Source: an uncultured Phycisphaerales bacterium
GTDB lineage: Bacteria; Planctomycetota; Phycisphaerae; Tepidisphaerales; Tepidisphaeraceae
Assembly: GCA_963758525.1 (NCBI GenBank)
Contig: CAVWVQ010000003.1
Span: forward strand, 1,184,001-1,248,000
DNA: 64,000 bases
Direction: 5' to 3'
The notes under the pieces are model-generated. The model was given only the letters and a program-made list of their open reading frames with translations, ran no database searches and had not been told where the DNA came from. Each line of letters opens with the position of its first letter. Position 1 is the first letter of the stretch. Both the position numbers and the translations under genes were made by a program. Shown here piece by piece: positions 1 to 64,000 of this stretch.

Positions 1-134
1 CGAATGGTTGTTTCCAAATCGTCCGGATTAATGTAAATGCCAAACCATTCCGGGGTTCGGTTGAGTCCATTTTTCACCGTCGTTTTTCCTGATCCATTCG
101 GACCAGCGAACATTCGAAGCCGCGGAGGATTCAC
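1..134 (-). CDS. Zeta-toxin family P-loop protein (5' part, runs off window)
   Basis: Manual translation from GTG 134: MNPPRLRMFAGPNGSGKTT...IYINPDDL. The AGPNGSGK Walker A and INxD motifs are typical of zeta/AAA_33 proteins. GTGA overlap with the upstream ORF. Confidence 0.75.
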   Translation of the reverse strand, partial: MNPPRLRMFAGPNGSGKTTVKNGLNRTPEWFGIYINPDDLETTI

Positions 135-349
135 TTTGATGCTCGTTTGAGGCGCGTGGCGACCTTCCGGCGCGGCGGGAGCTTTCGAACCACTGTCATG
201 CCGGATAGGTCGAGGCGGACCAGCGTGCTGTCGATCACAACCAGAATCGGCAGACCCGAATGGATGGCGCGGCGCGTAGCGATATTTAGAGCCTGCACGG
301 CCGACTCTGTCACGTCTGCTTCGTTCGAATCCATGTCGATCTCGGCCAT
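131..349 (-). CDS. Small protein coupled to the zeta-like gene, putative antitoxin
   Basis: 72 aa with a GGAG RBS. Its TGA overlaps the GTG of the zeta-like gene. Confidence 0.6.
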   Translation of the reverse strand: MAEIDMDSNEADVTESAVQALNIATRRAIHSGLPILVVIDSTLVRLDLSGMTVVRKLPPRRKVATRLKRASK

Positions 350-462
350 TGCTAACTCCTATTGTGTGACACTTGTGACACTATAGCAGAGGGCACACCC
401 AGACGCCGCAGGCAATCGCGTCGTCGATGCGTCGCAATCACACACGAGTTACAATCGAACCC

Positions 463-671
463 ATGCCGGATCGGAATCGCGTGAACGCGGCTTTGCGCTC
501 GCTCGACGGCTTATCTGTCGGAGACGCCTTCGGCGAATGCTTCTTTTCCATCGCTTTAACTCCATCTTCGCATCAGACGCCATCGTCGGCGGAATCATCT
601 CAGCAGCACAGGAAGGCGGGCCTCCCGCCCAGTGGATTGCCAAGCGCGAACCACTGCCGCGAGTCCGCTGA
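463..671 (+). pseudogene. ADP-ribosylglycohydrolase remnant (internal deletion)
   Basis: N-terminus ALRSLDGLSVGDAFGECFF is joined out of frame near 579 to a C-terminus AIVGGII...PPAQWIAKREPLP*. The middle of the gene is missing. Confidence 0.65.
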
Positions 672-816
672 CGATTCCATTTTTGCCACAGGCTGTGGCA
701 GTTTTGGCGCCTGAAGCACTTTTGCCGCAGGCTGTGGCAAAAATCAGGCCGGATCGGGGCATGCGCGAAAGAAAGCGAGCGACCAGAAGGTCGGTGTAGT
801 CACGCAGAGATTTCAA
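670..816 (-). pseudogene. Possible DUF1016/YhcG remnant
   Basis: MKSLRDYTDLL, then in another frame AFFRACPDPA*FLPQPAAK...LPQPVAK. LPQxVAK repeats are typical of YhcG linkers. Confidence 0.35.
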
Positions 817-936
817 TCTCCTCCAAACATCCTGCTACCGGCAAAACGTGCGCATTGAATCGGGCAGTTGGGTTCGTTAGGCTGCGCGCCGCACGAAATT
901 TCATCGCGTTCATCGCCGAGTCATGGAGGACTGGCC

Positions 937-3900
937 ATGTCGAATGACACATCAGCGCGGGCGGCAAGCCGGCGTTTCTGGATTGCAGTTCTTTGCTTTT
1001 CCATTTTGAATGTTGGGGCGTGGGCGGGGTATGACCGCCTCTTTGCCTGGCGGCATCGGGGGACGCTGCGCGTGGATGCGTTCGAGCCGGGCGACGGGTC
1101 GGTCGTCGGGCCGCGGGAACAGTTTCGCTGGCATTTCAGCGCGGACGTGATCCCGACATCGGTCTATCACGCTGAGCCGGGGACGGTCGCGCCCGCGGTG
1201 GCGGGGCACTGGGAATGGAACGATCCGCGGACGCTCTGCTTTACGCCCGACGGCGATCTGCCGCGGGCGACGCGCGTGACGTTTACGCTGGCAACGGCCC
1301 TGTTGCGCAGCGCCACCGGCGCCAGCCTGCCGCAGCCGTGCGTGAACACGGTTTGCAGCACGCCGCTCCAATTGGAGGGGGCACGGCAGGCGGAGGCCGC
1401 GGAGGACGATCGATATGTCCTGGAGCTGCAGTTCAACGATCGCGTCGCGCCGGGCGACGCGCTGCAGCATCTGCGCGTGACAGACCCTGACGGCAAGCAG
1501 ATTCATTGCGAACTGGCCGGGCAGGCGGCTGATAAAATCGTTCGCGTGCGCACCGATTCGATCGCGGCCGCGGCGGAAAACGACAAGCGCGGCGACGGTT
1601 CGGAGACGCAGATCCAGGTGCACCTGTCGGGCGGCCTTGCCGGGGTCAGCGGGCCGATGGGCATCGCCGAGGATCAGACCGTCTGCGTCAGTCTCGGCCG
1701 GCGGATGTGCGCGACGGGCGTCGAGGTCATCGCGCCGGCGCGGGCAGCCGGAGCTGCGGCTGCGATTCAACAACGACATCGACGTCGCGACGGTGAAGGA
1801 GATTCTGTCGATCGACCCGCCGATCGCCTACACGTGTGCGTCTTCCTGGGGCTCGCAGATCGCGCTGACGGGGGATTTCAAGCCGGAGACGCGCTACACG
1901 GTGATCCTGGCAGCAGCACCTGCCGGCGCGAACGCTTCGCGCTATCCCCGGCCGGCGCGTCTGGCCGCGTTTGTCGGCGATCGCGGGCGCGGCATCTGGT
2001 TCGACAACGACGAAGGGTATCTCTCGACCAAAGGAAATCGCACGCTGCTGGCGCACACGATGAATGTCGGCCAGGTGCATGTCTCCGTGACGCGCGTGTA
2101 TGACGACAACCTCGTCGCGTGGCGCAACGCCGATTCGCGGCGGAGCTGGAGCAGCATCAATTCGTTCAGCCGGCCGCTGGCGGAACGAACGATTCACCTG
2201 CCGGCCCAGAAGAACGTGCAGCACGATGTGCCGATCGCGATCGACGAATTGCTTCCGGCCGGGGAAGCTCGCGACGGCGTCTACCAGGTCAGCGTCGAGA
2301 CCAACGCCCAGGCGACGGATGCCGACAATGACAGCGCTGGCGAGAATGAGCGGTATGGCGCGAGCGCGTCGTCGCTGATCACACTTTCCGACATCGGTCT
2401 GACCGCCAAGCGGACGCGAACCGCGATCATGGTGTGGGCTGTTTCACTGCGATCCGCCGAGCCGATGGCGGGCGTGCGCGCTCGCGTCTACTCCGATAAG
2501 AACCAGCTCCTGGGCGAAGCGACTACCGGCACCGACGGAATTGCCACGGTGCAACCCGTCCAGCCGGCCAGCGGCGAATCAGCGGAAGTCGTGCTGGCCG
2601 ATCAGCTCCCGCCCGTCAAAGTGGAGCCGCTGGGGCCTGCAACGCCGACCGCGCAGCTCGCCGCGAGGGAGCCGACGAGCCTGACCTGGCTCGATCTGCG
2701 GCGGTCGTCATGGGAGCTGGGTGGCAGCGACACCGGCGGCCGTGCGTATCTGCGCGGCGGCTACGAAGCGTTCGTCTACACCGATCGCGGAGTGTACCGG
2801 CCGGGCGAAATCGTTTACCTGCGCGATCGTCCGCGGACCCGACGGCGCGGCGCCGACCGGCGCGTTCCCCGTGCGGTGGCAATTCCGCCGGCCGGATCAT
2901 CGCAACTGGATCAATAAAACCGTGATGCTCGATTCCGACGGCGCGGCTGCGATTGACATGCCGCTCCCCAGCGACCTGGTCACCGGAAGCTGGTCCGCCT
3001 CGATCGGCCTTGCCGACAGCGCGGGCTCAGCGGACAAATCATTCGGCTCGGCCAGTTTCGGCGTGGAGGAATTCGTGCCGAACCGGATGAAGGTTCGCTT
3101 GTCGCTGCCGGGCGAGCATGCGCCAACGGCCCCGGCCGACGACAGCGCCGCGCCGAGATTCGCGACGGACGGTGATCTGCACGCGGTGGTGCAAGGCGAT
3201 TATCTCTTCGGGCGTCCCGCGGCGAATTTGCCGGTCGATCTGACGGTGCACGCCGAGCCGGCCGAGTTTGCGCCGCCGCGCTGGACGGGCTGGGCCTTCG
3301 GCAGCCCCGAGACGATTGACGTGCCGCATCCGATGCGTCGCGGTCGGACGGGCAGGAACGCGGCGCAGGCGGAGGCCGCGATGCCCGATGCGTCGCTCGA
3401 TGAAAACGGACATTACGATTGGGCAATCGACCCGGCCAAAGCGATCGGTGTCGATCCGCGGACGATGGCGGAACCATCGGTGCATCAGTTCACCGGCCCC
3501 TGGCGATTGATCGCCAGCGCAGCGGTCCGCGAAGCAGGCGGTCGCGCGGTGACTGCGGTCCGGCAGATCGAGATCGATGCGCTCCCGGCGTACATCGGCG
3601 TTCGCCGGAGCGATCCGGCGATGCCTCGGCCGGGCGAACCGTGCGGCCTGCAGATTTGCATGGTGAGGCCCGACGGCGCGATGGCGAAGGAAACTTCCGC
3701 ATCGCTGCAATGCTCCCTTTCTCGCGCGACGTGGAACACCGTGCTGAGTTTTGAGGACGGACGATATCACTACAACTCAACGCGCGTGCTGGAGCAACTC
3801 AAAAGCGAATCGATCCGCCTGGCTGGCGGGTATGGGGATTGGGCGCCGGTGATGCCCGCCGACGGGGAATACGTTGTGACACTTCGCGATGCGCAGAGCG

Positions 3901-6784
3901 GCGCGAGCACGACGTTGGAGTTGTCGGCGGAGGATGGATCGCCGTGGGATGACAATGTCGACCGGGCGAATCCGGAGCACGTCGATGTGCAGCTCGTTGA
4001 CGGGACGGATGCAGCCAACCCCGCGAAGGGCTTAGCCACAGCGAAGCGAATCGGCGAGACCGCAAACATCTTGGTCTCCAGTCCCTTCGCGGGACGACTG
4101 CTGCTCACGGTGGAAACAGACACGGTCGTGAAGACGACCGTGCTCGACATGCAGGCGTCGCACGTGATCGTTCCCGTCGAAGTCACCGATGCGATGCGGC
4201 CCAACGCGTTCATTTCGGCCAGCGTCGTGCGGCCGATCGATCCGCAGGCAAAATGGCGGACGCATCGCGCCTTCGGCGTGACGCGGCTGCGCGTCGATCC
4301 GGCCGATCGGCAACTCCATGTCGCGATCAGCGCACCGGCGGAAATGCGGCCGGAGCGGAGCCTGGATGTTGCGCTGAAAGTGACGGACGAGAACGGGCAA
4401 CCGGTCGCGAATGCGGCGGTGACCGTGGCGGCGGTGGATGAGGGAATCTGCCAGCTCACGAATTTCACGACGCCCGACCCGCTTCACTACTTTCAGGGTG
4501 ATCGCGCCCTGGGAGTTACCAGCGGCGACGTCTATTCGCTGCTGATGCCCGAAGTCGCCCGGCCGGACAAAACCAGCGCGGCCGGGGGAGACAGGGGTGA
4601 AGCCACGGATGCGCGCCATTCCTCGCCGGTGGTGGCGCGACGCTTTGTGCCGGTGTCGCTGGCGTGGCAGGAAGCACACAGCGGCGCCGACGGAACCGCG
4701 CACGTCAGCTTCCCCGTGCCGCAGTTTCAAGGGCGGCTGCGCGTGATGGCAATTGCATACGTGAATCGTTCGGCGGGTTCCGCGGAAGCGCCGGTCACGG
4801 TGCGCTCGCCGATTCTGGCGCAAACGAGCTGGCCTCGATTTGCAGCGCCGGGAGATCGATTTACCGTGCCCGTTGTTCTTTTCAATAACACGCCGACGCG
4901 CGGGCCGGCGCGAGTCAGCGTGCAACTTTCCCAACGAAGCGCGGCGACGAATCTGCTGAGCTTCGGCATCGCGAAACAGCCGGCGATCGATCTGCCGCCG
5001 GTGATGCTCAGCGGAAACGGGCAGACCCAGATCGATCTTCCCGTCTGTGCGGGAGAAGCCGCCGGAGTCGCGATGGTGCGACTGACCGCGAGCATGAATG
5101 ACGAGACGTTTGAAGAGAACATCGAGCTGCCGGTGCGCCCGCCAAGTCCGACGCTGCAGTTTGGCGGATATGCGGCCGCTTCAACAACGCAGCCGACCGT
5201 TCTCAACAACCTTGTGCCGCTGCTTCCCGGCACGGAAGCGATGAACGTGCGGGTGACTCCGTGGCCGACGCTGCGCCTGCCGCAGGGGCTGGACTATCTG
5301 GACCGCTACCCGTACGGGTGCGTCGAGCAGACCACCAGCGCGCTCTTTCCGCTGATCGCTCTGGGCGATATCGGCAAACAACTCGATCCGGCGCGGTTCG
5401 ACCCCGAGCGAATGAAGCAGACCATCGGCACCGGCATCATGCATCTCATCGAGATGCAGACTCCCGAGGGGGGCCTTGCGATGTGGCCTGGAGAGACGAC
5501 CACCTGGCCGTGGGGAACGGTGTACGCCGCCAACTTTCTCGTCGAGGCGCGATCCGCCGGCTATGACGTGCCGGACGATTTTTATGCTCATACGCTCGCG
5601 TACGTCCGGCACATGCTCGATGAGTCGACGGACGACCCCGGGAAGCTGGAGGCGCAGGCGTATGCCGCATATGTGCTGGCGCTGGCGGGAACACCGCCGC
5701 GTGCGGCAATCGATCGGCTCAGCGAATTGTCGGGCCTGAACCACGAGCCGCCGGGCAATCTCGACGATGGTGCGACGCGCGAGAATGCACGGCTGATGCT
5801 CGCGTGCGCATGGATGCTGAGCGGGCGGCGCGACATTGCCGACGGGATGATTCCGCAGGCGCTACCGATTCCGCGCGCCCATCGGCAGCGGGATGGAAAC
5901 ATCGGCTCGCCGATCCGCGACCGGGCGGTGTTGATCAACACGCTGGCGATGGTGCAGCCGACCAACGCGGCGTTGCCCGCGCTGGTGCAGCAACTGGCGG
6001 ACGAGGGATCGCTGGGCCGCTGGGCGAGCACGCAGGACAACGCGTTTGCCGTGATGGCAATCGCACGATATCTGCGGATTGAGCAAAAACGCGAGCCGTA
6101 CGAGAGCGCCCGGTTGCTGCTGGGGAACCGCGTGGTTGCGGAAGCGGACGGCGGAGCATCGCTGGCGTGGGACGCGCCGGCGATGGTCGCGCCGCCAACG
6201 ACACAACCGGCAATTGAACAATACAGCGTGCAGTTGACCGGAGCGCCCGGGGCCGTGGGGCACGTGTCGTGGCTGCAGACGGGCGTTCCGATGCTGCCGC
6301 CGGCGGACGCATCGCACGGAATCTCAATTCGCCGGCGATATCTGACGCTGGACGGAAATGAGATTCCCCGCAATACCGTGCGCAGCGGCGATCTGGTGCT
6401 CGTTGAGATCACGCTTCGATCATTGGTTCCCGAAGCGGGCCTGGCGATCGAGGACATGCTGCCGGCCGGGCTGGAGATCGAAAATGCCCAGCTCGCGACC
6501 TCCGCGAAAATGGCGGATGTGAGCTACGATCCATCGAACGCGTCCGCCCAGTTCGACGGCGAGCACATCGACGCGCGCGACGACCGCATGGTCATCATCG
6601 GCTCGATGCCCGCCGCAAGCTGCGCCGCACGTATCTGGCTCGCGCCGTAACACCCGGCGTCTATATCCTGCCGCCGGTGAGAGTGGAGGCGATGTATGAC
6701 ATCAATACGAACGCAATTTCCGGCGCAGGCGGAAAGTTCACCGTGACCTCCGCCACCGCAAATCTCGCCGATGCGGGAGAATGA
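937..6784 (+). CDS. Bacterial alpha-2-macroglobulin (YfhM-like); frameshifts near 1740, 2822 and 6625
   Basis: GGAGGA RBS, N-terminal TM, YTDRGVYRPGE, thioester YPYGCVEQ, C-terminal YLARAVTPG...VEAMY. Directly followed by pbpC. Confidence 0.92.
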
Positions 6785-6788
6785 ATGA

Positions 6789-9364
6789 ATGAATGAATGG
6801 ATGAATGAGCGTGCCCGATCTGCGGTGTGCAACTTCGAGTGCCGAACGGATTTCCCCCTCCCCTGGTACTCCGGGGGAGGGCCGGGGTGGGGGCTCGCTC
6901 GGGTCGCGCGCTGGTTGCCGAACCGGTTCTTCATCTCCCGCCCCCGTGGCACGGGGATCCTGCCCGTGCAGATGGCTCGGAGCGTAATGAATACTTGGAT
7001 AGCCAAATTTCTCTTCCGCACCACGCCTTTAACACGGGCTGGAAGCGCGCGCCACGGGGACGCGATCTCAGAGGTCGTCGCAGCGCGAAAGCGGGCGCGG
7101 ATGCGGCAGGTGTTGCGGCTCATTGTTGCTGCGCCGATTGCGTTGTTGTGCCTCGCGGCACTCGCGTTTCGCGGCGCAGTGAGCTGGTGGGCGTATCCCG
7201 CGGGATTCTCTTCTCCGCCACCGGCTTCCACGTGGATCGAGGATCAGGGGGGCGGGCCGCTGGCGGCATTCGCGTCGACGCGGGGCGATTGGAGACTCCC
7301 GCTGGCGGAACATCAGATCAGCCCGCATCTGCTGGATGCGATCGTGGCCGTCGAGGATTCCAGATTCTACGACCATGCCGGAGTCGATTGGCGCTCCGTT
7401 GGCGGCGCACTGTGGGAGGACATCTCCTCGCGTCGCGCTCGCCGTGGCGCCAGCACGATCGCCATGCAGTTGCAGCGGCTGCGCGAGCCGGTCCCCCGGT
7501 CGCTCTGGCAGAAGATCGAGCAGGCGGTCCGCGCGATGCAAATCGAACGAATGCAGAGCAAGCGCGCGATCCTGGTTGAATATCTGAACGACGCTCCGTT
7601 CGGCGGGAACCTCGTCGGAGCGGGAGCGGCAAGCTGGCGCTACTTTGGAAAGCCCTGTCAGGCGCTGAGCCTCGGGCAGGCGGCGCTGCTGGCGGGACTG
7701 CCGCAGAGCCCCAACCGCTTGCGGCCGGATCGGCATCCACAAGCCGCCCGCGCACGGCGGGATCACGTGCTGGATCGAATGGTTGCCTGCCGGATGATCA
7801 CACTCGCCCAACGCGCCGAGGCCGGCAACGAACCGGTCGATGCCGCCTGGCAACCGCTGCCGCAAGACGCAATCGCGGCCGACGGACTATTGCCGGCACT
7901 GACCCGCCTGGCGGAAACCCAGCCGGGCCAGACGCTCCGCGTTCACATCGACCGGGACGTGCAGCGACAATGCGCCTCGGCCATGCGCGATTCGTTGGCG
8001 ACGCTTGAGCCCTCGCATGTAAACGCGGCCGCGGTCGTCATTCTCGACACGCCCAGCGGAAACTGCCTGGCGTCGGTGAGCCTTGTCACCGCCGGCGACG
8101 CGCAGACAAACGCGATCGATCTGACCCAATGCCCGCGATCCTCCGGCTCGACGCTCAAGCCGTTTATCTACGCGGCGGCGTTCGATCTGGGGATTTGCAA
8201 ACCGGCGACCATCCTGCAGGACGCGCCGGGGGAATGGTCCGGCTATGAGCCGGTGAACTACGATCACGTCTTTCGCGGCGCGATCCCTGCCGGAGAGGCG
8301 CTGGCGCAGAGCCGGAATCTGCCGGCAATCGAGTTATTGTCACGCGTCGGCGTCGGGCGGGCCGTGGAGTTGCTGCGCGCCGCGGGGTTCGCCAACCTCT
8401 CGCGCACGCCCGATCGGTACGGCCTGCCGCTGGCCATTGGCGGAGCGGAGGTCACGCCGATGGAGCTCGCCGAGGCGTACGCATCGCTGGCGCGCGGCGG
8501 TCAGCACCGCGCCGCGGCATTGCTCTGCGACCACGGCTCGTCCGAGCCAGTTTCCAAACTGACTAAGCTGATACACGGCTTCGCATGTTCGTCACCCTCT
8601 GCCGGCACGAAGGGAGAGGGCCGTGGCGGTGATTTCGAGCACCAACAATGCGCGGTGCTCGAAGAAGCCTTCAGTCCAACCCTCCGCCGAAGCGCCGGGA
8701 GAGGAAGCGATTCAGCGACCCACTTAAAGGCAATGCTTCCCGGGCCCGCCCTTTCCCCGACGGCATGTCTCGCGACGCTCGGTTGCCTTGCCGATCCTGA
8801 TCGTACCGCCCGCGTCTGTCCGGAAGCGGCTTTGATGGGGATCGCCTGGAAAACCGGGACCAGCAGCGGACATCGCGATGCATGGTGCGCCGCGGTGACT
8901 CCGCGCCGCACCGTCGTCGTCTGGCTGGGGAACTTGGACAGCTCCGGCGCCGACCGGCTCGTGGGGCAGGAGGCGGCCGCGCCGCTGGCGCTGAAGATCA
9001 TCGCGGCGTGTGATCGCGTTCGCGGAGCTGGATTTGAGCCATGCATACCCCCAGGGAGCGTCGCCGGCGCCGCTCCGATCGCGGTGCAGCCGCGCATGAC
9101 TTTGATTCAACTGATTTCGCCCGCGGATGGCCAACAGATTATCCGCGACGGTTCGATCCCGGCTGATGCACAGCGCTGTCCGTTGGCGCGCGGGCGGGCG
9201 AGTCGTCGGGTTCGACGACGCTCTGGTGGTTTGTCGATGGATGTTTCCTCGGACAGGCCGCGGCCGATTCGTCGATGTGGTGGTCGCCCGCGCCGGGCCG
9301 GCACGAAGTGCGGGTGGTCGATGCCAGCGGTCACGCCGCCACGGCGACCGTGGGTGTGCAGTGA
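6789..9364 (+). CDS. pbpC: Penicillin-binding protein 1C (start uncertain, possibly ~7101; frameshift near 9190)
   Basis: Transglycosylase motifs EDSRFYDH and GASTIAMQ. Transpeptidase STLK, SRN and KTG. C-terminal WWFVDG...PGRHEV in a shifted frame. Follows the alpha-2-macroglobulin gene. Confidence 0.9.
6854..6893. repeat. Repeat family A (CCCTCYCCYGGTACTCCGGGRGAGGG...) solo copy
   Basis: Matches the inverted repeats at 26797 and 27230. Confidence 0.8.
8595..8704. repeat. Degenerate family A inverted doublet inserted in frame in pbpC
   Basis: Arms CCCTCT..GGGAGAGGG and CCAACCCTC..GGGAGAGG. The spacer GAGCACCAACA is shared with the doublet at 59465. Confidence 0.65.
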
Positions 9365-9399
9365 TGCGAACGCGGATGCGCCGGCCGCCGTTGAAAGGC

Positions 9400-9466
9400 T
9401 GGAGATCTCAAAGCTCTGAAATATCTCGAATCTGAAATCTCAGCTCTCAAATCTGAAATCTCAAAC
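9400..9466. repeat. Degenerate 7-mer TCTGAAA/TCTCAAA repeats (family D)
   Basis: TCTGAAATCTCAGCTCTCAAATCTGAAATCTCAAA; the reverse-complement type occurs at 58098. Confidence 0.6.
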
Positions 9467-9516
9467 ATCCCGCGATCGCTTGACACTCCACAGACGCCGC
9501 ATTGCACTACGGCTCG

Positions 9517-10703
9517 ATGAGCAAACGCGTCTTTATCACTGTCGCCGAGGTGAGCGGCGACCTGCACGCGGCGCAGCTCATCAGAAGCCTCCGAAGAATG
9601 GCCCCCGATCTGATCATCGAAGGCATCGGGGGGCCGGCCATGGCGCAGGCGGGAGCCAAGCTGCACCGCGAAACGGTCGGAGGGGCGGCAATGACTGGCG
9701 CGGGGCGCTGCGGGCCGTGGAAGTCTGGAACCTGCTCCGCTGGACTCGGCGATACTTCGCGGAGTTTCAGCCGGACCTGCAGATCTGCGTGGATTCGTTC
9801 GCGATGAACATCCATTTCGCCAAAGCGGCCCGCGCGATGGGCGTGCCGGTGCTGATGTATGTCGCGCCGCAGCTTTGGGCGTGGCGCGAAGGACGGATGA
9901 AAAAACTGCGCCGAAACGTGGACCGCGTCGCTTGCCTGCTGCCATTCGAGGAGGCGTATTTCCGCGGGCACGGGGTGAACGCCACCTTCGTCGGGCATCC
10001 TCTGTTTGACGAGTTGCCGGCGGACCGCGCGCCTGCGCTCGACGCGGATGCCGCCCGCGCGGGTCTGACCGTCGGCCTGCTGCCCGGATCGCGAAAGTCG
10101 GAGGCGGCAAGCAACTTCCCGCACATGCTCGACGTGGCCGAGCAGATTCGCCGGCAGATCCCCAACGTCAATTTCCTGGTCCCAACGACTGCGGCAACGC
10201 ATCCGGTTGTCGCACGGCACATCGAAACGTGGCGGAGCGCCAACGCGGATCGCAAGATCGACTTCGCCCTGGGCGGATTTGACGAAATGGTCCCTCGTTG
10301 CGACCTGTGCATTACCGTGTCGGGAACGGCAACTCTGCATGTCGCCAGCTTTGGCGTGCCGATGATCGTCGTGTATCGGGCGCATCCGATCGCCTGGCAT
10401 GGGGCGGCGCGATGGCTGATGAAGACGCGCACCTTTGCGCTGGTGAATCTGCTGGCGGGGGGAAGGCCGCCGGATCGGAGAGACGATCGCTTGCAACATA
10501 TTGTGCCGGAGTTCGTGCCCTGGTACGGCTCGAATGTGCCGGTCGCGAACTTAGCGATCGAGCTGCTCCGCCATCCGGAGCAACGGGCGGCACAGCGGGC
10601 GCGGCTCAACCAACTGGTACGGACGCTGGATCGCCCTGGTGCATCCAACAATGTGGCACGAATAGCTCTTGAGCTAATCGCTGCACCCCATTTTTCAACT
10701 TAA
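9517..10703 (+). CDS. lpxB: Lipid-A-disaccharide synthase (frameshift near 9700)
   Basis: AEVSGDLHAA, YVAPQLWAWR, LPFEE, FVGHPL, LLPGSRKSE, SGTATL. Confidence 0.92.
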
Positions 10704-10860
10704 CTTCATGCTAATTCAAGCTTAGCGCACAATTTCCTGAAATTTCTGTTGAATTGCCGTGTCGGATCGGACATAATACAGATTCGGTGCCTGCGGAGAG
10801 AATGCAGTCCGTATGTAGGGCAATGCGAGCGCCCTGCGGGTTGTTTTCCAGCACCTCTGG

Positions 10861-11928
10861 GTGGCCGTTTGCTACATGCGTACTGAGGGACAGAGTAATC
10901 CGCGCCGTAAAGCAGGCGGGCATCCGCCCGCCGCAGAGTCCTGCACCATGGACTTCCGCGGACTGATCGGCGATTCCCCCGCCATGCAGAGATTGTGCAA
11001 GATGGCGGCAGGCGTCGCCAAACGCCTCTGCACCGTTGTGGTTCTCGGGGAAACCGGCACCGGCAAGGAAGTGCTGGCCCGATACATTCATCAACGATCC
11101 GACCGCGTGAAAGGCCCTTTTGTGCCGGTCGATTGCGCGTCGTTGCCGGAGCCGCTTTTCGAGAGCCAGTTGTTTGGTCACGCCCGCGGGGCGTTCACCG
11201 GCGCCTCCCGCGATTCGCTGGGAGCCATCCGCAGCGCCGACGGCGGCACGCTCTTTCTCGATGAGGTAGGCGAGCTGAATCTCAACGTGCAGGCGAAGCT
11301 GCTGCGTGCATTGCAGGAGCGCGCGGTCGTGCCGGTGGGAGAATCAACCCCCCGGCCGGTTGACGTTCGCGTCATCTGCGCAACCAACCGAGATCTCCAG
11401 GCGATGGTGAAAACCGGCGCATTTCGCCAGGATTTGTTCTTCCGCCTGCATGTCGTGGTGCTCATGCTCCCGCCCCTGCGCGATCGCCGGGAAGACGTTT
11501 TCTCGCTCTGCCAGCACTTTCTGGCGATGCAGGCGCATACGTACAACGAGGCCCAGAAGCAGCTCTCCGATGAGGCCGCCGAGGCGCTCAAAGCCTACAA
11601 CTGGCCGGGAAATATCCGCGAACTGGGCAACGCGATGGAACAGGCGCACGTCCTGGCGGCCTCCGAATTGATCGGGCTTGCCGATATTCCTGCCCATATC
11701 GCCTACCCCGTCTCGACCCCTGCCTCCGCCGCCCCGGTCGGTGCGCAGAGCAAGCCCGCCGGCGACCTCAGCATGGTCGAAGTCGAACGCCGCGCCATCG
11801 GCGAAGCCTTAAAGCGAACCCGGTTCAATAAAGCCGCCGCCAGCCGCCTGCTGCAAATGAACGTCAAGCGCCTCAACCGCCGAATCATCCGCACCGGTAT
11901 CGAACTCCCCGACAAGAACACCCAGTAG
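10861..11928 (+). CDS. Sigma-54-dependent Fis-family activator without a sensory domain
   Basis: GETGTGKE, GAFTGA, LFLDEV, WPGNIREL and a C-terminal HTH. Confidence 0.92.
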   Translation: MAVCYMRTEGQSNPRRKAGGHPPAAESCTMDFRGLIGDSPAMQRLCKMAAGVAKRLCTVVVLGETGTGKEVLARYIHQRSDRVKGPFVPVDCASLPEPLFESQLFGHARGAFTGASRDSLGAIRSADGGTLFLDEVGELNLNVQAKLLRALQERAVVPVGESTPRPVDVRVICATNRDLQAMVKTGAFRQDLFFRLHVVVLMLPPLRDRREDVFSLCQHFLAMQAHTYNEAQKQLSDEAAEALKAYNWPGNIRELGNAMEQAHVLAASELIGLADIPAHIAYPVSTPASAAPVGAQSKPAGDLSMVEVERRAIGEALKRTRFNKAAASRLLQMNVKRLNRRIIRTGIELPDKNTQ

Positions 11929-12010
11929 CGGCATCTTCTCCGCTGTCCACCGCTCATCATTGATCAGGTTCTCCGCCCCCCGCGTGCGCGAACCGGGCGG
12001 CGTTCGCCCT

Positions 12011-12273
12011 GGCATGAGCGTCCCGCCCATGCGAGTTGCGCAGAGCTTACTGAAGCCTTCGGATATCCGAGGTTCTCTTGCTCCCACGTCGCTAACACGG
12101 GCGGGACGCCCGCGCCACGCGGAGAATTTTTGGTGCGTTGACGATTGCAAAACGTTCCCCGTGGCATGGGCATCCTGCCCATGCGAGCTGCGCAGCGCTT
12201 ACTGAAGCCTTCGGATATCCAAGATTCTCCTTCTCCCACGTCGCTACTAACACGGGCGGGACGCCCGTGCCAC
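12011..12273. repeat. Two tandem REP doublets (family E, GTGGCATGGGCRTCCYGCCC...GGGCGGGACGCCCGTGCCAC)
   Basis: Units at 12011-12119 and 12161-12273 with nearly identical spacers. Confidence 0.85.
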
Positions 12274-12453
12274 GGGCAACGCTTGGTTGCAACTCCAGCC
12301 CCATCACCGCGCCGACGGGTCATTACGGGCATCCGGCAGCCCAAAATGACCCCTCGTGGTCCGCTGCGCACTGCGCGTGCCAGAACCGCTCCGCAGCGCT
12401 CAACCCCCCGGCGTGCAGCGAGTTGCGCGAATTGCAAATTCTTGTGTTGCAGT

Positions 12454-12469
12454 CGGCACGAATCTCGCT
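12454..12469 (+). promoter_or_regulatory. Putative sigma-54 -24/-12 promoter
   Basis: CGGCACG-AATC-TCGCT against the consensus TGGCACG-N4-TTGCW, with correct GG-N10-GC spacing. Lies downstream of the activator and upstream of the REC/PEP-CTERM genes. Confidence 0.55.
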
Positions 12470-12509
12470 TTAGGGCAGATCGCACCTTCAACGAAAGGCA
12501 GTCTGCGAT

Positions 12510-13025
12510 ATGGATACTTCGGTTTTATCACCAGCGATTTTAGCCATTTGCCTGGATCTTCGATCATTGTCATATAAAGCGGATCAGTCGTGGGCGGAAG
12601 ATGCCCGCGACCCCCTGCCGCGCTCGCTCGCCGAGCGGATGACCTGGAACGCGGACGTCGCGACCGGCGGCTCGCGCTCCCGATCGCGATCGAAATCGCG
12701 GCCGGCCAGCGCCGCGGGCCGCTTCGCCGATGCGGGTCTGAACATCATGCAGGCCGAGTCGGCCACGGACGCGCTGGCGCTGCTGCGGGTGCTGCGCTTC
12801 GACCTTGGGCTGATCGGAGCCGACACGCTGGGCATGTCAGTTCCTTCGCTGCTCCGGCAGATCCAGATCGTCTCTCCGGGAACGCGATGCATCGTCGTCT
12901 CTTCAACGATGGATCAGCCCAGCGAGCGATCCATCCGTGAAGCGGGCGTGCTGGCGATCCTGGATGCGCCGCTGCCTGTCGACCAGTTGCGGGATGTCGT
13001 CAGCCACCTCGCCCTTTGCCATTAA
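12510..13025 (+). CDS. Degenerate receiver (REC)-like protein
   Basis: C-terminal beta/alpha pattern resembles REC (FDLGLIG..LGMS...CIVVSS...EAGVLAIL). Start uncertain. Confidence 0.55.
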   Translation: MDTSVLSPAILAICLDLRSLSYKADQSWAEDARDPLPRSLAERMTWNADVATGGSRSRSRSKSRPASAAGRFADAGLNIMQAESATDALALLRVLRFDLGLIGADTLGMSVPSLLRQIQIVSPGTRCIVVSSTMDQPSERSIREAGVLAILDAPLPVDQLRDVVSHLALCH

Positions 13026-13067
13026 GCACGTCCCAAGGAGCCGAACGCACTCGGCGCGGAGAACCCT

Positions 13068-13904
13068 ATGCGATCCACACTTTCCCCAACCGGTCGAGCT
13101 TTCGATCACCTGCGCACGCGGACGGCCCGCATGGCCGCCGCCGCGGCGCTGTGTGCATCTACCGCAATCGCGGCAAGGGCTTCGACGGGAACCTTTACGA
13201 CATCCGAATATGTCTCGGCGGGCCAGGGCACGAGCAGCCTGGCGCGAGCCGACAATTTGTTCGGCAACAGCGCCGCGTGCAAAGCAACAACCACGACCGA
13301 TTCCGAGTTCGTCAACTTCAAGACGACCGGCGAGCCCGGCCGCATGCATTTCCCGGGCTGGACGCCCTTCCCGGTTGCCGAGCCGCACAAGGATCACAAC
13401 TTTGCGATGCACATCAGCGGCCAGGTCGAGATTCCCCAGGCGGGCGCGTGGACCTTCGGCGTGAAGAGCAACGGCGGCTTCCATCTGCAGATCGGCGACG
13501 AGTCGATGCAGCGAAAAGCGTCGTCCGGCAGCTCCAACAAAATCACGCCGATGATTTTCGAGCAGGCGGGAACGTATTCCGTCGATCTCACTTATTACGA
13601 AAAGGCCAGCCGCGCGACGCTCGAATTGTTCGCCTCCAAAGGGCGCTTCAGCCGGTTCGGCGCGCACGGCGCTGACTGGCATCTCGTCGGGGACACCGCG
13701 GATGGCGGGTTGGCGCTGACGGACGATTCAACCCCTCTTCCATCAGCGGAAAGCGATCCCAGCACGACCGCCGATGACGCGCCCTCCACCGGCGTCACTT
13801 CTGCCGCCAACGACACATCAGTGCCGGAACCAGGCGGATTCATGATGGCCCTGGCCGCGGCGCCGTGGCTTCTGGGCAGGCGATGGCGCCGCCGGCAGCG
13901 TTGA
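13068..13904 (+). CDS. PA14-like domain protein with PEP-CTERM sorting signal
   Basis: Signal peptide, HNFAMHISGQVEIPQAGAWTFGVKSNGG, and C-terminal VPEPG + hydrophobic stretch + RRWRRR. Confidence 0.85.
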   Translation: MRSTLSPTGRAFDHLRTRTARMAAAAALCASTAIAARASTGTFTTSEYVSAGQGTSSLARADNLFGNSAACKATTTTDSEFVNFKTTGEPGRMHFPGWTPFPVAEPHKDHNFAMHISGQVEIPQAGAWTFGVKSNGGFHLQIGDESMQRKASSGSSNKITPMIFEQAGTYSVDLTYYEKASRATLELFASKGRFSRFGAHGADWHLVGDTADGGLALTDDSTPLPSAESDPSTTADDAPSTGVTSAANDTSVPEPGGFMMALAAAPWLLGRRWRRRQR

Positions 13905-13949
13905 AATGGACTTCACGTCGTCAGAGAGCTTCTCATTTTTTCATTCAGG

Positions 13950-14759
13950 ATGAACGGAAAAAACAACATGCGAACCAAACGTTTCCAAATCTTCAATCAA
14001 TCAGAAGCCGGCGCGGTCCGGTCGATCCAGTGTCAAGGCGCGGCAGGGTTCCGCGCGGGGGCGATCGCCGCGCTGCTTGCGGGACTGTGCAGTTTCTTGC
14101 TGTGCGGAACGGCGCGGGCGGACAAGGTCTTTGCTTCCTTCCAGAACGCCGAGCTGGATTTCAGCAATACCGGCTCTGCCGCAACGACCGGCCTGTTTTC
14201 CGCGGGGATCCCGCTGCAGGTGACCTTCCAGTTTGACGAAAACGTCAGCGGGGATGGCGTGACCTACCTCGCCCAGGAGCCGATCAAGGCGACTGTCACC
14301 TTGAGCTCAGTCGTGGCGGACGTCGTTACCGTCGAGGGTCGAATTCTCGATCAGCCGCTCAAGAACGGAACGCTCGAATTCAAGGACGCGCTCGGACATG
14401 ATTTGCTGACGCTCAGCGGATTCACCGGTGACGTGTCGGGCTTCGCGACCGGCAGCACCGCCACGCTCGGGACGGATACGACGCTGAGCACGCTTCCCGA
14501 TGTCGGCACCTACTCTTCCGATTTCCTGAAATTCGCCCCGTCGAATTCGGTCGTGGAAAGCACCGGCCTGACGCTGGACGTGGATGGGAGTTTTACCGAA
14601 GGCGCAAACAACTACCTGTCGAGCTTCACGGCAAATGCGGACGGAAGCTTCGCGGGCGACGTCGCGTCGGTCCCCGAACCGTCTTCGCTCTGCCTGGCAG
14701 GGCTGGCAACCATCGCCCTGCTGCTCCGCCGGCAACGAAGTCCGCAACCGATTCGTTAA
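13950..14759 (+). CDS. PEP-CTERM surface protein
   Basis: Signal peptide ending ARA-D; C-terminal VPEPSSLCLAGLATIALLLRRQR. Confidence 0.85.
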   Translation: MNGKNNMRTKRFQIFNQSEAGAVRSIQCQGAAGFRAGAIAALLAGLCSFLLCGTARADKVFASFQNAELDFSNTGSAATTGLFSAGIPLQVTFQFDENVSGDGVTYLAQEPIKATVTLSSVVADVVTVEGRILDQPLKNGTLEFKDALGHDLLTLSGFTGDVSGFATGSTATLGTDTTLSTLPDVGTYSSDFLKFAPSNSVVESTGLTLDVDGSFTEGANNYLSSFTANADGSFAGDVASVPEPSSLCLAGLATIALLLRRQRSPQPIR

Positions 14760-14859
14760 ATGGACGTGCGCGATTACGCGCACGTGCGAGCAGTACGCTG
14801 CCCTTAGGGCAGCCGCTAAACGGTTTTTGGAAGCGCATAATCGCGCAAGGTCATATAGT

Positions 14860-15030
14860 TCACATGGAGTGGTTGAGAGATGACCAGCGGGCAAGAACCT
14901 TGGTGCCGACAGAAGTGATTGCTGAGATCGCCGCGACCACGATCAAGCCGGCGATGAGTGCGTATTCCAGCACCTCGCCACCGCTCTCTTCGCGGATGAC
15001 CCGGGCGAACATTGCAGACAGTTTTCTCAT
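14860..15030 (-). CDS. Flp family type IVb pilin (56 aa, missing from the ORF track)
   Basis: MRKLSAMFARVIREESG/GEVLEYALIAGLIVVAAISAITSVGTKV... with the Flp G-x4-EY motif and a GGAG RBS. Confidence 0.85.
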   Translation of the reverse strand: MRKLSAMFARVIREESGGEVLEYALIAGLIVVAAISAITSVGTKVLARWSSLNHSM

Positions 15031-15209
15031 TGTGGCTCTCCATCAGCACGACCAGCATTTCGCTAGGGCTAACCCCTACATCGGCAAAGAGCGTGAAGAG
15101 CGTTTGCGCGTAAGCGGTTTTTTTGGAAGACGCGGGACATTACGGTGCTTCTAAACCCGTGTATCATCGGAGGATACGCCCGTGCTGGGTCCGCAGCCGG
15201 GGGCAAATT

Positions 15210-15713
15210 CTAATAATGCAGCCCATTTCCGCGCAGATGCGTGAATGCGGGTTCATCCGTCCCGAGTTCGCCGGCGATGACCTCGGCGATGAGGACGTCA
15301 TGGTCGCCGTCGAAATCGCAGATCCGCAACACTTTGCATTCAAGCCAGGCCACTGCGTCCGAGAACACGATTTGCCCCCCGGGCGAGGTCCGCACGGCAA
15401 CGCCCTCAAACGGATCAGCCCCGCCCGCAATGGGGCGGGCATAACGCTTAAACAGGGCGGATTGCGACCTGCCCAGCACCGATAACGCGAAGGTTCCCAA
15501 CCCCCGCAGCGCGCCGAGCATCGGCCGATCTTTGGCCAGCGCCATCGAGATTGCCGGCGGCTCAAAGCCGACCTGCTGCACCCAACTCACCAGCATCGCA
15601 TGGGCATCGGGCCTCTGCCCCGCCGTCAGAATGAACAGCCCGCTGGGAATGCGCCCCAGCGCCCGCCCGATCGACGCTGCCCGGGGACTCGACGCTGAAT
15701 GAATTGTGAACAT
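15210..15713 (-). CDS. Flavin reductase family protein
   Basis: ALGRIPSGLFILT, SWVQQVGFEPP, GDH, HLRGNGLHY. Confidence 0.88.
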   Translation of the reverse strand: MFTIHSASSPRAASIGRALGRIPSGLFILTAGQRPDAHAMLVSWVQQVGFEPPAISMALAKDRPMLGALRGLGTFALSVLGRSQSALFKRYARPIAGGADPFEGVAVRTSPGGQIVFSDAVAWLECKVLRICDFDGDHDVLIAEVIAGELGTDEPAFTHLRGNGLHY

Positions 15714-15785
15714 GGGTGCGGGTCTCCAAGGCTTCCTTGGTAGATCGGGTAGTTTACACGAGGGGGTGACATGGGGAAGGAACGT

Positions 15786-15975
15786 TGGGGAAAAGGCACG
15801 AAGGGAAGGGAATGGGGGAGAGGCACGAAGGCACGAAGGGAAGGAAGGGGATTTTTGTTGCTCCGCTCTGCATCACAAAGCTCTTCTTCCTCACCCTTCG
15901 TGCCTTCGTGCCTTCGTGCCTGCTTCCCTTCGTGCCTACGTGCCTTCGTGCCTCTCCCTTGGTGCCTTTCCCCTT
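15786..15975. repeat. Family B element: inverted arms of 8-mer GGCACGAA around a conserved core
   Basis: Core GAAGGGAAGGAAGGGGATTTTTGTTGCT...TTCTTCCTCACCCT is shared with 39241 and occurs inverted at 25255-25325. Confidence 0.85.
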
Positions 15976-15976
15976 G

Positions 15977-16987
15977 CTACCCAAAATTCGTCACCGCGCC
16001 GGCGGTGCTTTTGGAGAAGGCGTGGAGGTGATTGCCGTTGGCGTCGATGTGGCGAATGGTGAATGTGTCCGGGCGCAGCTCCAGATGAGAAAAACCGTAG
16101 ACCGGCTTGAAGAAAGGGCCGCGATTGTCCTCGAATGGCGACCAGCGCGTCCGTGCGCCGCCGGCTCCGCTCACCACGAAGGATGTGGGATGCCCGTCGA
16201 TCTCCAGATGCTGCAGATCGTGATCGTGGCCGGAGAGATAGAGGTCAACCTTGTGCTTGCTGAGCATCGGCTCGATCGCTTCCACGAGGTCGGCGGTGTC
16301 CCCATGTTTGCCGGCACTGAAAACCGGATGATGCCCGAAGACAAACAGCCAGGGCGTTGCCCGGGGCTTTTCCAGTTCGTCGCTGAGCCATTGCAGTTGC
16401 CGGGCGCGCTCGGCGTCGCCGACCATCTTTTCGTCGCGGTAGGAAAAATTGGTGTCGAGCACGAGAATCGTCGCCAGCGGCTTCTGTGCCGGGAGCGACA
16501 TCCGATACCACTTGGCCGGCAGTGTCCAGCGGGAAGCGGGATTTGCTGTGCGATAGTTGAGCTGCGCATCGACGGATCGATAGCCCGCTTCGTCGTTGTA
16601 GTCATGGTTGCCGAGCATCGCGTGCATCGGGCCGGGAAACGTCTCGGCGGGATACATCGCCTCCAAACTGGTCTGCCAGCGCGGCGACTGAACGCCCTTC
16701 CCGGCCAGACCGCCATAGAAGTTGTCGCCCAGCATGAACAGCGCTTCGGGGTGAAGGTCCGTCTGGATCGTGTATTTGATCATCGACGATGCGACGGCCT
16801 GCTGCCGCGGCATGTCCCCCTTGACGACGCCGTAATCTCCGATGGCCAGATAATGATGGACCAGGTCTGAAGGTGCCGCGGCCGGCTGCGTGTCGGCCGC
16901 CAGCGTGAATCGATCGTTGCCCAGGAGCGCCGCGGCCGCGCTGTAGGCGAACGTCCGCTTCAGAAAGCTTCTGCGCGAAACAGACAT
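15977..16987 (-). CDS. Tat-exported metallophosphoesterase (purple acid phosphatase-like)
   Basis: SRRSFLK Tat motif; GDYG, GDNFY, GNHD, GHHP, GHDH. Confidence 0.9.
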   Translation of the reverse strand: MSVSRRSFLKRTFAYSAAAALLGNDRFTLAADTQPAAAPSDLVHHYLAIGDYGVVKGDMPRQQAVASSMIKYTIQTDLHPEALFMLGDNFYGGLAGKGVQSPRWQTSLEAMYPAETFPGPMHAMLGNHDYNDEAGYRSVDAQLNYRTANPASRWTLPAKWYRMSLPAQKPLATILVLDTNFSYRDEKMVGDAERARQLQWLSDELEKPRATPWLFVFGHHPVFSAGKHGDTADLVEAIEPMLSKHKVDLYLSGHDHDLQHLEIDGHPTSFVVSGAGGARTRWSPFEDNRGPFFKPVYGFSHLELRPDTFTIRHIDANGNHLHAFSKSTAGAVTNFG

Positions 16988-17183
16988 GGAGATCCTCCGA
17001 AATGGGATGACGGGAAGCGGAAACCGGCATGAAAGCTACGCGACGATTACGCGACGTCAACGCGCAATCCGTGGCGTTCGCACATTCTTCATTTCCCCCC
17101 GGGTTAGCCGCGACGCGCAGCGGAGCGCGTATTCGAACGTTCCCAGATTCATGGGCGCACTGGTGACGCCCGCGGGAGTGTCC

Positions 17184-20100
17184 CTAATTCGTCGGCACGT
17201 TGGTAATCCCCGGCTGCGTGTTGTTCGTCGGGGTAATGGTCGACCGATCAATGATGAACGCGCCGCGCCGTTGCGCCACCAGTTCCGGCGACGACGTTCC
17301 CGCGTTGCGCCATCCCTGCACGATCACGTACGCGGTGAACGAATCGGATCGCGTCGTGATCAGGTTGCTGATGCGATTGAGGGCGAGATTCTGATTTTCG
17401 AAGTCGCCGTAGACCTGGTCCGCGCCGGCGGTGGCGGAGTTGGGAGACAGATCGCCGTCTACATTGGACGCGTGCTGGCCGGGAACATTCAGAAGCACAT
17501 TGGTGGTGGGTGTGTCACTCAGGACAGTGCGGATCAAAGTCCCCTGCGGGAGCGGGCCGGGGACGCTGATCGGAACGTTATTGAGCTCAAATATACTTTG
17601 GAACGCTCCGTGCGGGTGCCCTGGAGTTGCCGGTGGCATGGGATTGGCGACCGTCTTGTCGTCCACATCGCGATAATAGACGATCGACTGGGCGATTTGC
17701 TCAGCCTCCTGTGCGGCGGTGTTCGGGGACGCTCCAAATTGCACGCCGTCGACGAATGGAAGCGTTGCCAGCACGCGCCAGTTCGCGGTGTTGATATTGA
17801 TTCGGCCATGCACCGGAACCGTTTCTTCCGTCGCCGATGGGGGAGTGTTGCTGAGTTGCGCGTTAGCGACGGTCGAGCTGACATTCGCGACCGGTTTCGG
17901 AGCGGGAGTCGCGGGATACGCGGCCGGGTCGACGTCAGGGAGATAGTCATCCTGCGGAGACTGAACGGTCACGTAATCGAAGAGACGCTGGGTCCAGTAG
18001 TATTGCGTAGGGGTCGGCCAATAGACCGGCGCGGTGGGGGCCGCCGTTGTGGGGACAAAGGGATATATGAAGTCGTCCCATGGCGGAGAAGTAAGTGTCG
18101 CATCGATTTCGGTAGGAGAGACGGGCTTGCCGGTGGCGTCGACGGTATCCGCCCAGTGGATCGGGCAGAATCGGCCGACATTTTCGCGGCCGAACTCAAT
18201 CGATGTAACCGCATGGGGATCCTGATTTTCTGGAGCGTCATTTGCAAGCGCACTGTCGGAGGGAAGCGAGTTGAGTTCGTACAGCTTCGTATTATCGAGG
18301 CTGGTGACCTGGTACGCGCCGATGAATGTGACCTGCAGCAAATCCACATTGCGGGCGAAACCGCCGAAGGGGAATAGGTTTGCCGAAGTGGTTGCCATGT
18401 TCGGCCCCGGGAAGGAGGTGTTGTTGATCTGCAGCGGGCGATCGATATAGGAACTCTCGCTGGCAGTCGGGGTGATCAGCGTTGAGGGATCCATCTTCCC
18501 GAGCGACGCCAAGGTCGTGGTCTGCGGGCTGGTATTTGAACCCACAGTTGCATAGGTCCCGGCCTGCCGCGGCGACATCGGACCGGTATTACCGTTATAG
18601 ATTGGTCCGGGATAGACAAAGTGCCAGGCCTTCCCGAAGCTGGGATCACTGGGGCGGATATAATGCCATTCATGCCCAGGGTCCGCGTCGGTTTGCGGCA
18701 GGCCCGTGAAATCGTAGGCGTCGACCGGCACCGTCGCGGTTCCGCCGCCAGTGAAGAAAGCAGGAGGCGTGCCCGGCGTCGCTGACACTGGCCGCAACAG
18801 GACCAGCTCGCTGTCCAACGCGCTCGCCAGATCGGGGAGCTCAATCAGCGCCGGCGACCCCCCGACGGTAGCGGTGGGAAGTCCCGAGATCGCCGCTGGC
18901 GGTGTTTTCGATGAGGCAAGGACGATAAAGCCGTTCTTGGGAACGACCGGACCTGTTGTGGCCCAACTGGTCGTCCCGGCGCCGACCGTCGATGGAAGCG
19001 ACGTTACCGTCAGTTGGTTCAAGCCGGTCCCTGGTCGCTTGATCGTGGCGAGCTGCCATCCGTTCAGGGGGATGTCGAACGGATACGGGTTGTACAACTC
19101 CACTGCAACGTAAGCCATCGTCGGGTCCCCGCCGTCGTGGGTGTTGGCATACACCTCCGTGATGAACGGCTGCGGCGCGCTGCCGTAGACGGTGATGTTA
19201 TACGCGGGGGTCCCATTAGCGTCGGTGATGCTGATGGTCTTGCTCAATGGAGCGGTTGTACCGGGGTTGGGAGAAGGAGTGCGAAGCTGCAGCGTGTTGA
19301 TCGCCGCCAGGGCCGCGCACAGCTGCATCTGCGGGAATCCCGGCGTGCCATTGCCCTGACCTGATATCTCCCAGGGGAAATTGCTGGCGGGATAATTGAC
19401 CGTGCGAATTGACGGCTTAAACATCGCGGTCATTCCCAGAGTCGTTCCCAGAGACGTCGCGGTCAGCGGGGCATCGGTCATTGCCGAGTAATACGCTGGC
19501 CAAAGTTGGCCGAATGTTGCGGTGTTCGCCGACGCCTTGGTGGGTCCGCTGCTCCACGACTGCGGCTCCCAGTAGGCGGTGCTCACGCCGGTCTGCGGCG
19601 AATTGCCGGTGTTCTGCTGCATGCAGACGTACGAGCGCGTAACAGTCTCAACTGCATGAGAGACGGGATCGGTGTAGGCATTATCTGTGAACGTAACCCA
19701 GTCGCCAAAGTTGTACTTCAAGGTATTGTCCCACGCGCCGCGGGCGGGCAGCTTGCTGAACGTGAAATTCGAGACGCCGTTCTGCGTGACCAGCATCGAT
19801 CGGAGCGGGACGGTGGCCGCCGCGTTGGCAAAATCGAAATTCGTCTCCGCCCAATTCAGCCAGTTGCTGGGCGAATAAGGCGAAGATGGAGTTCCCGCGA
19901 AACATGAATTGGGAAGATCCTTCTCCAGCGCCGACGAGCTCTGCCCCGAGGGGTTGTGCAGCACGAACCGGTAGGCCATCGTCTGCATTTCCGAAGTGGG
20001 AAGCGCCAGAAATTTGTCGGTGGCGGTGTTGTAGCCGGGATTGCCCAGCCGGCGGCCCAGTTGCATCCAGAATGCCTCGTATTTGGTGGCGAAGCTGAAA

Positions 20101-21161
20101 TCGGAGCGCAGCGCGCCGCTGTCGTCATACGCCGGGATGAGGGTGGGAGCGCTCGCCAGCGCGTCTTTCAATCGATCGTTGGTGTTGAACGTATCGAAGT
20201 TGGCCGCCTGATCTCCTGACACGAGCAGATCGAAGAGATCGATGTTGGTCGGAAAGAAATTACCCGGCAGCACCGTTCCCGCGTCGTATGGCTTCCAAGC
20301 GATGGCGGCATTGATCGCGGCGGCGTTATCGACGATGCGCACGCCGCCGTAATACGTCACGCCGTTGATTTGGCCAATGGGAAGCCGGAACAACCCGGCG
20401 TCGGCGATCCCGTCGCCGTCGGCGTCCGCCGCGAGAACCGTGTAGGTGGTCGTCGTCGGTGGATTGCCGGCGGGAACTCCGGACGTGGTTTGCTGAAAGT
20501 CAAACGCGGGATACGTCACATTTTGCGCCCCCCCGCCGCCGCTCACCGACCAGGACAGGCTCGTCGGGGACATCTGCGAATCCGTCGGGTAGGTCTGCGA
20601 ACGAACATGATAAGTATTGGTTGGCGGGGTGGGATGGGTGATGCCGGTTCCCGCAGTATTAACGTATGGCGTCTCAAACGTCTCATACGTCTGTTTGCTT
20701 GGGAGCGACGTGACGAAATTCCACAACGGGCGATTCCCTAACGCGACCGGGAGCGTCGGATATTGAGCCGTTGGATACCGATCGGCGATGAATCCGCTCT
20801 GCGGATTGCCCGGATAATCGGAGACCGCGTAGGCATTAGGCGTGCTGGGCGACGTCGTCGGATAGTGGAAGACCGGCGTGTTCGGCGCGGCGGCGGTGGT
20901 GCCGAAGACAGAGGCGGCGACGCCGGACTGCGTGATGTTTTCGACACCCTGCAGAAGCAAATCGATTTCGGTGTTGAACGAGTTTTGCTGCGAGGAGTAG
21001 CGGTCGGTCTGAGCGGTGTTGATGTAGGCAGTCCCCAGCAGTGCCAGCAGTACGAGCAGCGCAACGACGAGAATCAGGACCGACCCGGGCCGCGATCGGC
21101 GCAGGCGCTGATCGAACCGGTCGAACATTCGCAATCGTCTGACGGGGATTCGCGATTTCAT
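17184..21161 (-). CDS. Giant PilX/GspK-like minor pilin (~1325 aa) with CBM5/12-like and lamin-tail-like modules
   Basis: RPG/SVLILVVALL N-terminus lacking E5; AWDNTLKYNFGDWV...YW; FITEVYAN...VELYNP; GRININTA; ITTRSDSFTAY. Start at ATG 21161 with GGAG. Confidence 0.7.
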   Translation of the reverse strand: MKSRIPVRRLRMFDRFDQRLRRSRPGSVLILVVALLVLLALLGTAYINTAQTDRYSSQQNSFNTEIDLLLQGVENITQSGVAASVFGTTAAAPNTPVFHYPTTSPSTPNAYAVSDYPGNPQSGFIADRYPTAQYPTLPVALGNRPLWNFVTSLPSKQTYETFETPYVNTAGTGITHPTPPTNTYHVRSQTYPTDSQMSPTSLSWSVSGGGGAQNVTYPAFDFQQTTSGVPAGNPPTTTTYTVLAADADGDGIADAGLFRLPIGQINGVTYYGGVRIVDNAAAINAAIAWKPYDAGTVLPGNFFPTNIDLFDLLVSGDQAANFDTFNTNDRLKDALASAPTLIPAYDDSGALRSDFSFATKYEAFWMQLGRRLGNPGYNTATDKFLALPTSEMQTMAYRFVLHNPSGQSSSALEKDLPNSCFAGTPSSPYSPSNWLNWAETNFDFANAAATVPLRSMLVTQNGVSNFTFSKLPARGAWDNTLKYNFGDWVTFTDNAYTDPVSHAVETVTRSYVCMQQNTGNSPQTGVSTAYWEPQSWSSGPTKASANTATFGQLWPAYYSAMTDAPLTATSLGTTLGMTAMFKPSIRTVNYPASNFPWEISGQGNGTPGFPQMQLCAALAAINTLQLRTPSPNPGTTAPLSKTISITDANGTPAYNITVYGSAPQPFITEVYANTHDGGDPTMAYVAVELYNPYPFDIPLNGWQLATIKRPGTGLNQLTVTSLPSTVGAGTTSWATTGPVVPKNGFIVLASSKTPPAAISGLPTATVGGSPALIELPDLASALDSELVLLRPVSATPGTPPAFFTGGGTATVPVDAYDFTGLPQTDADPGHEWHYIRPSDPSFGKAWHFVYPGPIYNGNTGPMSPRQAGTYATVGSNTSPQTTTLASLGKMDPSTLITPTASESSYIDRPLQINNTSFPGPNMATTSANLFPFGGFARNVDLLQVTFIGAYQVTSLDNTKLYELNSLPSDSALANDAPENQDPHAVTSIEFGRENVGRFCPIHWADTVDATGKPVSPTEIDATLTSPPWDDFIYPFVPTTAAPTAPVYWPTPTQYYWTQRLFDYVTVQSPQDDYLPDVDPAAYPATPAPKPVANVSSTVANAQLSNTPPSATEETVPVHGRININTANWRVLATLPFVDGVQFGASPNTAAQEAEQIAQSIVYYRDVDDKTVANPMPPATPGHPHGAFQSIFELNNVPISVPGPLPQGTLIRTVLSDTPTTNVLLNVPGQHASNVDGDLSPNSATAGADQVYGDFENQNLALNRISNLITTRSDSFTAYVIVQGWRNAGTSSPELVAQRRGAFIIDRSTITPTNNTQPGITNVPTN

Positions 21162-21217
21162 TGCATTGTCTCCGAAGCGACACTCAGGCTTCATCAATAC
21201 GCCTTCTGTCTCGACTT

Positions 21218-21316
21218 CCCCCTCCCCTGGTACTTCGGGGAGGGCAGGGGTGGGGGCGCTGAGTGCTCGCCAGCGAGCCCCCACCCTAACCCTCCCCCGG
21301 AGTACCAGGGGAGGGG
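21218..21316. repeat. Family A inverted doublet (MITE/REPIN-like)
   Basis: CCCCTCCCCTGGTACTTCGGGGAGGG...CCCTCCCCCGGAGTACCAGGGGAGGGG. Confidence 0.85.
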
Positions 21317-21370
21317 ACAAGAGCTTGGGGCGCTCGACACTGTCGGGCCGGGGGCCGTTTGCTGATGCAT

Positions 21371-22900
21371 TTACTGTTGCGCTCCCAGGTCGATGACATA
21401 TTCATACGTCTGCGGCGTCGCCAACCGTCCGGACGGATCATCCAGCGACAGCGTGATGCGAAGCATGCGTGGCAGGCTCGATCCTTGGCCGGTGCCGACG
21501 GGCCACATGGAATTCTCTGATCCCCACGAACAAAACAACTGTGCGTTGTTGTCGAGACTTCCGGGAACGGCGTAGTTCGTATTGGGCGCGAAGAGCCAGG
21601 ACGGGAATTCCCATGGTGGGAAGGACGCGGTAGAAGGTGCCTGAAGGCCCCCGCCACCATCAGGTTGTGGAGTTTTTTCCACATCGCGGAGGGGCACGAC
21701 ATCGTGCTTGGCGTCGATAGCGCCATCGCCGTCCGTGTCGCGCGGAAAGCCGTACCAGCGGATCTTCCTCTGTCCATTGATGACCATAAAATCGACCTGG
21801 CCATCGCCCTGTATCGCGGTCACGGCACCGTCACCGGCTTGGCCGGGTGTGTTTGTTTGGGTGAGATAGTCGCCGGCATATTCGACGATGAACTGCGAGC
21901 AGTGATTCAGAAAGATCGGCGCGACGCCTGCCGTCGTCGCGGCGCTGAGCGGCTTGACCGGGAACGGGTCGGCCTGATAGCGGGACACTGGTTGAGTTGA
22001 AGGACCCGCGAATGCCGCCGGAGCCGTCAGCATCATCGTCGATCGGAGCGCCGGAGTGTTGAACACATTAAATGAGCTGGCGGAGGCTGCGACGATGTCG
22101 TAGCGCGATGAGTAAATAGGAACATTTTTGCCATCACTGCTCAGGGCACCATAGCCGAGCGGGTTGTTGCTGGTGGTGGGCGGGTTCGGCGAAACGACAG
22201 GTGGCGCCGTGATGTAGACATCGGTTCCGCTGCTGGCGCTTGGCACCAGCAACATCGCGATACGGCCGAGAATCCATTCGGACGCGTAACGGTTGTTATC
22301 GTTGTGCTGTGAACCGTTGTCCGGGTCGCCGGGACCGAACCAAGCCGCATTGCTACCGGCAGGAACCTTCGCCTGATCATTGTTTGGCAGCACCAGGTGG
22401 CCATACCAGATGAATGCATTGGAACTGGTGGTCGGAGAGACGAAGGTGCCGTCATTGCCCGTCTGCCGCGGATACAGATCGCCGCTGGCAAAAAACCCGA
22501 GCGTGTCGAGCCGGAAGTTGCGGTTGCTGGGAAGGACATTGGAAACCGGCTGCGCGGTTCCGTTAATCGTAATCATATTAGGCACGCCGCTCGGCTCGTT
22601 GGCGAAGTCCTGTGCCGTGTTAAACGCGTAGGTCCGCTGCGAGGTGATCAGCAGCGCCGGCTGCGAGACGGTCATTGCGTTGTGGATATCTGTATAGAAA
22701 CTGAAATGTGCCGTGCGCTCGTCGCGCGTGATGGCGCTGAATGCCTGGCCCGCGCCCACGGTTTGGGCGCCGATCTTGAACACCTCGTTGATGCCCAGAA
22801 TCAGCACCAGCGCGATGGCGATCGACACCATCAGCTCGACCATGGTGAAGGCGGACCGGCGTAGCGGCAGGGGAGAAATAGTCTGTCTGATGCGAGCCAT
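21371..22900 (-). CDS. Prepilin-type protein (PilW/PulJ-like)
   Basis: RRSA/FTMVELMVSIAI class III signal. Confidence 0.85.
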   Translation of the reverse strand: MARIRQTISPLPLRRSAFTMVELMVSIAIALVLILGINEVFKIGAQTVGAGQAFSAITRDERTAHFSFYTDIHNAMTVSQPALLITSQRTYAFNTAQDFANEPSGVPNMITINGTAQPVSNVLPSNRNFRLDTLGFFASGDLYPRQTGNDGTFVSPTTSSNAFIWYGHLVLPNNDQAKVPAGSNAAWFGPGDPDNGSQHNDNNRYASEWILGRIAMLLVPSASSGTDVYITAPPVVSPNPPTTSNNPLGYGALSSDGKNVPIYSSRYDIVAASASSFNVFNTPALRSTMMLTAPAAFAGPSTQPVSRYQADPFPVKPLSAATTAGVAPIFLNHCSQFIVEYAGDYLTQTNTPGQAGDGAVTAIQGDGQVDFMVINGQRKIRWYGFPRDTDGDGAIDAKHDVVPLRDVEKTPQPDGGGGLQAPSTASFPPWEFPSWLFAPNTNYAVPGSLDNNAQLFCSWGSENSMWPVGTGQGSSLPRMLRITLSLDDPSGRLATPQTYEYVIDLGAQQ

Positions 22901-22909
22901 GCAAGTCCT

Positions 22910-24145
22910 TCAATGCAGTGCGAGGAACGTGGTATAGGCGGCGACATCCTGAACCGGGCCCGAATATGTTGTCGTGGCCGCGTTGGAATCGGAATAGCCG
23001 GCGCCGATGACCATGACGGTTGAATTCGCGCCGGGGGCGTACGTGGCGTTGGCCATGTCGTTCCCAGGCGCCAGGTTCCAGATGTTGCCGCTCGAATTGG
23101 TTCCGAGGCGGTAAATCCAGCCGTTGGTGTTGCCGGCATTTGAGTCGTTGGCGATGACGACAAAAGCGCCGTCGGCGAGGCATCCGAGATTGCTCTGGCC
23201 GGCCACGTCGGCGAACGTGAATTGCTGCTGCGTCGACGTGTTCGTGACAGTTGTCACAGTCAGCGGGCGGGCTTCCAGCGAGGGAATGCCGTTCGTCCGG
23301 GCCGCCAGATCGTTGGAATCGTAGAAGCTGCGGTTCCGCGCCTGCACGCCGATCAGAATCACCTGCACGTACGGCTGCCCATTGACCTGGCGGTACAACG
23401 GGATCCACGCATAGCGCGGATCGCTGGGCAAAATCAGGTTCCCGCTGATGAGCGGCCAGAGCGTGGTATTGGTCATCACCGGCTCGCCCGCCACCGCGGT
23501 TGGCCCGATCGGATGAACGTACCCGTCAGGCATCGTCGCGCTGGCGACCGCGCCGGCGGGTGTGTACCAGTAGCTCTGCGTGTTGTATTTCGCCAGGTAC
23601 GAAACCCCGCCCTTGGCGATCGTCGCGGCTGTCGTCTCTTCACTGGTGGCCTGCGTCTGCTTCAGTGCCACTGGAAAAATCGCCGCGATCAGGATGAAAC
23701 CGATGCCGAGAATCAGCACCGCGAAGAGAATTTCGGTAAAGGTGAATCCGCGGCGAGTGCGCGATCTGAGCGGCAAAGACGAAGAGCCGCGAAGGCGCCC
23801 GCCACGGCCGGCAAGCTGCGGCGCGAAGGCAGACGCGAAGCGGGGGGAAGGAACATTTCCGCGCAGTTGAGAAATCTCCGGAGCGACATGACTGGTTCGC
23901 TTCTCTCGTTTTTTCGTCACACGGTGCACTTTGAGAATGCACGACGGGGTCAAACCGTTCACGAAAAGTGCGCGGCGACTCTCCCAATTAGTGCTTCTTC
24001 TTCGCGTCTGCCTTCGCGCCGCAGCTTGCCGGCCGTGGCGGGCGCCTTCGCGGCTCTTCGCATTTTGCAGTTCGGCCGAACGGTGCGCCGCCGCCGGCGT
24101 TTCACGACGGGTGCTGGTGCGAAGTTGATGATTGCTGCCGGGCAT
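22910..24145 (-). CDS. Prepilin-type protein (PilV/PulI-like) with a long repeat-containing leader
   Basis: RRG/FTFTEILFAVLI. In-frame ATG 24145 lies 7 nt after the upstream stop, and the frame is open through the MITE. Confidence 0.8.
   Translation of the reverse strand: MPGSNHQLRTSTRRETPAAAHRSAELQNAKSREGARHGRQAAARRQTRRRSTNWESRRALFVNGLTPSCILKVHRVTKKREKRTSHVAPEISQLRGNVPSPRFASAFAPQLAGRGGRLRGSSSLPLRSRTRRGFTFTEILFAVLILGIGFILIAAIFPVALKQTQATSEETTAATIAKGGVSYLAKYNTQSYWYTPAGAVASATMPDGYVHPIGPTAVAGEPVMTNTTLWPLISGNLILPSDPRYAWIPLYRQVNGQPYVQVILIGVQARNRSFYDSNDLAARTNGIPSLEARPLTVTTVTNTSTQQQFTFADVAGQSNLGCLADGAFVVIANDSNAGNTNGWIYRLGTNSSGNIWNLAPGNDMANATYAPGANSTVMVIGAGYSDSNAATTTYSGPVQDVAAYTTFLALH
23780..24060. 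mobile_element. MITE-like element with perfect 61-bp terminal inverted repeats
   Basis: 23780-23840 is the exact reverse complement of 24000-24060; 159-bp spacer. Confidence 0.8.
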
Positions 24146-24152
24146 TCTGGTG

Positions 24153-25361
24153 TTACTCCGCGCGAATGAGCGTGCCGTTGTAGCGGTTGATGAGGATTGG
24201 AGCGCTGTTGGTGTCGAGCCAGACTTCCTCGTCGGCCTCGGTGGGAGGCGACGCCGCGGGCGTGCTCGCCACGCCGTAGCCGTTCGGTACACCAGTCGGA
24301 TCGAGCAGGTCATCTCCGATCGTTCCGCCGAAGTTGTTGAACGCTTCACGGTCAAAAAGCACGAACCCGAATTGGGAGGAAAGAGCCGCGGGCGGCGTGT
24401 AATCGACCTGCGGCGTCGGCATGACGGCGTTGGACGGAATCCCGAAAATATATTGGGCAAGGTTCGACGGGCTTGTCGAGTTGGACTGATGCAGCTTCAG
24501 GCCGTAGGTCTTGCTGGTGAGCCGGCCGTTCCCGTCGAAGAGAATCGCGCCGCCAATGCGCACCGCGGCATTGCCGCCGGCGCTGGTGATGGTGTCCGCG
24601 GCGCCGGGAGACGGGAGCGGGTTGAAGCCGATGTAGCGGTCCGGCAGGATTTGGGCGGTGTTCCAGTAGGTCGCATTGGGAGGTTCATTGGCGGTGCTGG
24701 ATACATTGGTAAGCTTGCAACTATAGAAGCTTCCGCCCACCTGCACGAGCGCGTTCTGTGCATAGGTCTGTCCCGCGGCCCAGGCGGGCGGCACCACGCC
24801 TCCATTGTTGATGACCTGCAGCCCGATCCCCGATGGCAGTTGCAGAAATTCACGGTCGGGAACGATGTCGAGATAGTACGTGGCCGGAGTCGCGGTCAGC
24901 GGGGACTCGTCGCTCGAGTCGAGCGGCACGGATTGAACGATCGACGCATTGATGCGATCGGTTGCCGGATCAAGCCAGAAGAGCACGCCGTGCACTTCCT
25001 GCAGGCCGACCGCCTCCTCGCGCGCCCGCGTGATCAGCGCCGACAGCGTGTTGTACCCCGCGTCGATGCTCCGCGAGCCAGTGAGGCCGCGGATCGCCGG
25101 GATCGCCATCGCGACCAGGAGGATGATGATTCCGATGACGACCACCATTTCCGTCAGCGTGAAGGCGCGGGAAGGCACGAAGGCACGGACGCACGGAGGC
25201 ACGGAGGGTGACGAAGGGTCTGGGGAAGGCACGGAGGCACGGAGGCACGGAGGCACGGAGGGTGAGGAAGGGTGAGGACGCGAAGAGAAGCGAAGCGACA
25301 AAAATCCCCTTCCTTCCCTTCGTGCCTTGGTGCCTTCGTGCGTTTGTGCCTGCGTTTCCAT
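24153..25361 (-). CDS. Prepilin-type protein (FimT/PulH-like) with CBM5/12-like module
   Basis: SRA/FTLTEMVVVIG; AWAAGQTYAQNALVQVGGSFYSC...YW. Confidence 0.85.
   Translation of the reverse strand: METQAQTHEGTKARREGRGFLSLRFSSRPHPSSPSVPPCLRASVPSPDPSSPSVPPCVRAFVPSRAFTLTEMVVVIGIIILLVAMAIPAIRGLTGSRSIDAGYNTLSALITRAREEAVGLQEVHGVLFWLDPATDRINASIVQSVPLDSSDESPLTATPATYYLDIVPDREFLQLPSGIGLQVINNGGVVPPAWAAGQTYAQNALVQVGGSFYSCKLTNVSSTANEPPNATYWNTAQILPDRYIGFNPLPSPGAADTITSAGGNAAVRIGGAILFDGNGRLTSKTYGLKLHQSNSTSPSNLAQYIFGIPSNAVMPTPQVDYTPPAALSSQFGFVLFDREAFNNFGGTIGDDLLDPTGVPNGYGVASTPAASPPTEADEEVWLDTNSAPILINRYNGTLIRAE
25171..25345. repeat. Family B element inside a prepilin leader
   Basis: GGCACGGA/GGCACGAA arrays encoding SVPPCLRASVP. 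Confidence 0.85.
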
Positions 25362-25363
25362 TG

Positions 25364-26044
25364 TTAATCTTTGGAATAGATGTTGTCGTCGCCCTTGGCC
25401 TGGGTGGCGCCGGTGCGCGCCCCGAAATCACCGTCAGGGCCTGCTGAGGCGAAGAAGGGGCGGTTGGCCTTCCCGGCCACGGTGATCTGCGTCGGGGTAT
25501 TTCCGTTTCCAGTTGTAACGTAGACGATCATTCCACCCCGCGGCACATAGATGATCGGATTGCCCCACCCGTCAAGAAGAACTGGAATCGTGTACGGGTT
25601 GCCGTTTGAGTCTTTCAGAATCTTGCTGGTTGGAAAAGCGGCGATCGCTTTCGCGTTGTTGGGAACGCGCATCAGCGACGCCATCGCGCCCTGGGTCTGT
25701 TGCACGATAAAGCCGGAGCGGTCTGCCTGCCCCGACGTGACATCACCGATTTCCCAAGCCTGTCCGGCCGGCCCAGTGATCCCAATACCAATGACCGGCT
25801 GAGGGAAACTCTTCATGAGGACCGGGTCGTAGTATGAATACGTCGGCAGCGCATTGCTCCCCGCCGTCGCCTCCAATTCCGCGAGCATCGAGTTGAGGTT
25901 ATCGAGCGTGACTTTCGTCTGATTCGCCGCGGCCGACCGCTCGACCACCTGGAAGCCGATCACAGCCAGCGAGATCAGGATCAGGATGACCCCGATCACA
26001 ACCAGCACTTCCAGCAGGGTAAAGGCGCTTCGCCGACGTTGCAC
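25364..26044 (-). CDS. Prepilin-type protein (PulG-like)
   Basis: RRSA/FTLLEVLVVIG; LDGWGNPIIY; FFASAGPDG. GAGGAG RBS before GTG. Confidence 0.85.
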   Translation of the reverse strand: MQRRRSAFTLLEVLVVIGVILILISLAVIGFQVVERSAAANQTKVTLDNLNSMLAELEATAGSNALPTYSYYDPVLMKSFPQPVIGIGITGPAGQAWEIGDVTSGQADRSGFIVQQTQGAMASLMRVPNNAKAIAAFPTSKILKDSNGNPYTIPVLLDGWGNPIIYVPRGGMIVYVTTGNGNTPTQITVAGKANRPFFASAGPDGDFGARTGATQAKGDDNIYSKD

Positions 26045-26094
26045 GATGATCAACTCCTCGAGGGTATTGTTCGGGATGTCCAGCCGCCGAGAGA

Positions 26095-26240
26095 AGGTGA
26101 TTGGTGATTGGAACGTGACGGAAACGCAGAAAATTGCACGGCAGGAGGCGATTTGTCACGTTCCACGTTCCAATCACCTCTTCGGGGCTTTGTCACGTTC
26201 CACGTTCCAATCACCTCTTCGGGGCACGTTTCAATCACCT
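26095..26240. repeat. Family G repeats (TCACGTTCCAATCACC), inverted plus tandem
   Basis: GGTGATTGGAACGTGA followed by three TCACGTTCC(AATCACC)-type units. The same motif occurs at 59735, 59945 and 60160. Confidence 0.8.
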
Positions 26241-27203
26241 TTTTCCGACGCCCTCCCGCGGCTCGGGTCCCTTCTCATAACTGTACAAATTGTCATCCTG
26301 CGTCAGATAACGCCGGTCGGGGCCGGCGGAAAAGAAGAATGAGCGGTCCTGGGGGGCGATTCCGATCTCACGATGCATCGACGGCATGAACACAATCGGC
26401 GAGCCCCAGGCGTCGCTGAGCGTCGCCTCGTTGTAGATCGAATCAGGCAGGCCGCCGAACAGGTCGGAGCCGCTGCCGGCTTCAAGGCGCAATGCCGCGA
26501 CGAAGTCGCGATTGTTCTCGAACGCCCGCTGCTGCAGCGTTGCCTCATTGAGATGATCGGGGGCATTGGCAAACGGCGCGATCGCGGGCGTCCGGCCGTC
26601 GTGATGCAGCCGGTATTGGGCCAGCAGCACGTCGCACTGATAGAGCAACTGCTTGGTGAGCTTGACGGACGAGTCGTTGCGCACGTATCGCGCCAGATCG
26701 ACCATCAGCCCCAGCACAATCACCAGGCCGGCCACAGTCGTGAGCATTTCCAGGAGGGTGAAGCCGCGGCGGCTGGGCTTGACGTCCCCTGCTGCGCCCT
26801 CTCCCGGTACTCCGGGAGAGGGTTGGGGTGAGGGTGATTTCGAGGTCGAAAGTCTCTCGCACTCGCGAAGGATTTCTTCCAGCACCGGGTCCAGGTGCAG
26901 TCGTACATCCGTGTTGGTGAAACGGATGACGTGCGATCCGCCACGCACCAGGCGCTGTGTGCTGCGAGCGTCGTACTCAGCCTGCTCGGCATGAGAGTCT
27001 CCATCCAGCTCAACGATGAGCCCGGCTTGCGCAGTAAAAATCGGCGATGTAGGGCCGTTGCGGCGACTGACGCTTGAACTTGAATCCATCAAGCTGCCGG
27101 TCGCGCAGACGTTTCCACAAAATCGATTCGGCCGGCGCGGCGCGTGCCGCATCTGGCGGACCCGCTCGAGAAGATCGGCATGTGTGAGGGAATTCTTCGG
27201 CAC
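26235..27203 (-). CDS. DUF559 endonuclease-like domain fused in frame to a PulG-like prepilin
   Basis: LIVELDGDSH...YDAR...VIRFTN (DUF559), with AESILWKRLRDRQLDGFKFKRQ...YIADFYC in a shifted frame. Continues SRRG/FTLLEML...DAWGSPI...SAGPD. Confidence 0.8.
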   Translation of the reverse strand: MPKNSLTHADLLERVRQMRHAPRRPNRFCGNVCATGSLMDSSSSVSRRNGPTSPIFTAQAGLIVELDGDSHAEQAEYDARSTQRLVRGGSHVIRFTNTDVRLHLDPVLEEILRECERLSTSKSPSPQPSPGVPGEGAAGDVKPSRRGFTLLEMLTTVAGLVIVLGLMVDLARYVRNDSSVKLTKQLLYQCDVLLAQYRLHHDGRTPAIAPFANAPDHLNEATLQQRAFENNRDFVAALRLEAGSGSDLFGGLPDSIYNEATLSDAWGSPIVFMPSMHREIGIAPQDRSFFFSAGPDRRYLTQDDNLYSYEKGPEPREGVGKR

Positions 27204-27269
27204 GGGGGCGGTTTTGTACGCTCGAAAGGCACCCTCACCCTAACCCTCTCCCCGAGTACCGGGAGAGGG
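26797..27269. mobile_element. DUF559 gene bounded by 40-bp inverted family A repeats
   Basis: 26797-26836 versus the reverse complement of 27230-27269: 38/40 identical. Confidence 0.75.
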
Positions 27270-27293
27270 GACCAGAGGGAAGCTCGAGGCGCG

Positions 27294-28151
27294 TCACTGA
27301 TTGAAATTGGTTACGTCGTCGGTCTTCCCGTTGGAATCGTAGCCCCAGAGTTCATCCGAGCCGGCGCTCCAGAGGAGGTAGGGCGCTGTCGTCGCGGGAG
27401 TTTCACCAAGCGTCGGATCAATTGCGCCATCGGGCACACCAGGCGACGCGGTGCTGGTGGTGTCGCCGAGGATTCGCTGCATGTCGACAAGCAGAAATGG
27501 ATTGTTTGTCTTGATGCTGTTCTGAGAATAATCGTACATCGGAACCACCGTGGCAGGCGTTGGTGCCAGGGGTGTTTGCCCTACGAAAGCGCCCGCAGCA
27601 TTAATACTGGCAACCGGGTTCGCCCGGAAGTAAAGGTACGGTGTGCCGCGGACATCGTTGATCGTCGAGTCCAAATTGCTGGTCCCGGTGATGCCGAATT
27701 TATCCGGCGGAATGTACGGACCGTAGGTTTGTCCCTGTGTTCCGCGGATGCGGAAGCCGGGACCGTCGGCGCCGTCTCCGCTGATGGTCAGCGGCGCGGC
27801 CGACGGAGGAGCTGGAGTCGATATTGCCGGGCCCGGAGCAACCAGCGCCCAGCAGAGCGCGACGGCTCCCAGTCGATCTTTCTCAGTTCCGAGTATCGTG
27901 ACCGGATTGTTCACGGACATATCCACCGGCGGATAGTCCTTGAAATCCTTCCGATACTCTTCGAGCCCCTGCGCAATGACCTGCAGATCGAGTGCGATTC
28001 GCGTGCGCGTTGCGCTGCGGCGAGCCCGCAGCAGCACCGGCAGCGTGATGCCGATGACGATGATAATAATAGTGACCGACACCAGCAGCTCGATCAGCGT
28101 AAAGCCGTTGCGCTGGCGCAATCGGAAGTTAATTGCTGGAGATGATGTCAT
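27294..28151 (-). CDS. Prepilin-type protein (PulG-like)
   Basis: RNG/FTLIELLVSV; YLLWSAGSDELWG. Confidence 0.88.
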   Translation of the reverse strand: MTSSPAINFRLRQRNGFTLIELLVSVTIIIIVIGITLPVLLRARRSATRTRIALDLQVIAQGLEEYRKDFKDYPPVDMSVNNPVTILGTEKDRLGAVALCWALVAPGPAISTPAPPSAAPLTISGDGADGPGFRIRGTQGQTYGPYIPPDKFGITGTSNLDSTINDVRGTPYLYFRANPVASINAAGAFVGQTPLAPTPATVVPMYDYSQNSIKTNNPFLLVDMQRILGDTTSTASPGVPDGAIDPTLGETPATTAPYLLWSAGSDELWGYDSNGKTDDVTNFNQ

Positions 28152-29265
28152 CTTTGGTTCCGAAGATTCGATCAGCTCCAGCGGAGATCAGCAGGAACGT
28201 GTCTTTGCCCTTGGGGGTGGGCTCGCCCGTTGCCGGAAGGGTGAAGGCCGGGTTGGCAATGTAAACGTCCGCATAATCGTACGTATACGTAGTGCCCGTC
28301 GGCGGATTCGGACTTGGGAGCGGAAAATCCGTCTGGCTCACGCCGGTCGTGACGGTGGGCGACGGTACCGCGACGGGGCTAAAAGAGTAGGGGAACAAAT
28401 GCTGGAAATTGTATTGAAAGCTGGCCGCCGTGCCCGTTCCTTCGTACAGCATTTGGGTGGCGCCGACGCGGGCTCGCAGGTAGAGGATCGGGCCGAAATT
28501 GTAGTTTCCATTGCCGCTGATGGGGCTGCCGGGCGGGCCGGTGATGTTTCCGGGAATGTGATCGAGATATTCCGGGATGTACGAGTCGCCCGTCCCAAAT
28601 TCCTGGTATCCGTGCGTCGGATCGCCCGGTGGCAATTCCTCCGGCTTGGGGGTGAAGTATGCGGTTGTCTGCTTCTGCATATTTAGCAGTACATTGAGCA
28701 CCTGCGGCCCCTTGCCGATGGACGTGAAATCATAAAGCCAATTTTGCACCGCTGGAGGCGTCGCCGTCGTATAGGAGAGATAGACTCCGCCGCTTAAACC
28801 AAGAACGAGATTCTCACTTGAGGTGATATCTGTTACCGCTGGAGTACCGGTGATGTTCTCCAGCAGTGCGAACGTGGGGGGGATTTGCGTTGGCGGAACC
28901 GGCGCACTCCCCGCGACTGCGGCCGCGGCGGCCGCGTCAATGTCGTTTTGCGCAATCGGCCCCGGATACGCACGAAAATCCTGATAATACGCCTGGCACG
29001 CGGCGCCGATCGTCGCCATCTCCTGCTTGGTGCTGGTGACGAACGCGGCCTTGCGGACGCTGGCGACGACCGGGAGCAGAATCCCGATGAGGATCACGAT
29101 GATGCCGATGGTGACCAGCAATTCGATGAGGGTAAAACCGGGGCGGGAAAGGCACGAAGGCACGGAGGCACGAAGACACGAAGGGAAGGAAGGGGATTGG
29201 GATGGGAAAGGCGCGGAGGCACGCGGAGAAGAACGGTGAAGCGACGGACGATCGCGCAACGTCAT
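28129..29265 (-). CDS. Prepilin-type protein (PulG-like) with family B repeats in its leader
   Basis: RPG/FTLIELLVTIG; FLLISAGADRIFGT. Confidence 0.88.
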   Translation of the reverse strand: MTLRDRPSLHRSSPRASAPFPSQSPSFPSCLRASVPSCLSRPGFTLIELLVTIGIIVILIGILLPVVASVRKAAFVTSTKQEMATIGAACQAYYQDFRAYPGPIAQNDIDAAAAAAVAGSAPVPPTQIPPTFALLENITGTPAVTDITSSENLVLGLSGGVYLSYTTATPPAVQNWLYDFTSIGKGPQVLNVLLNMQKQTTAYFTPKPEELPPGDPTHGYQEFGTGDSYIPEYLDHIPGNITGPPGSPISGNGNYNFGPILYLRARVGATQMLYEGTGTAASFQYNFQHLFPYSFSPVAVPSPTVTTGVSQTDFPLPSPNPPTGTTYTYDYADVYIANPAFTLPATGEPTPKGKDTFLLISAGADRIFGTKDDIISSN

Positions 29266-29275
29266 TGGGGGCCGC

Positions 29276-30556
29276 TCATTTCTTGGTTGCCTGGGAGCTG
29301 ATGCCGTTGATCAGCGTGATCATGGGCATGAACAGGGCGATGACGATGAAGCCGACGATGACGCCCAGGACGACGACCATGACCGGTTCAAGAATGCTGA
29401 TGAGGGAGCCGACGAGCACGTCGACGTCGTTGTCGTAGTTGTCGGCGACTTTGAGGAGCATCTTGTCGAGATCGCCGGTCTCTTCGCCGACGTCGATCAT
29501 ATTGACCACGATGGCGTCGCACACCTTGGTGGCGCGGAGCGGGTCGGCCATCGATTCACCTTCGCGGATGGCGTCGTGCACCTTGAGCAGGGCGCGGGCG
29601 TAGACCTCGTTGCCGCTGGTTTCCTTGGTGATCATGATCGCGTCGAGAATCGGGACGCCGGCGCTGATGAGCGTTCCCAGCGTTCGCGTGAAACGGCCGA
29701 TCGTCGACTTGGAGATGATCATCCCGAGGATGGGGATTTTGGTGGCGACCAGATCGACGGCGTATCTGCCGCCGTCGCTCATCCGCAGCAGCTTGAGCAC
29801 GCCGGAAGCGACAAACGGAAACGCGATCAGGTAGGCCCACCCGTATTGGTTGGCGAAGAAGTGGCTCAGCAGCAGCAGAAACTGGGTGGGGGCGGGCAAT
29901 TCGAGCTTGAAGTCCTTGAAGATTCCCTCGAACTTGGGAATGACGAAGATCATGATGACGGTCACCACGCCCACGGCGATGCTGATGACCACCGCCGGAT
30001 AGATCATCGCGCCGATGACCTTTTTCTTGAGCTTGGCGGCTTTTTCCATGAAGTCGGCGAGGCGCGAGAGGATGAGATCGAGCACGCCGCCGATTTCCCC
30101 GGCGTTGATCATGTTGACATAGAGCTTGTCAAACGCCTTGGGGTACTTGGACATGGCGTCGGAGAGGGTGCCGCCCCCTTCGACCTCGTCGGAGACGCCG
30201 CCGATGATCGCCTTGAGCAGGCCGGGCTTTTGTTGGGATTCGAGAATCTGCAGCGAGCGAAGAATCGGCAGGCCCGCGTCCTGCAGCGTGGAAAGCTGGC
30301 GGGTGAAGCCGACGAGCTGCTTCTGCGGCACGCCGCCGAAGGAGATCGGCATCTTGCGGGTTTTGACCGGTTCGGCCTCGGCAACCGCGCCCTTCTTGCC
30401 GGCCTTTTTCTTCCCGGCGGCTTTTTCCCGGACCTTGGTCGGGAAGAAGCCCTTGCTGCGAATGCGCTGAATCGCCTCCTCCGACGAGGCGGCTTCGATT
30501 TCGTCCTTCACTTCCTGTCCGGAAGTGTTCATCGCTTCAAATGAAAACGTCGGCAT
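29276..30556 (-). CDS. pilC: Type IV pilus/T2SS inner-membrane platform protein (PilC/GspF)
   Basis: FTRQLSTLQDAGLPI, AGEIGGVLD, GEETGDLD, LEPVM. Confidence 0.93.
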   Translation of the reverse strand: MPTFSFEAMNTSGQEVKDEIEAASSEEAIQRIRSKGFFPTKVREKAAGKKKAGKKGAVAEAEPVKTRKMPISFGGVPQKQLVGFTRQLSTLQDAGLPILRSLQILESQQKPGLLKAIIGGVSDEVEGGGTLSDAMSKYPKAFDKLYVNMINAGEIGGVLDLILSRLADFMEKAAKLKKKVIGAMIYPAVVISIAVGVVTVIMIFVIPKFEGIFKDFKLELPAPTQFLLLLSHFFANQYGWAYLIAFPFVASGVLKLLRMSDGGRYAVDLVATKIPILGMIISKSTIGRFTRTLGTLISAGVPILDAIMITKETSGNEVYARALLKVHDAIREGESMADPLRATKVCDAIVVNMIDVGEETGDLDKMLLKVADNYDNDVDVLVGSLISILEPVMVVVLGVIVGFIVIALFMPMITLINGISSQATKK

Positions 30557-30640
30557 GGCGAGGTCTCCGCGTACAGCCCCACAACATTATTCGTCGTGTC
30601 CAGCAGCCGGGGGAAGCGGACATTACGCTGCCGGCGGCAA

Positions 30641-30935
30641 AACCAGAATGACGAAACCAGCATCCCGAATCAAACAATCAAACCAGAATGACGAAACCAG
30701 AAAGCAGAATCAAACCAGAATGACGAATGACCGAATGAAGAGTGAACGCACAATTGGCGGCCTCGCCCCCCGGTTGTGGAGCCCCGATCGCCGCCTGGGT
30801 CGGCTGCACTGTAGATTGCGGTCTCTTCATTCGGTCATTCGTCATTCTGGTTTCTGGTTTCGTCATTCGGACTTCCGCCCGAAGCGGCGGCGTCACTCTG
30901 ATTTCGAACTTCGTCATTCGGACTTCCGCCCGAAA
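30641..30935. repeat. Family C element (GAATGACGAA/TTCGTCATTC inverted arms)
   Basis: Same arms at 43981, 49110 and 55617. Confidence 0.8.
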
Positions 30936-30942
30936 TGGCGGC

Positions 30943-32898
30943 TCATCCTTCTTCCATAATCGTTTCCCGAACCACTTCCTCGATGCTGGTGACTCCGTCG
31001 TAGATCGCCATCAGGCCGCTTTCGCGCAAGGTCCGCATGCCACGCTTCTTGGATTCCAGCCGCAAGACCTGCGTGCTGGCGTGGCGGACGACCATGTCGC
31101 GCATGTCGTCGTCGAGAATCATGATCTCGTACAGACCCATTCGGCCCTTGTAGCCGGTGTTGTTGCACAGTTCGCAGCCGCGTCCGTAATAGAGCTTGCG
31201 ACCGGCGACGATTTCGGGGGTCAGTTCCAGTTCCATCAATTGCTCGGGCGTGGGGGTGTACTCGGTTTTGCAACCAGCGCACAACCGCCGGACCAGCCGC
31301 TGCGCGACGACGCCTTCCAGGGTGGCGGTCACGAGGAACGGCTCGAGACCCAGATCGAGCAGGCGGGCGATGGTCGAGGGGGCGTCGTTGGTGTGCAGCG
31401 TGCTGAAAACCAGGTGGCCGGTGAGCGACGCCTGCACGGCAATGGTGGCGGTTTCCTTGTCGCGGATTTCGCCGATCAGCACCGTGTCGGGGTCCTGACG
31501 CAGCATCGCCCGAAGGATGCGGGCAAACGTCATCTCAATATCGGGCTTGATCTGGCACTGAATGATGCCGTCGATGTCATACTCGACGGGATCCTCGGCG
31601 GTGATCAGCTTCGAGGAGATCTCGTTCAGCTCGTTCAGGGCGGAATAGAGCGTTGTCGTCTTGCCCGAACCCGTCGGCCCGGTGACCAGCACGATTCCAT
31701 TTGGCTTGTGAATGAGCTCGCGAACCATCGACAGCTCTTCATCGCGCATCCCGAGCTTGTCGAGACTGAGGCTCACGTTGCTGCGGTCCAGCACGCGCAT
31801 GACGACGGACTCGCCGAACATGGTCGGCAGCACGCTGACGCGCAAGTCGATCTGCTGGTTGTTCACCATCAGCTCAATGCGCCCGTCCTGCGGGACGCGC
31901 CGCTCGGCAATGTCGAGATTGGCCATGACCTTGATGCGCGAGCTGATGGCCGGGGCGATGTGCGCCGGCGGCGGCATCATTTCGTACAGAACGCCGTCGA
32001 TGCGATAGCGCATCTTGTATTCGACCTCGAACGGCTCGAAGTGAATGTCGGAGGCCTTGTCCTTGATGGCCTGCAACAGCACCAGATTGATGAGCTTGCG
32101 CACCGGATTGGAGTCGGCGGCGGCCTTGATGCTCTCCAGATCCATCGACTCGCCGCGACCCTTGAGGTCTTTGAGCGTGTCGTCGGTCTGAAGCTCTCCG
32201 AGGATTTCCGAGATGTTCTCCGCGGCGGCCTGGTAGTGCTTGGCGATGAGCCGATCAATTTCGGTGGCGTCGGCGAGCACCACCTCGACCTCATAGCCCA
32301 TCAGCGCCCGCAGATCGTCCAGGGCGCGGAAGTTTTCATGGCTGGCCATCGCGACGGTCAGCTTCTTGGCCTCCTTGTTGTAGGAGATCGGCAGCACCTT
32401 ATTGGTCGTGGCGATCTGTGGCGGCACCGCCGCGATCGCGTCCGCCTCGATCGTGCGCGATTCGAGGCTGACCAGTTCGTAGCCGCGCTGCGCGGCCAGG
32501 CCGATGTTCAGATCCGTTTCCCTGACATAGCCCAGATCGATGAGAATCCGGCCGAGGACGCCTCCCTTGCTCTTTTGGAATTCCAGCGCCTCGGTGACCT
32601 GCTCGCGGTTGATCTTTCCCATCTTCGTCAGCACACGGCCAATGGGACGCCCCTTGAGCTCGCTGATGGCCGGCATCTGACCCGGGGGGCGGCTGGCCCC
32701 GCCGACGGATGGCTTCGACAGGGGAATCGGCGGCTTGCCGGCGCTGCTGGGACCGGGAATGCCCGGCGTTGGCGGGCGCAGCCCCGGCGTCGCAGGCTTC
32801 TGGCCGGGAATGACAGGCCTTGCGGAGGGAAGGCGAGGCTTGCCGTCATCGGGTGTTCCCGAAGGCGGCGGAGCGGAAGGCGGGATCATTCGAGACAT
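30943..32898 (-). CDS. pilB: PilB/GspE assembly ATPase with MshEN-like N-terminus
   Basis: [28 protein letters not shown], zinc-binding CxxC pairs, Pro-rich N-terminal tail. Confidence 0.93.
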   Translation of the reverse strand: MSRMIPPSAPPPSGTPDDGKPRLPSARPVIPGQKPATPGLRPPTPGIPGPSSAGKPPIPLSKPSVGGASRPPGQMPAISELKGRPIGRVLTKMGKINREQVTEALEFQKSKGGVLGRILIDLGYVRETDLNIGLAAQRGYELVSLESRTIEADAIAAVPPQIATTNKVLPISYNKEAKKLTVAMASHENFRALDDLRALMGYEVEVVLADATEIDRLIAKHYQAAAENISEILGELQTDDTLKDLKGRGESMDLESIKAAADSNPVRKLINLVLLQAIKDKASDIHFEPFEVEYKMRYRIDGVLYEMMPPPAHIAPAISSRIKVMANLDIAERRVPQDGRIELMVNNQQIDLRVSVLPTMFGESVVMRVLDRSNVSLSLDKLGMRDEELSMVRELIHKPNGIVLVTGPTGSGKTTTLYSALNELNEISSKLITAEDPVEYDIDGIIQCQIKPDIEMTFARILRAMLRQDPDTVLIGEIRDKETATIAVQASLTGHLVFSTLHTNDAPSTIARLLDLGLEPFLVTATLEGVVAQRLVRRLCAGCKTEYTPTPEQLMELELTPEIVAGRKLYYGRGCELCNNTGYKGRMGLYEIMILDDDMRDMVVRHASTQVLRLESKKRGMRTLRESGLMAIYDGVTSIEEVVRETIMEEG

Positions 32899-33103
32899 TC
32901 AGGCTCCCTCATCGAATTCGAACTCTTTGCTCAATCTTGCCACGCAGTTGCGTCCGCATCAATCAAAAACCGGAGTTTTCGCCACGGCGTTCCGGTAAGC
33001 TCGTTGTGGTGCGGGCTTCCAGCCTGCGATCGCAGCCGTGCAAACGCAGTTTGCTCCTGCTTTGCCGGAATTTTCTCCCGCGCCCGTCACGTCTTTTTGC
33101 CCA

Positions 33104-34375
33104 TCATGCGAGCGCGGTTGGCGGCAATCTGCGCCTGCCGCTCCGCTTCACTTTGTCCCGCGCCAGGAGGCGCTGCACCGGCGGACCCGCGGCAGGAGGC
33201 TTGGCCGCCCCGGCGGCGCCATCGCCGGAGGGTTTGGCGCTCGGAGGAGCGCCGCCGGCGCCGTCCGACGGGTCGGGCAGGGAGTCGTCGGGCTTTTCCA
33301 CGGCGAATCCCGCGCGATTCATCTTGTCGACCATGTTTCCGGGGTTGCGGCTCTTGTCGATCGCTTCCTCGGCGCTGATCCGCCCCGCCGCGAAATGGCC
33401 GAACAGATTGTCATCCAGCAACTGCATCCCGTAGCGCTTGCCGGTCTGAATCTCCGAATCGATGCGGAAGGCTTTGTTCTCTCGAATCAGATTCTGAATG
33501 CCGGGGGTGACGTACATAAATTCGTAGGCCGCCACCATTCCTTCGGTGTCGACGCGGGGGCACAGCGCCTGGCTCAGCACCGCCAGCAGGTTGCCGGCCA
33601 ACTGCACGCGGATCTGCTCCTGCTGATCGGTGGGAAAGGCGTCGATCAATCGGTTGATGGTGGATGCCGCGCCGGCGGTGTGCAACGTGCCAAAGACAAG
33701 GTGGCCGGTTTCGGCGGCCGTCACCGCTGCGGAGATCGTCGCCAGGTCGCGCATTTCGCCCACCAGCATGCAATCGGGATCCTGCCGCAACGCGCGGCGC
33801 AGCGCCTCGGCGAAGCTCGGAACGTCCACTCCGATCTCGCGCTGCACCACCACGCTCTTTTTGTGCTTGTGGTAGTACTCGACCGGGTCTTCCATCGTGA
33901 TGATGTGACGCTCGAAGTTGGTGTTGATGTAGTCGATCATCGACGCCAGCGTCGTGGTCTTCCCCGAACCGGTCGGCCCGGTCACCAGGAACAACCCGCG
34001 CGGACGCCGGCAGATCTGCTCGGCCATCTTCGGCAGCCCGATTTGCTCAAACGTCAGCAGCTTGCTGGGAATGCGGCGCAGCACCAGGCTCGCCATCCCC
34101 TTCTGCTTGAAGATCGACACGCGGAAGCGCGCCTCTTCCCCGAAGGCAAAGCCGAAGTCGCCCGAGCCGGTCTCTTCAAATTCCTGCTGAATGCGCTCGG
34201 GCGTGATCGACTTCATCAGCGCCGCGGTATCCTCGGCTTCGAGAACCTTGGTCTGCAACTCGCGCATCCCGCCATGCATGCGCAGCACCGGCGGCTTGCC
34301 GACGGCAAGGTGCAGGTCGCTGGCGCTCTTGCGGATCACCGTGTCCAGCAGACGATCGATTTGTACTGTTGCCAT
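33104..34375 (-). CDS. pilT: PilT retraction ATPase
   Basis: [48 protein letters not shown]. Confidence 0.93.
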   Translation of the reverse strand: MATVQIDRLLDTVIRKSASDLHLAVGKPPVLRMHGGMRELQTKVLEAEDTAALMKSITPERIQQEFEETGSGDFGFAFGEEARFRVSIFKQKGMASLVLRRIPSKLLTFEQIGLPKMAEQICRRPRGLFLVTGPTGSGKTTTLASMIDYINTNFERHIITMEDPVEYYHKHKKSVVVQREIGVDVPSFAEALRRALRQDPDCMLVGEMRDLATISAAVTAAETGHLVFGTLHTAGAASTINRLIDAFPTDQQEQIRVQLAGNLLAVLSQALCPRVDTEGMVAAYEFMYVTPGIQNLIRENKAFRIDSEIQTGKRYGMQLLDDNLFGHFAAGRISAEEAIDKSRNPGNMVDKMNRAGFAVEKPDDSLPDPSDGAGGAPPSAKPSGDGAAGAAKPPAAGPPVQRLLARDKVKRSGRRRLPPTALA

Positions 34376-34381
34376 AAAACC

Positions 34382-36161
34382 TCAGCCTGCGATTCCCTCC
34401 ACCTGCGCGACTTTCACGATTTCTTCGGGGGTGGTGATCCCGCGGAGCACTTTGAGCCGCCCGTCCTGCAGCAGCGACTTCATGCCGCTCGCGAGGGCGG
34501 CTTTGCGAATTTTGTTTCCGGCGGCCCGTTCGAACGCGAGGGTGCGGAGTTCGTGATTCATGACCATCAGCTCGAACACCCCGCGCCGGCCGCGGAATCC
34601 GATGCCGCCGCATTCGTCGCAGCCATGCGGCTTGCAGAGGTTCTGGCCGACCAGATCCGACGGCTTGATGCCGCAGAGTCTGAGCCATTTCGGATCGGGA
34701 TTGGGATCGGGCACCTTGCACTTGTTGCACAGAATCCGGACCAGCCGCTGCGCCAGCACCGCCTGAATCGAGCTGGCGACGAGGAACGGCTTCACCCCCA
34801 TGTCGATGAGTCGGGTGATCGCTCCGGGGGCGTCGTTGGTGTGAAGCGTGCTGAACACCAGATGGCCCGTCAGAGCCGCCTGGATCGCGACCTCGGCGAC
34901 TTCCAGATCGCGAATTTCGCCGACGAGAATGACATTGGGAGCCTGACGCAGCATCGCGCAGAATCTTGGAGAAGCTCAGTCCGATGACTTCGCGCACCTG
35001 GCATTGGTTGATGCCGGCGAAGTTATATTCGACCGGATCTTCGGCGGTGATGATCTTGCGATCGGGCCGGTTGAGCTCATTCAGCGCGGCGTAGAGCGTT
35101 GTGGTCTTGCCCGACCCGGTCGGACCCGTCACCAGAAAGATTCCGTTGGGCCGTTTGATGATCTTCTGAAACGCCTTGTTGTCTTCTTCCTCGAACCCCA
35201 GATTCACGATGCCGATGCGCACGGCATCGGGACGCAGGATACGCAGCACGACCGATTCACCGTGATATGCCGGCAGCGTGCTGGCGCGGAAGTCGATCTG
35301 CTGCTTGTCGACCACCAGCTTGATGCGGCCGTCCTGCGGAAGCCGCTTCTCCGCGATGTCGATGCCGGCCATGATTTTCAGCCGGCTGATCAGCGGGCCT
35401 TTCATGCGCAGGGGAATGCGGTCGCGCTCGACGCATTCGCCGTCGATTCGATATCGCACGCGAATGCGGTCCTTCATCGGCTCGATGTGAATATCCGATG
35501 CGCGGTTGCGGACGGCCTCGGCGATCATCGCCTGCACCAGCTTGATGATGGGCGCCTGCGTGGCGTCGGCCGGCCCGTCCCCTTCGCCGATGCCGGAGAT
35601 GTCGATCGACTTGTCGATGGAGCGGTCGACCGATTTATCGACGGTGCGATCGACGGTCTTGTCGAGCGTGCGATCCATCGTCTTGTCAAATGTCTTGTCC
35701 CGGGTCTTGTCGATCGTGTTGGCAGCCGTCGTTCCCAGAATCTGATCGAGCAGCGACTTGATTTTCGAGCGCGGCGCCAGCGACGTGCGGATTTCCTTGT
35801 GGAGCCGGAAGCGGAGAATATCGAGCATCTCCAGATCCAGCGGATCGTGAACGACGATCCGCAGCCGGCCGTTCTCCATGCCCAGCGGCAGGATGAGGTA
35901 CTTGCGCATCAAATCGTCTGGAATCAGATTGATCGCGTCGGTGGGGACCGAGGTCTTGTCCAGCTCGACATAATCCAGCCCGTGCTGGGCGGCCAGCGCC
36001 TTGAAGACATTTCCCTCGGTGCAGACCTTCAGATCGACCAGCGCTTCGCCAATGCGCATGCCCTGCTTTTTGCCGTGCTCCAGCGCCTTGGCGACGTCCT
36101 TGGGATTGGCAAAACCCCATTCAATCAGCAACTCACCGAGTTTTTTTTGTTGACGGGCCAT
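34382..36161 (-). CDS. Second PilB/GspE ATPase (frameshift near 34955)
   Basis: KKLGELL MshEN-like start and GPTGSGKTT, continuing as [22 protein letters not shown]. Confidence 0.9.
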
Positions 36162-36375
36162 AATAGTGGGCGGCAAAGAGCGGACTCGGGCTCAAGGTCA
36201 GGGCGGGAACAATCCTTTCGGTCGCAAATCGTCCAGGGGCCCGATTTCAACCCTCATTGCGCCGCGGCGGCGAATCATAGTGTACCGGCTTGCCGTCCGC
36301 CGCGACAAGCGCATTCTGCCAAACCCGCGGCTCAATTCCGAATCTGCCCGCTTCGATCAATTATAGCACCGTCGC

Positions 36376-36491
36376 GTGGCATAGGCGTCTCGCCCAAGCG
36401 GTATGCGGAGCGGAAGAAACCCTTCGATATCATGAGTTCGCATACCACGATATCGCCTTCATGGGCGGGACGCGCGGGACGCCCATGCCAC
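36376..36491. repeat. Family E REP doublet between the pil operon and comEC
   Basis: GTGGCATAGGCGTCTCGCCC...GGGACGCCCATGCCAC. Confidence 0.75.
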
Positions 36492-36548
36492 GTTCATGCC
36501 ACGTTCATGTTACGGAGAGCAGTTCAAAACCGGTAAGTTTGCGCGCAT

Positions 36549-39158
36549 TTGCGGGGGGGATGCTATTTTCTGCGGGCGGTGGCGCAGCTCACTTCCTCGT
36601 CTCCCGCCGATGATCCAGCGCTCTCCGCTCGTCCGGCTCTTGCGGTTGCGGTCGCCGTGATCGTTGGCATCACCACGCATCGACTGCTGCCCGCTGCGCC
36701 GGGAGCGTGGCTCCTCCTTGGCGGGAGTCTCTGGTGCGCCGCCCTTCTCCTCTTCAACCGGCCGCGGGCATTTGCGACTTGCGCCATCGGCGCACTCATG
36801 CTCACCGGCGCCGCGGCGGGTCAGTTGTTCGCGTTTTATTTTCCGCGGCATCACATCGCACTCTTCGCGACCGACGAACCGCGGCTGGCGATCCTGGAAG
36901 CGCGCATTGACGAGCCGCCGCGGTTTCAGACGACGCCGCACGGGAAAAACGGGGCGCGCACCATGCAGTTCGGAGCGACCACGCTCCGGCTGCTCACCGT
37001 CTCGGGCTGGGAAGACACAACGGGGAAATTACAGATATCGATCGCCGGAGAGGTTGGCGGGCTTGCCGCGGGCGGCGCTATTCGCGTCGTCGGAACGCTT
37101 CAGCGCCCGCTGGCCGCCAGCAATCCCGGCCAGTTTGACTGGGCGGCATACGGCCGCACGCAGCGGCTTTGCGCCGAACTTTCCGTCCTGCATGCCAGCG
37201 GAGTCCAGGTGCTCCCCGACACCAATTGGGATCCGGTGTGGACGGCGCGGCAACGCGCTCGAGCCGCGCTCGACGCCGGCTTTTCGATCGCGGGCGGCGC
37301 CGGCCGCGAGCTGCTCGCGGCGCTGGTCTTCGGCGACCGCGGAAACGAGCTGACGAATGTGGAGGAAGCGTTCCGACGGACAGGCGATACGCATCTGCTG
37401 GCCAGCAACGGATTGCGCATCGCGATTCTCGCAAGCGGGCTTTATCTGCTCTGTTTTGCGCTACGCCTCGGTCCGCGCAGGTCCGTCTGGCTCGTCACCA
37501 TTGCGGTGGCGCTGTTCGCTTTTCTCACGCTTCCGGCGCCGCAGGCGCTGCGTCCGTCGTTGCTCTGCGCCGGAGTCGGGATCGCCATCGCGGCGCGACG
37601 GCGGGTCGATTCCGTGCAATTGCTGTCGCTTGCCGCGCTGCTGATTCTCTCGTTCAATCCGCTCGACTTGTATGCCGCGGGTTTCCAGCTCAGCTTCGTC
37701 GCTGTTTTCGGCCTGATGCTCTTTGCCGGGCCCGTGGCACGCTGGCTTCTTGAGCTGGAAGATCCTCATCGGCGTGCAGCCCGCGGCCTCTTCCAAGCTT
37801 CCGCCGGGCAGCGACTGCGCATCGTTCTCTGGGACCTGGGCCGGCCGGTGCTCGCCGCCGCGATGGTTGCCTGGCTGATCGCCACGCCGCTGGTCGCGTT
37901 TCAATTCGAGCAGTTCAATCCCTGGTCGATCCCCATCGGCGTGGTGCTCTCGCCGCTGGTTTTCATCGCGATGATCGCAGGCTTCGCGAAAATCTGCCTG
38001 ACGCTCGCCTTCCCCTGGTTCGCCAGCTCATGGGCGAACGTCGCCCGGATGCCCGCCGATACGCTCATCGCGGCCGTCTGCTGGCTCGCGAAAATTCCCG
38101 CCGACGATATTCCGATGTCATCCCCCCCTGCCGGGATCATCGCCGCGTATTACCTGCTCCTGTGCGCCCCAGCCCTGGGATCTTTGGCGGCATTCAACCG
38201 GTTATGGGATCGGATCAAACCCCGTTCGTTCGGCAAGCTTCTGCTATGGTCCGGCCGCATCGTTCCTCCCGGCCTTGCCCTGCTCCTGCTGTTTCTCCCG
38301 GTGAATCCGGGGGCCCGCGCTCCGCCGGGAACGCTGCAACTGACGCTCCTTTCCGTTGGCGCGGGACAGAGCGCCGTCGTCGAATTGCCTGACGGACGCG
38401 CGCTGATGATCGACTGCGGCTCATCAACGCTTTCGGATGATCTGCGGCAATGTCTGGCGCCATTTCTGCGGCACGAGGGCCGCAGCCACCTGAACGCAAT
38501 TTACCTTTCGCATGGCGATTACGATCACATCAGCGCCGCGGCGGGCGCTGTCGAGATGTACGACGTGCCCGACGTTTTCATCAGTCCTAATTTTCGAGTG
38601 CACGCGCGCGAAAGCGCCGCTGCCGAGGGACTGCTCGAATCACTCGAGGAGGCGAAGCGACCGCCGCAGACGCTCTGGGTCGGCCAGCATATTCCGCTCG
38701 GCGACGGCGCCATGCTCGAGGTCCTCTGGCCGCCCGAACACTCGGCGCTCAATTCCAACAACAGCGCCCTGGTGCTGAAGCTCAGTTATGCCGGCCGATC
38801 GATCTTGTTTCCCGCCGACATCCAGATCCCCGCCGAGCGCGGGCTGCTGCAAAATCCCGCGCTGCTGCGCAGCGACATACTCATCGCCCCCCACCACGGC
38901 AGCCGCGAAGACACCACCGCCGAATTCATCGCCGCGGTGCATCCCCTGTTTATCCTCAGTTCCAACGCCAATCGTCTCACGCAGAAACAGCGCGGCTTCG
39001 ATGCGCTGGCGATCGCGCATCCGCTGTACCGCACGAGCAACTGCGGCGCGTTGACCGTCGGGATCGATGCGAAGGGGCAAATCCAATTGCGCGGCTTTGT
39101 GCGATTGCGAGAAGAGGGAACTGGGGGAAAAGGGCAGAGAGGCATGGAAGGGAGGTAA
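36549..39158 (+). CDS. comEC: ComEC/Rec2 DNA uptake channel
   Basis: SNPGQFDW, HLLASNG, GFQLSF, VGAGQS, SHGDYDH, APHHGS. Start may be GTG ~36579. Confidence 0.92.
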   Translation: MRGGCYFLRAVAQLTSSSPADDPALSARPALAVAVAVIVGITTHRLLPAAPGAWLLLGGSLWCAALLLFNRPRAFATCAIGALMLTGAAAGQLFAFYFPRHHIALFATDEPRLAILEARIDEPPRFQTTPHGKNGARTMQFGATTLRLLTVSGWEDTTGKLQISIAGEVGGLAAGGAIRVVGTLQRPLAASNPGQFDWAAYGRTQRLCAELSVLHASGVQVLPDTNWDPVWTARQRARAALDAGFSIAGGAGRELLAALVFGDRGNELTNVEEAFRRTGDTHLLASNGLRIAILASGLYLLCFALRLGPRRSVWLVTIAVALFAFLTLPAPQALRPSLLCAGVGIAIAARRRVDSVQLLSLAALLILSFNPLDLYAAGFQLSFVAVFGLMLFAGPVARWLLELEDPHRRAARGLFQASAGQRLRIVLWDLGRPVLAAAMVAWLIATPLVAFQFEQFNPWSIPIGVVLSPLVFIAMIAGFAKICLTLAFPWFASSWANVARMPADTLIAAVCWLAKIPADDIPMSSPPAGIIAAYYLLLCAPALGSLAAFNRLWDRIKPRSFGKLLLWSGRIVPPGLALLLLFLPVNPGARAPPGTLQLTLLSVGAGQSAVVELPDGRALMIDCGSSTLSDDLRQCLAPFLRHEGRSHLNAIYLSHGDYDHISAAAGAVEMYDVPDVFISPNFRVHARESAAAEGLLESLEEAKRPPQTLWVGQHIPLGDGAMLEVLWPPEHSALNSNNSALVLKLSYAGRSILFPADIQIPAERGLLQNPALLRSDILIAPHHGSREDTTAEFIAAVHPLFILSSNANRLTQKQRGFDALAIAHPLYRTSNCGALTVGIDAKGQIQLRGFVRLREEGTGGKGQRGMEGR

Positions 39159-39422
39159 GGAAAGGGACGAAGGGATGGGGAAGGCACCAAGGCACGGAGG
39201 CACGAAGGGATGGGCACGAAGGGATGGGCACGGAGGCACGAAGGGAAGGAAGGGGATTTTTGTTGCTTCGCTCTGAACTTCAAGGTTCTTCTTCCTCACC
39301 CTCCGTGCCTTCGTGCCTTCGTGCCTTCGTGCCTTCGTGCCTTGGTGCCTTGGTGCCTTGGTGCCTTCCCTGGTGCCTTCCCCCCTTCCTCACCCTTCGT
39401 GCCTACGTGCCTTTCCCTTCCC
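39128..39422. repeat. Family B element
   Basis: GGCACG(G/A)A arm, conserved core, and a TTCGTGCC/TTGGTGCC arm of about 8 units. Confidence 0.85.
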
Positions 39423-39462
39423 CCTTGTCTCCCACCCCCGACCCATTAAAATCCGCCAACTC

Positions 39463-40494
39463 ATGTCTGAAGTGAACAAAGACTCCGGCGGCGCTTCTCC
39501 ACTTCCAGTGGCCGTCATCGGTTGCGGCCGAATGGGCCGGCTGCATGCGCGGGTTTATTCAGAGATGCCCACGGTCCGACTCGTCGGCGTTGCCGACGCC
39601 GACGGCGATCGGGCGCGGGCGATTGCCGACGAATTCAACTGTGCGGTCCTGGAACCCATCGGGGAGCTGCCGGCGGAGGTGCGGGCGGTGTCCATTGCCG
39701 TCCCCACCAACAGCCATGCGGTGGTCGCCGAGCGCTGCCTGTCCCGCGGGATCGCCTGCCTGATCGAGAAACCGCTGGCCAAGGATGTCGCGGAAGCCCA
39801 GCAGATCGTCGATTGCGCCAAGCGCACCGGCGTTGCCGTCCAGGTCGGTCATATCGAGCGATTCAATCCAGCGGTTCGGGCGATGCATCGCCTGGAGATC
39901 AAGCCGAGGTTTATCGAGGTGTCGCGCATCAGCCCGATGACGTTCCGCAGCATCGACGTGGGCGTCGTGCTCGACATGATGATTCACGACATCGACATCG
40001 TCCTGCGCCTCGCTGGGTCGCGCGTCGCCAAGATCGACGCCATCGGCGTCAGCGTCATCGGCACGGTCGAGGACATCTGCAACGCCCGCATGATTTTTGA
40101 GAACGGCTGCGTCGCCAACATCACCGCCTCGCGCCTGTCGCTCAAGACTGAGCGGAAGCTTCGCGTCTTCAGCCCCGACGCATACGTCTCGCTCGATTAC
40201 CAGAAAAAATACGGCATCGTCGCCCGCCGATCGCACAACCTCGACGCGATCCGCGAAGCCGTCGATCGCATTCATCGCGGCGAAGTGACCGATCTTTCCG
40301 AGCTGAACTTTGCCGATCTGGTGCAGATCGAGGAATTGAAGATCGACGATATCGAGCCGCTCCGCGCCGAACTGGATTCGTTTGTGGAAGCCGTCACCAA
40401 CGGCACCGCGCCGTCGGTCAGCGCGGAGGAGGGCCTGGCCGCGGTGGAAACCGCCTCCCGGATCATCGCGGCGATCGCGTCGAACAAACTCTGA
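39463..40494 (+). CDS. Gfo/Idh/MocA oxidoreductase (GnnA-like)
   Basis: GCGRMG, IEKP, VGHIERFNPA, VVLDMMIHDID. Confidence 0.85.
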   Translation: MSEVNKDSGGASPLPVAVIGCGRMGRLHARVYSEMPTVRLVGVADADGDRARAIADEFNCAVLEPIGELPAEVRAVSIAVPTNSHAVVAERCLSRGIACLIEKPLAKDVAEAQQIVDCAKRTGVAVQVGHIERFNPAVRAMHRLEIKPRFIEVSRISPMTFRSIDVGVVLDMMIHDIDIVLRLAGSRVAKIDAIGVSVIGTVEDICNARMIFENGCVANITASRLSLKTERKLRVFSPDAYVSLDYQKKYGIVARRSHNLDAIREAVDRIHRGEVTDLSELNFADLVQIEELKIDDIEPLRAELDSFVEAVTNGTAPSVSAEEGLAAVETASRIIAAIASNKL

Positions 40495-40552
40495 TCTTTC
40501 GCGGACAGCAGAGCGTGGCTAGAATTGCGCACTTGGGACAGCTAAGCGGAAC

Positions 40553-40780
40553 ATGCAAATGAGCGTAATTTCAGCACCAGTTACATGGGTGGAGTCGGTC
40601 AGCGAACTGCGGCTGCCGGTTTCTGCTGATCGGCGCCTGCAGGATCTAATGGACAGGAATACCGAAGGAACGCTCAGTGCAGAAGAACGCGCCGAGCTGG
40701 AATCGCTCGTGGATATCAGCCAGCGCTTGTCTTTGGTTCGCGCGGAAGCCTTTCATCTTTTGGGGCGAAGTCCGTTGTGA
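40553..40780 (+). CDS. Small hypothetical protein (antitoxin-like)
   Basis: RLQDLMDRNTEGTLSAEERAELE; GTGA-coupled to a short truncated ORF. Confidence 0.6.
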   Translation: MQMSVISAPVTWVESVSELRLPVSADRRLQDLMDRNTEGTLSAEERAELESLVDISQRLSLVRAEAFHLLGRSPL

Positions 40781-40840
40781 GCGAACGGGTGGATCTGCGG
40801 CACGAAGTTGAGCGACGCGCACAAGTTGAATAACGCCATA

Positions 40841-41719
40841 TCATTTCGCCAGTACGATCAGCACCGCTCCCGCCACCATCACCAGCGATCCAACGAGCCG
40901 TTCGAGGATGTTCTTCTCCTGGAAGACTTTGTATCCAAGGAACAGACTGAGCAGTGTGGATGTCTGAAACAGCGCCAGCGCATAGCCAACTTTGAAGCCG
41001 CCGAGAACGATGATGGTGCAGAGCTGCATCACTCCGGTGGAGACGGCCAACCAGAGGTAGGTGCGAATGCTTGCGACGGCGATCTGCCGTTGTTTTGAAA
41101 TCTTGCTCCCGTTGATCGCACCGACGGCCGCTGCGGAAACGCCGAACCCGAGAACGGCCCAGAGCGCGAAGGTGATCAGCGGCGAAGACGCCAGCAGCGC
41201 CTTCTTCAGGAATACCGCCTCCGTGGCTGAAATCGCCATGGCGGCGAAGCGATATTGAACTCCCCGCTCGGTGAAGAATCGCACGAAGACGTTCCGCTTC
41301 GGCTCCGTCACGTTCTTGTCCACGATGAAGTAACTTCCGCCGACGATCAGGCCCAGGCCTGCGATGCCAAGCGTGCCGGGCGACTCGCCGAGCAGAATCA
41401 TGCCGGGGATCAGGCTGATGATCGACTTGTATGCGTTCACCGGCCCCAGCACCGACAGATCCGACAGCTTCACCGCCTGCACCATCAGAGCGTTTCCCGA
41501 CACGGTGAGGATCACCACGACCGAAATGTTGAGCCAGAACACGTGCGAGAGATCCGGGCGAAGGATCAGAATCAGCGGCAGGCAGACGATGGAAAGCAAA
41601 GCATGGGTGAGCACGATCACGAAAAGCGGATCGGCCGATCGCTTCGTCAGGACCTTCTGGAAAACGTTGGAGAACGGATTCGCGACGATGCGGCAAAGGA
41701 CAATCAGCGACAACAGCAT
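40841..41719 (-). CDS. EamA/DMT transporter
   Basis: About 10 TM segments in two EamA repeats; LLGES, FQEK. Confidence 0.85.
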   Translation of the reverse strand: MLLSLIVLCRIVANPFSNVFQKVLTKRSADPLFVIVLTHALLSIVCLPLILILRPDLSHVFWLNISVVVILTVSGNALMVQAVKLSDLSVLGPVNAYKSIISLIPGMILLGESPGTLGIAGLGLIVGGSYFIVDKNVTEPKRNVFVRFFTERGVQYRFAAMAISATEAVFLKKALLASSPLITFALWAVLGFGVSAAAVGAINGSKISKQRQIAVASIRTYLWLAVSTGVMQLCTIIVLGGFKVGYALALFQTSTLLSLFLGYKVFQEKNILERLVGSLVMVAGAVLIVLAK

Positions 41720-41875
41720 GGAAGGTCGGCCGAGGATACAGGATTGTTGCCGCCGCCCCAATGTGGGTCGGGATTGATCCCGACGATCTCACGCCTTTGC
41801 CCCCTCTCCCCGATTAGCGGGAGAGGCGGTAAGAGTTCTTCCCGTACATTCTGTCCGCAGCCGTTTGCACAGTGC

Positions 41876-42313
41876 CTATGCCAACTTCCCGGCAACAGCG
41901 CCGCACTCAGGACAACGATCCGGCGTGGCTCGCAAATCGTAGCCACAATTCGCGCATCGCCCAGTGTGAATCGGCGCGGAATGCCGTCGTAGCCAGCCGG
42001 CGAACCAGATCAACGGCATCAACAATGACGCCCAGAGAATACTCAGATAAGGAATCTCCACCCCTCGCGCCGGCGGCAGGCCGAATCGCCCGGTCATCGA
42101 ATCGAACATCGCGTGCGCAATCGTGAGTGAACCGCCATGCGAAAAGACAATCATCGCCGGCTGTGCATTCGCCTTTGCTCCAACTGGGGAAAGCTTTTCG
42201 CTGACCGTGCTGAGATGATCCCAGTGACGATAGCTGCGGACCCATAACGGGAGCATCGCCACGCAAAGCGCCAAAGACGCGATCGCAATGAAGTCAAATG
42301 GAGGGTGTTTCAT
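41876..42313 (-). CDS. Membrane protein with C-terminal CxxCGYDLRATPxRCPECG zinc ribbon
   Basis: LWVRSY motif, TM segments, GRCANCGYDLRATPDRCPECG. Confidence 0.75.
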   Translation of the reverse strand: MKHPPFDFIAIASLALCVAMLPLWVRSYRHWDHLSTVSEKLSPVGAKANAQPAMIVFSHGGSLTIAHAMFDSMTGRFGLPPARGVEIPYLSILWASLLMPLIWFAGWLRRHSAPIHTGRCANCGYDLRATPDRCPECGAVAGKLA

Positions 42314-42420
42314 CGATTCAAAGTCTATCAAGACGGCAGGATGTATTGTTCGAAAATTCCAGATGATGACGCGGAATTCGCACCGCGCTCGCCCTCCACA
42401 CGGGCCTGACGATAGACGAA

Positions 42421-42575
42421 GTAGGGTCCGCAGAAGAGCCGCAAACAGGCATCGGCAGCATAAGCCGCGCGTTCGGCTCTTCTGCGGACCTTCGGAGGGA
42501 TGTGGCGAGGTCCGCAGGAGGGCTCGACGTTTTCACGTAAGCTGATGGCTGCTTGCGCCCTCCTACGGACCCTAC
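42421..42575. repeat. GTAG-type REP doublet (GTAGGGTCCGC...GGACCCTAC)
   Basis: Two inverted hairpins bounded by GTAG/CTAC. Confidence 0.7.
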
Positions 42576-42641
42576 TCGACTATCCATCCGGGAAATTCGA
42601 ACATGCCTGGCTTGTTTTTTCGCCGGGAGTTGCGGCCGGGC

Positions 42642-43973
42642 TCACAGTATAAACTTGCTCAAATCCTCGTCTTTTACGATCTCTTCTAACCGCTCGCGCA
42701 CGTAGTCAGCGGTAATCGTGACTTTCTTCGGGCCGCTATCGGGGGCGTCGAAGCTGATCGTTTCGAAAACCTTCTCCAAAATCGTGTAGAGACGGCGGGC
42801 GCCGATATTCTGGCTGCGCCGGTTCACGTCGTAGGCGATTTTCGCCATCGCATCGATCGCGTCATCGGCAAAATCCACGCGAACCCCGTCCGTTGCCAGC
42901 AAGGCGATCTGCTGCTTCGTCAGAGAGTTCTGCGGCTCGCGCAAAATCCGCACGAAATCCTCCTTGCTCAAATCAGCCAGCTCAACACGAATGGGAAACC
43001 GCCCCTGCAATTCCGGCATCAGATCGCTCGGCTTGCTGCCGTGAAACGCCCCGGCGGCAATGAACAAAATGTGATCCGTCTTCACCGGGCCATGCTTGGT
43101 AGCCACCGTCGTTCCCTCAACGATCGGCAGCAGGTCGCGCTGCACGCCCTGGCGGCTCACGTCGGGGCCGTGCTGGCTCTGCGGGCCGGCGACTTTGTCG
43201 ATCTCGTCGAGAAAGACGATGCCCGCCTGCTCGACGCGCTCGATCGCCGTACGTTGAATCTTGTCCTTGTCGATCAGCTTCTCCGCCTCCTGGCCAAACA
43301 GCAGCTTGCGGGCGTCATGCACGCTGAGCTTGCGCGTCTCGCGCTTCGTCGGCAGCATCTTCTCGAACATGTTCTGAAAATCGACATCCATCTCCATCCC
43401 CGCCTGACCGAGAACGCCGACGACGCTGGCGCGCTCTTCGACGCTGATCTCGATCATGCGCTCCTCGATCGCCCCCGACCGAAGCTGCTCGCGCAGCTTC
43501 TCCAGCGTGCGCGCGTGCCGGGCCTCGGCATCCGGATCCTCCGACGACGATCCGGGGGTTTGCGGCAGAAGATATTCCAGCAGCCGATCCTCAACGTGCG
43601 CCTCGGCCGGCTCCTTCACGGCGTCGGTCATTTCGCTCTTGACCATCGCGATGGCTGAGTCGAGCAGGTCGCGGATCATCGATTCGACATCGCGGCCGTG
43701 ATATCCCACTTCCGTGTACTTGGTCGCTTCCACCTTGATGAACGGCGCCCCCGTCAGACTGGCGAGCCGCCGGGCGATTTCGGTTTTCCCGACGCCGGTC
43801 GGCCCGATCATGATGATATTGCGCGGCGCGACGTCCTGCCGCATTTCCTCGGGAAGCTGCTGCCGCCGCCACCGCCCGCGGATCGCCACGGCCACGGCGC
43901 GCTTCGCATCACGCTGGCCGACAATGTAGCGATCGAGTTCGGCGACGATTTGTTTGGGAGTGAGGGGAGTCAT
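42642..43973 (-). CDS. hslU: ATP-dependent protease ATPase subunit HslU
   Basis: LTPKQIVAELD, GPTGVGKTE, DEIDK, GVQRDLLP, NIGARRL. Confidence 0.96.
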   Translation of the reverse strand: MTPLTPKQIVAELDRYIVGQRDAKRAVAVAIRGRWRRQQLPEEMRQDVAPRNIIMIGPTGVGKTEIARRLASLTGAPFIKVEATKYTEVGYHGRDVESMIRDLLDSAIAMVKSEMTDAVKEPAEAHVEDRLLEYLLPQTPGSSSEDPDAEARHARTLEKLREQLRSGAIEERMIEISVEERASVVGVLGQAGMEMDVDFQNMFEKMLPTKRETRKLSVHDARKLLFGQEAEKLIDKDKIQRTAIERVEQAGIVFLDEIDKVAGPQSQHGPDVSRQGVQRDLLPIVEGTTVATKHGPVKTDHILFIAAGAFHGSKPSDLMPELQGRFPIRVELADLSKEDFVRILREPQNSLTKQQIALLATDGVRVDFADDAIDAMAKIAYDVNRRSQNIGARRLYTILEKVFETISFDAPDSGPKKVTITADYVRERLEEIVKDEDLSKFIL

Positions 43974-43980
43974 ACTGGAA

Positions 43981-44195
43981 AATCCGAATGACGAAACCAG
44001 AAACCAGAACCAAGCCCGAATGACGAATGACCGAATGGAACGACGCCGGAATGCCTCGATGACACGGTTGATCGAATGCAAACACTGCGGCGCGTCCGCG
44101 GATGTTCGTGCGAGGAGCGGGCAGATCGGGATTTCTTCATTCGGTCATTCTTCATTCGGAATTGATTCTGGTTTCGGGTTTCGTCATTCGGGTTT
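43981..44195. repeat. Family C element between hslV and hslU
   Basis: CCGAATGACGAAACC...GGTTTCGTCATTCGG inverted arms. Confidence 0.8.
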
Positions 44196-44210
44196 TGAAA
44201 GACTCGGATT

Positions 44211-44747
44211 TCACTCAAGTGTCTCCACGCGAATATTCCCATTCGTATAAATGCACACTTCCCCGGCGATCTTCAGCGACGCCTCGACAATTTCCTTCGC
44301 GCTGAGCGTCGAATGTGCGAGCAGCGCCTTCGCTGCCGAGAGGGCGTAAACGCCGCCGGAACCGATGCCGATGATTCCGTCGGTCGGCTCGATCACGTCT
44401 CCCGCGCCGCTGACGATCAGGCTGGTGGTCTTGTCGGCGACCGCGAGCATCGCTTCAAGGCGGCGCAGCACGCGGTCGGTGCGCCATTCTTTCGCGAGCT
44501 CAATAACGGCGCGGCGCGTGTTGTCGGGAAACTCCGCCAGCTTTTTCTCGAATCGTTCCAGCAGCGCAAATGCATCCGCCGCCGATCCGGCAAAACCCGT
44601 CAGCACGCGGCCTCCTGCCAGGCGGCGCACCTTGATGGCGTCGTGTTTCGCGACGACGTTTCCGAGCGTCACCTGCCCGTCGCCGCCCAGCGCGACTTGC
44701 CCGTCGCGCCGCACGGAAAGAATAGTTGTCGATTTCGCAGCCTGCAT
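44211..44747 (-). CDS. hslV: ATP-dependent protease subunit HslV
   Basis: [32 protein letters not shown]. Confidence 0.96.
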
Positions 44748-44807
44748 CTTGAACGATAGGATAGGCAAACCGTGAACGCTTGTCAGTCATCCGCGATGCT
44801 TCCCCCC

Positions 44808-44915
44808 TGGCATGGGCTTCCCGCCCATGTTGGCGACGCGGAGCTTCAGAGAACTTTTGATACCAGAGACTCTTCTTTTCCCGCGTCGCTCACACGGGCG
44901 GGACGCCCGTGCCAC
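44808..44915. repeat. Family E REP doublet
   Basis: TGGCATGGGCTTCCCGCCCATG...CACGGGCGGGACGCCCGTGCCAC. Confidence 0.8.
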
Positions 44916-44962
44916 GGGGGAATCCGATCTGATTTCACGTCATCCGGTGGTCATCCAGGTTC

Positions 44963-47252
44963 ATGACGGCGATGTCCCTTCAATCTCCATGGATCGCCGT
45001 GGCGGGAGTATCGCTTTGCATTGCCGCGTTCTGGCTGGCACGGGTGCGGCGCATCAATCTTCCAAAGGTCACCGTTCGGCTCCTTTTTTTTGCAGCAGTA
45101 TGTCTCGCCCTGGCGGCGGGAGAGCCGCGCTGGAATCGGCCCCGCACCGGTGTCGTAGACGTGCTCGTCGATCTATCTCCCAGCACTCGGACGGCCGACT
45201 ATCGACAGCGCGATCGGCTGAACGCGCGCATCGCCGAACTGCTCGGCACGGTGAAATATCGTCTGAAATTCTTTGCCGACGGAATCGCGGAGCCAGATCT
45301 GGCGAATGCGACGCTTGCGGATGTGCCGTCGGAACAAACGGCGTTGCCGACGTCAGACGCGGATGCGGTGCTGCTCTTCAGCGATGCGCAATTCCCGCTC
45401 CCCCAGGCGGGGCCGCCGACATATGTCGCGATCGATCCGGCACTGGAACGGCCAGATGACGCCGCCGTGTCGCGACTGGAAATCCGCGGGAACGAGGTGG
45501 TCGCATCGCTGCAGAACAGGGGCGCGCCGCGCTCGCTGGCAATCATCGGCGCCAACGATGCGCGGCCGACGGTCGCGCCGACAGGTTCGTATGCAGTGGA
45601 ACAGACGCTTCGCACGGATGCCACGGTCGTGACCGCTCAACTCTCCGCCGCGGACGCGTGGCCGGAGAACGACGCGTTGGGGGCGATTCCGCTGCCGTCG
45701 GCGACGGCAGAGCGGTGGTGGGTCGGACCGAGCATCGCGGGCGGCAATTGGAAGTCATTTGGGGCGGACGCGCTGCCGACGGACGCCGGGGCATATTTAG
45801 CGCCCGCGGTGATCGTGCTGGAGAATATTTCCGCGTCGCAACTCGACGATGTTCGCCAGCAGCGTCTTCGGCAATACGCCGCCGAGCTTGGCGGGGGAAT
45901 CGTGATTGTCGGCGGCAACCACGCCTTTGGCGCGGGAGGATACATCGGCTCCGTGCTGGAAACCCTGTCGCCGCTGGCGAGCGCTCCGCCGCGACCGACG
46001 ATGCGCTGGTCATTGCTCGTCGATGGCAGCGGTTCGATGTCTGCGCAGAGCGGGCGCTTCGCGATGGACATCGGCTGTCGCCGCGATGGTCGACCTGCTG
46101 CCGCATCTTCCGCCTGATGATCTGGCGGACGTGGGAAGCTTCGCGCAATCGCTCAACTGGTGGTCCAGCGGCAAGACCGTCCGCCAGACCCGCCAGCAAC
46201 CGCTCCCGCCGCCGGATATTTACCCGCATGGCCCGACGAATCTCGAACCGGCTCTGCTTGCGATCGCGGCCGGGTCGGATGGAGCCATGCCGCGGCAGTT
46301 GCTGCTGATCAGCGACGGCGACGTGCGGATCGATCAGCCCGCCGAGCTGATCGAAAGATTGCGGCGCGCGCAAACCCATCTGTGTGTTCTGGCGATCGGC
46401 GACGGCAGCGGCCTGGCGATACTGCGCGAAATCGCCGCCGGCACGGGCGGCGACGTCGTCCAGCGGCTCGACTCCCGGCAATGGGCCAACGGCGCCGAAG
46501 CGTTGCTCAGCAGCGCGTTGCCCTCAAACCTGGAGTATTCCTCCGCCACGATTCAGTTCGAAAACGAGCTGGCCGATCTCGCGCCGTGCGCGATCTCCGC
46601 GTGGAACCGCGTCTGGCTGAAAAACGGCGCGCGCGAGCTGGCCGGCGCCAATGCCGGCGGTTTGCGCGTTCCGCTGGCCGGATTATGGAATGTCGGCGAA
46701 GGACGCGCCGCCGCGGCCGCATTTGACGCCAGCCGCGAAGAAATCGAGTCGCTGGCGAAGCTCGTCGCCCGGCCGCCCCGCGATCCCCGATTCACGGCCG
46801 CATGGAAGATCGGGGCAACGCTCGGCGTCACGCTCGACGCGATCGACGGCAGGACGTATCTCAACGACCAGGCCGTCACCCTTCGGCTGCGCTCCACTTC
46901 TCCCACCGCAGAGATGAGCGAGCACGCGGTTCCGCAGGTTGAGCCGGGCCGCTATGCGCTGGAGCTTCCTGCCCCGCGTTCGCCGGTCTTTGCGGAAGTT
47001 CGCGTGAACGGGCAGTTCGTCGATCGCATCGCTGTCGCCGCGCGATATGCGCCGGAGTTCGACGCGATCGGAAACGATCATGCCGCGATGCGGACGCTTG
47101 CCGATCGCACGGGAGGCGATGTGATTTCGCCCGGGATGAAGCGTCCGATCGACTTCAACTGGCCGCGACGCGAGGTTCGACTGTCGTCATGGCTCGCGGC
47201 GCTGGGAGCGCTGCTCGCAGCTCTGGGATTAGTCCGCTGGCGCCTGCGTTGA
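44963..47252 (+). CDS. Membrane-anchored VWA-domain protein (frameshift near 46050)
   Basis: N-terminal TMs; DLSPS and DGSGSM MIDAS-like motifs; LLISDG; C-terminal TM. Confidence 0.75.
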
Positions 47253-47256
47253 TCTC

Positions 47257-47366
47257 GTGGCACGGGCGTCCCCGCCCGTGTTATCTGCGCACTAATAACT
47301 GAATATTTGCTATCAAGGGTTCGCCTCTTCACCGCGCGGCTAACACGGGCAGGATGCCCGTGCCAC
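47257..47366. repeat. Family E REP doublet between convergent genes
   Basis: GTGGCACGGGCGTCCCCGCCCGTG...CACGGGCAGGATGCCCGTGCCAC. Confidence 0.8.
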
Positions 47367-47368
47367 AG

Positions 47369-48574
47369 CTACGCTTGCGATCGCAGCGTGAGATGAATGA
47401 TCTCAGCGGGGGCGTTGATGCGGAGCGGGAACCAGCTTCCCACGCCGTTGGAAACCACCAGCGAGGACGCGGACTTTTGGTACAGCCCGGACCAATAGCG
47501 GAAGAAGGCGGGTCCGCCGCCGATGCGGTCGCTGAGCATGAGTTGCCCGCCGTGGGTATGGCCGGAGAGGGTAAGCGGGATGTTCGCGTCAGCGGCGGAG
47601 TCAAACGCGTGGGGGTGATGGGCGAGCAAAATGGGGAACGCGTCCGGATTGATCTGCGGGCGCAGCCACGCGAAATTTTGTTGGATCAGAGCGTCGCCCC
47701 CCTCCTGCCACTTGAGGCCGAGAAACTGAACGGGCGATCCGCGAAATTCGATCAGGCAGGATTGATCCACCAGGAGCGGAACGCCGGCGGCACGCGTGCG
47801 GTTTTCGAAGCGATGGCGGCTCTCAAACAGGTCGTGATTTCCTTCGCAGACGACGATTCCCTCGCGCGGATCGAGCCGGTTGATCATGTCGAGCGTGGCC
47901 GGCAAGTCGGACAGCGACATGTCGATCAGGTCGCCGGTGACCACCGTAAAATCCGCCCGCAGCGAATTGACCTGGTCTGCCAATGCGTTGAGACTTCCGG
48001 GCTCGGTGAATTTGCCGACGTGCGTGTCGGTGATATGCGCGATGGTCATGCCGTCCATGTGCGACGGAAGCTGCGCGAGCACCAGCTCCATGCGTCGGAC
48101 GCGCGGCGGCGCCTTGAGCTGCTTCATCGCCCGGCTGACCAGCGCGCCGGTTGCCAGCGGCGGCAGCGCCATGGCAAGGCCGCCCAGAAGTTGCCGGCGC
48201 GTGGGGCGGATGGCAGGAGAGAATGCTGGCGGCGCGATCGCCGGTGGTGGAGCGGGGCGCCGCAGCAATCGCGCGGTGCCGAAGAAGAGTTCAAAGAGGA
48301 TCAGTACGGGAATGACGAACAGGTGCCAGAGAAACACTGTTGCATGAACAACCACGGGGACCGGCGTGTCGACGCGACGAACCAGGGCCGGGAAAATGCA
48401 CATGAACGCGAGGTAGGCAGCCATCGCGCCGACCCAGGCGCCGAGCATGCCGCGCCACAGCCCCGCCCGGGGCAAGTGGCGCAGCCGGCGGTCGGCGCGG
48501 CGCCACCAGATGACGTCGCCGCAGATCATCAGCAGGCAGATCAGGCAGTAGGATATGATTCTCGATTGCGTCAT
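47369..48574 (-). CDS. Membrane metallophosphoesterase (YkuE/YaeI-like)
   Basis: TDTH, TGDLID, GNHD, LAHHP, SGHTHGGQ. Confidence 0.88.
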   Translation of the reverse strand: MTQSRIISYCLICLLMICGDVIWWRRADRRLRHLPRAGLWRGMLGAWVGAMAAYLAFMCIFPALVRRVDTPVPVVVHATVFLWHLFVIPVLILFELFFGTARLLRRPAPPPAIAPPAFSPAIRPTRRQLLGGLAMALPPLATGALVSRAMKQLKAPPRVRRMELVLAQLPSHMDGMTIAHITDTHVGKFTEPGSLNALADQVNSLRADFTVVTGDLIDMSLSDLPATLDMINRLDPREGIVVCEGNHDLFESRHRFENRTRAAGVPLLVDQSCLIEFRGSPVQFLGLKWQEGGDALIQQNFAWLRPQINPDAFPILLAHHPHAFDSAADANIPLTLSGHTHGGQLMLSDRIGGGPAFFRYWSGLYQKSASSLVVSNGVGSWFPLRINAPAEIIHLTLRSQA

Positions 48575-48676
48575 CAGCAGTCTTGCTCATACGAGCGCCG
48601 CACCTTAGGGGATCGGACCATAGCGGTGCGACCTTGAAGAGTTATACTCCCCGCATCCACAAGGAAATGGAAGGCA

Positions 48677-49119
48677 ATGAAGCTGGCTTCATGGAGTCTT
48701 GGTCTGTTGTTAATCTGCACCGGTTGTGAGGTGCAGCGCAGCCTCACTGTGCAGAGCAACCCGCCTGTGCGCTGGTATTTCTCAATGATCAGGAATTGGG
48801 GCGCACGCCTGTCACGCGAAATTTCAAATGGTACGGCACCTACGACGTTGAGATCCGCGCCGAGGGGTACGAGTCGCTCCGTACGCAGGCGCAGGTCTGG
48901 GCGCCCTGGTGGCAATGGGTGCCGTTCGATCTGGTTGCCGCGTTCATCCCCGGCCTGGAAGATCACCACGAAGTGACGTTCAAGCTGCATCATGCCAGCC
49001 CGCAGTACCTAGAACCCGACCGGATGATCAGGCGCGCGGAGCAGTTGCGCGGCAAATTGGAATCGGGAGAGAAGACGCGGAAGCCGGCGACGCAGCCGGT
49101 GGCGCGGAAACCAGAATGA
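48677..49119 (+). CDS. PEGA-domain lipoprotein (frameshift near 48765)
   Basis: Lipobox-like CTG-C; LTVQSNPP; GRTPVTRNFKWYGTYDV; PWWQWVPFD. Confidence 0.75.
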
Positions 49120-49325
49120 CGAAACCCGAAACCAGGATCAAAGAATCAAACCAGAATGACGAATGAATGAATGACGAATTGCACGCCCTTTGTCGCTCGC
49201 GCCCCCGGGTTCGCTGACGCTTAAAGACTCATCGGTAGACGACGGTGCTGGCTTTCCGTTTCTTCATTCGGGTCATTCGTCATTCTGGTTTGATTCTTTG
49301 ATTCTGGTTTCGTCATTCTGATTTC
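49110..49325. repeat. Family C element
   Basis: CAGAATGACGAAACC...GGTTTCGTCATTCTG. Confidence 0.8.
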
Positions 49326-49377
49326 GGCGCAACGGCGCACGGTTTTCCCCCAGGGCCTCGATTTTTCCACCCCCGCT

Positions 49378-50025
49378 TCAGACGGCCAGCGCCACGCCCA
49401 GGGCGGATTTATTGTTGCTCATGACGACCGTTTCCCAGAGGTCGATGCTTTCCAGCTTGAAGCGGTAGTCGACTTCGACGCCGGTCCGGCGAACCAGGTC
49501 CTGCAGGGCCAGGTCGCTGCGCCAGCCGAGCTTGGTGCAGAGGGGGCAGAGCCATTTCTCGACCAGTGCGATGAGCCGGTTGGTGGACTGGAAATGATTG
49601 ACGATCACGATCCGCGAGCCCGGCTTGGCGACGCGCTGGGCCTCGCGAACCAGGCGATACGGATCGCTGACGACGCTGATCACATGGCTGATAAAGATGT
49701 GATCGAAGCTGTTGTCGGCAAATGGAAGTTTCAAGGCGTCGGCCTGGAAGACGGTGGTGTTGGAGAGCCCCAGTTCCTCGATCTTCTTGCGGGCCTTGCC
49801 GAGCATCCCGCTGGAGAGATCGACGCCAATGATCCGGCCGCGATTGGGCTTGTAGAAGCTCAGCGAGCAGCCGGTTCCGACGCCCAGATCCAGAACGCGG
49901 TCGTCGGGGCCAATGTCCATGTGCGAGATCGCATTGGCAATGCGCTTGCGAACAAGCCGGCCGAACGTGGCGTCGTAAAAGAGAGAATGAACGTCGTAGA
50001 TTTTCTTCGTGCTCGATTCCTGCAT
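49378..50025 (-). CDS. SAM methyltransferase, phospholipid N-methyltransferase (PmtA)-like
   Basis: YDATFG, VLDLGVGTG, GVDLSSGML, VISVVSDP, IVNHF. Confidence 0.75.
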   Translation of the reverse strand: MQESSTKKIYDVHSLFYDATFGRLVRKRIANAISHMDIGPDDRVLDLGVGTGCSLSFYKPNRGRIIGVDLSSGMLGKARKKIEELGLSNTTVFQADALKLPFADNSFDHIFISHVISVVSDPYRLVREAQRVAKPGSRIVIVNHFQSTNRLIALVEKWLCPLCTKLGWRSDLALQDLVRRTGVEVDYRFKLESIDLWETVVMSNNKSALGVALAV

Positions 50026-50153
50026 GGCGGTTCCGGCTTCCTGTCCCCTGAGGACGTTCCGGGAAATGTAGTGCATTGCTGAATTATTGCCAAGCAGGTT
50101 TATCGAAACACAGGGTTTAGGCGGTGGCGCTCGAAAGTGGCGATCGGCTCCGA

Positions 50154-50221
50154 GTAGGGCGGGATTCATCCCGCCGATTTGTTGGCCGGCTGAGAAAACG
50201 GCGGGATGAATCCCGCCCTAC
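50154..50221. repeat. GTAG REP doublet (family F, GTAGGGCGGGATTCATCCCGCC)
   Basis: Perfect 22-bp inverted pair. Confidence 0.85.
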
Positions 50222-50304
50222 GATCGCAAAATCTGCAATCGCCACAAATAAAAGTTACACCCAGGGTTTATCGAAACCGCCGGATCATGCGGTCTTAATA
50301 TTTC

Positions 50305-51809
50305 TCAAACCCAATTCAGCGATCGCTCGATCGCTTTGTGCCATTCTGTCAGCAGGCGGGCGCGGGTTTCGCCGGACATCTGCGGTTGCCACGACTTATC
50401 TTCGCGCCACGCCTGGCGGAGGTGGTCCAGGCCGTTCCAGAATCCGACGGCCAGGCCTGCGGCGTACGCCGCGCCAAGCGCCGTGGTTTCGGTCACGGCG
50501 GAACGAATGACGGGGATATCGAGCACGTCGGCCTGAAACTGCATCAGCAGATCATTGACCGCCATTCCGCCATCTACGCGGAGCGCTTTGGGAACGACCC
50601 CCGAATCATCCCGCATGGCGTCGAGCACGTCGCGCGTCTGAAACGCGGTTGCTTCGAGCACCGCCCGCGCGAGATGAGCCTTGGTGGCGTAGGCGGTGAG
50701 GCCGGCCACGATCCCGCGCGCGTCGGAACGCCAATAAGGAGCGTAGAGCCCGGAAAAAGCGGGTACGAAATACACGCCGCCATTGTCGGGGACGGAACGG
50801 GCGAGGGTTTCGATGTCGCTCGATTTGGAGATCAGGTTCAGATTGTCCCGGAGCCATTGGACCAGCGCGCCGGCGATGGCAACTGAACCTTCCAGCGCGT
50901 AGACGGCGGGCTGACCGGCGATTTGATATCCGACGGTCGTGAGCAATCCGCTGCGCGAGACGATGGGCGCTTCGCCGGTATTGAGCAGCATGAAGCAACC
51001 GGTGCCGTAGGTGTTTTTGGATTCGCCGGGGGAGAAGCAGGTTTGCCCGACGAGGGCGGCTTGCTGATCGCCAAGGCAGCCGCAAACGGGAATTGAATCG
51101 AGGAACGGACCGTCCGACCGCGTCCGGCCCCACGACGCTGGATCGACGGAACAGACAATCCGCGGCAGCGTCTGGCGCGGGATCCCCATCACATCGAGCA
51201 TCTCATCGTCCCAGGCGAGCGTCCTCAAATCCATGAGCATGGTTCGGCTGGCGTTGGTCACGTCGGTGACATGCGCGCCGCCGTCCGGGCCGCCCGTGAG
51301 ATTCCAGATGAGCCAGGAGTCAATGGTGCCAAAGAGGGCATCGCCGGACTCGGCGGCGGCGCGAGCACGGGAAGATGGTCGAGGAGCCAGCGCAACTTCG
51401 GGCCGGAAAAGTAAGTCGCCAGCGGCAGTCCGACTTTTGCTCGGAAACGGTCCTGCCCGCCCTGGGCGGCCAGCGCGTCGCACATTTCCTTGGTGCGGGT
51501 GTCCTGCCAGACGATCGCATTGCCCAGCGGACGGCCCGTATGGCGGTTCCACAGCACGGTCGTCTCGCGCTGATTGGTGATTCCCAGCGCCGCCACGTCG
51601 CCAGGGCGGGCTTGGGCACGCTTCAGCGCGCCGGCAATCACTTCCTGCGTGCGCCGCCAGATTTCCATCGGATCATGCTCGACCCAGCCCGGCTGCGGGA
51701 AATGCTGCTGATGTTCCTGTTGCGCCTGAGCCACCGGCCCGTTCTCGTCGAACAGAATGCAGCGCGAGCTGGTCGTTCCCTGATCGATAGCGGCGATGAA
51801 GCGTCCCAT
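50305..51809 (-). CDS. glpK: Glycerol kinase (frameshift near 51365)
   Basis: [44 protein letters not shown]. Confidence 0.95.
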
Positions 51810-51958
51810 GGAACTGATTGTACCTCGTGGCATGGGCGTCCCGCGCGTCCCGCCCATGCCACGAGAGAGCATCTCGTACCGGGGAATTCGCGTTCGTGAT
51901 AGACTGCTTCGGAGGTCCGAATCGTGACGAACGTGGCCGCAAATGACGCAGGTTTCGA

Positions 51959-52711
51959 TTGAGCAGCAACAACGAGGCTTCCCCAGATCACGCCGATAAA
52001 CCGGCGGTTTTCCACGTCACGCACTGGAAAGCCGGTTCGCAATGGGTGCGCGCCGTGCTCAAGGCGGCCGATCCGAGCCGCATCGTGCCGGGGAAGGATT
52101 CCCCCTCCTGGTTCTTCAAGGATCCGATCGTGCCCGGCGGAATCTACACGCCGGTCTACGCGACCTATCAGCAGTTCCGCCAGATCATTCCACACGACTA
52201 CCATCAGCGCACATTCGCCCTGATTCGCGATCCGCGCGACGCGGCAGTCTCGTGGTATTTCAGCCTGCGATATTCCCATCCGGCCGAATACGAGACGGTC
52301 AGCCAGACGCGCCAAACGCTGGAAAAGGTGGACAAGAGGGAAGGAATGACACTCGTCTTCAAGGAATATGTTCGCGACCTGGTCGAGATTCAGCGAAGCT
52401 GGCTCGAGTCGGGCGTGAAAGTGTTCCGCTATGAAGATCTGCTGGCCGATCAGAATGGCGTCTTCAGGCAGATGTTGGCCCATTGCGAAATTGACGTGCC
52501 CGAGAAACAGCTCCGCAAAATTGTTCGGCGATTCAGTTTCCGCCGTCGCACGTGGTGGCGCTTCGGACGGGAAGACGTGAAGTCCCACTTCCGCAAAGGG
52601 GTCGCCGGCGATTGGAAAAACCATTTCGATTCGGAGCTGAAGCAGCGTTTCAAAACTTTGTACGCTGACTCCCTGATCCGTGCCGGGTATGAACAGAATC
52701 TTGAATGGTAG
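51959..52711 (+). CDS. Sulfotransferase domain protein
   Basis: [35 protein letters not shown]. Confidence 0.85.
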
Positions 52712-52781
52712 AAGTTCTCCTCCCAAGCGAGCCCGGCTGTTTCGGGCGCGGCTTGGAGGGAAGTTGCCGCAGGTTCGATTC

Positions 52782-53990
52782 ATGCCTCCCGCATCGAGCG
52801 AAAAAACCCAGCCCTCACGCAGAGAGCCGGACGCGAGGGAAAATCATCCGGATTCCCCAGATCGGCGCAGCGAGGATGGCCGTCGGAAAGATCCATCGCA
52901 GAAGTCGTCGGACGGAGAAAACGACAAAGACGAAGAGAAGGGCGAAGCGGAAGAAAATCCGCACGATAACAAGCCGCCGCCGTGGCATCGGCCGATCTTC
53001 TGGATCGTCACGGCGATCGTCCTGATAGTGGGATTGGCAATTGGAATACCCTGGTGGCTGCATGCCCGCTCGCACGAATCGACGGACGACGCGTTCATTG
53101 ACGGGCATACCACCAGCGTCAGTCCGCAGGTCGCCGGGCAGGTCATCAAGTTGCGGGTTGACGACAATCAGGATGTGAGCGAGGGGCAGCTTCTGGTGCA
53201 GATCGATCCGCGCGATTTCCAGGACACCCTGGCCGAGGCCCAGGCCGCGGAAATGGTGGCGGAGAATCAACTTGCACAATATCAGTCGATGGTGCTGGTG
53301 AATCGGGCCCAGGAAGCGTCGAGCCAGGCGGATGTCGTGTCCGCCCAGGCAAACGCTGATCAGGCTCATTCGGACGCGCAGCGATATCGCAGCGCCGAAG
53401 CCGGCGCGGTGTCGCAGCAACAACTTGATAATGCGACCAACAATGAAAGGAGCACCGCCGCGGCGCTGCAGGCGGCAAAGGCGAAGCTTGCCGCGGCATC
53501 GGCACAGGTGGCCAGTGCGCAAGTGCAGGTGAAGACCGCCGAGGCGCAGGTGCGCGAGCAGCAGACGCGCGTCGCGGATGCGAAGCTGCAGCTTTCCTAC
53601 ACCAATATCCACGCGCCGGCCGCGGGACGTGTCACGAATCGTCACGTGGAGGTCGGCTCCTACGTGCAGATCGGTGAGGCGCTGATGGCGCTGGTGCCGC
53701 GCGACGTCTGGGTCACCGCCAATTTCAAGGAGACGCAGTTGCGGTACATGCACCCGGGCCAGTCGGTCGAAATCAAGGTCGATGCGTATCCCGACAGAAC
53801 GTTCTGGGGCCACGTCGATTCGATCGCGGCCGGCAGCGGAGCGGCGTTCAGTCTGCTGCCGCCGGAGAACGCCACGGGCAACTACGTGAAGGTCGTTCAG
53901 CGCGTCCCGGTGAAAATCGTGTTCGATCAGACGCCGCAGGTGCTGATGGCGCCGGGGATGTCTGTGGTGCCGGAAGTGGCGCTCAAATGA
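52782..53990 (+). CDS. HlyD/EmrA membrane fusion protein
   Basis: STDDAFI, IHAPAAG, ANFKET, LLPPENATGNYVKVVQR. Confidence 0.92.
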   Translation: MPPASSEKTQPSRREPDARENHPDSPDRRSEDGRRKDPSQKSSDGENDKDEEKGEAEENPHDNKPPPWHRPIFWIVTAIVLIVGLAIGIPWWLHARSHESTDDAFIDGHTTSVSPQVAGQVIKLRVDDNQDVSEGQLLVQIDPRDFQDTLAEAQAAEMVAENQLAQYQSMVLVNRAQEASSQADVVSAQANADQAHSDAQRYRSAEAGAVSQQQLDNATNNERSTAAALQAAKAKLAAASAQVASAQVQVKTAEAQVREQQTRVADAKLQLSYTNIHAPAAGRVTNRHVEVGSYVQIGEALMALVPRDVWVTANFKETQLRYMHPGQSVEIKVDAYPDRTFWGHVDSIAAGSGAAFSLLPPENATGNYVKVVQRVPVKIVFDQTPQVLMAPGMSVVPEVALK

Positions 53991-55595
53991 CGGCGGCGGC
54001 CAGCGATCTGTCATCGCACGGGCGAACCGCGCGATCCGTTCCGGTCAGTCCCTGGCTCATCGCAATTGTCGTCTCGATGGCGACGTTCATGGAGGTGCTC
54101 GACACGAGCATCGCCAACGTCGCCCTGCCGCACATCGCCGGCGGACTCTCCGCCGGACAGGACGAATCCACCTGGGTGCTCACCAGTTACCTGGTTTCCA
54201 ATGCCATCGTGTTGCCCATCAGCGGCTGGCTCGCTTCCATCATCGGGCGCAAACGCTTCTACATGGGATGCGTCGCGCTTTTCACCGTCAGTTCGCTGCT
54301 CTGCGGCTTCGCGCCCAGCCTGGGAGCGTTGATCTTCTTTCGCGTCCTCCAGGGAATGGGAGGAGGCGGGCTCGCCCCCAGCGAGCAGGCAATCCTCAAT
54401 GACACCTTCGACGAAAGGCAGCGAGGAATGGCCTTTGCGCTCTATGGCGTCGCGATCGTCGTCGCGCCGGCCGTCGGTCCGACGCTGGGCGGATGGATCA
54501 CCGACAACTATTCCTGGCGATGGATTTTCTTCATCAACGTTCCCGTTGGACTCTTGTCCCTGTTTCTCTCCCATCTGCTGGTTCACGATCCGCCGGATCT
54601 GGTAAGGGCGCGGGAGAAGAGGGCGAAGCAGCCGTTGAACATCGACTTCGTCGGCTTTGCGCTGATCGCGCTCGGTCTTGGCAGCCTGCAGGTCGTTCTG
54701 GACAAAGGGCAGCGGGACGATTGGTTTGGCTCTCACTTCATCGTCTTTTTCTGCATCACCGGCGCCTTTGGAATCATCGTCGGCATCTTCTGGGAGCTCT
54801 ACCGGAAAGATCCGATCGTCGATCTGCCGCTCATGAAAGATCGGACATTTTTCGTCAGCAATCTCATCATGTTTATCGTGGGATTCGTTCTGTTCGGCAG
54901 CACCGTCCTCATTCCCCAGCTTGCCCAGGAACTGCTCGGATATACCGCAAAAGACGCAGGCCTGCTGATCACGCCGGGAGGGATCGCGGTGATGGCGCTG
55001 ATGCCGCTCGTAGGCTTCCTCACGTCGCGCGTCGCCGCCCGCTGGCTGATTCTGCTCGGGCTGGTGATCTCGGCGCTGTCACTCTATCACCTCAGCAAAC
55101 TCACCCTCGACGTGGACTACTGGACGCTCGCCCGCGCCCGCATCTACCAGGCGTCGGGCATCGCGTTTCTCTTCGTTCCGATCAACACCGCGGCTTATGC
55201 CGGCCTGGCGCAACAAGAGCAACAACGCTTCGGCCATTCTCAATCTCTTTCGCAACCTTGGTGGCAGCGTTGGCATTTCGGTCGTGACGACAACCCTCGC
55301 CCGGCGCGAGCAGGCGCATGATGTGTTTTTGGGAAGCCATCTCAATCCGTTCAATCCGCGCTTTGTTTCGGCGATGGCGAGCACCGTGCGGACGCTGGAG
55401 CAGCAGGGCATTCTCGCCGCGCAGGCGACACATCAGGCGCAAGGCGTGATCGTGCGATCGATGTATCGCCAGGCCGCGATGCTCTCGTACCTCGACGCGT
55501 TTCAACTGCTGGCGATCAGTGCCGTCTGCATGATTCCGTTTGTGTTCCTCTTGAAGAAAAACAAGCCGGGGAAGGGCGGGGGAGCGGCGCACTGA
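53987..55595 (+). CDS. DHA2 (EmrB/QacA) MFS efflux permease (frameshift near 55210)
   Basis: LDTSIANVAL, WVLTSYL, GPTLGGW, WRWIFFINVP, RNLGGSVG. Confidence 0.92.
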
Positions 55596-55779
55596 GCCGG
55601 ATGCGCGGAAGCCCGTGACGAAATCAGGAATCAGAATCAAATCGAAATTCAAATGACGAATGAGCGAGATGGCCGCAGCCGAGACGGCTGTGCTACATGA
55701 TTGCTTCACTCGTGTGCTGAGATGATCAAGTAGTGAATGCGCGAAAGTTCGGTTTCGATGCTCAATTCTCGCCCGGCCC

Positions 55780-56652
55780 CTACGTCTTGGCGATTGAACA
55801 TGCATCGGTTTCGACCGCGATCCGCTCCCGCAGCGCCTCGTGCAGTGACCGCGTGACTTCCCCGCATTGCCCCCCCGCCACTTTCAGGCCGTTCCAGGTT
55901 CCGACCCAGCTTACTTCACGCGTCGTGCTGGTGATGAATAATTCGTCGGCGGCGATTGCCTCTTTCTCTGGGAGTGGTCTTTCTTCAACTGGTATGCCGA
56001 GCGTTCGCGCGCAATCGAGCAGCACGGCACGTGTTATTCCCGGCAGGACGCGCGCTCCGACGGGATGGGTGACCAGCCGGTCTTCGATCACAGCGAAGAG
56101 ATTGCTCGCGGCACATTCGCTTACGATGCCGCGGTCGACGAAGACCGCTTCATCAGCGCCGGCCGCAATCGCGGCATTTTTTGCCAGCACATTGGGAAGC
56201 AGCGCGATCGATTTAATCCAGCAGCGATGCCATCGCTCGTCTGCGACGGCAAGCAGTCGCACGCCCTCACCCGTGCCAGGGGCGGGGACGGGCGGCAAGG
56301 GACGGGCGTAGAACAGGAGCGTGTGCTGAACGGCATCGGGGAAGACGTGATTCCGCGGCGCCTCGCCGCGGGTGAGCTGGAGATAGACCATACCATCGCT
56401 GACGGCGCTGGCGGCGATCAGCTTCTCAATTTCGCCGGCGAGCGCAGCCGGCGCGATCGGCAGTCCGAGCTGAATTCCCGCGGCAGACCGCTCCAGCCGA
56501 TTGAGGTGATCCATCTGTCCAAAGGCTTTGCCGTTATAGAGACGCAGGACTTCGTAGACGCCGTCGGCAAACTGGAAGCCGCGATCCTCGACGCCGAGGC
56601 GGGCTTCGGACATCGGGATGATTTCGCCATTGAGCCAGATGCAGTCGTTCAC
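55780..56652 (-). CDS. Class IV aminotransferase (D-amino-acid transaminase-like)
   Basis: EDRGFQFADGVYEV, IKSIALLPN, LPGITR. Confidence 0.88.
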   Translation of the reverse strand: MNDCIWLNGEIIPMSEARLGVEDRGFQFADGVYEVLRLYNGKAFGQMDHLNRLERSAAGIQLGLPIAPAALAGEIEKLIAASAVSDGMVYLQLTRGEAPRNHVFPDAVQHTLLFYARPLPPVPAPGTGEGVRLLAVADERWHRCWIKSIALLPNVLAKNAAIAAGADEAVFVDRGIVSECAASNLFAVIEDRLVTHPVGARVLPGITRAVLLDCARTLGIPVEERPLPEKEAIAADELFITSTTREVSWVGTWNGLKVAGGQCGEVTRSLHEALRERIAVETDACSIAKT

Positions 56653-56846
56653 GGTATCTCCTGCGTATGATTCCCTTATAATCGGCCGAGCGAGATGAAT
56701 TCCACTGAAACAATTTCAAAGTCGCACGGTGGGAACCGTCGAGCTGCTTGTTCTCACCTCCCGTGGCAAAATACACGGCATCAGGAAAGCAAGCCCCTAC
56801 CCCAGCCCTCCCCCGGAGTACCAGGGGAGGGGGAAAGCGGTGCCTG

Positions 56847-58094
56847 ATGTCGCAGGTGCCCGCGTGGGACGACTCATTGCTTCGCGATCCGCATGCCGTT
56901 GCCGACAAGCGCGGCCGGGTGCAGCGGATGTTCGCGGCCATCGCGCCAAGCTATGACCTCAACAATCGGCTGCACAGCCTGGGCATCGACCAACTCTGGC
57001 GGCGCAAAGCGGTGAAGCTGGCGCAAATCCGCCCCGGCAACGTGATTGTCGACGTCGCCTGCGGCACAGGGGATCTCACGCTTGCCTTCGAGGCAGCCCG
57101 GCAGCGCGTGGGCGGCACGGGCCGAGTATTCGGCATCGACTTCACCTTTGAAATGCTTCCGCCAGCGCGGCGGAAGGCGATTCGCGCGGGCGGCGGCGAT
57201 GGCAAGCCTGGCGAATCTTCCATCCCCTCGCCTGGTACTCGGGGGGACGGGAAGGCAGGAGCACTGGCTGCCGAAGGTCGCTCGAGCGCGATAGATGGCC
57301 TGCAAACCGCGCCGCCCCCACCCCGGCCCTCCCCCGGAGTACCAGGGGAGGGGGAAAGATACACTTCGGAAGTTGCGGCGAGCGCCGATGGTAATCGAGG
57401 GGAAGGCCGGGAAGTCCTTGGGCAAAGCTCTGGCTCTGCTCCGGCGCGCGGGCGATAAGCGAGATCTCGATTCTTTTGATCTTCGGACCACGCAAGCTTC
57501 TGCTCCGGCCCGCGCGGGCGATAAGCGAGATCTCAATTCTTTTGGTCTTCGGCCCAGACAAGCTTCAGCTCCGGCGGCGCGGACGATAAGCGAGGGGAGG
57601 TCAGAGAGGCCCGGGAAAGCGACGGCCCAAAAACTCTGGCGAACATGTCGCAGACTTCCGCCGCAGGCTCGCCCGCATTTGCCGTGGGGGACGCGCAGTC
57701 GCTGCCGCTGCCGGATGCGTGCGCGGATGTGGTATCCATCGCATTTGGCATTCGCAATGTCGCCGATATCGCGGCCGCGATGGCGGAGTTTCGCCGCGTG
57801 CTGCGACCGGGGGGGCGGCTGATTGTTCTTGAGTTTTCGCTGCCGACAAATCCAGTGCTGCGCGGCCTGTACAATTTTTATTTCCGCAAGATTCTTCCCT
57901 GCACGGCGACGCTGATCAGCGGCGACAAGACCGGCGCGTACAAGTATCTGCCGGAATCAGTCAACACGTTCATCGGGCGGGAGCAGATGATCACGATGAT
58001 GCAAGCCGCTGGTTTTGAGAGAGCCGAGCAGTTCGCCATGACGTTCGGCGTTTGCATTTGCTACCGAGGCGTCGTGGGCGGGGGCGACGTTTGA
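56847..58094 (+). CDS. ubiE: UbiE/MenG methyltransferase with a ~480-bp internal repeat-derived insert
   Basis: MFAAIAPSYDLNN, DVACGTGD, then GDAQSLP, FGIRNV, LRPGG, AYKYLPES. Both halves are in the same frame. Confidence 0.85.
57438..57595. repeat. Tandem repeat with a 64-66 bp period inside ubiE
   Basis: GCTCCGGC..GATAAGCGAG at 57438, 57502 and 57568. Confidence 0.8.
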
Positions 58095-58097
58095 TCG

Positions 58098-58175
58098 GTC
58101 TGATTTGAAATTTGAAATTTGAAATTTGAAATTTTCAGATTTCAGATTTCAGACCTCCTCAGATTTAAAATTCAG
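58098..58175. repeat. 7-mer TTTGAAA/TTTCAGA tandem array (family D)
   Basis: (TTTGAAA)x4 then (TTTCAGA)x3 between convergent genes. Confidence 0.8.
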
Positions 58176-59413
58176 TCTCCGGAATCCTCCCATCGGCCGA
58201 CCAGCGTCTGCGAGCCATCTTCTGCCTGATACTCACCGGCAATTTTCAGATGAGGGCTAGCGTAGATGTCCTGCGCCATTGCCGCAAAGGTGGATCGTGC
58301 CGGGTCCGGCGGATGCCGATCCGGCTCGGCCTCGATTGCCGCGCTAACAAAGGCAATGGCCAATCGCGGCTCCAGATGAAATCGGAATGCAATCGGCTGA
58401 TCGTCACCGGTGCAGACGAGCCGCATCCGTGTCTGCGCGAGTTGCGAATGGGTGAAAAAGATCGGATGCACCAGGCCGCTTGCCGAAAACGTCGTGTCGA
58501 GCGCGACTGGCGAAGAGAGCCAGGTCCACTGGTCTTGCTGCGTAAGGGAAGAGGAATTGATGACCACTCGAGCGGCCAGCGTGCTGAGCGGCGTCTGCCG
58601 GCTTTGCCAGAGGAGCCAGAGCATTGATGCGACGACCGCCACCGCGCCGACGCCAAGCAGGCCGCCACGCGATCGCAGCAGGGACGCGCCAACCATCAAC
58701 GCCGCGACGATCAGGCCTGCAAACAGTGCCCGTCGGCGAACGGCAAATGGCAGGCCGCGCTCCCAGCCATAGGTCGGGCCATACGCGGCGGGCGCGATCA
58801 GCGCTTCGGGACCGATGCGATCGTGCGCGACAACCCAATACTCTCCGGCGCGCTTCCAAGGCCACGCTCCGCCGGGACGGCGCTGCGAGCGGATCGCCAC
58901 GATCGTTCCCCCAGCGAGAAGCGTCCGCAGTTGCCGCTCATTCACCCGCGCGGCGGCGTTCTCGTCGAGCAGCACGCCGTCGAGCGCTTCCCAGGCGCAG
59001 GGCGGCCCCGGCAGCGGATTGGCCGCATCCAAATGCACCGCCACAATGTCCAATCCCGGGAAAAAAGCATTCGCGTCCCCCACGTCAACGCCTGCCAGTG
59101 CCACCAGGCGTTGCGTGTCGCCAAGCGGCTCAAGATGAACGGGAAGCAGATGGACGCCGGCATCGGTCCAGCCGACGTTCTGCAATCGCCCGGAGATCGC
59201 CAGCCAGGGAACCGTGGCGTCGATGCCGCCGGAGTTTGTCGAGATGGCCGTGGGCAATGCGCCATCGCCGGTGATCGCGACCTCTCGGGAAGTGATCCCG
59301 CTGCCGACCACGTGAACCGGGATGTAGCGTCCCGGACGATAGTGATCTTCCAGCGGAAAGGTGACTGCGACATCCCCGGACGCCCAAGAGGGAATGAGCA
59401 GGCCGAGCAGCAT
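58172..59413 (-). CDS. Hypothetical exported/membrane protein (start uncertain)
   Basis: Signal-like LLGLLIPSWASG, YRPGRYIPV, two internal TMs. The upstream ORF extension is repeat-derived. Confidence 0.6.
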   Translation of the reverse strand: MLLGLLIPSWASGDVAVTFPLEDHYRPGRYIPVHVVGSGITSREVAITGDGALPTAISTNSGGIDATVPWLAISGRLQNVGWTDAGVHLLPVHLEPLGDTQRLVALAGVDVGDANAFFPGLDIVAVHLDAANPLPGPPCAWEALDGVLLDENAAARVNERQLRTLLAGGTIVAIRSQRRPGGAWPWKRAGEYWVVAHDRIGPEALIAPAAYGPTYGWERGLPFAVRRRALFAGLIVAALMVGASLLRSRGGLLGVGAVAVVASMLWLLWQSRQTPLSTLAARVVINSSSLTQQDQWTWLSSPVALDTTFSASGLVHPIFFTHSQLAQTRMRLVCTGDDQPIAFRFHLEPRLAIAFVSAAIEAEPDRHPPDPARSTFAAMAQDIYASPHLKIAGEYQAEDGSQTLVGRWEDSGD

Positions 59414-59464
59414 GCAGAGCGCAGCCGTTGTCGAAAGTGCGCCCGATGCCGACGCCCGCTTGCC

Positions 59465-59578
59465 CCCTCTCCCGGTACTCCGGAAGAGGGTCGGGGTGAG
59501 GGTGCTTTGGAGCACCAACAGCCTACGACGCTCCAAATCACCCTCACCCCAACCCTCTCCCGGGGTGCCGGGAGAGGG
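59465..59578. repeat. Family A inverted doublet
   Basis: CCCTCTCCCGGTACTCCGGAAGAGGG...CCCTCACCCCAACCCTCTCCCGGGGTGCCGGGAGAGGG. Confidence 0.85.
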
Positions 59579-59598
59579 GGTCGCGCGCCCGCGTCGCG

Positions 59599-60195
59599 GT
59601 AGGGCGGGATTCATCCCGCCACGGCTTTCGGCACCGCGAAACATCGGCGGGATGAATCCCGCCCTACATTCTGACCACTGCGGACCGGCTTGTCCGTTCA
59701 CGTCTTCACGTCTCACGTTTCAGTATCTTCCCGTCACGTTCCAATCACCCATTTTCTCTCACATCGCGATCTCCGGGGTATCGGGAGAGGGCGTCGCGCC
59801 CCGCGTCGCGGTAGGGCGGGATTCATCCCGCCACGGTTTGCGGCACCGCGAAACATCGGCGGGATGAATCCCGCCCTACATTCTCAGCGCCGCGGACCGG
59901 CTTGTCCGTTCTCGTCTTCACGTCTCACGTTTCAGTATCTTCCCGTCACGTTCCAATCACCCGTTCCCTCTCACATCACGATCTCCGGGGATGCCGCGAG
60001 AGCGAGTTGCACCCTGCCGCTCTGTAGGGCGGGATTCATCCCGCCGCGGCTTTCGGCACCGCGAAACATCGGCGGGATGAATCCCGCCCTACATTCTGAC
60101 CACTGCGCACCGGCCTGTCCGTTCACGTCTTCACGTTTCACGTTTTCAGCATCTTCCCGTCACGTTCCAATCACCAATCACCCGTCCCCCTCTCA
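59599..60195. repeat. Three tandem ~212-bp composite units (family F REP doublet plus family G)
   Basis: GTAG REPs at 59599, 59811 and 60024. Confidence 0.9.
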
Positions 60196-62130
60196 CATCC
60201 CGATCTGCACTGCAATCCGCAGCACCTCGGCGACGCTCCACGCTTGCGCGGGGCACCCTTTGGGCAGGTGCGGCGGGTTTCCTTCGCAGATTTCGGGAAT
60301 CTGTCCGATGCTGAACTGCTGCATTTGATCGAGCAACGGCCGAAGCCATTGCTTGGCCTGCTCGACGGCGCTGCCGGAGCTTTTATTGACGCGAAGATAC
60401 GCCGAGAGAAACGGCCCGATGAGCCAGGGCCAGACGGTGCCGTTGTGATATGCCGAGTCGCGGTCCCACATTGAGCCGCCGTACCAGCCACGGAAGCCGG
60501 GATCGCTGGCGGCAAGCGTTCGCAACCCCATCGGCGTCAGCAATTCGCGCCGAACCACCTCGACGACAGCGGATTGCTGCTCATCGGTCAACGGGCTGTT
60601 GGGAAGACTGGCGGCGAAGATCTGGTTGGGCCGAATTGCGGCGTCACGACGATCGCCATCCACCACGTCGTATAAGCCGCGGACCTGACTGATATAGAAC
60701 GCCTTGCGGAAGCTGTCGCGGACACGATCGGCCAGCTCCTTTTGCTGCATCAGCATCAGCGCGTGATACCACAAGGCGTTGATCTCGACGGCTTTTCCCT
60801 GCCGCGGCGTGAACGCCGTGCCGTCGCACTTGGCGTCCATCCAGGTGAGCTGCGTCTGCTGATCCCCCTGAGTGATCAGCCCGTCGGCCGGGTCCATCGC
60901 GATGTGGTAGCGCGTTCCCTTTCGATACCCGTCGAGAATCGCCTGGCAGGCGGGACGCAGTTTCTGGTCGAACGTCGCGGCATCTTTTGTGAGGCGAAGG
61001 TATTCAAATGCCGCGTGAATAAACCAGAGGCTCGCGTCAACCGTGTTGTAGCTCGGCTCGTTGGTGTAGTCGTCGAAGCGATTGGGGATCATCCCCTCGC
61101 TGACGTACTCGGCGAAAACCGTGAGCACCTGCCGGGCCTGATCAAACCGTCCGGTCGTCAGCAGAAGTCCCGGCAGCGAAATCATCGTGTCGCGCCCCCA
61201 GTCCGCAAACCACGGATAGCCGGCCTCGATGGTCGTTCCGTCTGATCCATTGGGAGCTTTTCGATAGACGATGAAATCGTTTGCTGCGCGGGATAAGCGA
61301 CGCTGATCGATCGATCCCTCCGGCGCCTTTCCCGCGGCTGCGATCGCCGTCCGGCGCCGCTTCAGTTCCCCGTCCCAATTCAGCGGCTCCATTGCTTCCA
61401 TCGACAGCCACAGCGTGATCGAGAACGGCCCATCTCCCTCGACGACAAAGCGGCCGGGCGTGAACAAATCTTCAAAGGGTTCCAGCCCGCGATCGGCTTC
61501 CACCTGGTAGAAGTGGCCATACCACCAGTCGCCGGCCTGCTCGAATGTTCCGCTGTCGGCGGTGATGTGGGCGCTGTTCGGATTACCGGGATTTCGGACG
61601 ACCGCCGCGCGCTGGCTGCTCTCGATGTTGAACTGCGTGCCGTTGGCCTTGCGCTCGGAGTGAAAGTCGCGCAGGCTCACGAACGGCTGGAGCGCGAGCT
61701 TGACGTGCCGCTTGGCGCCGGGATCGACGCGGTAACGCACGCCGGCAATGTTTTTCATCCAGACCAGCTGCAGCTCTTTGACGATGCGGACGCCTTGCAC
61801 CTCGTATTCCCAGGATGCGACGTCATCCAGCCCGAAGCGGCGCAGCAATTGGTCGCCGCGCGGGTGAAACAGATCGCGGAATTGGACGACCGACAGTTCG
61901 TTCATCCGCGTCTGGTCACCGTCGAGATAGACAAGTTCGCCGATGCGGTTGACGACCATGATGCGTCCCACGGGCGGCGTCGTCGCCGCGCAGAGCAGGC
62001 CGTGATATCGGCGCGAGTTGCATCCGACGACGCTCGAGGCCGCAAATGCGCCAAGCCCGTTGGTCAGCAGCCATTCCTGCGAGCGATAGGGATCGAGCAG
62101 GCCGTGGGTATCGATGGAGAAAAGCGGCAT
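60193..62130 (-). CDS. Amylo-alpha-1,6-glucosidase (glycogen debranching enzyme)
   Basis: EWLLTNGLG, RRYHGLL, AGYPWFADWGRD, TWMDAK, YHNGTVWPW, AQAWSVAE. Confidence 0.93.
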   Translation of the reverse strand: MPLFSIDTHGLLDPYRSQEWLLTNGLGAFAASSVVGCNSRRYHGLLCAATTPPVGRIMVVNRIGELVYLDGDQTRMNELSVVQFRDLFHPRGDQLLRRFGLDDVASWEYEVQGVRIVKELQLVWMKNIAGVRYRVDPGAKRHVKLALQPFVSLRDFHSERKANGTQFNIESSQRAAVVRNPGNPNSAHITADSGTFEQAGDWWYGHFYQVEADRGLEPFEDLFTPGRFVVEGDGPFSITLWLSMEAMEPLNWDGELKRRRTAIAAAGKAPEGSIDQRRLSRAANDFIVYRKAPNGSDGTTIEAGYPWFADWGRDTMISLPGLLLTTGRFDQARQVLTVFAEYVSEGMIPNRFDDYTNEPSYNTVDASLWFIHAAFEYLRLTKDAATFDQKLRPACQAILDGYRKGTRYHIAMDPADGLITQGDQQTQLTWMDAKCDGTAFTPRQGKAVEINALWYHALMLMQQKELADRVRDSFRKAFYISQVRGLYDVVDGDRRDAAIRPNQIFAASLPNSPLTDEQQSAVVEVVRRELLTPMGLRTLAASDPGFRGWYGGSMWDRDSAYHNGTVWPWLIGPFLSAYLRVNKSSGSAVEQAKQWLRPLLDQMQQFSIGQIPEICEGNPPHLPKGCPAQAWSVAEVLRIAVQIGM

Positions 62131-62413
62131 GGGAGGAAGTGTAGTCGCTCCGCGGGCAAGCATCACCTGTTGCGCCGATTCTGGTGGCGGATCTGACCCG
62201 ATGCCTCCCCCACGATGCGCGACGATACGAAGCGGCCACCGGTGGCCCACGGCGAAAAAAGGGCGGATTGTTCGGAAACGAGGATCGTGAGCAAATGCGA
62301 GAGGCGGTGCCACCGCTCGCCGCCTGCCGCGCCAACCCTCTGCTGCGCCACCCTCTGCCTGACAGCGCGCCGCTGAAGCCGTAAGATTGGACTGGTTGCG
62401 GTACGGAGTTCGG

Positions 62414-62704
62414 ATGCGTCAAGTGCAAATCGACGATCAGGTGTTCGAAGCAGCCCAACGCCGCGCGGCGGATGGGGGATATGCCAGCGTCGAGGCGTAC
62501 ATCAACGATGTTGTGGTTCACGATCTCACGGATGACAACCAGGGAACTCCAAACCTCAATCATCTCTTCACGCCAGAGGTAATTGCCGAGCTCGAACTTG
62601 TTTCCGCCAAGGCGAAGGCCGGTGGCAAAACGTATACTTCTGAGGAAATTCGTGAACACTTCCGTGGGAAATCAGAAGCCTGGCGCCGAAATCACTCAGG
62701 ATGA
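62414..62704 (+). CDS. Putative antitoxin (RHH-like)
   Basis: Small acidic protein; ATGA overlap with the ParE-like gene. Confidence 0.6.
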   Translation: MRQVQIDDQVFEAAQRRAADGGYASVEAYINDVVVHDLTDDNQGTPNLNHLFTPEVIAELELVSAKAKAGGKTYTSEEIREHFRGKSEAWRRNHSG

Positions 62705-63008
62705 TCGTCGACTACACCCCTGAGGCATTGGTCGATCTCGATGTGATCTGGGGATGGAATACGGCAACATTCACGCAGACGCTTACGTGGAATTTCTGCG
62801 AAGAGAAACCGATCGCTTGGATGCCGAACACGCTCGCGGAAGGACGCTGCCTGCGGGATCGTTTCAGTATCGGATGATTCGAAGGAAAAAGAACGGGCAC
62901 GGCCATGTCGTAATTTATGAAGTGGACGGAGTTGTAATCCGAATCCTTCGCTATTTTCATACCGCGCAGGATTGGCGGAGCAAACTCGCCGCTGAACCAA
63001 ATGGCTGA
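62701..63008 (+). pseudogene. RelE/ParE family toxin, frameshifted near 62760
   Basis: MIVDYTPEALVDLDVIW, then in another frame HADAY...HVVIYEV...ILRYFHTAQDW. Confidence 0.7.
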
Positions 63009-63056
63009 GTAAAAAATCTCGTCTTGCCCTTTGCCTTGACGGTTGATTGACCGGCT

Positions 63057-63446
63057 TCATCGTCCCCAGAAATCGATCACCATCACATCCGCCATCACCG
63101 GGCCAAGAACTCCGCCGAATGCTTTGTGCGCGGGATGCACGAGATAGGCGTCCCTGTCGTTTTCGCTGCCGAAGGTCAGCACGAAACACTGCGAGAAGCC
63201 GTTGGAATGCTTTTCCGGGCTCACATTATCGCCCCAGGTCAGCGAGAGAACGCCGGGAATCTTTTCCTTCAGGGCGGCAAAGGCGGTATCGACCGCCGCG
63301 ATTTGCTCCTTCGTCGCGGAGTCTTTGAACTTGAGAGTGACGACGTGATACAGCGTCCCTTTATTTGCCGCCGGTTGATCGTCGGCTGCGAGCGCCATGG
63401 AGCTGAACAGCGCGAGGCCGATCGCGAGCGTGGTTGCGTGTGTCAT
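63057..63446 (-). CDS. Exported Dabb (stress-responsive A/B barrel) protein
   Basis: Signal peptide; HVVTLKFK, IPGV, YLVHPAH, VIDF. Confidence 0.88.
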   Translation of the reverse strand: MTHATTLAIGLALFSSMALAADDQPAANKGTLYHVVTLKFKDSATKEQIAAVDTAFAALKEKIPGVLSLTWGDNVSPEKHSNGFSQCFVLTFGSENDRDAYLVHPAHKAFGGVLGPVMADVMVIDFWGR

Positions 63447-64000
63447 GGGAGGTTCCCTTCAGTAGTTGCGGCAATTGTAGTGCAAGGGCATTGAGATACG
63501 AAGACGTGTTGCGGCGGGGAGAGGCATTTGCGCGGCGATGCTGATCGGGAGCTTCTGCGAGTCTTTAAGAAATGTGTTCCGCGACAACGCGAAGCGGCTC
63601 CCACGGTCCGTCGGCGAGGCGGCGCGATTCGCGCGAGGGGCGTAATCCCTGTTGCCATCGAATGATGACACACCGCGTCCGCCGGGGACTTTGGTCGCCG
63701 CTCCGCGTCGTCGCGGACCGTGGACAGCCGGTTGCCCTTCGTGCGCCAAACCCGTCGCATGTTGACCACGCATACGAATAAAGCGGGCGTTCTCCAAGGA
63801 ATGCAATCCGTTGGCGTTCTGAATGTGACAGCCCGTGCAGGCCGTATTCTTGCGCCACCTTCCCTCATAATCCGGTGGGACGCGGTGCGGATCGCAAAAA
63901 AAGAGGATGAAACTCCGCGGGCGCGGTAAACTTGCGACCCTGTACCGAGCCGGGCGGGCTCGGTGAAGAGTGTCGGCGGACCTGTCGGAGGAATTAAATC

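Follow-up and report, generated by a model that had tools for sequence, protein, structure and literature searches.

A decayed, hairpin-armed DUF559 cassette reads in frame into a type IV pilin-like gene of an uncultured Phycisphaerales bacterium

A DUF559 remnant within a pilin operon

The window analysed here, a 64,000-nucleotide stretch of DNA from an uncultured Phycisphaerales bacterium, contains a pilus or secretion operon on its minus strand. A PilC/GspF-like gene and three T2SSE-family ATPase genes, recognized by a Pfam scan (29276..36176, minus strand), head the row of pilin genes; the T2SSF (PilC/GspF) gene, at 29276-30556, is followed by seven genes with prepilin-type N-termini. A PilB-like ATPase gene of this cluster is split by a frame shift, and the pilin cluster may therefore be decaying. 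Two members of the row frame the locus described here. The upstream pilin-like gene (27294..28151, minus strand) ends in a TGA at 27296-27294, and the downstream gene (26235..26762, minus strand) encodes a mature pilin-like protein of 175 residues followed by a stop codon (FTLLEMLTTVAGLVIVLGLMV...), the orthologues of which are named prepilin-type or PulG-like in their sources.

Between these genes, a distal (upstream) inverted arm at 27230..27288, with a palindrome at 27244-27269, and a proximal arm at 26778..26836, with a palindrome at 26797-26822, enclose the remnant of a DUF559 gene. The arms are identical at 38 of 40 positions when 26797-26836 is compared with 27230-27269, and 81% complementary over their extended lengths (26778-26836 and 27230-27288). 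In the mRNA, the proximal arm is predicted to form an 11-bp G+C-rich hairpin, and a very stable long-range stem is predicted as well (z -7.25). The remaining leader codons, AAGDVKPSRRG (26763..26795, minus strand), contain no start codon and lead to the predicted prepilin peptidase site, G/F, between 26763 and 26762. A scan of 25900-28300 returned no promoter-like sites and no terminator-like sites on the minus strand. Other repeat families sit between neighbouring pilin genes, and intergenic hairpins are common in this operon.

The DUF559 profile, PF04480, matches residues 57-115 of the 322-residue open reading frame with an E value of 1.1e-12 and 48.2 bits (cut-off 20.6). The full match falls into two pieces, scoring 50 and 41.6 bits, and no uninterrupted DUF559 reading frame exists, as the C-terminal part (profile positions 50-109, 26856-27035, minus strand) is in the pilin frame and the middle part (positions 15-52, 27025-27138, minus strand) is in another; the N-terminal part (LLERVRQMRHAP, 27139..27203, minus strand) is again in the pilin frame. 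Codon reading against close homologues places the apparent lesions, for which we infer a loss of one base near 27135-27140 and of two bases near 27030, with a net loss of one codon. Read in the pilin frame, the middle part is scrambled, yet stop-free. The motifs VELDGDSH and IRFTN (E-x-D-G..H and R-F-x-N) are retained and match the invariant columns E55, D57, G58, H61 and R84 of an alignment of 25 family sequences, and the GTG at 27203-27201 aligns with the ATG of an intact paralogue as well as with the methionine starts of close homologues. That paralogue, the genome's second DUF559 cassette, has 37-nt arms of its own, 92% complementary and 406 nt apart, and its frame likewise crosses the downstream arm and ends at the first stop beyond it. 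In the bacterial family it is common for DUF559 copies to be decayed or partial, with stops or partial matches. Given its two frame shifts, the nuclease of the pilin-site copy is most likely dead, and therefore nothing active would be freed from it.

From the GTG at 27203 the reading frame remains open across the proximal arm (translated as SPSPQPSPGVPGEG) as far as the stop at 26235, with the sequence ...SPSPQPSPGVPGEGAAGDVKPSRRG/FTLLEML. A public gene call, P0001, already reads this fusion; it comprises 284 residues from the ATG at 27089 and carries PF04480. The site SRRG/FTLLEMLTTVAGLVIVLGLMV has the features of a class III signal, namely G/F-T-L-x-E with Glu+5, followed by a hydrophobic helix, and the Pfam N_methyl match reaches only 15.5 bits, under its cut-off of 21.2. 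A short leader with its own start codon is absent from the locus. The twelve codons between the proximal arm and G/F (GGC GCA GCA GGG GAC GTC AAG CCC AGC CGC CGC GGC) include no ATG, GTG, TTG, CTG or ATN, and no ATG, GTG or TTG occurs in the 40 codons before the site. The nearest in-frame canonical start is the GTG at 26885-26883, which lies 41 codons before Phe+1 inside the C-terminal part of the DUF559 remnant; further starts, among them ATG codons at 27152 and 27089, lie 62, 109, 110, 130 and 147 codons before Phe+1, the last being the GTG at 27203. Upstream of these, the pilin frame is shut by a TAG in the distal arm (27242-27240), which is TGG in most copies of the repeat, and 18 codons ahead of this TAG, in the same frame, lies the TGA of the upstream pilin.

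These features bear out the anatomy given by an earlier, sequence-only reading of the window: a DUF559-like gene between 40-bp inverted repeats, which the profile match supports; a frame without a stop through the downstream repeat into SRRG/FTLLE; the lack of a start codon just before the cleavage site; and two compensating shifts, of -1 near 27135 and -2 near 27030, to which the profile segments in different frames correspond. A match to the pilin frame would arise about one time in three, and what is not trivial in the arrangement is that the pilin lacks a start. Together the shifts amount to -3, and the 35 shifted codons are stop-free in the pilin frame. Both properties are expected if translation starts upstream of 27135, and would otherwise be a roughly 1-in-10 chance, so that by this estimate an upstream start gives only about a ten-fold better fit. 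Furthermore, a leader of 41 codons is not extreme and start prediction is generally uncertain in this group, because the nearest in-frame start lies 28-40 codons upstream in about 10 of 36 orthologous loci and more than 30 codons away in 9 of 54 class-III-like motifs of the source genome. Two neighbouring pilins with seemingly long leaders were considered as parallels and rejected, as they have proximal GTG starts inside another repeat. The assembly has three frame breaks in conserved genes within the roughly 28 kb examined (in valS, the PilB-like gene and an HSP70-like gene), and single-base details, including the GTC seven codons before Phe+1, are therefore open to doubt.

The arm repeat family and its in-frame copies

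The arms are not a chance pairing, because they belong to a genomic family: in the source genome a strict pattern finds 106 palindromes and a looser pattern 116, and the arm units number 104. Twenty-six facing pairs, with arms 50-100 nt apart, are gene-less hairpin doublets about 115 nt long, and exactly one pair has its arms 415 nt apart, namely the DUF559 cassette at the pilin. When the doublets are aligned, the DUF559 gene occupies the loop position of the gene-less pairs. The family thereby combines multicopy terminal inverted repeats with cargo-less derivatives, as do MITE- or RPE-like elements. The flanks of the 26 pairs carry variable, mutually complementary extensions and no clear target-site duplication, and no transposase acting on the arm repeats was identified. 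The arm unit is stop-free in five of six frames (78-88 of 88 units in each of the five), so reading through an arm is the default. A preference of the repeat for pilin leaders was considered and rejected, a copy being found within 300 nt upstream of only one of the 54 class-III-signal-like motifs of the source genome. Short contigs from the one public read run listed, which contains a fraction of 0.05 of the sequence words, cover within 26100-27500 only the two arms and part of the pilin gene, at less than 95% likeness and in a cargo-less joined form; they are other copies or come from other organisms, and are uninformative on the pilin locus.

Copies of the family also lie in frame within other proteins. 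In the source genome, gene-less copies are in frame in valS and in the YrdC domain of hypF, flanked on either side by Pfam matches, and they would be translated within these host genes in the manner of RPEs. Related genomes carry a full-length DUF559 in frame inside a MurF-like ligase, inside HsdM (in two genera) and inside a DUF4130-UDG protein, as well as ahead of TsaC, with Pro/Gly-rich peptides derived from the arms on both sides. Among 28 long relatives of one DUF559 protein (P0267) in a large protein collection there are internal insertions in IleRS, MnmG and RecG, and terminal fusions to MurB, TsaC, PrmC, DNA methylases and HsdR. A scan of DUF559 loci in species genomes from many phyla, made with an alignment of five sequences (the 25-sequence alignment being too diverse), found at least 60 open codons on both sides in 17 of 80 loci. 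No Hint or splicing domain was detected by Pfam at the pilin locus, where only DUF559 and N_methyl were matched, and eight other in-frame cases yielded only DUF559, the overlapping nuclease family MTES_1575 and host domains. The arm/DUF559 cassette family is coding-compatible, with both gene-less and DUF559-bearing in-frame members. Because these hosts offer no protease site, the general way of life of the cassette is to be translated within host proteins rather than excised from them by a protease.

This distribution sets a limit to the earlier proposal that the element parasitizes a host protease to free its nuclease. Members of this cassette family are also read in frame within housekeeping proteins of the cytoplasm that have no protease site, which speaks against such a strategy, and the copy at the pilin site is itself disrupted by the two shifts. 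No further fusion of DUF559 to N_methyl, for which that reading suggested a search, turned up in this DUF559 lineage. Among the best 150 of 1651 matches in a library of 1.84 billion proteins, none spans both halves. None of the 28 long relatives of P0267 carries PF07963, a count that is weak on its own because this short motif is often missed by precomputed Pfam annotation; nine of these relatives, including three without a host domain, were read in sequence and contain no class III motif, and none of the 80 DUF559 loci has a class III motif in open frame. In the literature, the titles and opening abstract lines of papers mentioning DUF559 contain no description of a DUF559 cassette or of a DUF559-pilin fusion.

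The pilin site in related genomes

Orthologues of the pilin were found in 31 of 41 genomes searched, a count that includes the source genome and one unpublished genome (G004), on which no conclusion depends by itself. Where the element is absent, a start codon lies near the cleavage site: ATG at -6 in a genome of the same genus (L008), GTG at -7 and ATG at -9 in L083, and TTG at -18 in L009. Three further element-free orthologues, 81-84% identical, read MPPAGSG/F (P0003), VERRG/F (P0004) and MPQRRRA/F (P0005). L083 and L084 have no arm at the pilin site. The closest relative (L082, 85% identity), a different species, carries at the corresponding pilin site a complete hairpin pair without a gene, in place of the DUF559-bearing pair of the source genome. 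Its junction reads GEG-EIRRRRRG/F, no canonical start follows the arm, and the open frame extends over 125 codons, as far back as an ATG that immediately follows the TGA of the upstream pilin. Two more orthologues, P0181 (GEG-ARRRG/F), the tail of which resembles a DUF559 C-terminus, and P0174 (GEGERTPPCHRDA/F), are likewise free of M, V and L in the stretch from the arm peptide to the site. Altogether, the proximal canonical start is missing in four of five repeat-bearing orthologues, the fifth, P0002, with the junction GEG-VIRLRRG/F, being ambiguous. In a sub-clade, then, the arm has long formed part of the pilin 5' end.

The pilin is conserved and under purifying selection. Its dN/dS is 0.17 between the source genome and L082, 0.18 between the source genome and L083, and 0.16 between L082 and L083, and dN to L083 is 0.112 for both the source genome and L082. 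The 175 pilin codons contain neither a stop nor a shift. Additionally, the source genome has two matches to Peptidase_A24.

A candidate cleavable leader and its counterparts

With moderate confidence, and on the strength of sequence comparison, we propose that a decayed hairpin-armed DUF559 cassette provides the start of the pilin, and that the resulting leader of 41-147 residues would be removed by prepilin peptidase. The cassette, seated between two pilin genes and abutting the leader codons of the downstream one, would supply a start codon from which pilin translation begins, any of the in-frame starts being a candidate. The precursor would insert into the membrane with its long N-terminus in the cytoplasm, prepilin peptidase would in turn trim it at G/F, and the leader may be a tolerated landing site because it is discarded. 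Translation of the fusion followed by leader removal is the most economical account, because there is one frame, no start of the pilin's own, purifying selection on the pilin, and Peptidase_A24 homologues in the genome. Against it stand the strong hairpins, which could hinder translation through the arm, as well as the shifted PilB-like gene, the frame breaks in the assembly and the commonness of long nearest-start distances. The locus represents a single unusual insertion point of a widespread element rather than a dedicated strategy. A bolder extension, which we regard as doubtful, would make prepilin leaders safe harbours in which a cassette replaces the start, the giant leader is removed, an intact copy becomes a free nuclease and the pilin is unharmed. 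Such a cassette would be the functional equivalent of an intein, but dependent on a protease.

The pilin might instead be silent, a young pseudogene in a decaying cluster that lost its start to the insertion, with the open frame a by-product of a stop-poor, G+C-rich repeat. The lack of a proximal start and the decay of both the PilB-like gene and the DUF559 itself would agree with this, and since the arms are open in five of six frames, reading through them needs no selection. However, the 175-codon frame is intact, its dN/dS is 0.17, and the source lineage shows no excess of dN. Moreover, the pilins of the start-less L082, P0181 and P0174 are intact as well, which would call for repeated recent inactivation, and at the rate seen in the DUF559 remnant (two indels in about 400 nt) an estimated 2.7 indels would be expected in the 528 nt of the pilin, where none is seen. 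We consider silence of the pilin unlikely.

It is improbable that the two shifts are assembly errors, in which case the pilin would carry an intact DUF559, which prepilin peptidase would set free in the cytoplasm as an active nuclease. The two shifts aside, the DUF559 looks healthy, with no in-frame stop, conserved positions in place and an aligned start, and frame breaks do occur in the valS, PilB-like and HSP70-like genes of this assembly. Yet breaks occur about once per 9 kb in this assembly, a rate at which a pair of errors no more than 110 nt apart is very unlikely, and one of the two shifts is a two-base loss outside any homopolymer; the commonness of decayed or partial copies in the bacterial family and the failure of our searches to find an intact DUF559-pilin fusion also argue against error.

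Still harder to credit is a non-canonical or internal start close to the site, such as Met+7 in the mature protein, with the cassette an untranslated spacer that acts at most as a REP-like RNA hairpin. Such a role would be in keeping with the hairpins and other repeat families between neighbouring genes of this operon and with the stability of the predicted long-range stem, but none of the start codons sought lies between the arm and G/F, a start at Met+7 would delete the cleavage site and Glu+5, and four related loci lack a canonical start at the same place. Finally, it is very unlikely that the inverted arms flip the DUF559 segment as an on/off switch for pilin translation: PMC9881135 reports DUF559 proteins to be 14-fold enriched among predicted targets of programmed inversion, an enrichment that fits DUF559 genes being flanked by inverted repeats, but these arms are found about 100 times in the genome, for the most part in gene-less pairs or as single units, the assembled sequence shows no alternative orientation, and a general Pfam scan found no recombinase among the 12 ORFs of 17184-36176.

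If the proposed start within the cassette is true, prepilin peptidases can handle leaders that are 40-150 residues long and contain a formerly folded domain, which would widen the limits set for class III signal peptides and would suggest a natural design for cleavable fusions; we know of no prepilin with a leader of more than 100 residues that is processed. The pilin would also offer a clean natural experiment on a gene that survives the loss of its start codon to a mobile element, and its leader would be a new kind of landing site for a family of hairpin-arm and DUF559 cassettes whose members are read within essential proteins across many phyla. The distribution of these cassettes points to a possible selfish role for part of DUF559, a large family of unknown function.

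The pilin itself resembles type IV prepilins and T2SS pseudopilins in its G/FTLLE site with Glu+5, its hydrophobic helix and its operon with PilB/PilT/PilC-type genes. Unlike them, it has no short basic leader with its own start, its candidate starts lying 41-147 codons upstream in a mobile element. The REP/REPIN-RAYT systems comprise genome-wide hairpin doublets and a rarer protein-coding partner, a tyrosine transposase. The present family shares the doublets and the rarer partner, but here the partner is a DUF559 protein of the PD-(D/E)XK/Vsr type located inside the doublet, and the copies are coding-compatible. With inteins bearing homing endonucleases it has in common the in-frame insertion of a selfish nuclease into conserved housekeeping genes and translation with the host; it differs in carrying no Hint or splicing domain, and if it is removed at all, this would depend on a host protease and could occur only at the pilin site.

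The Vsr-like homing endonucleases are of the same nuclease fold group, and are likewise selfish nuclease genes, free-standing and lodged in host genes. They are treated as a family associated with 'fractured genes' in PMC2677866, and PMC3424549 groups a group I intron homing endonuclease with VSR, DUF559 and DUF2726. The cassette described here differs from these endonucleases in that it has no association with introns or split inteins and has at its ends hairpin arms, which occur in cargo-less pairs as well.

Ogata and colleagues are said to have described, in 2000, Rickettsia palindromic elements (RPEs) within protein-coding genes. Like RPEs and other intragenic MITEs, the present elements are short, multicopy, stop-free palindromes in coding genes, translated with the host protein, here in valS and hypF. 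A review relevant to such elements is PMC10969869. In contrast to RPEs and other intragenic MITEs, the present family has a DUF559-bearing form, in which the gene occupies precisely the loop between the paired hairpins, and in the case described here it lies in a cleavable leader rather than in a mature protein. Thus, as far as its sequence indicates, the cassette is an RPE-like, coding-compatible palindromic element that carries a Vsr-like nuclease and appears to be parked in the cleavable leader of a pilin.

Repeats at the 5' ends of pilin genes

In the closest relative, the cargo-less doublet that lies 5' of the related pilin gene (L082:2365-2480), a pair of facing arms from the same repeat family as the DUF559 cassette arms, carries two in-frame GTG codons in its left arm, at Shine-Dalgarno distance after GGGAGAGGG. 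The arm itself might supply both the ribosome site and the start of the downstream gene. Within the window, a second repeat family occupies the 5' regions of neighbouring pilin genes on the minus strand (25180-25330 and 29130-29240) and, according to the strand and frame in which it is read, gives PSCLRASVPS or THEGTKARR; the likely GTG starts of these genes sit within it. A third repeat, composed of 37-nt tandem units and an inverted partner (GTCACGTTCCACGTTCCAATCACC), lies between two pilin genes at 26086-26250 and overlaps the final codons of the pilin ORF that is in frame with the cassette.

In-frame repeats and frame breaks elsewhere in the genome

Repeats also enter the reading frames of conserved enzymes encoded by the same genome. 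The valS gene (C2:365058-368401, minus strand) has acquired several insertions: the stretch that separates ARMVMAG from the KMSKS region holds a cargo-less hairpin doublet of the cassette-arm family, inserted in frame, along with three to four tandem 22-aa repeats, and a second in-frame repeat, of the HGGTEARRHEG type, is found further upstream. In hypF (C3:2856175-2858460, plus strand), a single palindromic repeat unit lies in frame within the YrdC-like domain, and the Pfam match is divided into two stretches.

The valS frame is broken near C2:366887. In the pilus cluster, the gene for a PilB-like T2SSE ATPase (window 34382-36176, minus strand) is split by a shift near 34954, outside any homopolymer, and profile positions 4-206 and 207-369 match different frames; either the gene is decaying or the assembly is wrong at this point. 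In an HSP70-like gene (C3:4936470-4937269, plus strand), the profile match falls into two pieces that overlap but differ in frame, possibly one more frame break.

DUF559 within catalytic domains

Full-length DUF559 interrupts the catalytic domains of MurF-like, HsdM, RecG, MnmG and IleRS proteins (L056, L045, L048, L057; P0273, P0287, P0289), none of which contains a splicing domain. In RecG it lies within the DEAD domain. Pro/Gly-rich arm peptides stand on either side of DUF559 in these hosts, which are spread over several phyla.
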